Notes under the pieces: generated by a model
Database searches by the model: none
What the model was told of the DNA's origin: nothing
Seen by the model: the letters and a program-made list of their open reading frames with translations, nothing else
NCBI GenBank assembly: GCA_964057225.1
Contig: OZ059895.1
Coordinates: 310,001 to 374,000, forward strand
Reading direction: 5' to 3'
From: Auanema rhodensis
Lineage: Eukaryota; Animalia; Nematoda
Length of the DNA: 64,000 nucleotides
Program-made: the position numbers and the translations under genes
Shown here: one piece after another, positions 1 to 64,000 of the stretch
How the letters are laid out: each line of letters starts with the position of its first letter
Numbering within the stretch: the first letter of the stretch is position 1

Positions 1-110
1 TTCAAAATAATTTAGCAAAAAGTAGATGTTTTTAGATTCCATTTTTCAAGGCAAAGACGATAGGCAATGTTATTCAACGAAAAAATTAATTCTTCAGGGT
101 GAAAATCGAG

Positions 111-132
111 GATATAAGTGTGAACTTATATC
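111..132. other. 9-bp perfect stem with a 4-nt loop within the monomer
   Basis: gatataagt-gtga-acttatatc. Confidence 0.85.
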
Positions 133-142
133 AGTTGATATC

Positions 143-209
143 TCGGTGCATTTTTAAGCTAGCGCAAATCTGATAACACAGATCGACGCAGCTTAAAAAT
201 CCGCATCGA
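143..209. other. Long imperfect dyad (hairpin) within the monomer, repeated in essentially every copy
   Basis: atttttaagct (150-160) is the exact reverse complement of agcttaaaaat (190-200). Inner pairs are gcg/cgc and atctg/cagat around the loop ataaca. The outer pair is tcggtgc/gcatcga with one G-T. Confidence 0.85.
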
Positions 210-283
210 ATGCACTATACTACATCGAGAAACGCTTGATACAAAAATTAGTTATGATCGTTTGAAAAATGATGCATTAGTGT

Positions 284-311
284 ATGTTGAGTTTCCATGT
301 ACACTCAACAT
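284..311. other. 9-bp perfect stem with a 10-nt loop within the monomer
   Basis: atgttgagt-ttccatgtac-actcaacat. Confidence 0.85.
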
Positions 312-324
312 TGCTTCCAAAAAC

Positions 325-359
325 ATTTTGACAAAAATTTTTTCGAAAAATTTCAAAAT
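325..359. other. A/T-tract dyad centred on TTCGAA within the monomer
   Basis: Perfect 12-bp palindrome tttttcgaaaaa (339-350), flanked by attttga (325-331) and tcaaaat (353-359). Confidence 0.85.
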
Positions 360-3300
360 AATTTAGCAAAAAGTAGATGTTTTTAGATTCCATTTTTCAA
401 GGCAAAGACGATAGACAATGTTATTCAACGAAAAAATTAATTCTTCAGGGTGAAAATCGAGGATATAAGTGTGAACTTATATCAGTTGATATCTCGGTGC
501 ATTTTTAAGCTAGCGCAAATCTGATAACACAGATCGACGCAGCTTAAAAATCCGCATCGAATGCACTATACTACATTGAGAAACGCTTGATACAAAAATT
601 AGTTATGATTGTTTGAAAAATGATGCATTAGTGTATGTTGAGTTTCCATGTACACTCAACATTGCTTCCAAAAACATTTTGACAAAAATTTTTTCGAAAA
701 ATTTCAAAATAATTTAGCAAAAAGTAGATGTTTTTAGATTCCTTTTCTTAAGGCAAAGACGATGGACAATGTTATTCAACGAAAAAATTAATTCTTCAGG
801 GTGAAAATCGAGGATATAAGTGTGAACTTATATCAGTTGATATCTCGGTGCATTTTTAAGCTAGCGCAAATCTGATAACACAGATCGACGCAACTTAAAA
901 ATCCGCATCGAATGCACTATACTACATCGAGAAACGCTTGATACAAAAATTAGTTATGATCGTTTGAAAAATGATGCATTAGTGTATGTTGAGTTTCCAT
1001 GTACACTCAACATTGCTTCCAAAAACATTTTGACAAAAATTTTTTCGAAAAATTTCAAAATAATTTAGCAAAAAGTAGATGTTTTTAGATTCCATTTTTC
1101 AAGGCAAAGACGATAGGCAATGTTATTCAACGAAAAAATTAATTCTTCAGGGTGAAAATCGAGGATATAAGTGTGAACTTATATCAGTTGATATCTCGGT
1201 GCATTTTTAAGCTAGCGCAAATCTGATAACACAGATCGACGCAGCTTAAAAATCCGCATCGAATGCACTATACTACATCGAGAAACGCTTGATACAAAAA
1301 TTAGTTATGATCGTTTGAAAAATGATGCATTAGTGTATGTTGAGTTTCCATGTACACTCAACATTGCTTCCAAAAACATTTTGACAAAAATTTTTTCGAA
1401 AAATTTCAAAATAATTTAGCAAAAAGTAGATGTTTTTAGATTCCATTTTTCAAGGCAAAGACGATAGACAATGTTATTCAACGAAAAAATTAATTCTTCA
1501 GGGTGAAAATCGAGGATATAAGTGTGAACTTATATCAGTTGATATCTCGGTGCATTTTTAAGCTAGCGCAAATCTGATAACACAGATCGACGCAGCTTAA
1601 AAATCCGCATCGAATGCACTATACTACATTGAGAAACGCTTGATACAAAAATTAGTTATGATTGTTTGAAAAATGATGCATTAGTGTATGTTGAGTTTCC
1701 ATGTACACTCAACATTGCTTCCAAAAACATTTTGACAAAAATTTTTTCGAAAAATTTCAAAATAATTTAGCAAAAAGTAGATGTTTTTAGATTCCTTTTC
1801 TTAAGGCAAAGACGATGGACAATGTTATTCAACGAAAAAATTAATTCTTCAGGGTGAAAATCGAGGATATAAGTGTGAACTTATATCAGTTGATATCTCG
1901 GTGCATTTTTAAGCTAGCGCAAATCTGATAACACAGATCGACGCAACTTAAAAATCCGCATCGAATGCACTATACTACATCGAGAAACGCTTGATACAAA
2001 AATTAGTTATGATCGTTTGAAAAATGATGCATTTGTGTATGTTGAGTTTCCATGTACACTCAACATTGCTTCCAAAAACATTTTGACAAAAATTTTTTCG
2101 AAAAATTTCAAAATAATTTAGCAAAAAGTAGATGTTTTTAGATTTCTTTTCTTAAGGCAAAGACGATGGACAATGTTATTCAACGAAAAAATTAATTCTT
2201 CAGGGTGAAAATTGAGGATATAAGTGTGAACTTATATCAGTTGATATCTCGGTGCATTTTTAAGCTAGCGCAAATCTGATAACACAGATCGACGCAACTT
2301 AAAAATCCGCATCGAATGCACTATACTACATCGAGAAACGCTTGATACAAAAATTAGTTATGATCGTTTGAAAAATGATGCATTAGTGTATGTTGAGTTT
2401 CCATGTACACTCAACATTGCTTCCAAAAACATTTTGACAAAAATTTTTTCGAAAAATTTCAAAATAATTTAGCAAAAAGTAGATGTTTTTAGATTCCTTT
2501 TCTTAAGGCAAAGACGATGGACAATGTTATTCAACGAAAAAATTAATTCTTCAGGGTGAAAATCGCGGATATAAGTGTGAACTTATATCAGTTGATATCT
2601 CGGTGCATTTTTAAGCTAGCGCAAATCTGATAACACAGATCGACGCAACTTAAAAATCCGCATCGAATGCACTATACTACATCGAGAAACGCTTGATACA
2701 AAAATTAGTTATGATCGTTTGAAAAATGATGCATTAGTGTATGTTGAGTTTCCATGTACACTCAACATTGCTTCCAAAAACATTTTGACAAAAATTTTTT
2801 CGAAAAATTTCAAAATAATTTAGCAAAAAGTAGATGTTTTTAGATTTCTTTTCTTAAGGCAAAGACGATGGACAATGTTATTCAACGAAAAAATTAATTC
2901 TTCAGGGTGAAAATCGTGGATATAAGTGTGAACTTATATCAGTTGATATCTCGGTGCATTTTTAAGCTAGCGCAAATCTGATAACACAGATCGACGCAAC
3001 TTAAAAATCCGCATCGAATGCACTATACTACATCGAGAAACGCTTGATACAAAAATTAGTTATGATCGTTTGAAAAATGATGCATTAGTGTATGTTGAGT
3101 TTCCATGTACACTCAACATTGCTTCCAAAAACATTTTGACAAAAATTTTTTCGAAAAATTTCAAAATAATTTAGCAAAAAGTAGATGTTTTTAGATTCCA
3201 TTTTTCAAGGCAAAGACGATGGACAATGTTATTCAACGAAAAAATTAATTCTTCAGGGTGAAAATCGAGGATATAAGTGTGAACTTATATCAGTTGATAT

Positions 3301-6300
3301 CTCGGTGCATTTTTAAGCTAGCGCAAATCTGATAACACAGATCGACGCAGCTTAAAAATCCGCATCGAATGCACTATACTACATTGAGAAACGCTTGATA
3401 CAAAAATTAGTTATGATTGTTTGAAAAATGATGCATTAGTGTATGTTGAGTTTCCATGTACACTCAACATTGCTTCCAAAAACATTTTGACAAAAATTTT
3501 TTCGAAAAATTTCAAAATAATTTAGCAAAAAGTAGATGTTTTTAGATTCCTTTTCTTAAGGCAAAGACGATGGACAATGTTATTCAACGAAAAAATTAAT
3601 TCTTCAGGGTGAAAATCGAGGATATAAGTGTGAACTTATATCAGTTGATATCTCGGTGCATTTTTAAGCTAGCGCAAATCTGATAACACAGATCGACGCA
3701 ACTTAAAAATCCGCATCGAATGCACTATACTACATCGAGAAACGCTTGATACAAAAATTAGTTATGATCGTTTGAAAAATGATGCATTAGTGTATGTTGA
3801 GTTTCCATGTACACTCAACATTGCTTCCAAAAACATTTTGACAAAAATTTTTTCGAAAAATTTCAAAATAATTTAGCAAAAAGTAGATGTTTTTAGATTT
3901 CTTTTCTTAAGGCAAAGACGATGGACAATGTTATTCAACGAAAAAATTAATTCTTCAGGGTGAAAATTGAGGATATAAGTGTGAACTTATATCAGTTGAT
4001 ATCTCGGTGCATTTTTAAGCTAGCGCAAATCTGATAACACAGATCGACGCAACTTAAAAATCCGCATCGAATGCACTATACTACATCGAGAAACGCTTGA
4101 TACAAAAATTAGTTATGATCGTTTGAAAAATGATGCATTAGTGTATGTTGAGTTTCCATGTACACTCAACATTGCTTCCAAAAACATTTTGACAAAAATT
4201 TTTTCGAAAAATTTCAAAATAATTTAGCAAAAAGTAGATGTTTTTAGATTCCTTTTCTTAAGGCAAAGACGATGGACAATGTTATTCAACGAAAAAATTA
4301 ATTCTTCAGGGTGAAAATCGCGGATATAAGTGTGAACTTATATCAGTTGATATCTCGGTGCATTTTTAAGCTAGCGCAAATCTGATAACACAGATCGACG
4401 CAACTTAAAAATCCGCATCGAATGCACTATACTACATCGAGAAACGCTTGATACAAAAATTAGTTATGATCGTTTGAAAAATGATGCATTAGTGTATGTT
4501 GAGTTTCCATGTACACTCAACATTGCTTCCAAAAACATTTTGACAAAAATTTTTTCGAAAAATTTCAAAATAATTTAGCAAAAAGTAGATGTTTTTAGAT
4601 TTCTTTTCTTAAGGCAAAGACGATGGACAATGTTATTCAACGAAAAAATTAATTCTTCAGGGTGAAAATCGAGGATATAAGTGTGAACTTATATCAGTTG
4701 ATATCTCGGTGCATTTTTAAGCTAGCGCAAATCTGATAACACAGATCGACGCAACTTAAAAATCCGCATCGAATGCACTATACTACATCGAGAAACGCTT
4801 GATACAAAAATTAGTTATGATCGTTTGAAAAATGATGCATTAGTGTATGTTGAGTTTCCATGTACACTCAACATTGCTTCCAAAAACATTTTGACAAAAA
4901 TTTTTTCGAAAAATTTCAAAATAATTTAGCAAAAAGTAGATGTTTTTAGATTCCATTTTTCAAGGCAAAGACGATGGACAATGTTATTCAACGAAAAAAT
5001 TAATTCTTCAGGGTGAAAATCGAGGATATAAGTGTGAACTTATATCAGTTGATATCTCGGTGCATTTTTAAGCTAGCGCAAATCTGATAACACAGATCGA
5101 CGCAGCTTAAAAATCCGCATCGAATGCACTATACTACATTGAGAAACGCTTGATACAAAAATTAGTTATGATTGTTTGAAAAATGATGCATTAGTGTATG
5201 TTGAGTTTCCATGTACACTCAACATTGCTTCCAAAAACATTTTGACAAAAATTTTTTCGAAAAATTTCAAAATAATTTAGCAAAAAGTAGATGTTTTTAG
5301 ATTCCTTTTCTTAAGGCAAAGACGATGGACAATGTTATTCAACGAAAAAATTAATTCTTCAGGGTGAAAATCGAGGATATAAGTGTGAACTTATATCAGT
5401 TGATATCTCGGTGCATTTTTAAGCTAGCGCAAATCTGATAACACAGATCGACGCAACTTAAAAATCCGCATCGAATGCACTATACTACATCGAGAAACGC
5501 TTGATACAAAAATTAGTTATGATCGTTTGAAAAATGATGCATTAGTGTATGTTGAGTTTCCATGTACACTCAACATTGCTTCCAAAAACATTTTGACAAA
5601 AATTTTTTCGAAAAATTTCAAAATAATTTAGCAAAAAGTAGATGTTTTTAGATTCCATATTTCAAGGCAAAGACGATGGACAATGTTATTCAACGAAAAA
5701 ATTAATTCTTCAGGGTGAAAATCGAGGATATAAGTGTGAACTTATATCAGTTGATATCTCGGTGCATTTTTAAGCTAGCGCAAATCTGATAACACAGATC
5801 GACGCAGCTTAAAAATCCGCATCGAATGCACTATACTACATTGAGAAACGCTCGATACAAAAATTAGTTATGATTGTTTGAAAAATGATGCATTAGTGTA
5901 TGTTGAGTTTCCATGTACACTCAACATTGCTTCCAAAAACATTTTGACAAAAATTTTTTCGAAAAATTTCAAAATAATTTAGCAAAAAGTAGATGTTTTT
6001 AGATTCCTTTTCTTAAGGCAAAGACGATGGACAATGTTATTCAACGAAAAAATTAATTCTTCAGGGTGAAAATCGAGGATATAAGTGTGAACTTATATCA
6101 GTTGATATCTCGGTGCATTTTTAAGCTAGCGCAAATCTGATAACACAGATCGACGCAGCTTAAAAATCCGCATCGAATGCACTATACTACATTGAGAAAC
6201 GCTTAATACACAAATTAGTTATGATCGTTTGAAAAATGATGCATTAGTGTATGTTGAGTTTCCATGTACACTCAACATTGCTTCCAAAAACATTTTGACA

Positions 6301-7020
6301 AAAATTTTTTCGAAAAATTTCAAAATAATTTAGCAAAAAGTAGATGTTTTTAGATTCCATTTTTCAAGGCAAAGACGATAGACAATGTTATTCAACGAAA
6401 AAATTAATTCTTCAGGGTGAAAATCGAGGATATAAGTGTGAACTTATATCAGTTGATATCTCGGTGCATTTTTAAGCTAGCGCAAATCTGATAACACAGA
6501 TCGACGCAGCTTAAAAATCCGCATCGAATGCACTATACTACATTGAAAAACGCTTAATACACAAATTAGTTATGATTGTTTGAAAAATGATGCATTAGTG
6601 TATGTTGAGTTTCCATGTACACTCAACATTGCTTCCAAAAACATTTTGACAAAAATTTTTTCGAAAAATTTCAAAATAATTTAGCAAAAAGTAGATGTTT
6701 TTAGATTTCTTTTTTCAAGGCAAAGACGATGGACCATGCTATTCAACGAAAAAATTAATTCTTCAGGGTGAAAATCGAGGATATAAGTGTGAACTTATAT
6801 CAGTTGATATCTCGGTGCATTTTTAAGCTAGCGCAAATCTGATAACACAGATCGACGCAGCTTAAAAATCCGCATCGAATGCACTATACTGCATTGAAAA
6901 ACGCTTGATACAAAAATTAGTTATGATTGTTTGAAAAATGATGCATTAGTGTATGTTGAGTTTCCATGTACACTCAACATTGCTTCCAAAAACATTTTGA
7001 CAAAAATTTTTTCGAAAAAT

Positions 7021-7356
7021 TTCAAAATAATTTAGCAAAAAGTAGATGTTTTTAGATTCCTTTTCTTAAGGCAAAGACGATGGACAATGTTATTCAACGA
7101 AAAAATTAATTCTTCAGGGTGAAAATCGAGGATATAAGTGTGAACTTATATCAGTTGATATCTCGGTGCATTTTTAAGCTAGCGCAAATCTGATAACACA
7201 GATCGACGCAGCTTAAAAATCCGCATCGAATGAACTATACTACATTGAGAAATTAGTTATGATCGTTTGAAAAATGATGCATTAGTGTATGTTGAGTTTC
7301 CATGTACACTCAACATTGCTTCCAAAAACATTTTGACAAAAATTTTTTCGAAAAAT
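7021..7356 (+). repeat. 336-bp monomer variant with a 15-bp deletion (cgcttgatacaaaaa); also near 12502, 17752 and 19843
   Basis: tacattgagaaattagttat replaces tacattgagaaacgcttgatacaaaaattagttat. The period here is 336. It is always linked to the tgaactatac SNP. Confidence 0.95.
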
Positions 7357-10300
7357 TTCAAAATAATTTAGCAAAAAGTAGATGTTTTTAGATTCCATTT
7401 TTCAAGGCAAAGACGATGGACAATGTTATTCAACGAAAAAATTAATTCTTCAGGGTGAAAATCGAGGATATAAGTGTGAACTTATATCAGTTGATATCTC
7501 GGTGCATTTTTAAGCTAGCGCAAATCTGATAACACAGATCGACGCAGCTTAAAAATCCGCATCGAATGCACTAAACTACATTGAGAAACGCTTGATACAA
7601 AAATTAGTTATGATCGTTTGAAAAATGATGCATTAGTGTATGTTGAGTTTCCATGTACACTCAACATTGCTTCCAAAAACATTTTGACAAAAATTTTTTC
7701 GAAAAATTTCAAAATAATTTAGCAAAAAGTAGATGTTTTTAGATTCCATTTTTCAAGGCAAAGACGATGGACAATGTTATTCAACGAAAAAATTAATTCT
7801 TCAGGGTGAAAATCGAGGATATAAGTGTGAACTTATATCAGTTGATATCTCGGTGCATTTTTAAGCTAGCGCAAATCTGATAACACAGATCGACGCAGCT
7901 TAAAAATCCGCATCGAATGCACTAAACTACATTGAGAAACGCTTGATACAAAAATTAGTTATGATCGTTTGAAAAATGATGCATTAGTGTATGTTGAGTT
8001 TCCATGTACACTCAACATTGCTTCCAAAAACATTTTGACAAAAATTTTTTCGAAAAATTTCAGAATAATTTAGCAAAAAGTAGATGTTTTTAGATTCCAT
8101 TTTTCAAGGCAAAGACGATGGACAATGCTATTCAACGAAAAAATTAATTCTTCAGGGTGAAAATCGAGGATATAAGTGTGAACTTATATCAGTTGATATC
8201 TCGGTGCATTTTTAAGCTAGCGCAAATCTGATAACACAGATCGACGCAGCTTAAAAATGAGCATCGAATGCACTATACTACATTGAGAAACGCTTGATAC
8301 AAAAATTAGTTATGATCGTTTGAAAAATGATGCATTAGTGTATGTTGAGTTTCCATGTACACTCAACATTGCTTCCAAAAACATTTTGACAAAAATTTTT
8401 TCGAAAAATTTCAAAATAATTTAGCAAAAAGTAGATGTTTTTAGATTCCATTTTTCAAGGCAAAGACGATGGACAATGTTATTCAACGAAAAAATTAATT
8501 CTTCAGGGTGAAAATCGAGGATATAAGTGTGAACTTATATCAGTTGATATCTCGGTGCATTTTTAAGCTAGCGCAAATCTGATAACACAGATCGACGCAG
8601 CTTAAAAATCCGCATCGAATGCACTATACTACATCGAGAAACGCTTGATACAAAAATTAGTTATGATCGTTTGAAAAATGATGCATTAGTGTATGTTGAG
8701 TTTCCATGTACACTCAACATTGCTTCCAAAAACATTTTGACAAAAATTTTTTCGAAAAATTTCAAAATAATTTAGCAAAAAGTAGATGTTTTTAGATTCC
8801 ATTTTTCAAGGCAAAGACGATAGACAATGTTATTCAACGGAAAAATTAATTCTTCAGGGTGAAAATCGAGGATATAAGTGTGAACTTATATCAGTTGATA
8901 TCTCGGTGCATTTTTAAGCTAGCGCAAATCTGATAACACAGATCGACGCAGCTTAAAAATCCGCATCGAATGCACTATACTACATTGAGAAACGCTTGAT
9001 ACAAAAATTAGTTATGATTGTTTGAAAAATGATGCATTAGTGTATGTTGAGTTTCCATGTACACTCAACATTGCTTCCAAAAACATTTTGACAAAAATTT
9101 TTTCGAAAAATTTCAAAATAATTTAGCAAAAAGTAGATGTTTTTAGATTCCTTTTCTTAAGGCAAAGACGATGGACAATGTTATTCAACGAAAAAATTAA
9201 TTCTTCAGGGTGAAAATCGAGGATATAAGTGTGAACTTATATCAGTTGATATCTCGGTGCATTTTTAAGCTAGCGCAAATCTGATAACACAGATCGACGC
9301 AACTTAAAAATCCGCATCGAATGCACTATACTACATCGAGAAACGCTTGATACAAAAATTAGTTATGATCGTTTGAAAAATGATGCATTAGTGTATGTTG
9401 AGTTTCCATGTACACTCAACATTGCTTCCAAAAACATTTTGACAAAAATTTTTTCGAAAAATTTCAAAATAATTTAGCAAAAAGTAGATGTTTTTAGATT
9501 CCTTTTCTTAAGGCAAAGACGATGGACAATGTTATTCAACGAAAAAATTAATTCTTCAGGGTGAAAATCGCGGATATAAGTGTGAACTTATATCAGTTGA
9601 TATCTCGGTGCATTTTTAAGCTAGCGCAAATCTGATAACACAGATCGACGCAACTTAAAAATCCGCATCGAATGCACTATACTACATCGAGAAACGCTTG
9701 ATACAAAAATTAGTTATGATCGTTTGAAAAATGATGCATTAGTGTATGTTGAGTTTCCATGTACACTCAACATTGCTTCCAAAAACATTTTGACAAAAAT
9801 TTTTTCGAAAAATTTCAAAATAATTTAGCAAAAAGTAGATGTTTTTAGATTTCTTTTCTTAAGGCAAAGACGATGGACAATGTTATTCAACGAAAAAATT
9901 AATTCTTCAGGGTGAAAATCGAGGATATAAGTGTGAACTTATATCAGTTGATATCTCGGTGCATTTTTAAGCTAGCGCAAATCTGATAACACAGATCGAC
10001 GCAACTTAAAAATCCGCATCGAATGCACTATACTACATCGAGAAACGCTTGATACAAAAATTAGTTATGATCGTTTGAAAAATGATGCATTAGTGTATGT
10101 TGAGTTTCCATGTACACTCAACATTGCTTCCAAAAACATTTTGACAAAAATTTTTTCGAAAAATTTCAAAATAATTTAGCAAAAAGTAGATGTTTTTAGA
10201 TTCCATTTTTCAAGGCAAAGACGATGGACAATGTTATTCAACGAAAAAATTAATTCTTCAGGGTGAAAATCGAGGATATAAGTGTGAACTTATATCAGTT

Positions 10301-13300
10301 GATATCTCGGTGCATTTTTAAGCTAGCGCAAATCTGATAACACAGATCGACGCAGCTTAAAAATCCGCATCGAATGCACTATACTACATTGAGAAACGCT
10401 TGATACAAAAATTAGTTATGATTGTTTGAAAAATGATGCATTAGTGTATGTTGAGTTTCCATGTACACTCAACATTGCTTCCAAAAACATTTTGACAAAA
10501 ATTTTTTCGAAAAATTTCAAAATAATTTAGCAAAAAGTAGATGTTTTTAGATTCCTTTTCTTAAGGCAAAGACGATGGACAATGTTATTCAACGAAAAAA
10601 TTAATTCTTCAGGGTGAAAATCGAGGATATAAGTGTGAACTTATATCAGTTGATATCTCGGTGCATTTTTAAGCTAGCGCAAATCTGATAACACAGATCG
10701 ACGCAACTTAAAAATCCGCATCGAATGCACTATACTACATCGAGAAACGCTTGATACAAAAATTAGTTATGATCGTTTGAAAAATGATGCATTAGTGTAT
10801 GTTGAGTTTCCATGTACACTCAACATTGCTTCCAAAAACATTTTGACAAAAATTTTTTCGAAAAATTTCAAAATAATTTAGCAAAAAGTAGATGTTTTTA
10901 GATTCCATTTTTCAAGGCAAAGACGATGGACAATGTTATTCAACGAAAAAATTAATTCTTCAGGGTGAAAATCGAGGATATAAGTGTGAACTTATATCAG
11001 TTGATATCTCGGTGCATTTTTAAGCTAGCGCAAATCTGATAACACAGATCGACGCAGCTTAAAAATCCGCATCGAATGCACTATACTACATTGAGAAACG
11101 CTCGATACAAAAATTAGTTATGATTGTTTGAAAAATGATGCATTAGTGTATGTTGAGTTTCCATGTACACTCAACATTGCTTCCAAAAACATTTTGACAA
11201 AAATTTTTTCGAAAAATTTCAAAATAATTTAGCAAAAAGTAGATGTTTTTAGATTCCTTTTCTTAAGGCAAAGACGATGGACAATGTTATTCAACGAAAA
11301 AATTAATTCTTCAGGGTGAAAATCGAGGATATAAGTGTGAACTTATATCAGTTGATATCTCGGTGCATTTTTAAGCTAGCGCAAATCTGATAACACAGAT
11401 CGACGCAGCTTAAAAATCCGCATCGAATGCACTATACTACATTGAGAAACGCTTAATACACAAATTAGTTATGATCGTTTGAAAAATGATGCATTAGTGT
11501 ATGTTGAGTTTCCATGTACACTCAACATTGCTTCCAAAAACATTTTGACAAAAATTTTTTCGAAAAATTTCAAAATAATTTAGCAAAAAGTAGATGTTTT
11601 TAGATTCCATTTTACAAGGCAAAGACGATAGACAATGTTATTCAACGAAAAAATTAATTCTTCAGGGTGAAAATCGAGGATATAAGTGTGAACTTATATC
11701 AGTTGATATCTCGGTGCATTTTTAAGCTAGCGCAAATCTGATAACACAGATCGACGCAGCTTAAAAATCCGCATTGAATGCACTATACTACATTGAAAAA
11801 CGCTTAATACACAAATTAGTTATGATTGTTTGAAAAATGATGCATTAGTGTATGTTGAGTTTCCATGTACACTCAACATTGCTTCCAAAAACATTTTGAC
11901 AAAAATTTTTTCGAAAAATTTCAAAATAATTTAGCAAAAAGTAGATGTTTTTAGATTTCTTTTTTCAAGGCAAAGACGATGGACCATGCTATTCAACGAA
12001 AAAATTAATTCTTCAGGGTGAAAATCGAGGATATAAGTGTGAACTTATATCAGTTGATATCTCGGTGCATTTTTAAGCTAGCGCAAATCTGATAACACAG
12101 ATCGACGCAGCTTAAAAATCCGCATCGAATGCACTATACTGCATTGAAAAACGCTTGATACAAAAATTAGTTATGATTGTTTGAAAAATGATGCATTAGT
12201 GTATGTTGAGTTTCCATGTACACTCAACATTGCTTCCAAAAACATTTTGACAAAAATTTTTTCGAAAAATTTCAAAATAATTTAGCAAAAAGTAGATGTT
12301 TTTAGATTCCTTTTCTTAAGGCAAAGACGATGGACAATGTTATTCAACGAAAAAATTAATTCTTCAGGGTGAAAATCGAGGATATAAGTGTGAACTTATA
12401 TCAGTTGATATCTCGGTGCATTTTTAAGCTAGCGCAAATCTGATAACACAGATCGACGCAGCTTAAAAATCCGCATCGAATGAACTATACTACATTGAGA
12501 AATTAGTTATGATCGTTTGAAAAATGATGCATTAGTGTATGTTGAGTTTCCATGTACACTCAACATTGCTTCCAAAAACATTTTGACAAAAATTTTTTCG
12601 AAAAATTTCAAAATAATTTAGCAAAAAGTAGATGTTTTTAGATTCCATTTTTCAAGGCAAAGACGGTGGACAATGTTATTCAACGAAAAAATTAATTCTT
12701 CAGGGTGAAAATCGAGGATATAAGTGTGAACTTATATCAGTTGATATCTCGGTGCATTTTTAAGCTAGCGCAAATCTGATAACACAGATCGACGCAGCTT
12801 AAAAATCCGCATCGAATGCACTAAACTACATTGAGAAACGCTTGATACAAAAATTAGTTATGATCGTTTGAAAAATGATGCATTAGTGTATGTTGAGTTT
12901 CCATGTACACTCAACATTGCTTCCAAAAACATTTTGACAAAAATTTTTTCGAAAAATTTCAAAATAATTTAGCAAAAAGTAGATGTTTTTAGATTCCATT
13001 TTTCAAGGCAAAGACGATGGACAATGTTATTCAACGAAAAAATTAATTCTTCAGGGTGAAAATCGAGGATATAAGTGTGAACTTATATCAGTTGATATCT
13101 CGGTGCATTTTTAAGCTAGCGCAAATCTGATAACACAGATCGACGCAGCTTAAAAATCCGCATCGAATGCACTAAACTACATTGAGAAACGCTTGATACA
13201 AAAATTAGTTATGATCGTTTGAAAAATGATGCATTAGTGTATGTTGAGTTTCCATGTACACTCAACATTGCTTCCAAAAACATTTTGACAAAAATTTTTT

Positions 13301-16300
13301 CGAAAAATTTCAGAATAATTTAGCAAAAAGTAGATGTTTTTAGATTCCATTTTTCAAGGCAAAGACGATGGACAATGCTATTCAACGAAAAAATTAATTC
13401 TTCAGGGTGAAAATCGAGGATATAAGTGTGAACTTATATCAGTTGATATCTCGGTGCATTTTTAAGCTAGCGCAAATCTGATAACACAGATCGACGCAGC
13501 TTAAAAATCCGCATCGAATGCACTAAACTACATTGAGAAACGCTTGATACAAAAATTAGTTATGATCGTTTGAAAAATGATGCATTAGTGTATGTTGAGT
13601 TTCCATGTACACTCAACATTGCTTCCAAAAACATTTTGACAAAAATTTTTTCGAAAAATTTCAAAATAATTTAGCAAAAAGTAGATGTTTTTAGATTCCA
13701 TTTTTCAAGGCAAAGACGATAGACAATGTTATTCAACGAAAAAATTAATTCTTCAGGGTGAAAATCGAGGATATAAGTGTGAACTTATATCAGTTGATAT
13801 CTCGGTGCATTTTTAAGCTAGCGCAAATCTGATAACACAGATCGACGCAGCTTAAAAATCCGCATCGAATGCACTATTTTACATTGAGAAACGCTTAATA
13901 CACAAATTAGTTATGATTGTTTGAAAAATGATGCATTAGTGTATGTTGAGTTTCCATGTACACTCAACATTGCTTCCAAAAACATTTTGACAAAAATTTT
14001 TTCGAAAAATTTCAAAATAATTTAGCAAAAAGTAGATGTTTTTAGATTCCATTTTTCAAGGCAAAGACGATGGACAATGTTATTCAACGAAAAAATTAAT
14101 TCTTCAGGGTGAAAATCGAGGATATAAGTGTGAACTTATATCAGTTGATATCTCGGTGCATTTTTAAGCTAGCGCAAATCTGATAACACAGATCGACGCA
14201 GCTTAAAAATCCGCATCGAATGCACTAAACTACATTGAGAAACGCTTGATACAAAAATTAGTTATGATCGTTTGAAAAATGATGCATTAGTGTATGTTGA
14301 GTTTCCATGTACACTCAACATTGCTTCCAAAAACATTTTGACAAAAATTTTTTCGAAAAATTTCAGAATAATTTAGCAAAAAGTAGATGTTTTTAGATTC
14401 CATTTTTCAAGGCAAAGACGATGGACAATGCTATTCAACGAAAAAATTAATTCTTCAGGGTGAAAATCGAGGATATAAGTGTGAACTTATATCAGTTGAT
14501 ATCTCGGTGCATTTTTAAGCTAGCGCAAATCTGATAACACAGATCGACGCAGCTTAAAAATCCGCATCGAATGCACTATACTACATTGAGAAACGCTTGA
14601 TACAAAAATTAGTTATGATCGTTTGAAAAATGATGCATTAGTGTATGTTGAGTTTCCATGTACACTCAACATTGCTTCCAAAAACATTTTGACAAAAATT
14701 TTTTCGAAAAATTTCAAAATAATTTAGCAAAAAGTAGATGTTTTTAGATTCCTTTTCTTAAGGCAAAGACGATGGACAATGTTATTCAACGAAAAAATTA
14801 ATTCTTCAGGGTGAAAATCGAGGATATAAGTGTGAACTTATATCAGTTGATATCTCGGTGCATTTTTAAGCTAGCGCAAATCTGATAACACAGATCGACG
14901 CAGCTTAAAAATCCGCATCGAATGCACTATACTACATTGAGAAACGCTTAATACACAAATTAGTTATGATCGTTTGAAAAATGATGCATTAGTGTATGTT
15001 GAGTTTCCATGTACACTCAACATTGCTTCCAAAAACATTTTGACAAAAATTTTTTCGAAAAATTTCAAAATAATTTAGCAAAAAGTAGATGTTTTTAGAT
15101 TCCATTTTTCAAGGCAAAGACGATAGACAATGTTATTCAACGAAAAAATTAATTCTTCAGGGTGAAAATCGAGGATATAAGTGTGAACTTATATCAGTTG
15201 ATATCTCGGTGCATTTTTAAGCTAGCGCAAATCTGATAACACAGATCGACGCAGCTTAAAAATCCGCATCGAATGCACTAAACTACATTGAGAAACGCTT
15301 GATACAAAAATTAGTTATGATCGTTTGAAAAATGATGCATTAGTGTATGTTGAGTTTCCATGTACACTCAACATTGCTTCCAAAAACATTTTGACAAAAA
15401 TTTTTTCGAAAAATTTCAAAATAATTTAGCAAAAAGTAGATGTTTTTAGATTCCTTTTCTTAAGGCAAAGACGATGGACAATGTTATTCAACGAAAAAAT
15501 TAATTCTTCAGGGTGAAAATCGAGGATATAAGTGTGAACTTATATCAGTTGATATCTCGGTGCATTTTTAAGCTAGCGCAAATCTGATAACACAGATCGA
15601 CGCAACTTAAAAATCCGCATCGAATGCACTATACTACATCGAGAAACGCTTGATACAAAAATTAGTTATGATCGTTTGAAAAATGATGCATTAGTGTATG
15701 TTGAGTTTCCATGTACACTCAACATTGCTTCCAAAAACATTTTGACAAAAATTTTTTCGAAAAATTTCAAAATAATTTAGCAAAAAGTAGATGTTTTTAG
15801 ATTCCTTTTCTTAAGGCAAAGACGATGGACAATGTTATTCAACGAAAAAATTAATTCTTCAGGGTGAAAATCGAGGATATAAGTGTGAACTTATATCAGT
15901 TGATATCTCGGTGCATTTTTAAGCTAGCGCAAATCTGATAACACAGATCGACGCAACTTAAAAATCCGCATCGAATGCACTATACTACATCGAGAAACGC
16001 TTGATACAAAAATTAGTTATGATCGTTTGAAAAATGATGCATTAGTGTATGTTGAGTTTCCATGTACACTCAACATTGCTTCCAAAAACATTTTGACAAA
16101 AATTTTTTCGAAAAATTTCAAAATAATTTAGCAAAAAGTAGATGTTTTTAGATTCCATTTTTCAAGGCAAAGACGATGGACAATGTTATTCAACGAAAAA
16201 ATTAATTCTTCAGGGTGAAAATCGAGGATATAAGTGTGAACTTATATCAGTTGATATCTCGGTGCATTTTTAAGCTAGCGCAAATCTGATAACACAGATC

Positions 16301-19300
16301 GACGCAGCTTAAAAATCCGCATCGAATGCACTATACTACATTGAGAAACGCTTGATACAAAAATTAGTTATGATTGTTTGAAAAATGATGCATTAGTGTA
16401 TGTTGAGTTTCCATGTACACTCAACATTGCTTCCAAAAACATTTTGACAAAAATTTTTTCGAAAAATTTCAAAATAATTTAGCAAAAAGTAGATGTTTTT
16501 AGATTCCTTTTCTTAAGGCAAAGACGATGGACAATGTTATTCAACGAAAAAATTAATTCTTCAGGGTGAAAATCGAGGATATAAGTGTGAACTTATATCA
16601 GTTGATATCTCGGTGCATTTTTAAGCTAGCGCAAATCTGATAACACAGATCGACGCAGCTTAAAAATCCGCATCGAATGCACTATACTACATTGAGAAAC
16701 GCTTAATACACAAATTAGTTATGATCGTTTGAAAAATGATGCATTAGTGTATGTTGAGTTTCCATGTACACTCAACATTGCTTCCAAAAACATTTTGACA
16801 AAAATTTTTTCGAAAAATTTCAAAATAATTTAGCAAAAAGTAGATGTTTTTAGATTCCATTTTTCAAGGCAAAGACGATAGACAATGTTATTCAACGAAA
16901 AAATTAATTCTTCAGGGTGAAAATCGAGGATATAAGTGTGAACTTATATCAGTTGATATCTCGGTGCATTTTTAAGCTAGCGCAAATCTGATAACACAGA
17001 TCGACGCAGCTTAAAAATCCGCATCGAATGCACTATTTTACATTGAGAAACGCTTAATACACAAATTAGTTATGATTGTTTGAAAAATGATGCATTAGTG
17101 TATGTTGAGTTTCCATGTACACTCAACATTGCTTCCAAAAACATTTTGACAAAAATTTTTTCGAAAAATTTCAAAATAATTTAGCAAAAAGTAGATGTTT
17201 TTAGATTTCTTTTTTCAAGGCAAAGACGATGGACCATGCTATTCAACGAAAAAATTAATTCTTCAGGGTGAAAATCGAGGATATAAGTGTGAACTTATAT
17301 CAGTTGATATCTCGGTGCATTTTTAAGCTAGCGCAAATCTGATAACACAGATCGACGCAGCTTAAAAATCCGCATCGAATGCACTATACTGCATTGAAAA
17401 ACGCTTGATACAAAAATTAGTTATGATTGTTTGAAAAATGATGCATTAGTGTATGTTGAGTTTCCATGTACACTCAACATTGCTTCCAAAAACATTTTGA
17501 CAAAAATTTTTTCGAAAAATTTCAAAATAATTTAGCAAAAAGTAGATGTTTTTAGATTCCTTTTCTTAAGGCAAAGACGATGGACAATGTTATTCAACGA
17601 AAAAATTAATTCTTCAGGGTGAAAATCGAGGATATAAGTGTGAACTTATATCAGTTGATATCTCGGTGCATTTTTAAGCTAGCGCAAATCTGATAACACA
17701 GATCGACGCAGCTTAAAAATCCGCATCGAATGAACTATACTACATTGAGAAATTAGTTATGATCGTTTGAAAAATGATGCATTAGTGTATGTTGAGTTTC
17801 CATGTACACTCAACATTGCTTCCAAAAACATTTTGACAAAAATTTTTTCGAAAAATTTCAAAATAATTTAGCAAAAAGTAGATGTTTTTAGATTCCATTT
17901 TTCAAGGCAAAGACGATGGACAATGTTATTCAACGAAAAAATTAATTCTTCAGGGTGAAAATCGAGGATATAAGTGTGAACTTATATCAGTTGATATCTC
18001 GGTGCATTTTTAAGCTAGCGCAAATCTGATAACACAGATCGACGCAGCTTAAAAATCCGCATCGAATGCACTAAACTACATTGAGAAACGCTTGATACAA
18101 AAATTAGTTATGATCGTTTGAAAAATGATGCATTAGTGTATGTTGAGTTTCCATGTACACTCAACATTGCTTCCAAAAACATTTTGACAAAAATTTTTTC
18201 GAAAAATTTCAAAATAATTTAGCAAAAAGTAGATGTTTTTAGATTCCATTTTTCAAGGCAAAGACGATAGGCAATGTTATTCAACGAAAAAATTAATTCT
18301 TCAGGGTGAAAATCGAGGATATAAGTGTGAACTTATATCAGTTGATATCTCGGTGCATTTTTAAGCTAGCGCAAATCTGATAACACAGATCGACGCAGCT
18401 TAAAAATCCGCATCGAATGCACTATACTACATTGAGAAACGCTTGATACAAAAATTAGTTATGATTGTTTGAAAAATGATGCATTAGTGTATGTTGAGTT
18501 TCCATGTACACTCAACATTGCTTCCAAAAACATTTTGACAAAAATTTTTTCGAAAAATTTCAAAATAATTTAGCAAAAAGTAGATGTTTTTAGATTCCTT
18601 TTCTTAAGGCAAAGACGATGGACAATGTTATTCAACGAAAAAATTAATTCTTCAGGGTGAAAATCGAGGATATAAGTGTGAACTTATATCAGTTGATATC
18701 TCGGTGCATTTTTAAGCTAGCGCAAATCTGATAACACAGATCGACGCAGCTTAAAAATCCGCATCGAATGCACTATACTACATTGAGAAACGCTTAATAC
18801 ACAAATTAGTTATGATCGTTTGAAAAATGATGCATTAGTGTATGTTGAGTTTCCATGTACACTCAACATTGCTTCCAAAAACATTTTGACAAAAATTTTT
18901 TCGAAAAATTTCAAAATAATTTAGCAAAAAGTAGATGTTTTTAGATTCCATTTCTCAAGGCAAAGACGATAGACAATGTTATTCAACGAAAAAATTAATT
19001 CTTCAGGGTGAAAATCGAGGATATAAGTGTGAACTTATATCAGTTGATATCTCGGTGCATTTTTAAGCTAGCGCAAATCTGATAACACAGATCGACGCAG
19101 CTTAAAAATCCGCATCGAATGCACTATACTACATTGAGAAACGCTTAATACACAAATTAGTTATGATTGTTTGAAAAATGATGCATTAGTGTATGTTGAG
19201 TTTCCATGTACACTCAACATTGCTTCCAAAAACATTTTGACAAAAATTTTTTCGAAAAATTTCAAAATAATTTAGCAAAAAGTAGATGTTTTTAGATTTC

Positions 19301-22300
19301 TTTTTTCAAGGCAAAGACGATGGACCATGCTATTCAACGAAAAAATTAATTCTTCAGGGTGAAAATCGAGGATATAAGTGTGAACTTATATCAGTTGATA
19401 TCTCGGTGCATTTTTAAGCTAGCGCAAATCTGATAACACAGATCGACGCAGCTTAAAAATCCGCATCGAATGCACTATACTGCATTGAAAAACGCTTGAT
19501 ACAAAAATTAGTTATGATTGTTTGAAAAATGATGCATTAGTGTATGTTGAGTTTCCATGTACACTCAACATTGCTTCCAAAAACATTTTGACAAAAATTT
19601 TTTCGAAAAATTTCAAAATAATTTAGCAAAAAGTAGATGTTTTTAGATTCCTTTTCTTAAGGCAAAGACGATGGACAATGTTATTCAACGAAAAAATTAA
19701 TTCTTCAGGGTGAAAATCGAGGATATAAGTGTGAACTTATATCAGTTGATATCTCGGTGCATTTTTAAGCTAGCGCAAATCTGATAACACAGATCGACGC
19801 AGCTTAAAAATCCGCATCGAATGAACTATACTACATTGAGAAATTAGTTATGATCGTTTGAAAAATGATGCATTAGTGTATGTTGAGTTTCCATGTACAC
19901 TCAACATTGCTTCCAAAAACATTTTGACAAAAATTTTTTCGAAAAATTTCAAAATAATTTAGCAAAAAGTAGATGTTTTTAGATTCCATTTTTCAAGGCA
20001 AAGACGATGGACAATGTTATTCAACGAAAAAATTAATTCTTCAGGGTGAAAATCGAGGATATAAGTGTGAACTTATATCAGTTGATATCTCGGTGCATTT
20101 TTAAGCTAGCGCAAATCTGATAACACAGATCGACGCAGCTTAAAAATCCGCATCGAATGCACTAAACTACATTGAGAAACGCTTGATACAAAAATTAGTT
20201 ATGATCGTTCGAAAAATGATGCATTAGTGTATGTTGAGTTTCCATGTACACTCAACATTGCTTCCAAAAACATTTTGACAAAAATTTTTTCGAAAAATTT
20301 CAAAATAATTTAGCAAAAAGTAGATGTTTTTAGATTCCATTTTTCAAGGCAAAGACGATGGACAATGTTATTCAACGAAAAAATTAATTCTTCAGGGTGA
20401 AAATCGAGGATATAAGTGTGAACTTATATCAGTTGATATCTCGGTGCATTTTTAAGCTAGCGCAAATCTGATAACACAGATCGACGCAGCTTAAAAATCC
20501 GCATCGAATGCACTAAACTACATTGAGAAACGCTTGATACAAAAATTAGTTATGATCGTTTGAAAAATGATGCATTAGTGTATGTTGAGTTTCCATGTAC
20601 ACTCAACATTGCTTCCAAAAACATTTTGACAAAAATTTTTTCGAAAAATTTCAGAATAATTTAGCAAAAAGTAGATGTTTTTAGATTCCATTTTTCAAGG
20701 CAAAGACGATGGACAATGCTATTCAACGAAAAAATTAATTCTTCAGGGTGAAAATCGAGGATATAAGTGTGAACTTATATCAGTTGATATCTCGGTGCAT
20801 TTTTAAGCTAGCGCAAATCTGATAACACAGATCGACGCAGCTTAAAAATGAGCATCGAATGCACTATACTACATTGAGAAACGCTTGATACAAAAATTAG
20901 TTATGATCGTTTGAAAAATGATGCATTAGTGTATGTTGAGTTTCCATGTACACACAACATTGCTTCCAAAAACATTTTGACAAAAACTTTTTCGAAAAAT
21001 TTCAAAATAATTTAGCAAAAAGTAGATGTTTTTAGATTCTTTTTTTTAAGGCAAAGACGATGGACAATGTTATTCAACGAAAAAATTAATTCTTCAGGGT
21101 GAAAATCGAGGATATAAGTGTGAACTTATATCAGTTGATATCTCGGTGCATTTTTAAGCTAGCGCAAATCTGATAACACAGATCGACGCAGCTTAAAAAT
21201 CCGCATCGAATGCACTATACTACATTGAGAAACGCTTGATACAAAAATTAGTTATGATTGTTTGAAAAATGATGCATTAGTGTATGTTGAGTTTCCATGT
21301 ACACTCAACATTGCTTCCAAAAACATTTTGACAAAAATTTTTTCGAAAAATTTCAAAATAATTTAGCAAAAAGTAGATGTTTTTAGATTCCATTTTTCAA
21401 GGCAAAGACGATAGGCAATGTTATTCAACGAAAAAATTAATTCTTCAGGGTGAAAATCGAGGATATAAGTGTGAACTTATATCAGTTGATATCTCGGTGC
21501 ATTTTTAAGCTAGCGCAAATCTGATAACACAGATCGACGCAGCTTAAAAATCCGCATCGAATGCACTATACTACATTGAGAAACGCTTGATACAAAAATT
21601 AGTTATGATTGTTTGAAAAATGATGCATTAGTGTATGTTGAGTTTCCATGTACACTCAACATTGCTTCCAAAAACATTTGGACAAAAACTTTTTCGAAAA
21701 ATTTCAAAATAATTTAGCAAAAAGTAGATGTTTTTAGATTCTTTTTTTTAAGGCAAAGACGATGGACAATGTTATTCAACGAAAAAATTAATTCTTCAGT
21801 TTGAAAATCGAGGATATAAGTGTGAACTTATATCAGTTGATATCTCGGTGCATTTTTAAGCTAGCGCAAATCTGATAACACAGATCGACGCAGCTTAAAA
21901 ATCCGCATCGAATGCACTATACTACATTGAGAAACGCTTGATACAAAAATTAGTTATGATTGTTTGAAAAATGATGCATTAGTGTATGTTGAGTTTCCAT
22001 GTACACTCAACATTGCTTCCAAAAACATTTTGACAAAAATTTTTTCGAAAAATTTCAAAATAATTTAGCAAAAAGTAGATGTTTTTAGATTCCATTTTTC
22101 AAGGCAAAGACGATAGGCAATGTTATTCAACGAAAAAATTAATTCTTCAGGGTGAAAATCGAGGATATAAGTGTGAACTTATATCAGTTGATATCTCGGT
22201 GCATTTTTAAGCTAGCGCAAATCTGATAACACAGATCGACGCAGCTTAAAAATCCGCATCGAATGCACTATACTACATTGAGAAACGCTTGATACAAAAA

Positions 22301-23106
22301 TTAGTTATGATTGTTTGAAAAATGATGCATTAGTGTATGTTGAGTTTCCATGTACACTCAACATTGCTTCCAAAAACATTTTGACAAAAATTTTTTCGAA
22401 AAATTTCAAAATAATTTAGCAAAAAGTAGATGTTTTTAGATTCCTTTTTTTAAGGCAAAGACGATGGACAATGTTATTCAACGAAAAAATTGATTCTTCA
22501 GGGTGAAAATCGAGGATATAAGTGTGAACTTATATCAGTTGATATCTCGGTGCATTTTTAAGCTAGCGCAAATTTGATAACACAGATCGACGCAGCTTAA
22601 AAATCCGCATCGAATGCACTATACTACATTGAGAAACGCTTGATACAAAAATTAGTTATGATTGTTTGAAAAATGATGCATTAGTGTATGTTGAGTTTCC
22701 ATGTACACTCAACATTGCTTCCAAAAACATTTTGACAAAAATTTTTTCGAAAAATTTCAAAATAATTTAGCAAAAAATTGATGTTTTTAGATTCCATTCT
22801 TCAAGGCAAAGACGATAGGCAATGTTATTCAACGAAAAAATTAATTCTTCAGGGTGAAAATCGAGGATATAAGTGTGAACTTATATCAGTTGATATCTCG
22901 GTGCATTTTTAAGCTAGCGCAAATCTGATAACACAGATCGACGCAGCTTAAAAATCCGCATCGAATGCACTATACTACATTGAGAAACGCTTGATACAAA
23001 AATTAGTTATGATTGTTTGAAAAATGATGCATTAGTGTATGTTGAGTTTCCATGTACACTCAACATTGCTTCCAAAAACATTTTGACAAAAATTTTTTCG
23101 AAAAAT

Positions 23107-23482
23107 TTCAAAATAATTTAGCAAAAAGTAGATGTTTTTAGATTCCTTTTTTTAAGGCAAAGACGATGGACAATGTTATTCAACGAAAAAATTAATTCTT
23201 CAGGGTGAAAAAAAAATTAATTCTTCAGGGTGAAAATCGAGGATATAAGTGTGAACTTATATCAGTTGATATCTCGGTGCATTTTTAAGCTAGCGCAAAT
23301 TTGATAACACAGATCGACGCAGCTTAAAAATTCGCATCGAATGCACTATACTACATTGAGAAACGCTTGATACAAAAATTAGTTATGATTGTTTGAAAAA
23401 TGATGCATTAGTGTATGTTGAGTTTCCATGTACACTCAACATTGCTTCCAAAAACATTTTGACAAAAATTTTTTCGAAAAAT
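23107..23482 (+). repeat. First 376-bp monomer variant, carrying a 25-bp internal tandem duplication; about 22 forward copies at 23.2-35.6 and 46.1-48.0 kb, and 3 inverted copies at 51.4-52.1 kb
   Basis: aaaaattaattcttcagggtgaaaa is doubled at 23187-23236. The period here is 376. Confidence 0.95.
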
Positions 23483-26400
23483 TTCAAAATAATTTAGCAA
23501 AAAATTGATGTTTTTAGATTCCATTTTTCAAGGCAAAGACGATAGGCAATGTTATTCAACGAAAAAATTAATTCTTCAGGGTGAAAATCGAGGATATAAG
23601 TGTGAACTTATATCAGTTGATATCTCGGTGCATTTTTAAGCTAGCGCAAATCTGATAACACAGATCGACGCAGCTTAAAAATCCGCATCGAATGCACTAT
23701 ACTACATTGAGAAACGCTTGATACAAAAATTAGTTATGATTGTTTGAAAAATGATGCATTAGTGTATGTTGAGTTTCCATGTACACTCAACATTGCTTCC
23801 AAAAACATTTTGACAAAAATTTTTTCGAAAAATTTCAAAATAATTTAGCAAAAAGTAGATGTTTTTAGATTCCTTTTTTTAAGGCAAAGACGATGGACAA
23901 TGTTATTCAACGAAAAAATTAATTCTTCAGGGTGAAAAAAAAATTAATTCTTCAGGGTGAAAATCGAGGATATAAGTGTGAACTTATATCAGTTGATATC
24001 TCGGTGCATTTTTAAGCTAGCGCAAATTTGATAACACAGATCGACGCAGCTTAAAAATCCGCATCGAATGCACTATACTACATTGAGAAACGCTTGATAC
24101 AAAAATTAGTTATGATTGTTTGAAAAATGATGCATTAGTGTATGTTGAGTTTCCATGTACACTCAACATTGCTTCCAAAAACATTTTGACAAAAATTTTT
24201 TCGAAAAATTTCAAAATAATTTAGCAAAAAGTAGATGTTTTTAGATTCCTTTTTTTAAGACAAAGACGATGGACAATGTTATTCAACGAAAAAATTAATT
24301 CTTCAGGGTGAAAAAAAAATTAATTCTTCAGGGTGAAAATCGAGGATATAAGTGTGAACTTATATCAGTTGATATCTCGGTGCATTTTTAAGCTAGCGCA
24401 AATTTGATAACACAGATCGACGCAGCTTAAAAATCCGCATCGAATGCACTATACTACATTGAGAAACGCTTGATACAAAAATTAGTTATGATTGTTTGAA
24501 AAATGATGCATTAGTGTATGTTGAGTTTCCATGTACACTCAACATTGCTTCCAAAAACATTTTGACAAAAATTTTTTCGAAAAATTTCAAAATAATTTAG
24601 CAAAAAATTGATGTTTTTAGATTCCATTCTTCAAGGCAAAGACGATAGGCAATGTTATTCAACGAAAAAATTAATTCTTCAGGGTGAAAATCGAGGATAT
24701 AAGTGTGAACTTATATCAGTTGATATCTCGGTGCATTTTTAAGCTAGCGCAAATCTGATAACACAGATCGACGCAGCTTAAAAATCCGCATCGAATGCAC
24801 TATACTACATTGAGAAACGCTTGATACAAAAATTAGTTATGATTGTTTGAAAAATGATGCATTAGTGTATGTTGAGTTTCCATGTACACTCAACATTGCT
24901 TCCAAAAACATTTTGACAAAAATTTTTTCGAAAAATTTCAAAATAATTTAGCAAAAAGTAGATGTTTTTAGATTCCTTTTTTTAAGGCAAAGACGATGGA
25001 CAATGTTATTCAACGAAAAAATTAATTCTTCAGGGTGAAAAAAAAATTAATTCTTCAGGGTGAAAATCGAGGATATAAGTGTGAACTTATATCAGTTGAT
25101 ATCTCGGTGCATTTTTAAGCTAGCGCAAATTTGATAACACAGATCGACGCAGCTTAAAAATCCGCATCGAATGCACTATACTACATTGAGAAACGCTTGA
25201 TACAAAAATTAGTTATGATTGTTTGAAAAATGATGCATTAGTGTATGTTGAGTTTCCATGTACACTCAACATTGCTTCCAAAAACATTTTGACAAAAATT
25301 TTTTCGAAAAATTTCAAAATAATTTAGCAAAAAATTGATGTTTTTAGATCCCATTTTTCAAGGCAAAGACGATAGGCAATGTTATTCAACGAAAAAATTA
25401 ATTCTTCAGGGTGAAAATCGAGGATATAAGTGTGAACTTATATCAGTTGATATCTCGGTGCATTTTTAAGCTAGCGCAAATCTGATAACACAGATCGACG
25501 CAGCTTAAAAATCCGCATCGAATGCACTATACTACATTGAGAAACGCTTGATACAAAAATTAGTTATGATTGTTTGAAAAATGATGCATTAGTGTATGTT
25601 GAGTTTCCATGTACACTCAACATTGCTTCCAAAAACATTTTGACAAAAATTTTTTCGAAAAATTTCAAAATAATTTAGCAAAAAGTAGATGTTTTTAGAT
25701 TCCTTTTTTTAAGGCAAAGACGATGGACAATGTTATTCAACGAAAAAATTAATTCTTCAGGGTGAAAAAAAAATTAATTCTTCAGGGTGAAAATCGAGGA
25801 TATAAGTGTGAACTTATATCAGTTGATATCTCGGTGCATTTGCAAGCTAGCGCAAATCTGATAACACAGATCGACGCAGCTTAAAAATCCGCATCGAATG
25901 CACTATACTACATCAAGAAACGCTTGATACAAAAATTAGTTATGATCGTTTGAAAAATGATGCATTAGTGTATGTTGAGTTTCCATGTACACTCAACATT
26001 GCTTCCAAAAACATTTTGACAAAAATTTTTTCGAAAAATTTCAAAATAATTTAGCAAAAAATAGATGTTTTTAGATTCCATTTTTTAAGGCAAAGACGAT
26101 AGGCAATGTTATTCAACGAAAAAATTAATTCTTCAGGGTGAAAATCGAGGATATAAGTGTGAACTTATATCAGTTGATATCTCGGTGCATTTTTAAGCTA
26201 GCGCAAATCTGATAACACAGATCGACGCAGCTTAAAAATCCGCATCGAATGCACTATACTACATTGAGAAACGCTTGATACAAAAATTAGTTATGATTGT
26301 TTGAAAAATGATGCATTAGTGTATGTTGAGTTTCCATGTACACTCAACATTGCTTCCAAAAACATTTTGACAAAAATTTTTTCGAAAAATTTCAAAATAA

Positions 26401-29400
26401 TTTAGCAAAAAGTAGATGTTTTTAGATTCCTTTTTTTAAGGCAAAGACGATGGACAATGTTATTTAACGAAAAAATTAATTCTTCAGGGTGAAAAAAAAA
26501 TTAATTCTTCAGGGTGAAAATCGAGGATATAAGTGTGAACTTATATCAGTTGATATCTCGGTGCATTTTTAAGCTAGCGCAAATTTGATAACACAGATCG
26601 ACGCAGCTTAAAAATCCGCATCGAATGCACTATACTACATTGAGAAACGCTTGATACAAAAATTAGTTATGATTGTTTGAAAAATGATGCATTAGTGTAT
26701 GTTGAGTTTCCATGTACACTCAACATTGCTTCCAAAAACATTTTGACAAAAATTTTTTCGAAAAATTTCAAAATAATTTAGCAAAAAGTAGATGTTTTTA
26801 GATTCCTTTTTTTAAGGCAAAGACGATGGACAATGTTATTCAACGAAAAAATTAATTCTTCAGGGTGAAAAAAAAATTAATTCTTCAGGGTGAAAATCGA
26901 GGATATAAGTGTGAACTTATATCAGTTGATATCTCGGTGCATTTTTAAGCTAGCGCAAATTTGATAACACAGATCGACGCAGCTTAAAAATCCGCATCGA
27001 ATGCACTATACTACATTGAGAAACGCTTGATACAAAAATTAGTTATGATTGTTTGAAAAATGATGCATTAGTGTATGTTGAGTTTCCATGTACACTCAAC
27101 ATTGCTTCCAAAAACATTTTGACAAAAATTTTTTCGAAAAATTTCAAAATAATTTAGCAAAAAATTGATGTTTTTAGATTCCATTTTTCAAGGCAAAGAC
27201 GATAGGCAATGTTATTCAACGAAAAAATTAATTCTTCAGGGTGAAAATCGAGGATATAAGTGTGAACTTATATCAGTTGATATCTCGGTGCATTTTTAAG
27301 CTAGCGCAAATCTGATAACACAGATCGACGCAGCTTAAAAATCCGCATCGAATGCACTATACTACATTGAGAAACGCTTGATACAAAAATTAGTTATGAT
27401 TGTTTGAAAAATGATGCATTAGTGTATGTTGAGTTTCCATGTACACTCAACATTGCTTCCAAAAACATTTTGACAAAAATTTTTTCGAAAAATTTCAAAA
27501 TAATTTAGCAAAAAGTAGATGTTTTTAGATTCCTTTTTTTAAGGCAAAGACGATGGACAATGTTATTCAACGAAAAAATTAATTCTTCAGGGTGAAAAAA
27601 AAATTAATTCTTCAGGGTGAAAATCGAGGATATAAGTGTGAACTTATATCAGTTGATATCTCGGTGCATTTTTAAGCTAGCGCAAATTTGATAACACAGA
27701 TCGACGCAGCTTAAAAATCCGCATCGAATGCACTATACTACATTGAGAAACGCTTGATACAAAAATTAGTTATGATTGTTTGAAAAATGATGCATTAGTG
27801 TATGTTGAGTTTCCATGTACACTCAACATTGCTTCCAAAAACATTTTGACAAAAATTTTTTCGAAAAATTTCAAAATAATTTAGCAAAAAGTAGATGTTT
27901 TTAGATTCCTTTTTTTAAGGCAAAGACGATGGACAATGTTATTCAACGAAAAAATTAATTCTTCAGGGTGAAAAAAAAATTAATTCTTCAGGGTGAAAAT
28001 CGAGGATATAAGTGTGAACTTATATCAGTTGATATCTCGGTGCATTTTTAAGCTAGCGCAAATTTGATAACACAGATCGACGCAGCTTAAAAATCCGCAT
28101 CGAATGCACTATACTACATTGAGAAACGCTTGATACAAAAATTAGTTATGATTGTTTGAAAAATGATGCATTAGTGTATGTTGAGTTTCCATGTACACTC
28201 AACATTGCTTCCAAAAACATTTTGACAAAAATTTTTTCGAAAAATTTCAAAATAATTTAGCAAAAAATTGATGTTTTTAGATTCCATTCTTCAAGGCAAA
28301 GACGATAGGCAATGTTATTCAACGAAAAAATTAATTCTTCAGGGTGAAAATCGAGGATATAAGTGTGAACTTATATCAGTTGATATCTCGGTGCATTTTT
28401 AAGCTAGCGCAAATCTGATAACACAGATCGACGCAGCTTAAAAATCCGCATCGAATGCACTATACTACATTGAGAAACGCTTGATACAAAAATTAGTTAT
28501 GATTGTTTGAAAAATGATGCATTAGTGTATGTTGAGTTTCCATGTACACTCAACATTGCTTCCAAAAACATTTTGACAAAAATTTTTTCGAAAAATTTCA
28601 AAATAATTTAGCAAAAAGTAGATGTTTTTAGATTCCTTTTTTTAAGGCAAAGACGATGGACAATGTTATTCAACGAAAAAATTAATTCTTCAGGGTGAAA
28701 AAAAAATTAATTCTTCAGGGTGAAAATCGAGGATATAAGTGTGAACTTATATCAGTTGATATCTCGGTGCATTTTTAAGCTAGCGCAAATTTGATAACAC
28801 AGATCGACGCAGCTTAAAAATCCGCATCGAATGCACTATACTACATTGAGAAACGCTTGATACAAAAATTAGTTATGATTGTTTGAAAAATGATGCATTA
28901 GTGTATGTTGAGTTTCCATGTACACTCAACATTGCTTCCAAAAACATTTTGACAAAAATTTTTTCGAAAAATTTCAAAATAATTTAGCAAAAAATTGATG
29001 TTTTTAGATCCCATTTTTCAAGGCAAAGACGATAGGCAATGTTATTCAACGAAAAAATTAATTCTTCAGGGTGAAAATCGAGGATATAAGTGTGAACTTA
29101 TATCAGTTGATATCTCGGTGCATTTTTAAGCTAGCGCAAATCTGATAACACAGATCGACGCAGCTTAAAAATCCGCATCGAATGCACTATACTACATTGA
29201 GAAACGCTTGATACAAAAATTAGTTATGATTGTTTGAAAAATGATGCATTAGTGTATGTTGAGTTTCCATGTACACTCAACATTGCTTCCAAAAACATTT
29301 TGACAAAAATTTTTTCGAAAAATTTCAAAATAATTTAGCAAAAAGTAGATGTTTTTAGATTCCTTTTTTTAAGGCAAAGACGATGGACAATGTTATTCAA

Positions 29401-32400
29401 CGAAAAAATTAATTCTTCAGGGTGAAAAAAAAATTAATTCTTCAGGGTGAAAATCGAGGATATAAGTGTGAACTTATATCAGTTGATATCTCGGTGCATT
29501 TTCAAGCTAGCGCAAATCTGATAACACAGATCGACGCAGCTTAAAAATCCGCATCGAATGCACTATACTACATTGAGAAACGCTTGATACAAAAATTAGT
29601 TATGATTGTTTGAAAAATGATGCATTAGTGTATGTTGAGTTTCCATGTACACTCAACATTGCTTCCAAAAACATTTTGACAAAAATTTTTTCGAAAAATT
29701 TCAAAATAATTTAGCAAAAAGTAGATGTTTTTAGATTCCTTTTTTTAAGGCAAAGACGATGGACAATGTTATTCAACGAAAAAATTAATTCTTCAGGGTG
29801 AAAAAAAAATTAATTCTTCAGGGTGAAAATCGAGGATATAAGTGTGAACTTATATCAGTTGATATCTCGGTGCATTTTTAAGCTAGCGCAAATTTGATAA
29901 CACAGATCGACGCAGCTTAAAAATCCGCATCGAATGCACTATACTACATTGAGAAACGCTTGATACAAAAATTAGTTATGATTGTTTGAAAAATGATGCA
30001 TTAGTGTATGTTGAGTTTCCATGTACACTCAACATTGCTTCCAAAAACATTTTGACAAAAATTTTTTCGAAAAATTTCAAAATAATTTAGCAAAAAGTAG
30101 ATGTTTTTAGATTCCTTTTTTTAAGGCAAAGACGATGGACAATGTTATTCAACGAAAAAATTAATTCTTCAGGGTGAAAAAAAAATTAATTCTTCAGGGT
30201 GAAAATCGAGGATATAAGTGTGAACTTATATCAGTTGATATCTCGGTGCATTTTTAAGCTAGCGCAAATTTGATAACACAGATCGACGCAGCTTAAAAAT
30301 CCGCATCGAATGCACTATACTACATTGAGAAACGCTTGATACAAAAATTAGTTATGATTGTTTGAAAAATGATGCATTAGTGTATGTTGAGTTTCCATGT
30401 ACACTCAACATTGCTTCCAAAAACATTTTGACAAAAATTTTTTCGAAAAATTTCAAAATAATTTAGCAAAAAATTGATGTTTTTAGATCCCATTTTTCAA
30501 GGCAAAGACGATAGGCAATGTTATTCAACGAAAAAATTAATTCTTCAGGGTGAAAATCGAGGATATAAGTGTGAACTTATATCAGTTGATATCTCGGTGC
30601 ATTTTTAAGCTAGCGCAAATCTGATAACACAGATCGACGCAGCTTAAAAATCCGCATCGAATGCACTATACTACATTGAGAAACGCTTGATACAAAAATT
30701 AGTTATGATTGTTTGAAAAATGATGCATTAGTGTATGTTGAGTTTCCATGTACACTCAACATTGCTTCCAAAAACATTTTGACAAAAATTTTTTCGAAAA
30801 ATTTCAAAATAATTTAGCAAAAAGTAGATGTTTTTAGATTCCTTTTTTTAAGGCAAAGACGATGGACAATGTTATTCAACGAAAAAATTAATTCTTCAGG
30901 GTGAAAAAAAAATTAATTCTTCAGGGTGAAAATCGAGGATATAAGTGTGAACTTATATCAGTTGATATCTCGGTGCATTTTCAAGCTAGCGCAAATCTGA
31001 TGACACAGATCGACGCAGCTTAAAAATCCGCATCGAATGCACTATACTACATCAAGAAACGCTTGATACAAAAATTAGTTATGATCGTTTGAAAAATGAT
31101 GCATTAGTGTATGTTGAGTTTCCATGTACACTCAACATTGCTTCCAAAAACATTTTGACAAAAATTTTTTCGAAAAATTTCAAAATAATTTAGCAAAAAG
31201 TAGATGTTTTTAGATTCCATTTTTCAAGGCAAAGACGATAGGCAATGTTATTCAACGAAAAAATTAATTCTTCAGGGTGAAAATCGAGGATATAAGTGTG
31301 AACTTATATCAGTTGATATCTCGGTGCATTTTTAAGCTAGCGCAAATCTGATAACACAGATCGACGCAGCTTAAAAATCCGCATCGAATGCACTATACTA
31401 CATTGAGAAACGCTTGATACAAAAATTAGTTATGATTGTTTGAAAAATGATGCATTAGTGTATGTTGAGTTTCCATGTACACTCAACATTGCTTCCAAAA
31501 ACATTTTGACAAAAATTTTTTCGAAAAATTTCAAAATAATTTAGCAAAAAGTAGATGTTTTTAGATTCCTTTTTTTAAGGCAAAGACGATGGACAATGTT
31601 ATTCAACGAAAAAATTAATTCTTCAGGGTGAAAATCGAGGATATAAGTGTGAACTTATATCAGTTGATATCTCGGTGCATTTTTAAGCTAGCGCAAATCT
31701 GATAACACAGATCGACGCAGCTTAAAAATCCGCATCGAATGCACTATACTACATCAAGAAACGCTTGATACAAAAATTAGTTATGATCGTTTGAAAAATG
31801 ATGCATTAGTGTATGTTGAGTTTCCATGTACACTCAACATTGCTTCCAAAAACATTTTGACAAAAATTTTTTCGAAAAATTTCAAAATAATTTAGCAAAA
31901 AGTAGATCTTTTTAGATTCCATTTTTCAAGGCAAAGACGATAGGCAATGTTATTCAACGAAAAAATTAATTCTTCAGGGTGAAAATCGAGGATATAAGTG
32001 TGAACTTATATCAGTTGATATCTCGGTGCATTTTTAAGCTAGCGCAAATCTGATAACACAGATCGACGCAGCTTAAAAATCCGCATCGAATGCACTATAC
32101 TACATTGAGAAACGCTTGATACAAAAATTAGTTATGATTGTTTGAAAAATGATGCATTAGTGTATGTTGAGTTTCCATGTACACTCAACATTGCTTCCAA
32201 AAACATTTTGACAAAAATTTTTTCGAAAAATTTCAAAATAATTTAGCAAAAAGTAGATGTTTTTAGATTCCTTTTTTTAAGGCAAAGACGATGGACAATG
32301 TTATTCAACGAAAAAATTGATTCTTCAGGGTGAAAATCGAGGATATAAGTGTGAACTTATATCAGTTGATATCTCGGTGCATTTTTAAGCTAGCGCAAAT

Positions 32401-35400
32401 TTGATAACACAGATCGACGCAGCTTAAAAATCCGCATCGAATGCACTATACTACATTGAGAAACGCTTGATACAAAAATTAGTTATGATTGTTTGAAAAA
32501 TGATGCATTAGTGTATGTTGAGTTTCCATGTACACTCAACATTGCTTCCAAAAACATTTTGACAAAAATTTTTTCGAAAAATTTCAAAATAATTTAGCAA
32601 AAAATTGATGTTTTTAGATTCCATTCTTCAAGGCAAAGACGATAGGCAATGTTATTCAACGAAAAAATTAATTCTTCAGGGTGAAAATCGAGGATATAAG
32701 TGTGAACTTATATCAGTTGATATCTCGGTGCATTTTTAAGCTAGCGCAAATCTGATAACACAGATCGACGCAGCTTAAAAATCCGCATCGAATGCACTAT
32801 ACTACATTGAGAAACGCTTGATACAAAAATTAGTTATGATTGTTTGAAAAATGATGCATTAGTGTATGTTGAGTTTCCATGTACACTCAACATTGCTTCC
32901 AAAAACATTTTGACAAAAATTTTTTCGAAAAATTTCAAAATAATTTAGCAAAAAGTAGATGTTTTTAGATTCCTTTTTTTAAGGCAAAGACGATGGACAA
33001 TGTTATTCAACGAAAAAATTAATTCTTCAGGGTGAAAAAAAAATTAATTCTTCAGGGTGAAAATCGAGGATATAAGTGTGAACTTATATCAGTTGATATC
33101 TCGGTGCATTTTTAAGCTAGCGCAAATTTGATAACACAGATCGACGCAGCTTAAAAATCCGCATCGAATGCACTATACTACATTGAGAAACGCTTGATAC
33201 AAAAATTAGTTATGATTGTTTGAAAAATGATGCATTAGTGTATGTTGAGTTTCCATGTACACTCAACATTGCTTCCAAAAACATTTTGACAAAAATTTTT
33301 TCGAAAAATTTCAAAATAATTTAGCAAAAAATTGATGTTTTTAGATTCCATTTTTCAAGGCAAAGACGATAGGCAATGTTATTCAACGAAAAAATTAATT
33401 CTTCAGGGTGAAAATCGAGGATATAAGTGTGAACTTATATCAGTTGATATCTCGGTGCATTTTTAAGCTAGCGCAAATCTGATAACACAGATCGACGCAG
33501 CTTAAAAATCCGCATCGAATGCACTATACTACATTGAGAAACGCTTGATACAAAAATTAGTTATGATTGTTTGAAAAATGATGCATTAGTGTATGTTGAG
33601 TTTCCATGTACACTCAACATTGCTTCCAAAAACATTTTGACAAAAATTTTTTCGAAAAATTTCAAAATAATTTAGCAAAAAGTAGATGTTTTTAGATTCC
33701 TTTTTTTAAGGCAAAGACGATGGACAATGTTATTCAACGAAAAAATTAATTCTTCAGGGTGAAAAAAAAATTAATTCTTCAGGGTGAAAATCGAGGATAT
33801 AAGTGTGAACTTATATCAGTTGATATCTCGGTGCATTTTCAAGCTAGCGCAAATCTGATAACACAGATCGACGCAGCTTAAAAATCCGCATCGAATGCAC
33901 TATACTACACTGAGAAACGCTTGATACAAAAATTAGTTATGATTGTTTGAAAAATGATGCATTAGTGTATGTTGAGTTTCCATGTACACTCAACATTGCT
34001 TCCAAAAACATTTTGACAAAAATTTTTTCGAAAAATTTCAAAATAATTTAGCAAAAAATAGATGTTTTTAGATTCCATTTTTTAAGGCAAAGACGATAGG
34101 CAATGTTATTCAACGAAAAAATTAATTCTTCAGGGTGAAAATCGAGGATATAAGTGTGAACTTATATCAGTTGATATCTCGGTGCATTTTTAAGCTAGCG
34201 CAAATCTGATAACACAGATCGACGCAGCTTAAAAATCCGCATCGAATGCACTATACTACATTGAGAAACGCTTGATACAAAAATTAGTTATGATTGTTTG
34301 AAAAATGATGCATTAGTGTATGTTGAGTTTCCATGTACACTCAACATTGCTTCCAAAAACATTTTGACAAAAATTTTTTCGAAAAATTTCAAAATAATTT
34401 AGCAAAAAGTAGATGTTTTTAGATTCCTTTTTTTAAGGCAAAGACGATGGACAATGTTATTCAACGAAAAAATTAATTCTTCAGGGTGAAAAAAAAATTA
34501 ATTCTTCAGGGTGAAAATCGAGGATATAAGTGTGAACTTATATCAGTTGATATCTCGGTGCATTTTCAAGCTAGCGCAAATCTGATAACACAGATCGACG
34601 TAGCTTAAAAATCCGCATCGAATGCACTATACTACATTGAGAAACGCTTGATACAAAAATTAGTTATGATTGTTTGAAAAATGATGCATTAGTGTATGTT
34701 GAGTTTCCATGTACACTCAACATTGCTTCCAAAAACATTTTGACAAAAATTTTTTCGAAAAATTTCAAAATAATTTAGCAAAAAATAGATGTTTTTAGAT
34801 TCCATTTTTTAAGGCAAAGACGATAGGCAATGTTATTCAACGAAAAAATTAATTCTTCAGGGTGAAAATCGAGGATATAAGTGTGAACTTATATCAGTTG
34901 ATATCTCGGTGCATTTTTAAGCTAGCGCAAATCTGATAACACAGATCGACGCAGCTTAAAAATCCGCATCGAATGCACTATACTACATTGAGAAACGCTT
35001 GATACAAAAATTAGTTATGATTGTTTGAAAAATGATGCATTAGTGTATGTTGAGTTTCCATGTACACTCAACATTGCTTCCAAAAACATTTTGACAAAAA
35101 TTTTTTCGAAAAATTTCAAAATAATTTAGCAAAAAAATTGATGTTTTTAGATTCCATTTTTCAAGGCAAAGACGATAGGCAATGTTATTCAACGAAAAAA
35201 TTAATTCTTCAGGGTGAAAATCGAGGATATAAGTGTGAACTTATATCAGTTGATATCTCGGTGCATTTTTAAGCTAGCGCAAATCTGATAACACAGATCG
35301 ACGCAGCTTAAAAATCCGCATCGAATGCACTATACTACATTGAGAAACGCTTGATACAAAAATTAGTTATGATTGTTTGAAAAATGATGCATTAGTGTAT

Positions 35401-38400
35401 GTTGAGTTTCCATGTACACTCAACATTGCTTCCAAAAACATTTTGACAAAAATTTTTTCGAAAAATTTCAAAATAATTTAGCAAAAAGTAGATGTTTTTA
35501 GATTCCTTTTTTTAAGGCAAAGACGATGGACAATGTTATTCAACGAAAAAATTAATTCTTCAGGGTGAAAAAAAAATTAATTCTTCAGGGTGAAAATCGA
35601 GGATATAAGTGTAAACTTATATCAGTTGATATCTCGGTGCATTTTTAAGCTAGCGCGAATCTGATAACACAGATCGACGCAGCTTAAAAATCCGCATCGA
35701 ATGCACTATACTACATTGAGAAACGCTTGATACAAAAATTAGTTATGATTGTTTGAAAAATGATGCATTAGTGTATGTTGAGTTTCCATGTACACTCAAC
35801 ATTGCTTCCAAAAACATTTTGACAAAAATTTTTTTCGAAAAATTTCAAAATAATTTAGCAAAAAGTAGATGTTTTTAGATTCCTTTTTTCAAGGCAAAGA
35901 CGATGGACAATGTTATTCAACGAAAAAATTAATTCTTCAGGGTGAAAATCGAGGATATAAGTATGAACTTATATCAGTTGATATCTCGGTGCATTTTAAG
36001 CTAGCGCAAATCTGATAACACAGATCGACGCAGCTTAAAAATCCGCATCGAATGCACTATACTACATTGAGAAACGCTTGATACAAAAATTAGTTATGAT
36101 TGTTTGAAAAATGATGCATTATGTATGTTGAGTTTCCATGTACACTCAACATTGCTTCCAAAAACATTTTGACAAAAATTTTTTCGAAAAATTTCAAAAT
36201 AATTTAGCAAAAAGTAGATGTTTTTAGATTCCTTTTTTTAAGGCAAAGACGATGGACAATGATATTCAACGAAAAAATTAATTCTTCAGGGTGAAAATCG
36301 AGGATATAAGTGTGAACTTATATCAGTTGATATCTCGGTGCATTTTCAAGCTAGCGCAAATCTGATAACACAGATCGACGCAGCTTAAAAATCCGCATCG
36401 AATGCACTATACTACATTGAGAAACGCTTGATACAAAAATTAGTTATGATTGTTTGAAAAATGATGCATTAGTGTATGTTGAGTTTCCATGTACACTCAA
36501 CATTGCTTCCAAAAACATTTTGACAAAAATTTTTTCGAAAAATTTCAAAATAATTTAGCAAAAAGTAGATGTTTTTAGATTCCATTTTTCAAGGCAAAGA
36601 CGATAGGCAATGTTATTCAACGAAAAAATTAATTCTTCAGGGTGAAAATCGAGGATATAAGTGTGAACTTATATCAGTTGATATCTCGGTGCATTTTTAA
36701 GCTAGCGCAAATCTGATAACACAGATCGACGCAGCTTAAAAATCCGCATCGAATGCACTATACTACATTGAGAAACGCTTGATACAAAAATTAGTTATGA
36801 TTGTTTGAAAAATGATGCATTAGTGTATGTTGAGTTTCCATGTACACTCAACATTGCTTCCAAAAACATTTTGACAAAAATTTTTTCGAAAAATTTCAAA
36901 ATAATTTAGCAAAAAAATTGATGTTTTTAGATTCCATTTTTCAAGGCAAAGACGATGGACAATGTTATTCAACGAAAAAATTATTCCTTCAGGGTGAAAA
37001 TCGAGGATATAAGTGTGAACTTATATCAGTTGATATCTCGGTGCATTTTTAAGCTAGCGCAAATCTGATAACACAGATCGACGCAGCTCAAAAATCCGCA
37101 TCGAATGCACTATACTACATCAAGAAACGCTTGATACAAAAATTAGTTATGATCGTTTGAAAAATGATGCATTAGTGTATGTTGAGTTTCCATGTACACT
37201 CAACATTGCTTCCAAAAACATTTTGACAAAAATTTTTTCGAAAAATTTCAAAATAATTTAGCAAAAAGTAGATGTTTTTAGATTCCATTTTTCAAGGCAA
37301 AGACGATAGGCAATGTTATTCAACGAAAAAATTAATTCTTCAGGGTGAAAATCGAGGATATAAGTGTGAACTTATATCAGTTGATATCTCGGTGCATTTT
37401 TAAGCTAGCGCAAATCTGATAACACAGATCGACGCAGCTTAAAAATCCGCATCGAATGCACTATACTACATTGAGAAACGCTTGATACAAAAATTAGTTA
37501 TGATTGTTTGAAAAATGATGCATTAGTGTATGTTGAGTTTCCATGTACACTCAACATTGCTTCCAAAAACATTTTGACAAAAATTTTTTCGAAAAATTTC
37601 AAAATAATTTAGCAAAAAGTAGATGTTTTTAGATTCCTTTTTTTAAGGCAAAGACGATGGACAATGTTATTCAACGAAAAAATTAATTCTTCAGGGTGAA
37701 AATCGAGGATATAAGTGTGAACTTATATCAGTTGATATCTCGGTGCATTTTTAAGCTAGCGCAAATCTGATAACACAGATCGACGCAGCTTAAAAATCCG
37801 CATCGAATGCACTATACTACATCAAGAAACGCTTGATACAAAAATTAGTTATGATCGTTTGAAAAATGATGCATTAGTGTATGTTGAGTTTCCATGTACA
37901 CTCAACATTGCTTCCAAAAACATTTTGACAAAAATTTTTTCGAAAAATTTCAAAATAATTTAGCAAAAAGTAGATGTTTTTAGATTTCTTTTTTCAAGGC
38001 AAAGACGATAGGCAATGTTATTCAACGAAAAAATTAATTCTTCAGGGTGAAAATCGAGGATATAAGTGTGAACTTATATCAGTTGATATCTCGGTGCATT
38101 TTTAAGCTAGCGCAAATCTGATAACACAGATCGACGCAGCTTAAAAATCCGCATCGAATGCACTATACTACATTGAGAAACGCTTGATACAAAAATTAGT
38201 TATGATTGTTTGAAAAATGATGCATTAGTGTATGTTGAGTTTCCATGTACACTCAACATTGCTTCCAAAAACATTTTGACAAAAATTTTTTCGAAAAATT
38301 TCAAAATAATTTAGCAAAAAGTAGATGTTTTTAGATTCCTTTTTTTAAGGCAAAGACGATGGACAATGTTATTCAACGAAAAAATTAATTCTTCAGGGTG

Positions 38401-41400
38401 AAAATCGAGGATATAAGTGTGAACTTATATCAGTTGATATCTCGGTGCATTTTTAAGCTAGCGCAAATCTGATAACACAGATCGACGCAGCTTAAAAATC
38501 CGCATCGAATGCACTATACTACATCAAGAAACGCTTGATACAAAAATTAGTTATGATCGTTTGAAAAATGATGCATTAGTGTATGTTGAGTTTCCATGTA
38601 CACTCAACATTGCTTCCAAAAACATTTTGACAAAAATTTTTTCGAAAAATTTCAAAATATTTTAGCAAAAAGTAGATGTTTTTAGATTCCATTTTTCAAG
38701 GCAAAGACGATAGGCAATGTTATTCAACGAAAAAATTAATTCTTCAGGGTGAAAATCGAGGATATAAGTGTGAACTTATATCAGTTGATATCTCGGTGCA
38801 TTTTTAAGCTAGCGCAAATCTGATAACACAGATCGACGCAGCTTAAAAATCCGCATCGAATGCACTATACTACATCAAGAAACGCTTGATACAAAAATTA
38901 GTTATGATCGTTTGAAAAATGATGCATTAGTGTATGTTGAGTTTCCATGTACACTCAACATTGCTTCCAAAAACATTTTGACAAAAATTTTTTCGAAAAA
39001 TTTCAAAATAATTTAGCAAAAAGTAGATGTTTTTAGATTCCATTTTTCAAGGCAAAGACGATAGGCAATGTTATTCAACGAAAAAATTAATTCTTCAGGG
39101 TGAAAATCGAGGATATAAGTGTGAACTTATATCAGTTGATATCTCGGTGCATTTTTAAGCTAGCGCAAATCTGATAACACAGATCGACGCAGCTTAAAAG
39201 TCCGCATCGAATGCACTATACTACATTGAGAAACGCTTGATACAAAAATTAGTTATGATTGTTTGAAAAATGATGCATTAGTGTATGTTGAGTTTCCATG
39301 TACACTCAACATTGCTTCCAAAAACATTTTGACAAAAATTTTTTCGAAAAATTTCAAAATAATTTAGCAAAAAGTAGGTGTTTTTAGATTCCTTTTTTTA
39401 AGGCAAAGACGATGGACAATGTTATTCAACGAAAAAATTAATTCTTCAGGGTGAAAATCGAGGATATAAGTGTGAACTTATATCAGTTGATATCTCGGTG
39501 CATTTTTAAGCTAGCGCAAATCTGATAACACAGATCGACGCAGCTTAAAAATCCGCATCGAATGCACTATACTACATCAAGAAACGCTTGATACAAAAAT
39601 TAGTTATGATCGTTTGAAAAATGATGCATTAGTGTATGTTGAGTTTCCATGTACACTCAACATTGCTTCCAAAAACATTTTGACAAAAATTTTTTCGAAA
39701 AATTTCAAAATAATTTAGCAAAAAGTAGATGTTTTTAGATTCCATTTTTCAAGGCAAAGACGATAGGCAATGTTATTCAACGAAAAAATTAATTCTTCAG
39801 GGTGAAAATCGAGGATATAAGTGTGAACTTATATCAGTTGATATCTCGGTGCATTTTTAAGCTAGCGCAAATCTGATAACACAGATCGACGCAGCTTAAA
39901 AATGAGCATCGAATGCACTATACTACATTGAGAAACGCTTGATACAAAAATTAGTTATGATCGTTTGAAAAATGATGCATTAGTGTATGTTGAGTTTCCA
40001 TGTACACACAACATTGCTTCCAAAAACATTTTGACAAAAACTTTTTCGAAAAATTTCAAAATAATTTAGCAAAAAGTAGATGTTTTTAGATTCTTTTTTT
40101 TAAGGCAAAGACGATGGACAATGTTATTCAACGAAAAAATTAATTCTTCAGGGTGAAAATCGAGGATATAAGTGTGAACTTATATCAGTTGATATCTCGG
40201 TGCATTTTTAAGCTAGCGCAAATCTGATAACACAGATCGACGCAGCTTAAAAATCCGCATCGAATGCACTATACTACATTGAGAAACGCTTGATACAAAA
40301 ATTAGTTATGATTGTTTGAAAAATGATGCATTAGTGTATGTTGAGTTTCCATGTACACTCAACATTGCTTCCAAAAACATTTTGACAAAAATTTTTTCGA
40401 AAAATTTCAAAATAATTTAGCAAAAAGTAGATGTTTTTAGATTACATTTTTCAAGGCAAAGACGATAGGCAATGTTATTCAACGAAAAAATTAATTCTTC
40501 AGGGTGAAAATCGAGGATATAAGTGTGAACTTATATCAGTTCATATCTCGGTGCATTTTTAAGCTAGCGCAAATCTGATAACACAGATCGACGCAGCTTA
40601 AAAGTCCGCATCGAATGCACTATACTACATTGAGAAACGCTTGATACAAAAATTAGTTATGATTGTTTGAAAAATGATGCATTAGTGTATGTTGAGTTTC
40701 CATGTACACTCAACATTGCTTCCAAAAACATTTTGACAAAAATTTTTTCGAAAAATTTCAAAATAATTTAGCAAAAAGTAGATGTTTTTAGATTCCTTTT
40801 TTTAAGGCAAAGACGATGGACAATGTTATTCAACGAAAAAATTAATTCTTCAGGGTGAAAATCGAGGATATAAGTGTGAACTTATATCAGTTGATATCTC
40901 GGTGCATTTTTAAGCTAGCGCAAATCTGATAACACAGATCGACGCAGCTTAAAAATCCGCATCGAATGCACTATACTACATTGAGAAACGCTTGATACAA
41001 AAATTAGTTATGATTGTTTGAAAAATGATGCATTAGTGTATGTTGAGTTTCCATGTACACTCAACATTGCTTCCAAAAACATTTTGACAAAAATTTTTTC
41101 GAAAAATTTCAAAATAATTTAGCAAAAAGTAGATGTTTTTAGATTCCTTTTTTTAAGGCAAAGACGATGGACAATGTTATTCAACGAAAAAATTAATTCT
41201 TCAGGGTGAAAATCGAGGATATAAGTGTGAACTTATATCAGTTGATATCTCGGTGCATTTTTAAGCTAGCGCAAATCTGATAACACAGATCGACGCAGCT
41301 TAAAAATCCGCATCGAATGCACTATACTACATCAAGAAACGCTTGATACAAAAATTAGTTATGATCGTTTGAAAAATGATGCATTAGTGTATGTTGAGTT

Positions 41401-42895
41401 TCCATGTACACTCAACATTGCTTCCAAAAACATTTTGACAAAAATTTTTTCGAAAAATTTCAAAATAATTTAGCAAAAAGTAGATGTTTTTAGATTTCAT
41501 TTTTCAAGGCAAAGACGATAGGCAATGTTATTCAACGAAAAAATTAATTCTTCAGGGTGAAAATCGAGGATATAAGTGTGAACTTATATCAGTTGATATC
41601 TCGGTGCATTTTTAAGCTAGCGCAAATCTGATAACACAGATCGACGCAGCTTAAAAATCCGCATCGAATGCACTATACTACATTGAGAAACGCTTGATAC
41701 AAAAATTAGTTATGATTGTTTGAAAAATGATGCATTAGTGTATGTTGAGTTTCCATGTACACTCAACATTGCTTCCAAAAACATTTTGACAAAAATTTTT
41801 TCGAAAAATTTCAAAATAATTTAGCAAAAAGTAGATGTTTTTAGATTCCTTTTTTTAAGGCAAAGACGATGGACAATGTTATTCAACGAAAAAATTAATT
41901 CTTCAGGGTGAAAATCGAGGATATAAGTGTGAACTTATATCAGTTGATATCTCGGTGCATTTTTAAGCTAGCGCAAATCTGATAACACAGATCGACGCAG
42001 CTTAAAAATCCGCATCGAATGCACTATACTACATCAAGAAACGCTTGATACAAAAATTAGTTATGATCGTTTGAAAAATGATGCATTAGTGTATGTTGAG
42101 TTTCCATGTACACTCAACATTGCTTCCAAAAACATTTTGACAAAAATTTTTTCGAAAAATTTCAAAATATTTTAGCAAAAAGTAGATGTTTTTAGATTCC
42201 ATTTTTCAAGGCAAAGACGATAGGCAATGTTATTCAACGAAAAAATTAATTCTTCAGGGTGAAAATCGAGGATATAAGTGTGAACTTATATCAGTTGATA
42301 TCTCGGTGCATTTTTAAGCTAGCGCAAATCTGATAACACAGATCGACGCAGCTTAAAAATCCGCATCGAATGCACTATACTACATCAAGAAACGCTTGAT
42401 ACAAAAATTAGTTATGATCGTTTGAAAAATGATGCATTAGTGTATGTTGAGTTTCCATGTACACTCAACATTGCTTCCAAAAACATTTTGACAAAAATTT
42501 TTTCGAAAAATTTCAAAATAATTTAGCAAAAAGTAGATGTTTTTAGATTCCATTTTTCAAGGCAAAGACGATAGGCAATGTTATTCAACGAAAAAATTAA
42601 TTCTTCAGGGTGAAAATCGAGGATATAAGTGTGAACTTATATCAGTTGATATCTCGGTGCATTTTTAAGCTAGCGCAAATCTGATAACACAGATCGACGC
42701 AGCTTAAAAGTCCGCATCGAATGCACTATACTACATTGAGAAACGCTTGATACAAAAATTAGTTATGATTGTTTGAAAAATGATGCATTAGTGTATGTTG
42801 AGTTTCCATGTACACTCAACATTGCTTCCAAAAACATTTTGACAAAAATTTTTTCGAAAAATTTCAAAATAATTTAGCAAAAAGTAGGTGTTTTT

Positions 42896-45800
42896 AGATT
42901 CCTTTTTTTAAGGCAAAGACGATGGACAATGTTATTCAACGAAAAAATTAATTCTTCAGGGTGAAAATCGAGGATATAAGTGTGAACTTATATCAGTTGA
43001 TATCTCGGTGCATTTTTAAGCTAGCGCAAATCTGATAACACAGATCGACGCAGCTTAAAAATCCGCATCGAATGCACTATACTACATCAAGAAACGCTTG
43101 ATACAAAAATTAGTTATGATCGTTTGAAAAATGATGCATTAGTGTATGTTGAGTTTCCATGTACACTCAACATTGCTTCCAAAAACATTTTGACAAAAAT
43201 TTTTTCGAAAAATTTCAAAATAATTTAGCAAAAAGTAGATGTTTTTAGATTCCATTTTTCAAGGCAAAGACGATAGGCAATGTTATTCAACGAAAAAATT
43301 AATTCTTCAGGGTGAAAATCGAGGATATAAGTGTGAACTTATATCAGTTGATATCTCGGTGCATTTTTAAGCTAGCGCAAATCTGATAACACAGATCGAC
43401 GCAGCTTAAAAATGAGCATCGAATGCACTATACTACATTGAGAAACGCTTGATACAAAAATTAGTTATGATCGTTTGAAAAATGATGCATTAGTGTATGT
43501 TGAGTTTCCATGTACACACAACATTGCTTCCAAAAACATTTTGACAAAAACTTTTTCGAAAAATTTCAAAATAATTTAGCAAAAAGTAGATGTTTTTAGA
43601 TTCTTTTTTTTAAGGCAAAGACGATGGACAATGTTATTCAACGAAAAAATTAATTCTTCAGGGTGAAAATCGAGGATATAAGTGTGAACTTATATCAGTT
43701 GATATCTCGGTGCATTTTTAAGCTAGCGCAAATCTGATAACACAGATCGACGCAGCTTAAAAATCCGCATCGAATGCACTATACTACATTGAGAAACGCT
43801 TGATACAAAAATTAGTTATGATTGTTTGAAAAATGATGCATTAGTGTATGTTGAGTTTCCATGTACACTCAACATTGCTTCCAAAAACATTTTGACAAAA
43901 ATTTTTTCGAAAAATTTCAAAATAATTTAGCAAAAAGTAGATGTTTTTAGATTACATTTTTCAAGGCAAAGACGATAGGCAATGTTATTCAACGAAAAAA
44001 TTAATTCTTCAGGGTGAAAATCGAGGATATAAGTGTGAACTTATATCAGTTCATATCTCGGTGCATTTTTAAGCTAGCGCAAATCTGATAACACAGATCG
44101 ACGCAGCTTAAAAGTCCGCATCGAATGCACTATACTACATTGAGAAACGCTTGATACAAAAATTAGTTATGATTGTTTGAAAAATGATGCATTAGTGTAT
44201 GTTGAGTTTCCATGTACACTCAACATTGCTTCCAAAAACATTTTGACAAAAATTTTTTCGAAAAATTTCAAAATAATTTAGCAAAAAGTAGATGTTTTTA
44301 GATTCCTTTTTTTAAGGCAAAGACGATGGACAATGTTATTCAACGAAAAAATTAATTCTTCAGGGTGAAAATCGAGGATATAAGTGTGAACTTATATCAG
44401 TTGATATCTCGGTGCATTTTTAAGCTAGCGCAAATCTGATAACACAGATCGACGCAGCTTAAAAATCCGCATCGAATGCACTATACTACATCAAGAAACG
44501 CTTGATACAAAAATTAGTTATGATCGTTTGAAAAATGATGCATTAGTGTATGTTGAGTTTCCATGTACACTCAACATTGCTTCCAAAAACATTTTGACAA
44601 AAATTTTTTCGAAAAATTTCAAAATAATTTAGCAAAAAGTAGATGTTTTTAGATTCCATTTTTCAAGGCAAAGACGATAGGCAATGTTATTCAACGAAAA
44701 AATTAATTCTTCAGGGTGAAAATCGAGGATATAAGTGTGAACTTATATCAGTTGATATCTCGGTGCATTTTTAAGCTAGCGCAAATCTGATAACACAGAT
44801 CGACGCAGCTTAAAAATGAGCATCGAATGCACTATACTACATTGAGAAACGCTTGATACAAAAATTAGTTATGATCGTTTGAAAAATGATGCATTAGTGT
44901 ATGTTGAGTTTCCATGTACACACAACATTGCTTCCAAAAACATTTTGACAAAAACTTTTTCGAAAAATTTCAAAATAATTTAGCAAAAAGTAGATGTTTT
45001 TAGATTCTTTTTTTTAAGGCAAAGACGATGGACAATGTTATTCAACGAAAAAATTAATTCTTCAGGGTGAAAATCGAGGATATAAGTGTGAACTTATATC
45101 AGTTGATATCTCGGTGCATTTTTAAGCTAGCGCAAATCTGATAACACAGATCGACGCAGCTTAAAAATCCGCATCGAATGCACTATACTACATTGAGAAA
45201 CGCTTGATACAAAAATTAGTTATGATTGTTTGAAAAATGATGCATTAGTGTATGTTGAGTTTCCATGTACACTCAACATTGCTTCCAAAAACATTTTGAC
45301 AAAAATTTTTTCGAAAAATTTCAAAATAATTTAGCAAAAAGTAGATGTTTTTAGATTACATTTTTCAAGGCAAAGACGATAGGCAATGTTATTCAACGAA
45401 AAAATTAATTCTTCAGGGTGAAAATCGAGGATATAAGTGTGAACTTATATCAGTTGATATCTCGGTGCATTTTTAAGCTAGCGCAAATCTGATAACACAG
45501 ATCGACGCAGCTTAAAAATCCGCATCGAATGCACTATACTACATTGAGAAACGCTTGATACAAAAATTAGTTATGATTGTTTGAAAAATGATGCATTAGT
45601 GTATGTTGAGTTTCCATGTGCACTCAACATTGCTTCCAAAAACATTTTGACAAAAATTTTTTCGAAAAATTTCAAAATAATTTAGCAAAAAGTAGATGTT
45701 TTTAGATTCCTTTTTTTAAGGCAAAGACGATGGACAATGTTATTCAACGAAAAAATTGATTCTTCAGGGTGAAAATCGAGGATATAAGTGTGAACTTATA

Positions 45801-48800
45801 TCAGTTGATATCTCGGTGCATTTTTAAGCTAGCGCAAATTTGATAACACAGATCGACGCAGCTTAAAAATCCGCATCGAATGCACTATACTACATTGAGA
45901 AACGCTTGATACAAAATTTAGTTATGATTGTTTGAAAAATGATGCATTAGTGTATGTTAAGTTTCCATGTACACTCAACATTGCTTCCAAAAACATTTTG
46001 ACAAAACTTTTTTCGAAAAATTTCAAAATAATTTAGCAAAAAGTAGATGTTTTTAGATTCCTTTTTTTAAGGCAAAGACGATGGACAATGTTATTCAACG
46101 AAAAAATTAATTCTTCAGGGTGAAAAAAAAATTAATTCTTCAGGGTGAAAATCGAGGATATAAGTGTGAACTTATATCAGTTGATATCTCGGTGCATTTT
46201 CAAGCTAGCGCAAATCTGATAACACAGATCGACGCAGCTTAAAAATCCGCATCGAATGCACTATACTACATTGAGAAACGCTTGATACAAAAATTAGTTA
46301 TGATTGTTTGAAAAATGATGCATTAGTGTATGTTGAGTTTCCATGTACACTCAACATTGCTTCCAAAAACATTTTGACAAAAATTTTTTCGAAAAATTTC
46401 AAAATAATTTAGCAAAAAGTAGATGTTTTTAGATTCTTTTTTTTAAGGCAAAGACGATGGACAATGTTATTCAACGAAAAAATTAATTCTTCAGGGTGAA
46501 AAAAAAATTAATTCTTCAGGGTGAAAATCGAGGATATAAGTGTGAACTTATATCAGTTGATATCTCGGTGCATTTTCAAGCTAGCGCAAATCTGATAACA
46601 CAGATCGACGCAGCTTAAAAATCCGCATCGAATGCACTATACTACATTGAGAAACGCTTGATACAAAAATTAGTTATGATTGTTTGAAAAATGATGCATT
46701 AGTGTATGTTGAGTTTCCATGTACACTCAACATTGCTTCCAAAAACATTTTGACAAAAATTTTTTCGAAAAATTTCAAAATAATTTAGCAAAAAGTAGAT
46801 GTTTTTAGATTCCTTTTTTTGAGGCAAAGACGATGGACAATGTTATTCAACGAAAAAATTAATTCTTCAGGGTGAAAAAAAAATTAATTCTTCAGGGTGA
46901 AAATCGAGGATATAAGTGTGAACTTATATCAGTTGATATCTCGGTGCATTTTCAAGCTAGCGCAAATCTGATAACACAGATCGACGCAGCTTAAAAATTC
47001 GCATCGAATGCACTATACTACATTGAGAAACGCTTGATACAAAAATTAGTTATGATTGTTTGAAAAATGATGCATTAGTGTATGTTGAGTTTCCATGTAC
47101 ACTCAACATTGCTTCCAAAAACATTTTGACAAAAATTTTTTCGAAAAATTTCAAAATAATTTAGCAAAAAATAGATGTTTTTAGATTCCATTTTTTAAGG
47201 CAAAGACGATAGGCAATGTTATTCAACGAAAAAATTAATTCTTCAGGGTGAAAATCGAGGATATAAGTGTGAACTTATATCAGTTGATATCTCGGTGCAT
47301 TTTTAAGCTAGCGCAAATCTGATAACACAGATCGACGCAGCTTAAAAATCCGCATCGAATGCACTATACTACATTGAGAAACGCTTGATACAAAAATTAG
47401 TTATGATTGTTTGAAAAATGATGCATTAGTGTATGTTGAGTTTCCATGTACACTCAACATTGCTTCCAAAAACATTTTGACAAAAATTTTTTCGAAAAAT
47501 TTCAAAATAATTTAGCAAAAAAATTGATGTTTTTAGATTCCATTTTTCAAGGCAAAGACGATAGGCAATGTTATTCAACGAAAAAATTAATTCTTCAGGG
47601 TGAAAATCGAGGATATAAGTGTGAACTTATATCAGTTGATATCTCGGTGCATTTTTAAGCTAGCGCAAATCTGATAACACAGATCGACGCAGCTTAAAAA
47701 TCCGCATCGAATGCACTATACTACATTGAGAAACGCTTGATACAAAAATTAGTTATGATTGTTTGAAAAATGATGCATTAGTGTATGTTGAGTTTCCATG
47801 TACACTCAACATTGCTTCCAAAAACATTTTGACAAAAATTTTTTCGAAAAATTTCAAAATAATTTAGCAAAAAGTAGATGTTTTTAGATTCCTTTTTTTA
47901 AGGCAAAGACGATGGACAATGTTATTCAACGAAAAAATTAATTCTTCAGGGTGAAAAAAAAATTAATTCTTCAGGGTGAAAATCGAGGATATAAGTGTAA
48001 ACTTATATCAGTTGATATCTCGGTGCATTTTTAAGCTAGCGCGAATCTGATAACACAGATCGACGCAGCTTAAAAATCCGCATCGAATGCACTATACTAC
48101 ATTGAGAAACGCTTGATACAAAAATTAGTTATGATTGTTTGAAAAATGATGCATTAGTGTATGTTGAGTTTCCATGTACACTCAACATTGCTTCCAAAAA
48201 CATTTTGACAAAAATTTTTTCGGAAAATTTCAAAATAATTTAGCAAAAAATAGATGTTTTTAGATTCCATTTTTCAAGGCAAAGACGATAGGCAATGTTA
48301 TTCAACGAAAAAATTAATTCTTCAGGGTGAAAATCGAGGATATAAGTGTGAACTTATATCAGTTGATATCTCGGTGCATTTTTAAGCTAGCGCAAATCTG
48401 ATAACACAGATCGACGCAGCTTAAAAATCCGCATCGAATGCACTATACTACATTGAGAAACGCTTGATACAAAAATTAGTTATGATTGTTTGAAAAATGA
48501 TGCATTATGTATGTTGAGTTTCCATGTACACTCAACATTGCTTCCAAAAACATTTTGACAAAAATTTTTTCGAAAAATTTCAAAATAATTTAGCAAAAAG
48601 TAGATGTTTTTAGATTCCTTTTTTTAAGGCAAAGACGATGGACAATGATATTCAACGAAAAAATTAATTCTTCAGGGTGAAAATCGAGGATATAAGTGTG
48701 AACTTATATCAGTTGATATCTCGGTGCATTTTCAAGCTAGCGCAAATCTGATAACACAGATCGACGCAGCTTAAAAATCCGCATCGAATGCACTATACTA

Positions 48801-51800
48801 CATTGAGAAACGCTTGATACAAAAATTAGTTATGATTGTTTGAAAAATGATGCATTAGTGTATGTTGAGTTTCCATGTACACTCAACATTGCTTCCAAAA
48901 ACATTTTGACAAAAATTTTTTCGAAAAATTTCAAAATAATTTAGCAAAAAGTAGATGTTTTTAGATTCCATTTTTCAAGGCAAAGACGATAGGCAATGTT
49001 ATTCAACGAAAAAATTAGTCAAAATGTTTTTGGAAGCAATGTTGAGTGTACATGGAAACTCAACATACACTAATGCATAATTTTTCAAACAATCATAACT
49101 AATTTTTGTATCAAGCGTTTCTCAATGTAGTATAGTGCATTCGATGCGGATTTTTAAGCTGCGTCGATCTGTGTTATCAGATTTGCGCTAGCTTAAAAAT
49201 GCACCGAGATATCAACTGATATAAGTTCACACTTATATCCTCGATTTTCACCCTGAAGAATTAATTTTTTCGTTGAATAACATTGCCTATCGTCTTTGCC
49301 TTGAAAAATGGAATCTAAAAACATCTACTTTTTGCTAAATTATTTTGAAATTTTTCGAAAAAATTTTTGTCAAAATGTTTTTGGAAGCAATGTTGAGTGT
49401 ACATGGAAACTCAACATACACTAATGCATCATTTTTCAAACAATCATAACTAATTTTTGTATCAAGCGTTTCTCAATGTAGTATAGTGCATTCGATGCGG
49501 ATTTTTAAGCTGCGTCGATCTGTGTTATCAGATTTGCGCTAGCTTGAAAATGCACCGAGATATCAACTGATATAAGTTCACACTTATATCCTCGATTTTC
49601 ACCCTGAAGAATTAATTTTTTCGTTGAATATCATTGTCCATCGTCTTTGCCTTAAAAAAAGGAATCTAAAAACATCTACTTTTTGCTAAATTATTTTGAA
49701 ATTTTTCGAAAAAATTTTTGTCAAAATGTTTTTGGAAGCAATGTTGAGTGTACATGGAAACTCAACATACATAATGCATCATTTTTCAAACAATCATAAC
49801 TAATTTTTGTATCAAGCGTTTCTCAATGTAGTATAGTGCATTCGATGCGGATTTTTAAGCTGCGTCGATCTGTGTTATCAGATTTGCGCTAGCTTAAAAA
49901 TGCACCGAGATATCAACTGATATAAGTTCACACTTATATCCTCGATTTTCACCCTGAAGAATTAATTTTTTCGTTGAATAACATTGCCTATCGTCTTTGC
50001 CTTGAAAAATGGAATCTAAAAACATCTATTTTTTGCTAAATTATTTTGAAATTTTCCGAAAAAATTTTTGTCAAAATGTTTTTGGAAGCAATGTTGAGTG
50101 TACATGGAAACTCAACATACACTAATGCATCATTTTTCAAACAATCATAACTAATTTTTGTATCAAGCGTTTCTCAATGTAGTATAGTGCATTCGATGCG
50201 GATTTTTAAGCTGCGTCGATCTGTGTTATCAGATTCGCGCTAGCTTAAAAATGCACCGAGATATCAACTGATATAAGTTTACACTTATATCCTCGATTTT
50301 CACCCTGAAGAATTAATTTTTTCGTTGAATAACATTGTCCATCGTCTTTGCCTTAAAAAAAGGAATCTAAAAACATCTACTTTTTGCTAAATTATTTTGA
50401 AATTTTTCGAAAAAATTTTTGTCAAAATGTTTTTGGAAGCAATGTTGAGTGTACATGGAAACTCAACATACACTAATGCATCATTTTTCAAACAATCATA
50501 ACTAATTTTTGTATCAAGCGTTTCTCAATGTAGTATAGTGCATTCGATGCGGATTTTTAAGCTGCGTCGATCTGTGTTATCAGATTTGCGCTAGCTTAAA
50601 AATGCACCGAGATATCAACTGATATAAGTTCACACTTATATCCTCGATTTTCACCCTGAAGAATTAATTTTTTCGTTGAATAACATTGCCTATCGTCTTT
50701 GCCTTGAAAAATGGAATCTAAAAACATCAATTTTTTTGCTAAATTATTTTGAAATTTTTCGAAAAAATTTTTGTCAAAATGTTTTTGGAAGCAATGTTGA
50801 GTGTACATGGAAACTCAACATACACTAATGCATCATTTTTCAAACAATCATAACTAATTTTTGTATCAAGCGTTTCTCAATGTAGTATAGTGCATTCGAT
50901 GCGGATTTTTAAGCTGCGTCGATCTGTGTTATCAGATTTGCGCTAGCTTAAAAATGCACCGAGATATCAACTGATATAAGTTCACACTTATATCCTCGAT
51001 TTTCACCCTGAAGAATTAATTTTTTCGTTGAATAACATTGCCTATCGTCTTTGCCTTAAAAAATGGAATCTAAAAACATCTATTTTTTGCTAAATTATTT
51101 TGAAATTTTTCGAAAAAATTTTTGTCAAAATGTTTTTGGAAGCAATGTTGAGTGTACATGGAAACTCAACATACACTAATGCATCATTTTTCAAACAATC
51201 ATAACTAATTTTTGTATCAAGCGTTTCTCAATGTAGTATAGTGCATTCGATGCGAATTTTTAAGCTGCGTCGATCTGTGTTATCAGATTTGCGCTAGCTT
51301 GAAAATGCACCGAGATATCAACTGATATAAGTTCACACTTATATCCTCGATTTTCACCCTGAAGAATTAATTTTTTTTTCACCCTGAAGAATTAATTTTT
51401 TCGTTGAATAACATTGTCCATCGTCTTTGCCTTAAAAAAAGGAATCTAAAAACATCTACTTTTTGCTAAATTATTTTGAAATTTTTCGAAAAAATTTTTG
51501 TCAAAATGTTTTTGGAAGCAATGTTGAGTGTACATGGAAACTCAACATACACTAATGCATCATTTTTCAAACAATCATAACTAATTTTTGTATCAAGCGT
51601 TTCTCAATGTAGTATAGTGCATTCGATGCGGATTTTTAAGCTGCGTCGATCTGTGTTATCAGATTTGCGCTAGCTTGAAAATGCACCGAGATATCAACTG
51701 ATATAAGTTCACACTTATATCCTCGATTTTCACCCTGAAGAATTAATTTTTTTTTCACCCTGAAGAATTAATTTTTTCGTTGAATAACATTGTCCATCGT

Positions 51801-54800
51801 CTTTGCCTTAAAAGAAGGAATCTAAAAACATCTACTTTTTGCTAAATTATTTTGAAATTTTTCGAAAAAATTTTTGTCAAAATGTTTTTGGAAGCAATGT
51901 TGAGTGTACATGGAAACTCAACATACACTAATGCATCATTTTTCAAACAATCATAACTAATTTTTGTATCAAGCGTTTCTCAATGTAGTATAGTGCATTC
52001 GATGCGGATTTTTAAGCTGCGTCGATCTGTGTTATCAGATTTGCGCTAGCTTGAAAATGCACCGAGATATCAACTGATATAAGTTCACACTTATATCCTC
52101 GATTTTCACCCTGAAGAATTAATTTTTTTTTCACCCTGAAGAATTAATTTTTTCGTTGAATAACATTGTCCATCGTCTTTGCCTTAAAAAAAGGAATCTA
52201 AAAACATCTACTTTTTGCTAAATTATTTTGAAATTTTTCGAAAAAAGTTTTGTCAAAATGTTTTTGGAAGCAATGTTGAGTGTACATGGAAACTTAACAT
52301 ACACTAATGCATCATTTTTCAAACAATCATAACTAAATTTTGTATCAAGCGTTTCTCAATGTAGTATAGTGCATTCGATGCGGATTTTTAAGCTGCGTCG
52401 ATCTGTGTTATCAAATTTGCGCTAGCTTAAAAATGCACCGAGATATCAACTGATATAAGTTCACACTTATATCCTCGATTTTCACCCTGAAGAATCAATT
52501 TTTTCGTTGAATAACATTGTCCATCGTCTTTGCCTTAAAAAAAGGAATCTAAAAACATCTACTTTTTGCTAAATTATTTTGAAATTTTTCGAAAAAATTT
52601 TTGTCAAAATGTTTTTGGAAGCAATGTTGAGTGCACATGGAAACTCAACATACACTAATGCATCATTTTTCAAACAATCATAACTAATTTTTGTATCAAG
52701 CGTTTCTCAATGTAGTATAGTGCATTCGATGCGGATTTTTAAGCTGCGTCGATCTGTGTTATCAGATTTGCGCTAGCTTAAAAATGCACCGAGATATCAA
52801 CTGATATAAGTTCACACTTATATCCTCGATTTTCACCCTGAAGAATTAATTTTTTCGTTGAATAACATTGCCTATCGTCTTTGCCTTGAAAAATGTAATC
52901 TAAAAACATCTACTTTTTGCTAAATTATTTTGAAATTTTTCGAAAAAATTTTTGTCAAAATGTTTTTGGAAGCAATGTTGAGTGTACATGGAAACTCAAC
53001 ATACACTAATGCATCATTTTTCAAACAATCATAACTAATTTTTGTATCAAGCGTTTCTCAATGTAGTATAGTGCATTCGATGCGGATTTTTAAGCTGCGT
53101 CGATCTGTGTTATCAGATTTGCGCTAGCTTAAAAATGCACCGAGATATCAACTGATATAAGTTCACACTTATATCCTCGATTTTCACCCTGAAGAATTAA
53201 TTTTTTCGTTGAATAACATTGTCCATCGTCTTTGCCTTAAAAAAAAGAATCTAAAAACATCTACTTTTTGCTAAATTATTTTGAAATTTTTCGAAAAAGT
53301 TTTTGTCAAAATGTTTTTGGAAGCAATGTTGTGTGTACATGGAAACTCAACATACACTAATGCATCATTTTTCAAACGATCATAACTAATTTTTGTATCA
53401 AGCGTTTCTCAATGTAGTATAGTGCATTCGATGCTCATTTTTAAGCTGCGTCGATCTGTGTTATCAGATTTGCGCTAGCTTAAAAATGCACCGAGATATC
53501 AACTGATATAAGTTCACACTTATATCCTCGATTTTCACCCTGAAGAATTAATTTTTTCGTTGAATAACATTGCCTATCGTCTTTGCCTTGAAAAATGGAA
53601 TCTAAAAACATCTACTTTTTGCTAAATTATTTTGAAATTTTTCGAAAAAATTTTTGTCAAAATGTTTTTGGAAGCAATGTTGAGTGTACATGGAAACTCA
53701 ACATACACTAATGCATCATTTTTCAAACGATCATAACTAATTTTTGTATCAAGCGTTTCTTGATGTAGTATAGTGCATTCGATGCGGATTTTTAAGCTGC
53801 GTCGATCTGTGTTATCAGATTTGCGCTAGCTTAAAAATGCACCGAGATATCAACTGATATAAGTTCACACTTATATCCTCGATTTTCACCCTGAAGAATT
53901 AATTTTTTCGTTGAATAACATTGTCCATCGTCTTTGCCTTAAAAAAAGGAATCTAAAAACATCTACTTTTTGCTAAATTATTTTGAAATTTTTCGAAAAA
54001 ATTTTTGTCAAAATGTTTTTGGAAGCAATGTTGAGTGTACATGGAAACTCAACATACACTAATGCATCATTTTTCAAACAATCATAACTAATTTTTGTAT
54101 CAAGCGTTTCTCAATGTAGTATAGTGCATTCGATGCGGACTTTTAAGCTGCGTCGATCTGTGTTATCAGATTTGCGCTAGCTTAAAAATGCACCGAGATA
54201 TCAACTGATATAAGTTCACACTTATATCCTCGATTTTCACCCTGAAGAATTAATTTTTTCGTTGAATAACATTGCCTATCGTCTTTGCCTTGAAAAATGT
54301 AATCTAAAAACATCTACTTTTTGCTAAATTATTTTGAAATTTTTCGAAAAAATTTTTGTCAAAATGTTTTTGGAAGCAATGTTGAGTGTACATGGAAACT
54401 CAACATACACTAATGCATCATTTTTCAAACAATCATAACTAATTTTTGTATCAAGCGTTTCTCAATGTAGTATAGTGCATTCGATGCGGATTTTTAAGCT
54501 GCGTCGATCTGTGTTATCAGATTTGCGCTAGCTTAAAAATGCACCGAGATATCAACTGATATAAGTTCACACTTATATCCTCGATTTTCACCCTGAAGAA
54601 TTAATTTTTTCGTTGAATAACATTGTCCATCGTCTTTGCCTTAAAAAAAAGAATCTAAAAACATCTACTTTTTGCTAAATTATTTTGAAATTTTTCGAAA
54701 AAGTTTTTGTCAAAATGTTTTTGGAAGCAATGTTGTGTGTACATGGAAACTCAACATACACTAATGCATCATTTTTCAAACGATCATAACTAATTTTTGT

Positions 54801-55358
54801 ATCAAGCGTTTCTCAATGTAGTATAGTGCATTCGATGCGGACTTTTAAGCTGCGTCGATCTGTGTTATCAGATTTGCGCTAGCTTAAAAATGCACCGAGA
54901 TATCAACTGATATAAGTTCACACTTATATCCTCGATTTTCACCCTGAAGAATTAATTTTTTCGTTGAATAACATTGCCTATCGTCTTTGCCTTGAAAAAT
55001 GGAATCTAAAAACATCTACTTTTTGCTAAATTATTTTGAAATTTTTCGAAAAAATTTTTGTCAAAATGTTTTTGGAAGCAATGTTGAGTGTACATGGAAA
55101 CTCAACATACACTAATGCATCATTTTTCAAACGATCATAACTAATTTTTGTATCAAGCGTTTCTTGATGTAGTATAGTGCATTCGATGCGGATTTTTAAG
55201 CTGCGTCGATCTGTGTTATCAGATTTGCGCTAGCTTAAAAATGCACCGAGATATCAACTGATATAAGTTCACACTTATATCCTCGATTTTCACCCTGAAG
55301 AATTAATTTTTTCGTTGAATAACATTGTCCATCGTCTTTGCCTTAAAAAAAGGAATCT
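42896..55358. repeat. Large inverted repeat 1: arms 42896-49017 and 49262-55358, 244-bp spacer
   Basis: Mirror coordinates sum to 98279 near the centre and to 98254 beyond a 25-bp indel. I found only about five differences between the arms. Confidence 0.9.
49018..55358 (-). repeat. Inverted satellite block (about 18 monomers); 49262-55358 mirrors 42896-49017
   Basis: Reverse-complement monomers. Private variants mirror the left side: gacaatgata 48648 pairs with 49631, and ORF 47446-47658(+) pairs with 50596-50808(-). Confidence 0.96.
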
Positions 55359-57999
55359 TTCGAAAAATTTCAAAATATTTTAGCAAAAAGTAGATGTTTT
55401 TAGATTCCATTTTTCAAGGCAAAGACGATAGGCAATGTTATTCAACGAAAAAATCGAATGCACTATACTACATTGAGAAACGCTTGATACAAAAATTAGT
55501 TATGATTGTTTGAAAAATGATGCATTAGTGTATGTTGAGTTTCCATGTACACTCAACATTGCTTCCAAAAACATTTTGACAAAAATTTTTTCGAAAAATT
55601 TCAAAATAATTTAGCAAAAAGTAGGTGTTTTTAGATTCCTTTTTTTAAGGCAAAGACGATGGACAATGTTATTCAACGAAAAAATTAATTCTTCAGGGTG
55701 AAAATCGAGGATATAAGTGTGAACTTATATCAGTTGATATCTCGGTGCATTTTTAAGCTAGCGCAAATCTGATAACACAGATCGACGCAGCTTAAAAATC
55801 CGCATCGAATGCACTATACTACATCAAGAAACGCTTGATACAAAAATTAGTTATGATCGTTTGAAAAATGATGCATTAGTGTATGTTGAGTTTCCATGTA
55901 CACTCAACATTGCTTCCAAAAACATTTTGACAAAAATTTTTTCGAAAAATTTCAAAATAATTTAGCAAAAAGTAGATGTTTTTAGATTCCATTTTTCAAG
56001 GCAAAGACGATAGGCAATGTTATTCAACGAAAAAATTAATTCTTCAGGGTGAAAATCGAGGATATAAGTGTGAACTTATATCAGTTGATATCTCGGTGCA
56101 TTTTTAAGCTAGCGCAAATCTGATAACACAGATCGACGCAGCTTAAAAATGAGCATCGAATGCACTATACTACATTGAGAAACGCTTGATACAAAAATTA
56201 GTTATGATCGTTTGAAAAATGATGCATTAGTGTATGTTGAGTTTCCATGTACACACAACATTGCTTCCAAAAACATTTTGACAAAAACTTTTTCGAAAAA
56301 TTTCAAAATAATTTAGCAAAAAGTAGATGTTTTTAGATTCTTTTTTTTAAGGCAAAGACGATGGACAATGTTATTCAACGAAAAAATTAATTCTTCAGGG
56401 TGAAAATCGAGGATATAAGTGTGAACTTATATCAGTTGATATCTCGGTGCATTTTTAAGCTAGCGCAAATCTGATAACACAGATCGACGCAGCTTAAAAA
56501 TCCGCATCGAATGCACTATACTACATTGAGAAACGCTTGATACAAAAATTAGTTATGATTGTTTGAAAAATGATGCATTAGTGTATGTTGAGTTTCCATG
56601 TACACTCAACATTGCTTCCAAAAACATTTTGACAAAAATTTTTTCGAAAAATTTCAAAATAATTTAGCAAAAAGTAGATGTTTTTAGATTACATTTTTCA
56701 AGGCAAAGACGATAGGCAATGTTATTCAACGAAAAAATTAATTCTTCAGGGTGAAAATCGAGGATATAAGTGTGAACTTATATCAGTTGATATCTCGGTG
56801 CATTTTTAAGCTAGCGCAAATCTGATAACACAGATCGACGCAGCTTAAAAGTCCGCATCGAATGCACTATACTACATTGAGAAACGCTTGATACAAAAAT
56901 TAGTTATGATTGTTTGAAAAATGATGCATTAGTGTATGTTGAGTTTCCATGTACACTCAACATTGCTTCCAAAAACATTTTGACAAAAATTTTTTCGAAA
57001 AATTTCAAAATAATTTAGCAAAAAGTAGATGTTTTTAGATTCCTTTTTTTAAGGCAAAGACGATGGACAATGTTATTCAACGAAAAAATTAATTCTTCAG
57101 GGTGAAAATCGAGGATATAAGTGTGAACTTATATCAGTTGATATCTCGGTGCATTTTTAAGCTAGCGCAAATCTGATAACACAGATCGACGCAGCTTAAA
57201 AATCCGCATCGAATGCACTATACTACATCAAGAAACGCTTGATACAAAAATTAGTTATGATCGTTTGAAAAATGATGCATTAGTGTATGTTGAGTTTCCA
57301 TGTACACTCAACATTGCTTCCAAAAACATTTTGACAAAAATTTTTTCGAAAAATTTCAAAATAATTTAGCAAAAAGTAGATGTTTTTAGATTCCATTTTT
57401 CAAGGCAAAGACGATAGGCAATGTTATTCAACGAAAAAATTAATTCTTCAGGGTGAAAATCGAGGATATAAGTGTGAACTTATATCAGTTGATATCTCGG
57501 TGCATTTTTAAGCTAGCGCAAATCTGATAACACAGATCGACGCAGCTTAAAAATGAGCATCGAATGCACTATACTACATTGAGAAACGCTTGATACAAAA
57601 ATTAGTTATGATCGTTTGAAAAATGATGCATTAGTGTATGTTGAGTTTCCATGTACACACAACATTGCTTCCAAAAACATTTTGACAAAAACTTTTTCGA
57701 AAAATTTCAAAATAATTTAGCAAAAAGTAGATGTTTTTAGATTCTTTTTTTTAAGGCAAAGACGATGGACAATGTTATTCAACGAAAAAATTAATTCTTC
57801 AGGGTGAAAATCGAGGATATAAGTGTGAACTTATATCAGTTGATATCTCGGTGCATTTTTAAGCTAGCGCAAATCTGATAACACAGATCGACGCAGCTTA
57901 AAAATCCGCATCGAATGCACTATACTACATTGAGAAACGCTTGATACAAAAATTAGTTATGATTGTTTGAAAAATGATGCATTAGTGTATGTTGAGTTT
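52992..57999. repeat. Large inverted repeat 2: arms about 52992-55358 and 55633-57999, 274-bp spacer
   Basis: Both arms carry the 42896-45260 haplotype series. ggaatct ending at 55358 pairs with agattcc starting at 55633. Confidence 0.82.
55358..57999 (+). repeat. Forward satellite block, a further copy of the 42.15-45.26 kb haplotype series
   Basis: Variant order aaaatatttt, gtaggtg (55621), catcaag, aatgagc, acacacaac, gattacat, aaaagtcc, catcaag, aatgagc matches 42.15-45.26 kb (offset 12737 after 55454). Confidence 0.9.
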
Positions 58000-60205
58000 A
58001 AATGATGCATTAGTGTATGTTGAGTTTCCATGTACACTCAACATTGCTTCCAAAAACATTTTGACAAAAATTTTTTCGAAACATTTCAAAATAATTTAGC
58101 AAAAAGTAGATGTTTTTAGATTCCTTTTTTCAAGGCAAAGACGATAGACAATGTTATTCAACGAAAAAATTAATTCTTCAGGGAGAAAATCGAGGATATA
58201 AGTGTGAACTTATATCAGTTGATATCTCGGTGCATTTTTAAGCTAGCGCAAATCTGATAACACAAATCGACGCAGCTTAAAAATCCGCATCGAATGCACT
58301 ATACTACATTGAGAAACGCTTATTACAAAAATTAGTTATGATCGTTTGAAAAATGATGCATTAGTGTATGTTGAGTTTCCATGTACACTCAACATTGCTT
58401 CCAAAAACATTTTGACAAAAATTTTTTCGAAAAATTTCAAAATAATTTAGCAAAAAGTAGATGTTTTTAGATTTCATTTTTCAAGGCAAAGACGATAGAC
58501 AATGTTATTCAACGAAAAAATTAATTCTTCAGGGTGAAAATCGAGGATATAAGTGTGAACTTATATCAGTTGATATCTCGGTGCATTTTTAAGCTAGCGC
58601 AAATCTGATAACACAGATCGACGCAGCTTAAAAATCCGCATCGAATGCACTATACTACATTGAGAAACGCTTAATACAAAAATTAGTTATGATCGTTTGA
58701 AAAATGATGCATTAGTGTATGTTGAGTTTCCATGTACACTCAACATTGCTTCCAAAAACATTTTGACAAAAATTTTTTCGAAAAATTTCAAAATAATTTA
58801 GCAAAAAGTAGATGTTTTTAGATTTCATTTTTCAAGGCAAAGACGATAGACAATGTTATTCAACAAAAAAATTAATTCTTCAGGGTGAAAATCGAGGATA
58901 TAAGTGTGAACTTATATCAGTTGATATCTCGGTGCATTTTTAAGCTACCGCAAATCTGATAACACAGATCGACGCAGCTTAAAAATCCGCATCGAATGCA
59001 CTATACTACATTGAGAAACGCTTAATACAAAAATTAGTTATGATCGTTTGAAAAATGATGCATTAGTGTATGTTGAGTTTCCATGTACACTCAACATTGC
59101 TTCCAAAAACATTTTGACAAAAATTTTTTCGAAAAATTTCAAAATAATTTAGCAAAAAGTAGATGTTTTTAGATTTCATTTTTCAAGGCAAAGACGATAG
59201 ACAATGTTATTCAACGAAAAAATTAATTCTTCAGGGTGAAAATCGAGGATATAAGTGTGAACTTATATCAGTTGATATCTCGGTGCATTTTTAAGCTAGC
59301 GCAAATCTGATAACACAGATTGACGCAGCTTAAAAATCCGCATCGAGTGCACTATACTACATTGAGAAACGCTTAATACAAAAATTAGTTTTGATCGTTT
59401 GAAAAATGATGCATTAGTGTATGTTGAGTTTCCATGTACACTCAACATTGCTTCCAAAAACATTTTGACAAAAATTTTTTCGAAAAATTTCAAAATAATT
59501 TAGCAAAAAGTAGATGTTTTTAGATTCCATTTTTCAAAGCAAAGACGATGGACAATGTTATTCAACGAAAAAATTAATTCTTCAGGGTGAAAATCGAGGA
59601 TATAAGTGTGAACTTATATCAGTTGATATCTCGGTGCCTTTTTAAGCTAGCGCAAATCTGATAACACAGATTGACGCAGCTTAAAAATCCGCATCGAGTG
59701 CACTATACTACATTGAGAAACGCTTAATACAAAAATTAGTTCTGATCGTTTGAAAAATGATGCATTAGTGTATGTTGAGTTTCCATGTACACTCAACATT
59801 GCTTCCAAAAACATTTTGACAAAAATTTTTTCGAAAAATTTCAAAATAATTTAGCAAAAAGTAGATGTTTTTAGATTCCATTTTTCAAAGCAAAGACGAT
59901 GGACAATGTTATTCAACGAAAAAATTAATTCTTCAGGGTGAAAATCGAGGATATAAGTGTGAACTTATATCAGTTGATATCTCGGTGCATTTTTAAGCTA
60001 GCGCAAATCTGATAACACAGATCGACGCAGCTTAAAAATCCGCATCGAATGCACTATACTACATTGAGAAACGCTTAATACAAAAATTAGTTATGATCGT
60101 TTGAAAAATGATGCATTAGTGTATGTTGAGTTTCCATGTACACTCAACATTGCTTCCAAAAACATTTTGACAAAAATTTTTTCGAAACATTTCAAAATAG
60201 TTTAG
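58000..60205 (+). repeat. Forward satellite block with domain-B haplotypes (left arm plus spacer of the third palindrome)
   Basis: New variant set (gaaacattt, gggagaaa, cacaaatc, caacaaaa, gctaccg, catcgagt, caaagc), mirrored at 60204-62348. Confidence 0.92.
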
Positions 60206-62348
60206 TGTACATGGAAACTCAACATACACTAATGCATCATTTTTCAAACGATCATAACTAATTTTTGTATTAAGCGTTTCTCAATGTAGTATAGTGCATT
60301 CGATGCGGATTTTTAAGCTGCGTCGATCTGTGTTATCAGATTTGCGCTAGCTTAAAAATGCACCGAGATATCAACTGATATAAGTTCACACTTATATCCT
60401 CGATTTTCACCCTGAAGAATTAATTTTTTCGTTGAATAACATTGTCCATCGTCTTTGCTTTGAAAAATGGAATCTAAAAACATCTACTTTTTGCTAAATT
60501 ATTTTGAAATTTTTCGAAAAAATTTTTGTCAAAATGTTTTTGGAAGCAATGTTGAGTGTACATGGAAACTCAACATACACTAATGCATCATTTTTCAAAC
60601 GATCAAAACTAATTTTTGTATTAAGCGTTTCTCAATGTAGTATAGTGCACTCGATGCGGATTTTTAAGCTGCGTCAATCTGTGTTATCAGATTTGCGCTA
60701 GCTTAAAAAGGCACCGAGATATCAACTGATATAAGTTCACACTTATATCCTCGATTTTCACCCTGAAGAATTAATTTTTTCGTTGAATAACATTGTCCAT
60801 CGTCTTTGCTTTGAAAAATGGAATCTAAAAACATCTACTTTTTGCTAAATTATTTTGAAATTTTTCGAAAAAATTTTTGTCAAAATGTTTTTGGAAGCAA
60901 TGTTGAGTGTACATGGAAACTCAACATACACTAATGCATCATTTTTCAAACGATCAAAACTAATTTTTGTATTAAGCGTTTCTCAATGTAGTATAGTGCA
61001 CTCGATGCGGATTTTTAAGCTGCGTCAATCTGTGTTATCAGATTTGCGCTAGCTTAAAAATGCACCGAGATATCAACTGATATAAGTTCACACTTATATC
61101 CTCGATTTTCACCCTGAAGAATTAATTTTTTCGTTGAATAACATTGTCTATCGTCTTTGCCTTGAAAAATGAAATCTAAAAACATCTACTTTTTGCTAAA
61201 TTATTTTGAAATTTTTCGAAAAAATTTTTGTCAAAATGTTTTTGGAAGCAATGTTGAGTGTACATGGAAACTCAACATACACTAATGCATCATTTTTCAA
61301 ACGATCATAACTAATTTTTGTATTAAGCGTTTCTCAATGTAGTATAGTGCATTCGATGCGGATTTTTAAGCTGCGTCGATCTGTGTTATCAGATTTGCGG
61401 TAGCTTAAAAATGCACCGAGATATCAACTGATATAAGTTCACACTTATATCCTCGATTTTCACCCTGAAGAATTAATTTTTTTGTTGAATAACATTGTCT
61501 ATCGTCTTTGCCTTGAAAAATGAAATCTAAAAACATCTACTTTTTGCTAAATTATTTTGAAATTTTTCGAAAAAATTTTTGTCAAAATGTTTTTGGAAGC
61601 AATGTTGAGTGTACATGGAAACTCAACATACACTAATGCATCATTTTTCAAACGATCATAACTAATTTTTGTATTAAGCGTTTCTCAATGTAGTATAGTG
61701 CATTCGATGCGGATTTTTAAGCTGCGTCGATCTGTGTTATCAGATTTGCGCTAGCTTAAAAATGCACCGAGATATCAACTGATATAAGTTCACACTTATA
61801 TCCTCGATTTTCACCCTGAAGAATTAATTTTTTCGTTGAATAACATTGTCTATCGTCTTTGCCTTGAAAAATGAAATCTAAAAACATCTACTTTTTGCTA
61901 AATTATTTTGAAATTTTTCGAAAAAATTTTTGTCAAAATGTTTTTGGAAGCAATGTTGAGTGTACATGGAAACTCAACATACACTAATGCATCATTTTTC
62001 AAACGATCATAACTAATTTTTGTAATAAGCGTTTCTCAATGTAGTATAGTGCATTCGATGCGGATTTTTAAGCTGCGTCGATTTGTGTTATCAGATTTGC
62101 GCTAGCTTAAAAATGCACCGAGATATCAACTGATATAAGTTCACACTTATATCCTCGATTTTCTCCCTGAAGAATTAATTTTTTCGTTGAATAACATTGT
62201 CTATCGTCTTTGCCTTGAAAAAAGGAATCTAAAAACATCTACTTTTTGCTAAATTATTTTGAAATGTTTCGAAAAAATTTTTGTCAAAATGTTTTTGGAA
62301 GCAATGTTGAGTGTACATGGAAACTCAACATACACTAATGCATCATTT
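58000..62348. repeat. Large inverted repeat 3: arms 58000-60144 and 60204-62348, 59-bp spacer
   Basis: Mirror coordinates sum to 120348 (ORF pairs 59296/61052 and 59647/60701; SNP pair 58082/62266). One mismatch was seen (agttctgat near 59742 vs atcaaaact near 60606). Confidence 0.93.
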
Positions 62349-64000
62349 TTCAAACGATCATAACTAATTTGTGTATTAAGCGTTTCTCGATGTAGTATAG
62401 TGCATTCGATGCGGATTTTTAAGCTGCGTCGATCTGTGTTATCAGATTTGCGCTAGCTTAAAAATGCACCGAGATATCAACTGATATAAGTTCACACTTA
62501 TATCCTCGATTTTCACCCTGAAGAATTAATTTTTTCGTTGAATAACATTGTCTATCGTCTTTGCCTTGAAAAATGGAATCTAAAAACATCTACTTTTTGC
62601 TAAATTATTTTGAAATTTTTCGAAAAAATCTTTGTCAAAATGTTTTTGGAAGCAATGTTGAGTGTACATGGAAACTCAACATACACTAATGCATCATTTT
62701 TCAAACGATCATAACTAATTTTTGTATTAAGCGTTTCTCAATGTAGTATAGTGCATTCGATGCGGATTTTTAAGCTGCGTCGATTTGTGTTATCAGATTT
62801 GCGCTAGCTTAAAAATGCACCGAGATATCAACTGATATAAGTTCACACTTATATCCTCGATTTTCACCCTGAAGAATTAATTTTTTCGTTGAATAACATT
62901 GTCCATCGTCTTTGCCTTGAAAAAACGAATCTAAAAACATCTACTTTTTGCTAAACTATTTTGAAATTTTTCGAAAAAATTTTTGTCAAAATGTTTTTGG
63001 AAGCAATGTTGAGTGTACATGGTAACTCAACATACACTAATGCATCAGTTTTCAAACGATCATAACTAATTTTTGTATTAAGCGTTTCTCAATGTAGTAT
63101 AGTGCATTCGATGCGGATTTTTAAGCTGCGTCGATCTGTGTTATCAGATTTGCGCTAGCTTAAAAATGCACCGAGATATCAACTGATATAAGTTCACACT
63201 TATATCCTCGATTTTCACCCTGAAGAATTAATTTTTTTGTTGAATAACATTGTCTATCGTCTTTGCCTTGAAAAATGAAATCTAAAAACATCTACTTTTT
63301 GCTAAATTATTTTGAAATTTTTCGAAAAAATTTTTGTCAAAATGTTTTTGGAAGCAATGTTGAGTGTACATGGAAACTCAACATACACTAATGCATCATT
63401 TTTCAAACGATCATAACTAATTTTTGTATTGAGCGTTTCTCAATGTAGTATAGTGCATTCGATGCGGATTTTTAAGCTGCGTCGATTTGTGTTATCAGAT
63501 TTGCGCTAGCTTAAAAATGCACCGAGATATCAACTGATATAAGTTCACACTTATATCCTCGATTTTCTCCCTGAAGAATTAATTTTTTCGTTGAATAACA
63601 TTGTCCATCGTCTTTGCCTTGAAAAAAGGAATCTAAAAACATCTACTTTTTGCTAAATTATTCTGAAATGTTTCGAAAAAATTTTTGTCAAAATGTTTTT
63701 GGAAGCAATGTTGAGTGTACATGGAAACTCAACATACACTAATGCATCATTTTTCAAACGATCATAACTAATTTGTGTATTAAGCGTTTCTCAATGTAGT
63801 ATAGTGCATTCGATGCGGATTTTTAAGCTGCGTCGATCTGTGTTATCAAATTTGCGCTAGCTTAAAAATGCACCGAGATATCAACTGATATAAGTTCACA
63901 CTTATATCCTCGATTTTCACCCTGAAGAATTAATTTTTTCGTTGAATAACATTGTCTATCGTCTTTGCCTTGAAAAATGGAATCTAAAAACATCTATTTT
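60204..64000 (-). repeat. Inverted satellite block (domain B) running off the window end
   Basis: Reverse-complement monomers from agtgtacatgg (60204) to the end of the window. Confidence 0.97.

Follow-up and report, generated by a model that had tools for sequence, protein, structure and literature searches.

Where this satellite array turns round, near-identical copies of the neighbouring array, some forward and some mirror-image, follow one another in a zig-zag, and such a zig-zag is the known scar of strand-switching DNA copying. We favour, at roughly an even chance, a real and very recent complex rearrangement within one 351-bp satellite, which fits a single episode that resembled MMBIR/FoSTeS and began with an ODIRA-like step, or several episodes close together in time. 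From the block relations we infer that the copies make up ~11 kb of the present array (49018-60203).

Satellite arrays are usually held to expand and contract when same-orientation copies exchange unequally. Breakpoint-resolved strand-switching copies would add a second growth route, and this route, if true, would also explain arrays with blocks in both orientations. The present case has one junction at an inverted repeat found in each monomer, within arrays that are probably germline-restricted and soma-eliminated; a single locus is of limited value until its junctions are confirmed by reads. The preprint on the probable source genome (10.64898/2026.08.27.747507) puts repeat growth down to replication slippage, with no discussion of orientation switches.

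The satellite array and its copy blocks

The entire window (the whole stretch of DNA that was analysed, 64 kb) is a single AT-rich satellite with a 351-bp monomer. Probably this is repeat DNA that the nematode Auanema rhodense restricts to its germline and eliminates from the soma. The orientation map places the monomers on the + strand up to 49017, on the - strand at 49018-55358, on the + strand from 55359 to ~60205 and on the - strand at 60204-64000. According to this map the template side, the whole 49 kb, was in one orientation before the event. Satellite continues on both sides of the structure, and no telomere repeats were seen in the window. Block relations were determined from exact k-mer diagonals plus global alignments, and the features are as follows.

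37990..44491, +: context; an exact 2992-bp pair, 37990-40981 = 41500-44491, forming a 10-monomer tandem duplication that overlaps the template (k-mer diagonals)
42151..42244, +: most likely source of the 94-bp piece I (exact match)
42896..49017, +: C1, forward segment, left arm of palindrome 1 and template for the mirror copy (k-mer diagonals, alignment)
49007..49018, no strand: J1, the join 49017/49018, adjoining the 10-bp homology CGAAAAAATT at 49007-49016 (consensus and junction comparison)
49018..49261, -: S1, 244-bp spacer of reverse satellite that keeps phase with C2 and lacks a forward partner (orientation map)
49262..55358, -: C2, inverted copy of 42896-49017 (k-mer diagonals, chunk matches, alignment)
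55359..55452, +: I, 94-bp templated piece between J2 and J3 (exact match search, junction overlaps)
55453..57999, +: C3, third copy, forward, equal to 42716-45262 (k-mer diagonals, alignment)
57999..58000, no strand: J4, blunt same-strand join, out of register (overlap 0; monomer position 294 to 267, 28 bases repeated)
58000..60144, +: B1, left arm of palindrome 3, mirroring 60204-62348 (k-mer diagonals, alignment)
60145..60203, +: spacer of palindrome 3, 59 bp (junction mapping)
60204..62348, -: B2, right arm of palindrome 3, running into the reverse array that reaches the window end (k-mer diagonals, orientation map, alignment)
62349..64000, -: reverse array without a mirror partner in the window (702-bp chunk matches)

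The segment 42896-49017 and the reverse complement of 49262-55358 differ by 7 mismatches and one 25-bp gap over 6122 bp. Since 49018-49261 has no forward partner, the spacer of palindrome 1 is 244 bp. The third copy, 55453-57999, differs from 42716-45262 by 1 mismatch over 2547 bp (44052 vs 56789). In palindrome 2, 3 clustered mismatches over 2367 bp separate 52992-55358 from the reverse complement of 55633-57999, and the spacer is 274 bp. A single mismatch over 2145 bp (59742 vs 60606) separates 58000-60144 from the reverse complement of 60204-62348 in palindrome 3. The arms of the three palindromes, 6.1, 2.4 and 2.1 kb long, are thus at least 99.9% identical, with single-copy spacers of 244, 274 and 59 bp. 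The template copy number follows a 2-3-2 profile, with 42716-42895 present twice, 42896-45262 three times and 45263-49017 twice. Only two sites match the piece at 55359-55452 exactly, 42151-42244 and the recent tandem duplicate of that site, 38641-38734; ~17 other monomers are 1 base off. Measured from the source at 42151-42244, the C3 template starts 472 bp away and the C2 template ends 652 bp away.

The path drawn in the initial annotation, forward to 49017, then an inverted copy, a short forward piece, a third forward copy and a fold-back, was borne out almost base for base, and the best match for each 702-bp chunk keeps that order. Monomers at 49-58 kb do trace to 42-49 kb, with a unique best match at, for example, 49370, 51827 and 52178 (0 mismatches vs 6-9 for the next). 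The template coordinates given there, 42150-42246 and 42717-45260, differ from 42151-42244 and 42716-45262 by 1-2 bases of microhomology. The +,-,+ order of 42896-45262 also holds, but a count of three is too low. The template part 41500-44491 is a tandem duplicate with an internal 4-monomer repeat, and therefore its sequence is present more than three times. The "second satellite domain" was overstated. B monomers differ from A monomers by ~8-10 bases per monomer, compared with ~6-7 within A, and there is one near-diagnostic site; judged by its sequence, "domain B" is the same 351-bp family as A, slightly diverged.

Exact copies are frequent in the forward array, where 36% of 702-bp chunks have one elsewhere in the window. 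Near-identity alone is therefore unremarkable and mirror order is the special feature. Because multi-monomer exact duplicates are common, template assignment is partly ambiguous between paralogues. Forward multi-monomer duplications are in fact so frequent that homogenisation must be active, and one could picture ordinary two-break inversions that were later homogenised by unequal crossover or gene conversion. We find this hardly credible. An inversion moves sequence without duplicating it, while here the same private variants are mirrored on either side of each switch for 2.1-6.1 kb, and the copies are colinear with their templates. Monomers of 350, 352 and 376 bp are present and their order is reproduced in the mirror copy; conversion between inverted arrays would not yield such a 6-kb colinear order. 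The two-break inversion is contradicted by these mirror-order data. Its rejection in the initial annotation stands on the mirror order and the duplications, and the zone consists of duplicative, strand-switching copies.

A search of the window for a mirror partner of 62349-64000 gave best matches with 5-12 differences per 702 bp, none of them both colinear and inverted. Because the window offers no mirror partner for the reverse array beyond 62348, these events leave the underlying difference in orientation between the two arrays unexplained.

Junctions and the proposed copying mechanism

The 10-bp sequence CGAAAAAATT lies at 78-87 of the monomer consensus and its reverse complement at 336-345, with the arms 248 bp apart. 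J1 itself lies outside this homology, 1 nt away on the left template and 3 nt away on the right one. For a random +/- join, the chance of homology this long (10 bp or more) no further than 3 nt off is 0.0013. J2 (55358/55359) has a 1-bp overlap and J3 (55452/55453) a 2-bp overlap. At J5 the forward strand continues to 60205 and the reverse strand begins at 60204, an overlap of 2 bp. The arms of palindromes 2 and 3 both stop exactly at J4. All junction 31-mers (5/5) are unique within the window. Folded as a single strand, the monomer scored far better than shuffled sequences (z = -5.7), a sign of abundant nested inverted repeats.

At each turn a free 3' end (a nascent strand at a stalled fork, or else a broken end after resection) would anneal to the complementary strand 59 to ~750 bases off, extend, and copy back its own neighbourhood. 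Annealing at the first junction would go through the 10-bp inverted repeat carried by every monomer. The two same-strand joins could be further short-range switches or small deletions. J2-J5 share only 0-2 bases, a point against our main explanation that fits end joining equally well. J1 joins 1-3 nt past the homology and is not a clean switch inside it.

End joining typically leaves overlaps of 0-2 bp and templated filler, and the structure could be real but built stepwise from broken ends. The forward array would have folded back (palindrome 1), a new break 6 kb away would have led to a second fold-back (palindrome 2, with the 94-bp filler), the reverse array would have folded back separately (palindrome 3), and a blunt join at 57999/58000 would have completed a breakage-fusion-bridge-like series. 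The setting would be holocentric chromosomes, whose bridges might break near the fusion, so that only short arms remain. The three palindromes, with their spacers of 244, 274 and 59 bp, agree with this account, as does the fact that the arms of two of them end at a zero-overlap, out-of-register join. At J1 the spacer runs straight on into the reverse arm, the shorter one; had a single 3' end folded back, the spacer would belong with the original, longer arm, unless breakage later shortened that arm. This too agrees with the stepwise account. Stepwise assembly nevertheless needs several unprotected ends across several germ-line cell cycles, and neither telomere repeats nor a terminal deletion is visible. 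We regard it as unlikely.

The initial annotation attributed the boundary to replication template switching. The short inverted repeat at one junction and the 94-bp templated piece support this, but one-step MMBIR/FoSTeS is inseparable from successive fold-backs plus end joining. A wider idea, tentative and rather doubtful, is that the germline-only arrays of a nematode that discards huge satellite blocks from its body cells may grow and flip mainly by fold-back or template-switch copying primed at monomer inverted repeats. This would be a general, sequence-encoded amplification route beside unequal exchange.

Private changes and relative age of the copies

Derived states are found in C1 at 44052 and 46821. 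Derived changes private to C2 are a 25-bp loss (opposite 47932-47956), a double change at 51814/51817 and a patch at 54839-54842. The private patch of C2 is missing from C3. Because each copy has private derived changes, the arms are separate loci and not one locus traversed twice. The tandem pair carries a derived C at 40542/44052, while C2 and C3 keep the ancestral G. Neither, therefore, is a copy of the template as it now stands, and the 10-monomer duplication is younger than the inverted copies. C1 later joined in that duplication, so the zig-zag structure has outlasted further array turnover.

Copy divergence is ~0.05-0.1% and equal across all pairs (1-2 independent changes per ~2.4 kb), so a time lag between steps is not indicated. 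This fits one episode or a few closely spaced ones, but is not proof of a single replication-repair episode. Both the equal divergence of the copy pairs and the lack of the C2 patch in C3 speak against stepwise assembly from broken ends.

The same differences bear on a possible artefact, that is, a chimera or a false path through the assembly graph of a repeat array beyond the assembler's resolution. Contigs obtained from public runs were only 58-75 bp and no listed piece bridges any junction, so the junctions stand without read confirmation. Chimeras from multiple displacement amplification have inverted copies, joins 80-300 bases apart and 5-13-base overlaps (PMC9984789). The structure resembles them in its alternating inverted copies of one fragment, in join distances near 60 and 250 bases and in the ~10-base overlap at J1; J1 (inverted, 244 bp, 10-bp overlap) and J5 (59 bp) are within the amplification-chimera ranges of that study. 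Amplified single-worm nematode assemblies are also rich in palindromic reads (PMC10450198). Unlike such chimeras, the copies here differ from the present template, C2 and C3 holding the ancestral G against its derived C. The arms differ both ways at private sites and by an indel: palindrome 1 has 7 mismatches plus the 25-bp indel, palindrome 2 has 3 and palindrome 3 has 1, with derived states on both sides, which is not the pattern of one locus read twice. No difference in homopolymer length shows up in kilobases of A/T runs; the consensus is therefore accurate, and each copy is a locus of its own. The probable source genome was assembled with hifiasm from unamplified bulk DNA of an inbred line and ~15-kb HiFi reads (preprint 10.64898/2026.08.27.747507). 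If it is the source, an artefact is less likely and one read could span four junctions. Overall we consider an artefact improbable.

Comparison with known systems

In ODIRA at yeast SUL1 the repeat arms are <100 bp apart, mostly 40-80 (PMC10766183). The zone resembles ODIRA in its forward/inverted/forward copies and in the position of J1, where a short interrupted inverted repeat of 10 bp already existed. The inter-arm loop is also retained only once and runs on into the inverted copy, which a switch from the leading strand to the lagging template would predict. The ODIRA-type signature claimed in the initial annotation nevertheless failed on the features tested. The arms are 248 bp apart, and only one of the two inverted junctions is at a repeat, the second having a 1-bp overlap and the 94-bp insert. 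ODIRA amplifies a segment with a replication origin in it and leaves the distal chromosome undisturbed, whereas the third copy here breaks off 2.5 kb along, at template 45262, and at 57999/58000 it is linked to other sequence. Because the third copy is truncated, a textbook triplication is not present.

DUP-TRP/INV-DUP structures at the human MECP2/PLP1 loci, the subject of Carvalho et al. 2011, reportedly have an inverted triplicated segment with duplicated flanks, and one junction formed via inverted low-copy repeats. The 2-3-2 profile with an inverted middle copy is shared, as is one junction with little or no homology. This second claimed signature lacks its defining element, since kilobase-size inverted low-copy repeats are absent and J1 has only 10 bp of inverted homology. 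Moreover, the 2-3-2 profile stems from truncation of the third copy, and the inverted copy spans both the triplicated and the distal duplicated part.

Fold-back inverted duplications and palindromes primed by short inverted repeats are known from human, yeast and the Tetrahymena rDNA palindrome. Here too the palindromes are close to perfect, their spacers are single-copy and tens to hundreds of bases long, and a short inverted repeat lies next to a turn, as for priming. Unlike fold-back duplications, the structure is interstitial, without terminal deletion or new telomere, and has three turns within 11 kb.

MMBIR/FoSTeS is a class defined by outcome only, and a broken fork is not indicated by the sequence here. 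The clustered base changes in C2 (51814/51817) are suggestive of it but too few to count. The five joins have overlaps of 10 (offset), 1, 2, 0 and 2 bases, as in MMBIR/FoSTeS. Also in keeping with this class are the several short-range template changes, with the 94-bp insert templated from up to ~650 bp away from the neighbouring template breakpoints and all templates within ~7 kb.

Block structure of the orientation-switch zone

A single repeat with a period of 351 spans the whole 64 kb at 96-98% matches according to Tandem Repeats Finder, which also placed a 376-bp variant at 22.8-36 kb and 45.7-48.3 kb (22835-35948 and 45750-48333). The extra length of the 376-bp variant comes from an internal tandem duplication of 25 bp in the 351-bp monomer (47932-47956 is one such unit), and the variant is grouped in blocks. 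The window is 31% GC, and the signs of the GC and AT skews flip near 49, 55-56 and 60 kb. When one monomer was mapped on the window, its orientation was forward to 49017, reverse at 49018-55358, forward from 55359 to about 60205, and reverse from 60204 to the end. Searches of 42-64 kb found no Rfam family, no tRNA and no ORF of 90 aa or longer, and no paper naming a 351-bp nematode satellite was found in the literature.

The path of blocks traced through the zone in the initial annotation was checked using exact k-mer diagonals on both strands, best matches of 702-bp chunks, and global alignments, and was reproduced by them. One block, S1, was absent from that description.

Successive blocks of the orientation-switch zone
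C1, 42896-49017, forward: template; left arm of palindrome 1 (C1/C2)
S1, 49018-49261, reverse: 244 bp of satellite lacking a forward partner
C2, 49262-55358, reverse: mirror of C1 over 6122 bp, apart from 7 mismatches and a single 25-bp gap
I, 55359-55452, forward: 94 bp, matched exactly at 42151-42244 and 38641-38734 and nowhere else
C3, 55453-57999, forward: equals 42716-45262 with 1 mismatch
B1, 58000-60144, forward: left arm of palindrome 3 (B1/B2)
B2, 60204-62348, reverse: right arm of palindrome 3; 1 mismatch to B1, 59-bp spacer

C2 and C3 (palindrome 2) mirror each other across 2367 bp; the 3 mismatches between them are clustered, and the spacer measures 274 bp. Variant monomers of 350, 352 and 376 bp reappear in mirror order. 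At several points the colinear match of a 702-bp chunk had 0 mismatches, versus 6-9 for the runner-up. Each of the five junction-spanning 31-mers was found once in the window. A two-break inversion, which the annotation had already argued against, is excluded because sequence is duplicated in mirror order. The same duplication stands against a two-break inversion combined with homogenisation, which we regard as highly improbable.

The forward array itself contains many near-identical stretches. The median 702-bp chunk shows 1 difference from its nearest neighbour, and for 36% of these chunks the window contains an exact duplicate elsewhere. Multi-monomer duplications turn the forward array over rapidly, and exact pairs of long stretches in window 1-42000 lie at offsets including 5250, 3660, 3510 and 1404 bp. 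A 10-monomer (3510-bp) tandem duplication has left an exact 2992-bp pair, 37990-40981 and 41500-44491, that overlaps the template. The template also overlaps a 4-monomer internal repeat, so some template assignments have equally good paralogues. The exceptional feature of the zone is mirror order, not identity as such.

The array right of 58000, domain B, had been described as a second satellite; its monomers instead belong to the same family as those of the forward array, domain A. A monomers differ among themselves at about 6-7 positions per 351 bp and from B monomers at about 8-10; a single site, position 238, is near-diagnostic. No colinear mirror of the reverse array right of 62348 was found in the window using 702-bp chunk matches. 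The recent events therefore decorate the boundary between the opposite arrays without accounting for it.

Anatomy of the five junctions

Junctions of the zone (positions in the consensus monomer are given for the two sides)
J1, 49017/49018, forward 88 to reverse 332: 10-bp homology, join offset by 1-3 nt
J2, 55358/55359, reverse 34 to forward 342: 1 shared base
J3, 55452/55453, forward 84 to forward 205: 2 shared bases
J4, 57999/58000, forward 294 to forward 267: 0 shared bases, 28 bases repeated
J5, 60204/60205, forward 15 to about reverse 303: 2 shared bases

J1 is the only one of the five with substantial homology. The sequence CGAAAAAATT is present in both J1 templates directly ahead of the join, and the consensus monomer itself carries it as a 10-bp inverted repeat (positions 78-87, reverse complement at 336-345). 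Among random forward/reverse joins in the 351-bp monomer, 0.13% would have homology of 10 bp or more lying no farther than 3 nt from the join. A clean switch at J1 was ruled out: the product keeps one left-template base after the homology and skips three right-template bases, a variant found in no monomer of the window. The J1 spacer runs continuous with the inverted copy. Such continuity would be expected if a nascent leading strand switched onto the lagging-strand template at the inverted repeat. We give about an even chance to an origin of the zone by strand switching of the copying type, within one episode or a few close together.

The product is described well, too, by a stepwise series in which broken ends folded back and a blunt end join at J4 closed the structure; J4 is where the arms of palindromes 2 and 3 terminate. 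We consider this series unlikely.

Four of the ten junction ends (a post hoc count on five junctions only) fall in two short A/T-rich palindromic zones, which make up about 9% of the monomer (consensus 78-88 and 332-351); examples are window 49007-49017, 55359-55368 and 55446-55452. These zones may be fragile or hairpin-prone sites. In single-stranded form the monomer folds far more favourably than shuffled versions do (z = -5.7).

Position 48920-49013, just before J1 and ending at the same monomer position, was considered as an alternative source of the 94-bp piece but is less likely: it matches with 1 mismatch, while the match at 42151-42244 is perfect and lies near the other breakpoints. 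A 1404-bp (four-monomer) register shift was also considered; it clears the mismatch at 44052 but leaves a patch at 54839-54842.

Divergence among the copies and the possibility of an artefact

All monomers in the window served to polarise the sites at which the copies differ. Position 44052 in C1 and 40542 in its tandem duplicate share a C that no other monomer has; the base is G in C2, in C3 and in 178 other monomers. The 10-monomer tandem duplication is thus younger than the inverted copies, since the derived base is missing from C2 and C3. A G at 46821 is likewise unique to C1, and a C at 59742 to B1. C2 alone has a double T-to-C change within a T run (51814/51817); it has also lost one 25-bp unit (at 50322/50323) and carries at 54839-54842 a 3-base patch identical to a monomer type 702 bp away. 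The patch resembles a short conversion tract or a brief template switch. The private changes in C1, C2 and B1 mean that each copy changed independently after copying. All copy pairs are separated by 1-2 independent events per ~2.4 kb, which would fit a star-like, simultaneous origin, short of proof.

An artefactual zone is improbable in our estimation. Amplification chimeras are inverted copies whose join distances have peaks near 80 and 250-300 nt and whose overlaps measure 5-13 nt (PMC9984789; PMC10450198), features that J1 and J5 resemble. Against this, the copy-private changes argue that the palindrome arms are distinct loci, not one locus traversed twice. The aligned copies showed no homopolymer-length differences over kilobases of A/T runs, and the consensus is therefore accurate. 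The 180.9-Mb germline assembly of Auanema rhodense has seven chromosomes, 19,554 tRNA genes, and multi-megabase blocks of tandem repeats (167-504-bp units) at chromosome ends that are eliminated from somatic cells (10.64898/2026.08.27.747507). It was produced with hifiasm from ~15 kb HiFi reads of unamplified DNA of an inbred line, and the preprint does not discuss orientation switches (10.64898/2026.08.27.747507). If the present genome is that one, amplification chimeras are not a likely source. One 15-kb read is long enough to span J1-J4.

Of the words sampled from the window, 21-88% are present in thirteen public runs, which span four studies and four organisms. For interval 55250-58150 (J2-J4), four runs from three studies gave nothing but Logan contigs of 58-75 bp, at very high depth; none of those listed bridges 55358/9, 55452/3 or 57999/58000, and they weigh neither for nor against the junctions. 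In these short-read runs, which carry the labels of two or more different organisms, the satellite is hugely abundant, so the 351-bp family is common to close relatives.

Comparison with known rearrangements

Yeast, human disease loci and tumours provide well-known examples of fold-back inverted duplications, inverted triplications and templated insertions. Nothing on inverted triplications in satellite arrays was found in the literature, and the zone would add a nematode-satellite case. The annotation had read the zone as carrying the signatures of three known systems, which fared differently. The inverted low-copy repeats of DUP-TRP/INV-DUP are missing at the zone. The match to ODIRA goes no further than its first step, a leading-to-lagging switch (PMC10766183) like that suggested by the spacer continuity at J1; its defining features are otherwise absent, since the repeat arms here are 248 bp apart, J2 is without an inverted repeat, and the third copy is truncated. 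Serial short-range template switching of the MMBIR/FoSTeS type describes the product of the zone well, but stepwise fold-backs with blunt joining describe it equally well.
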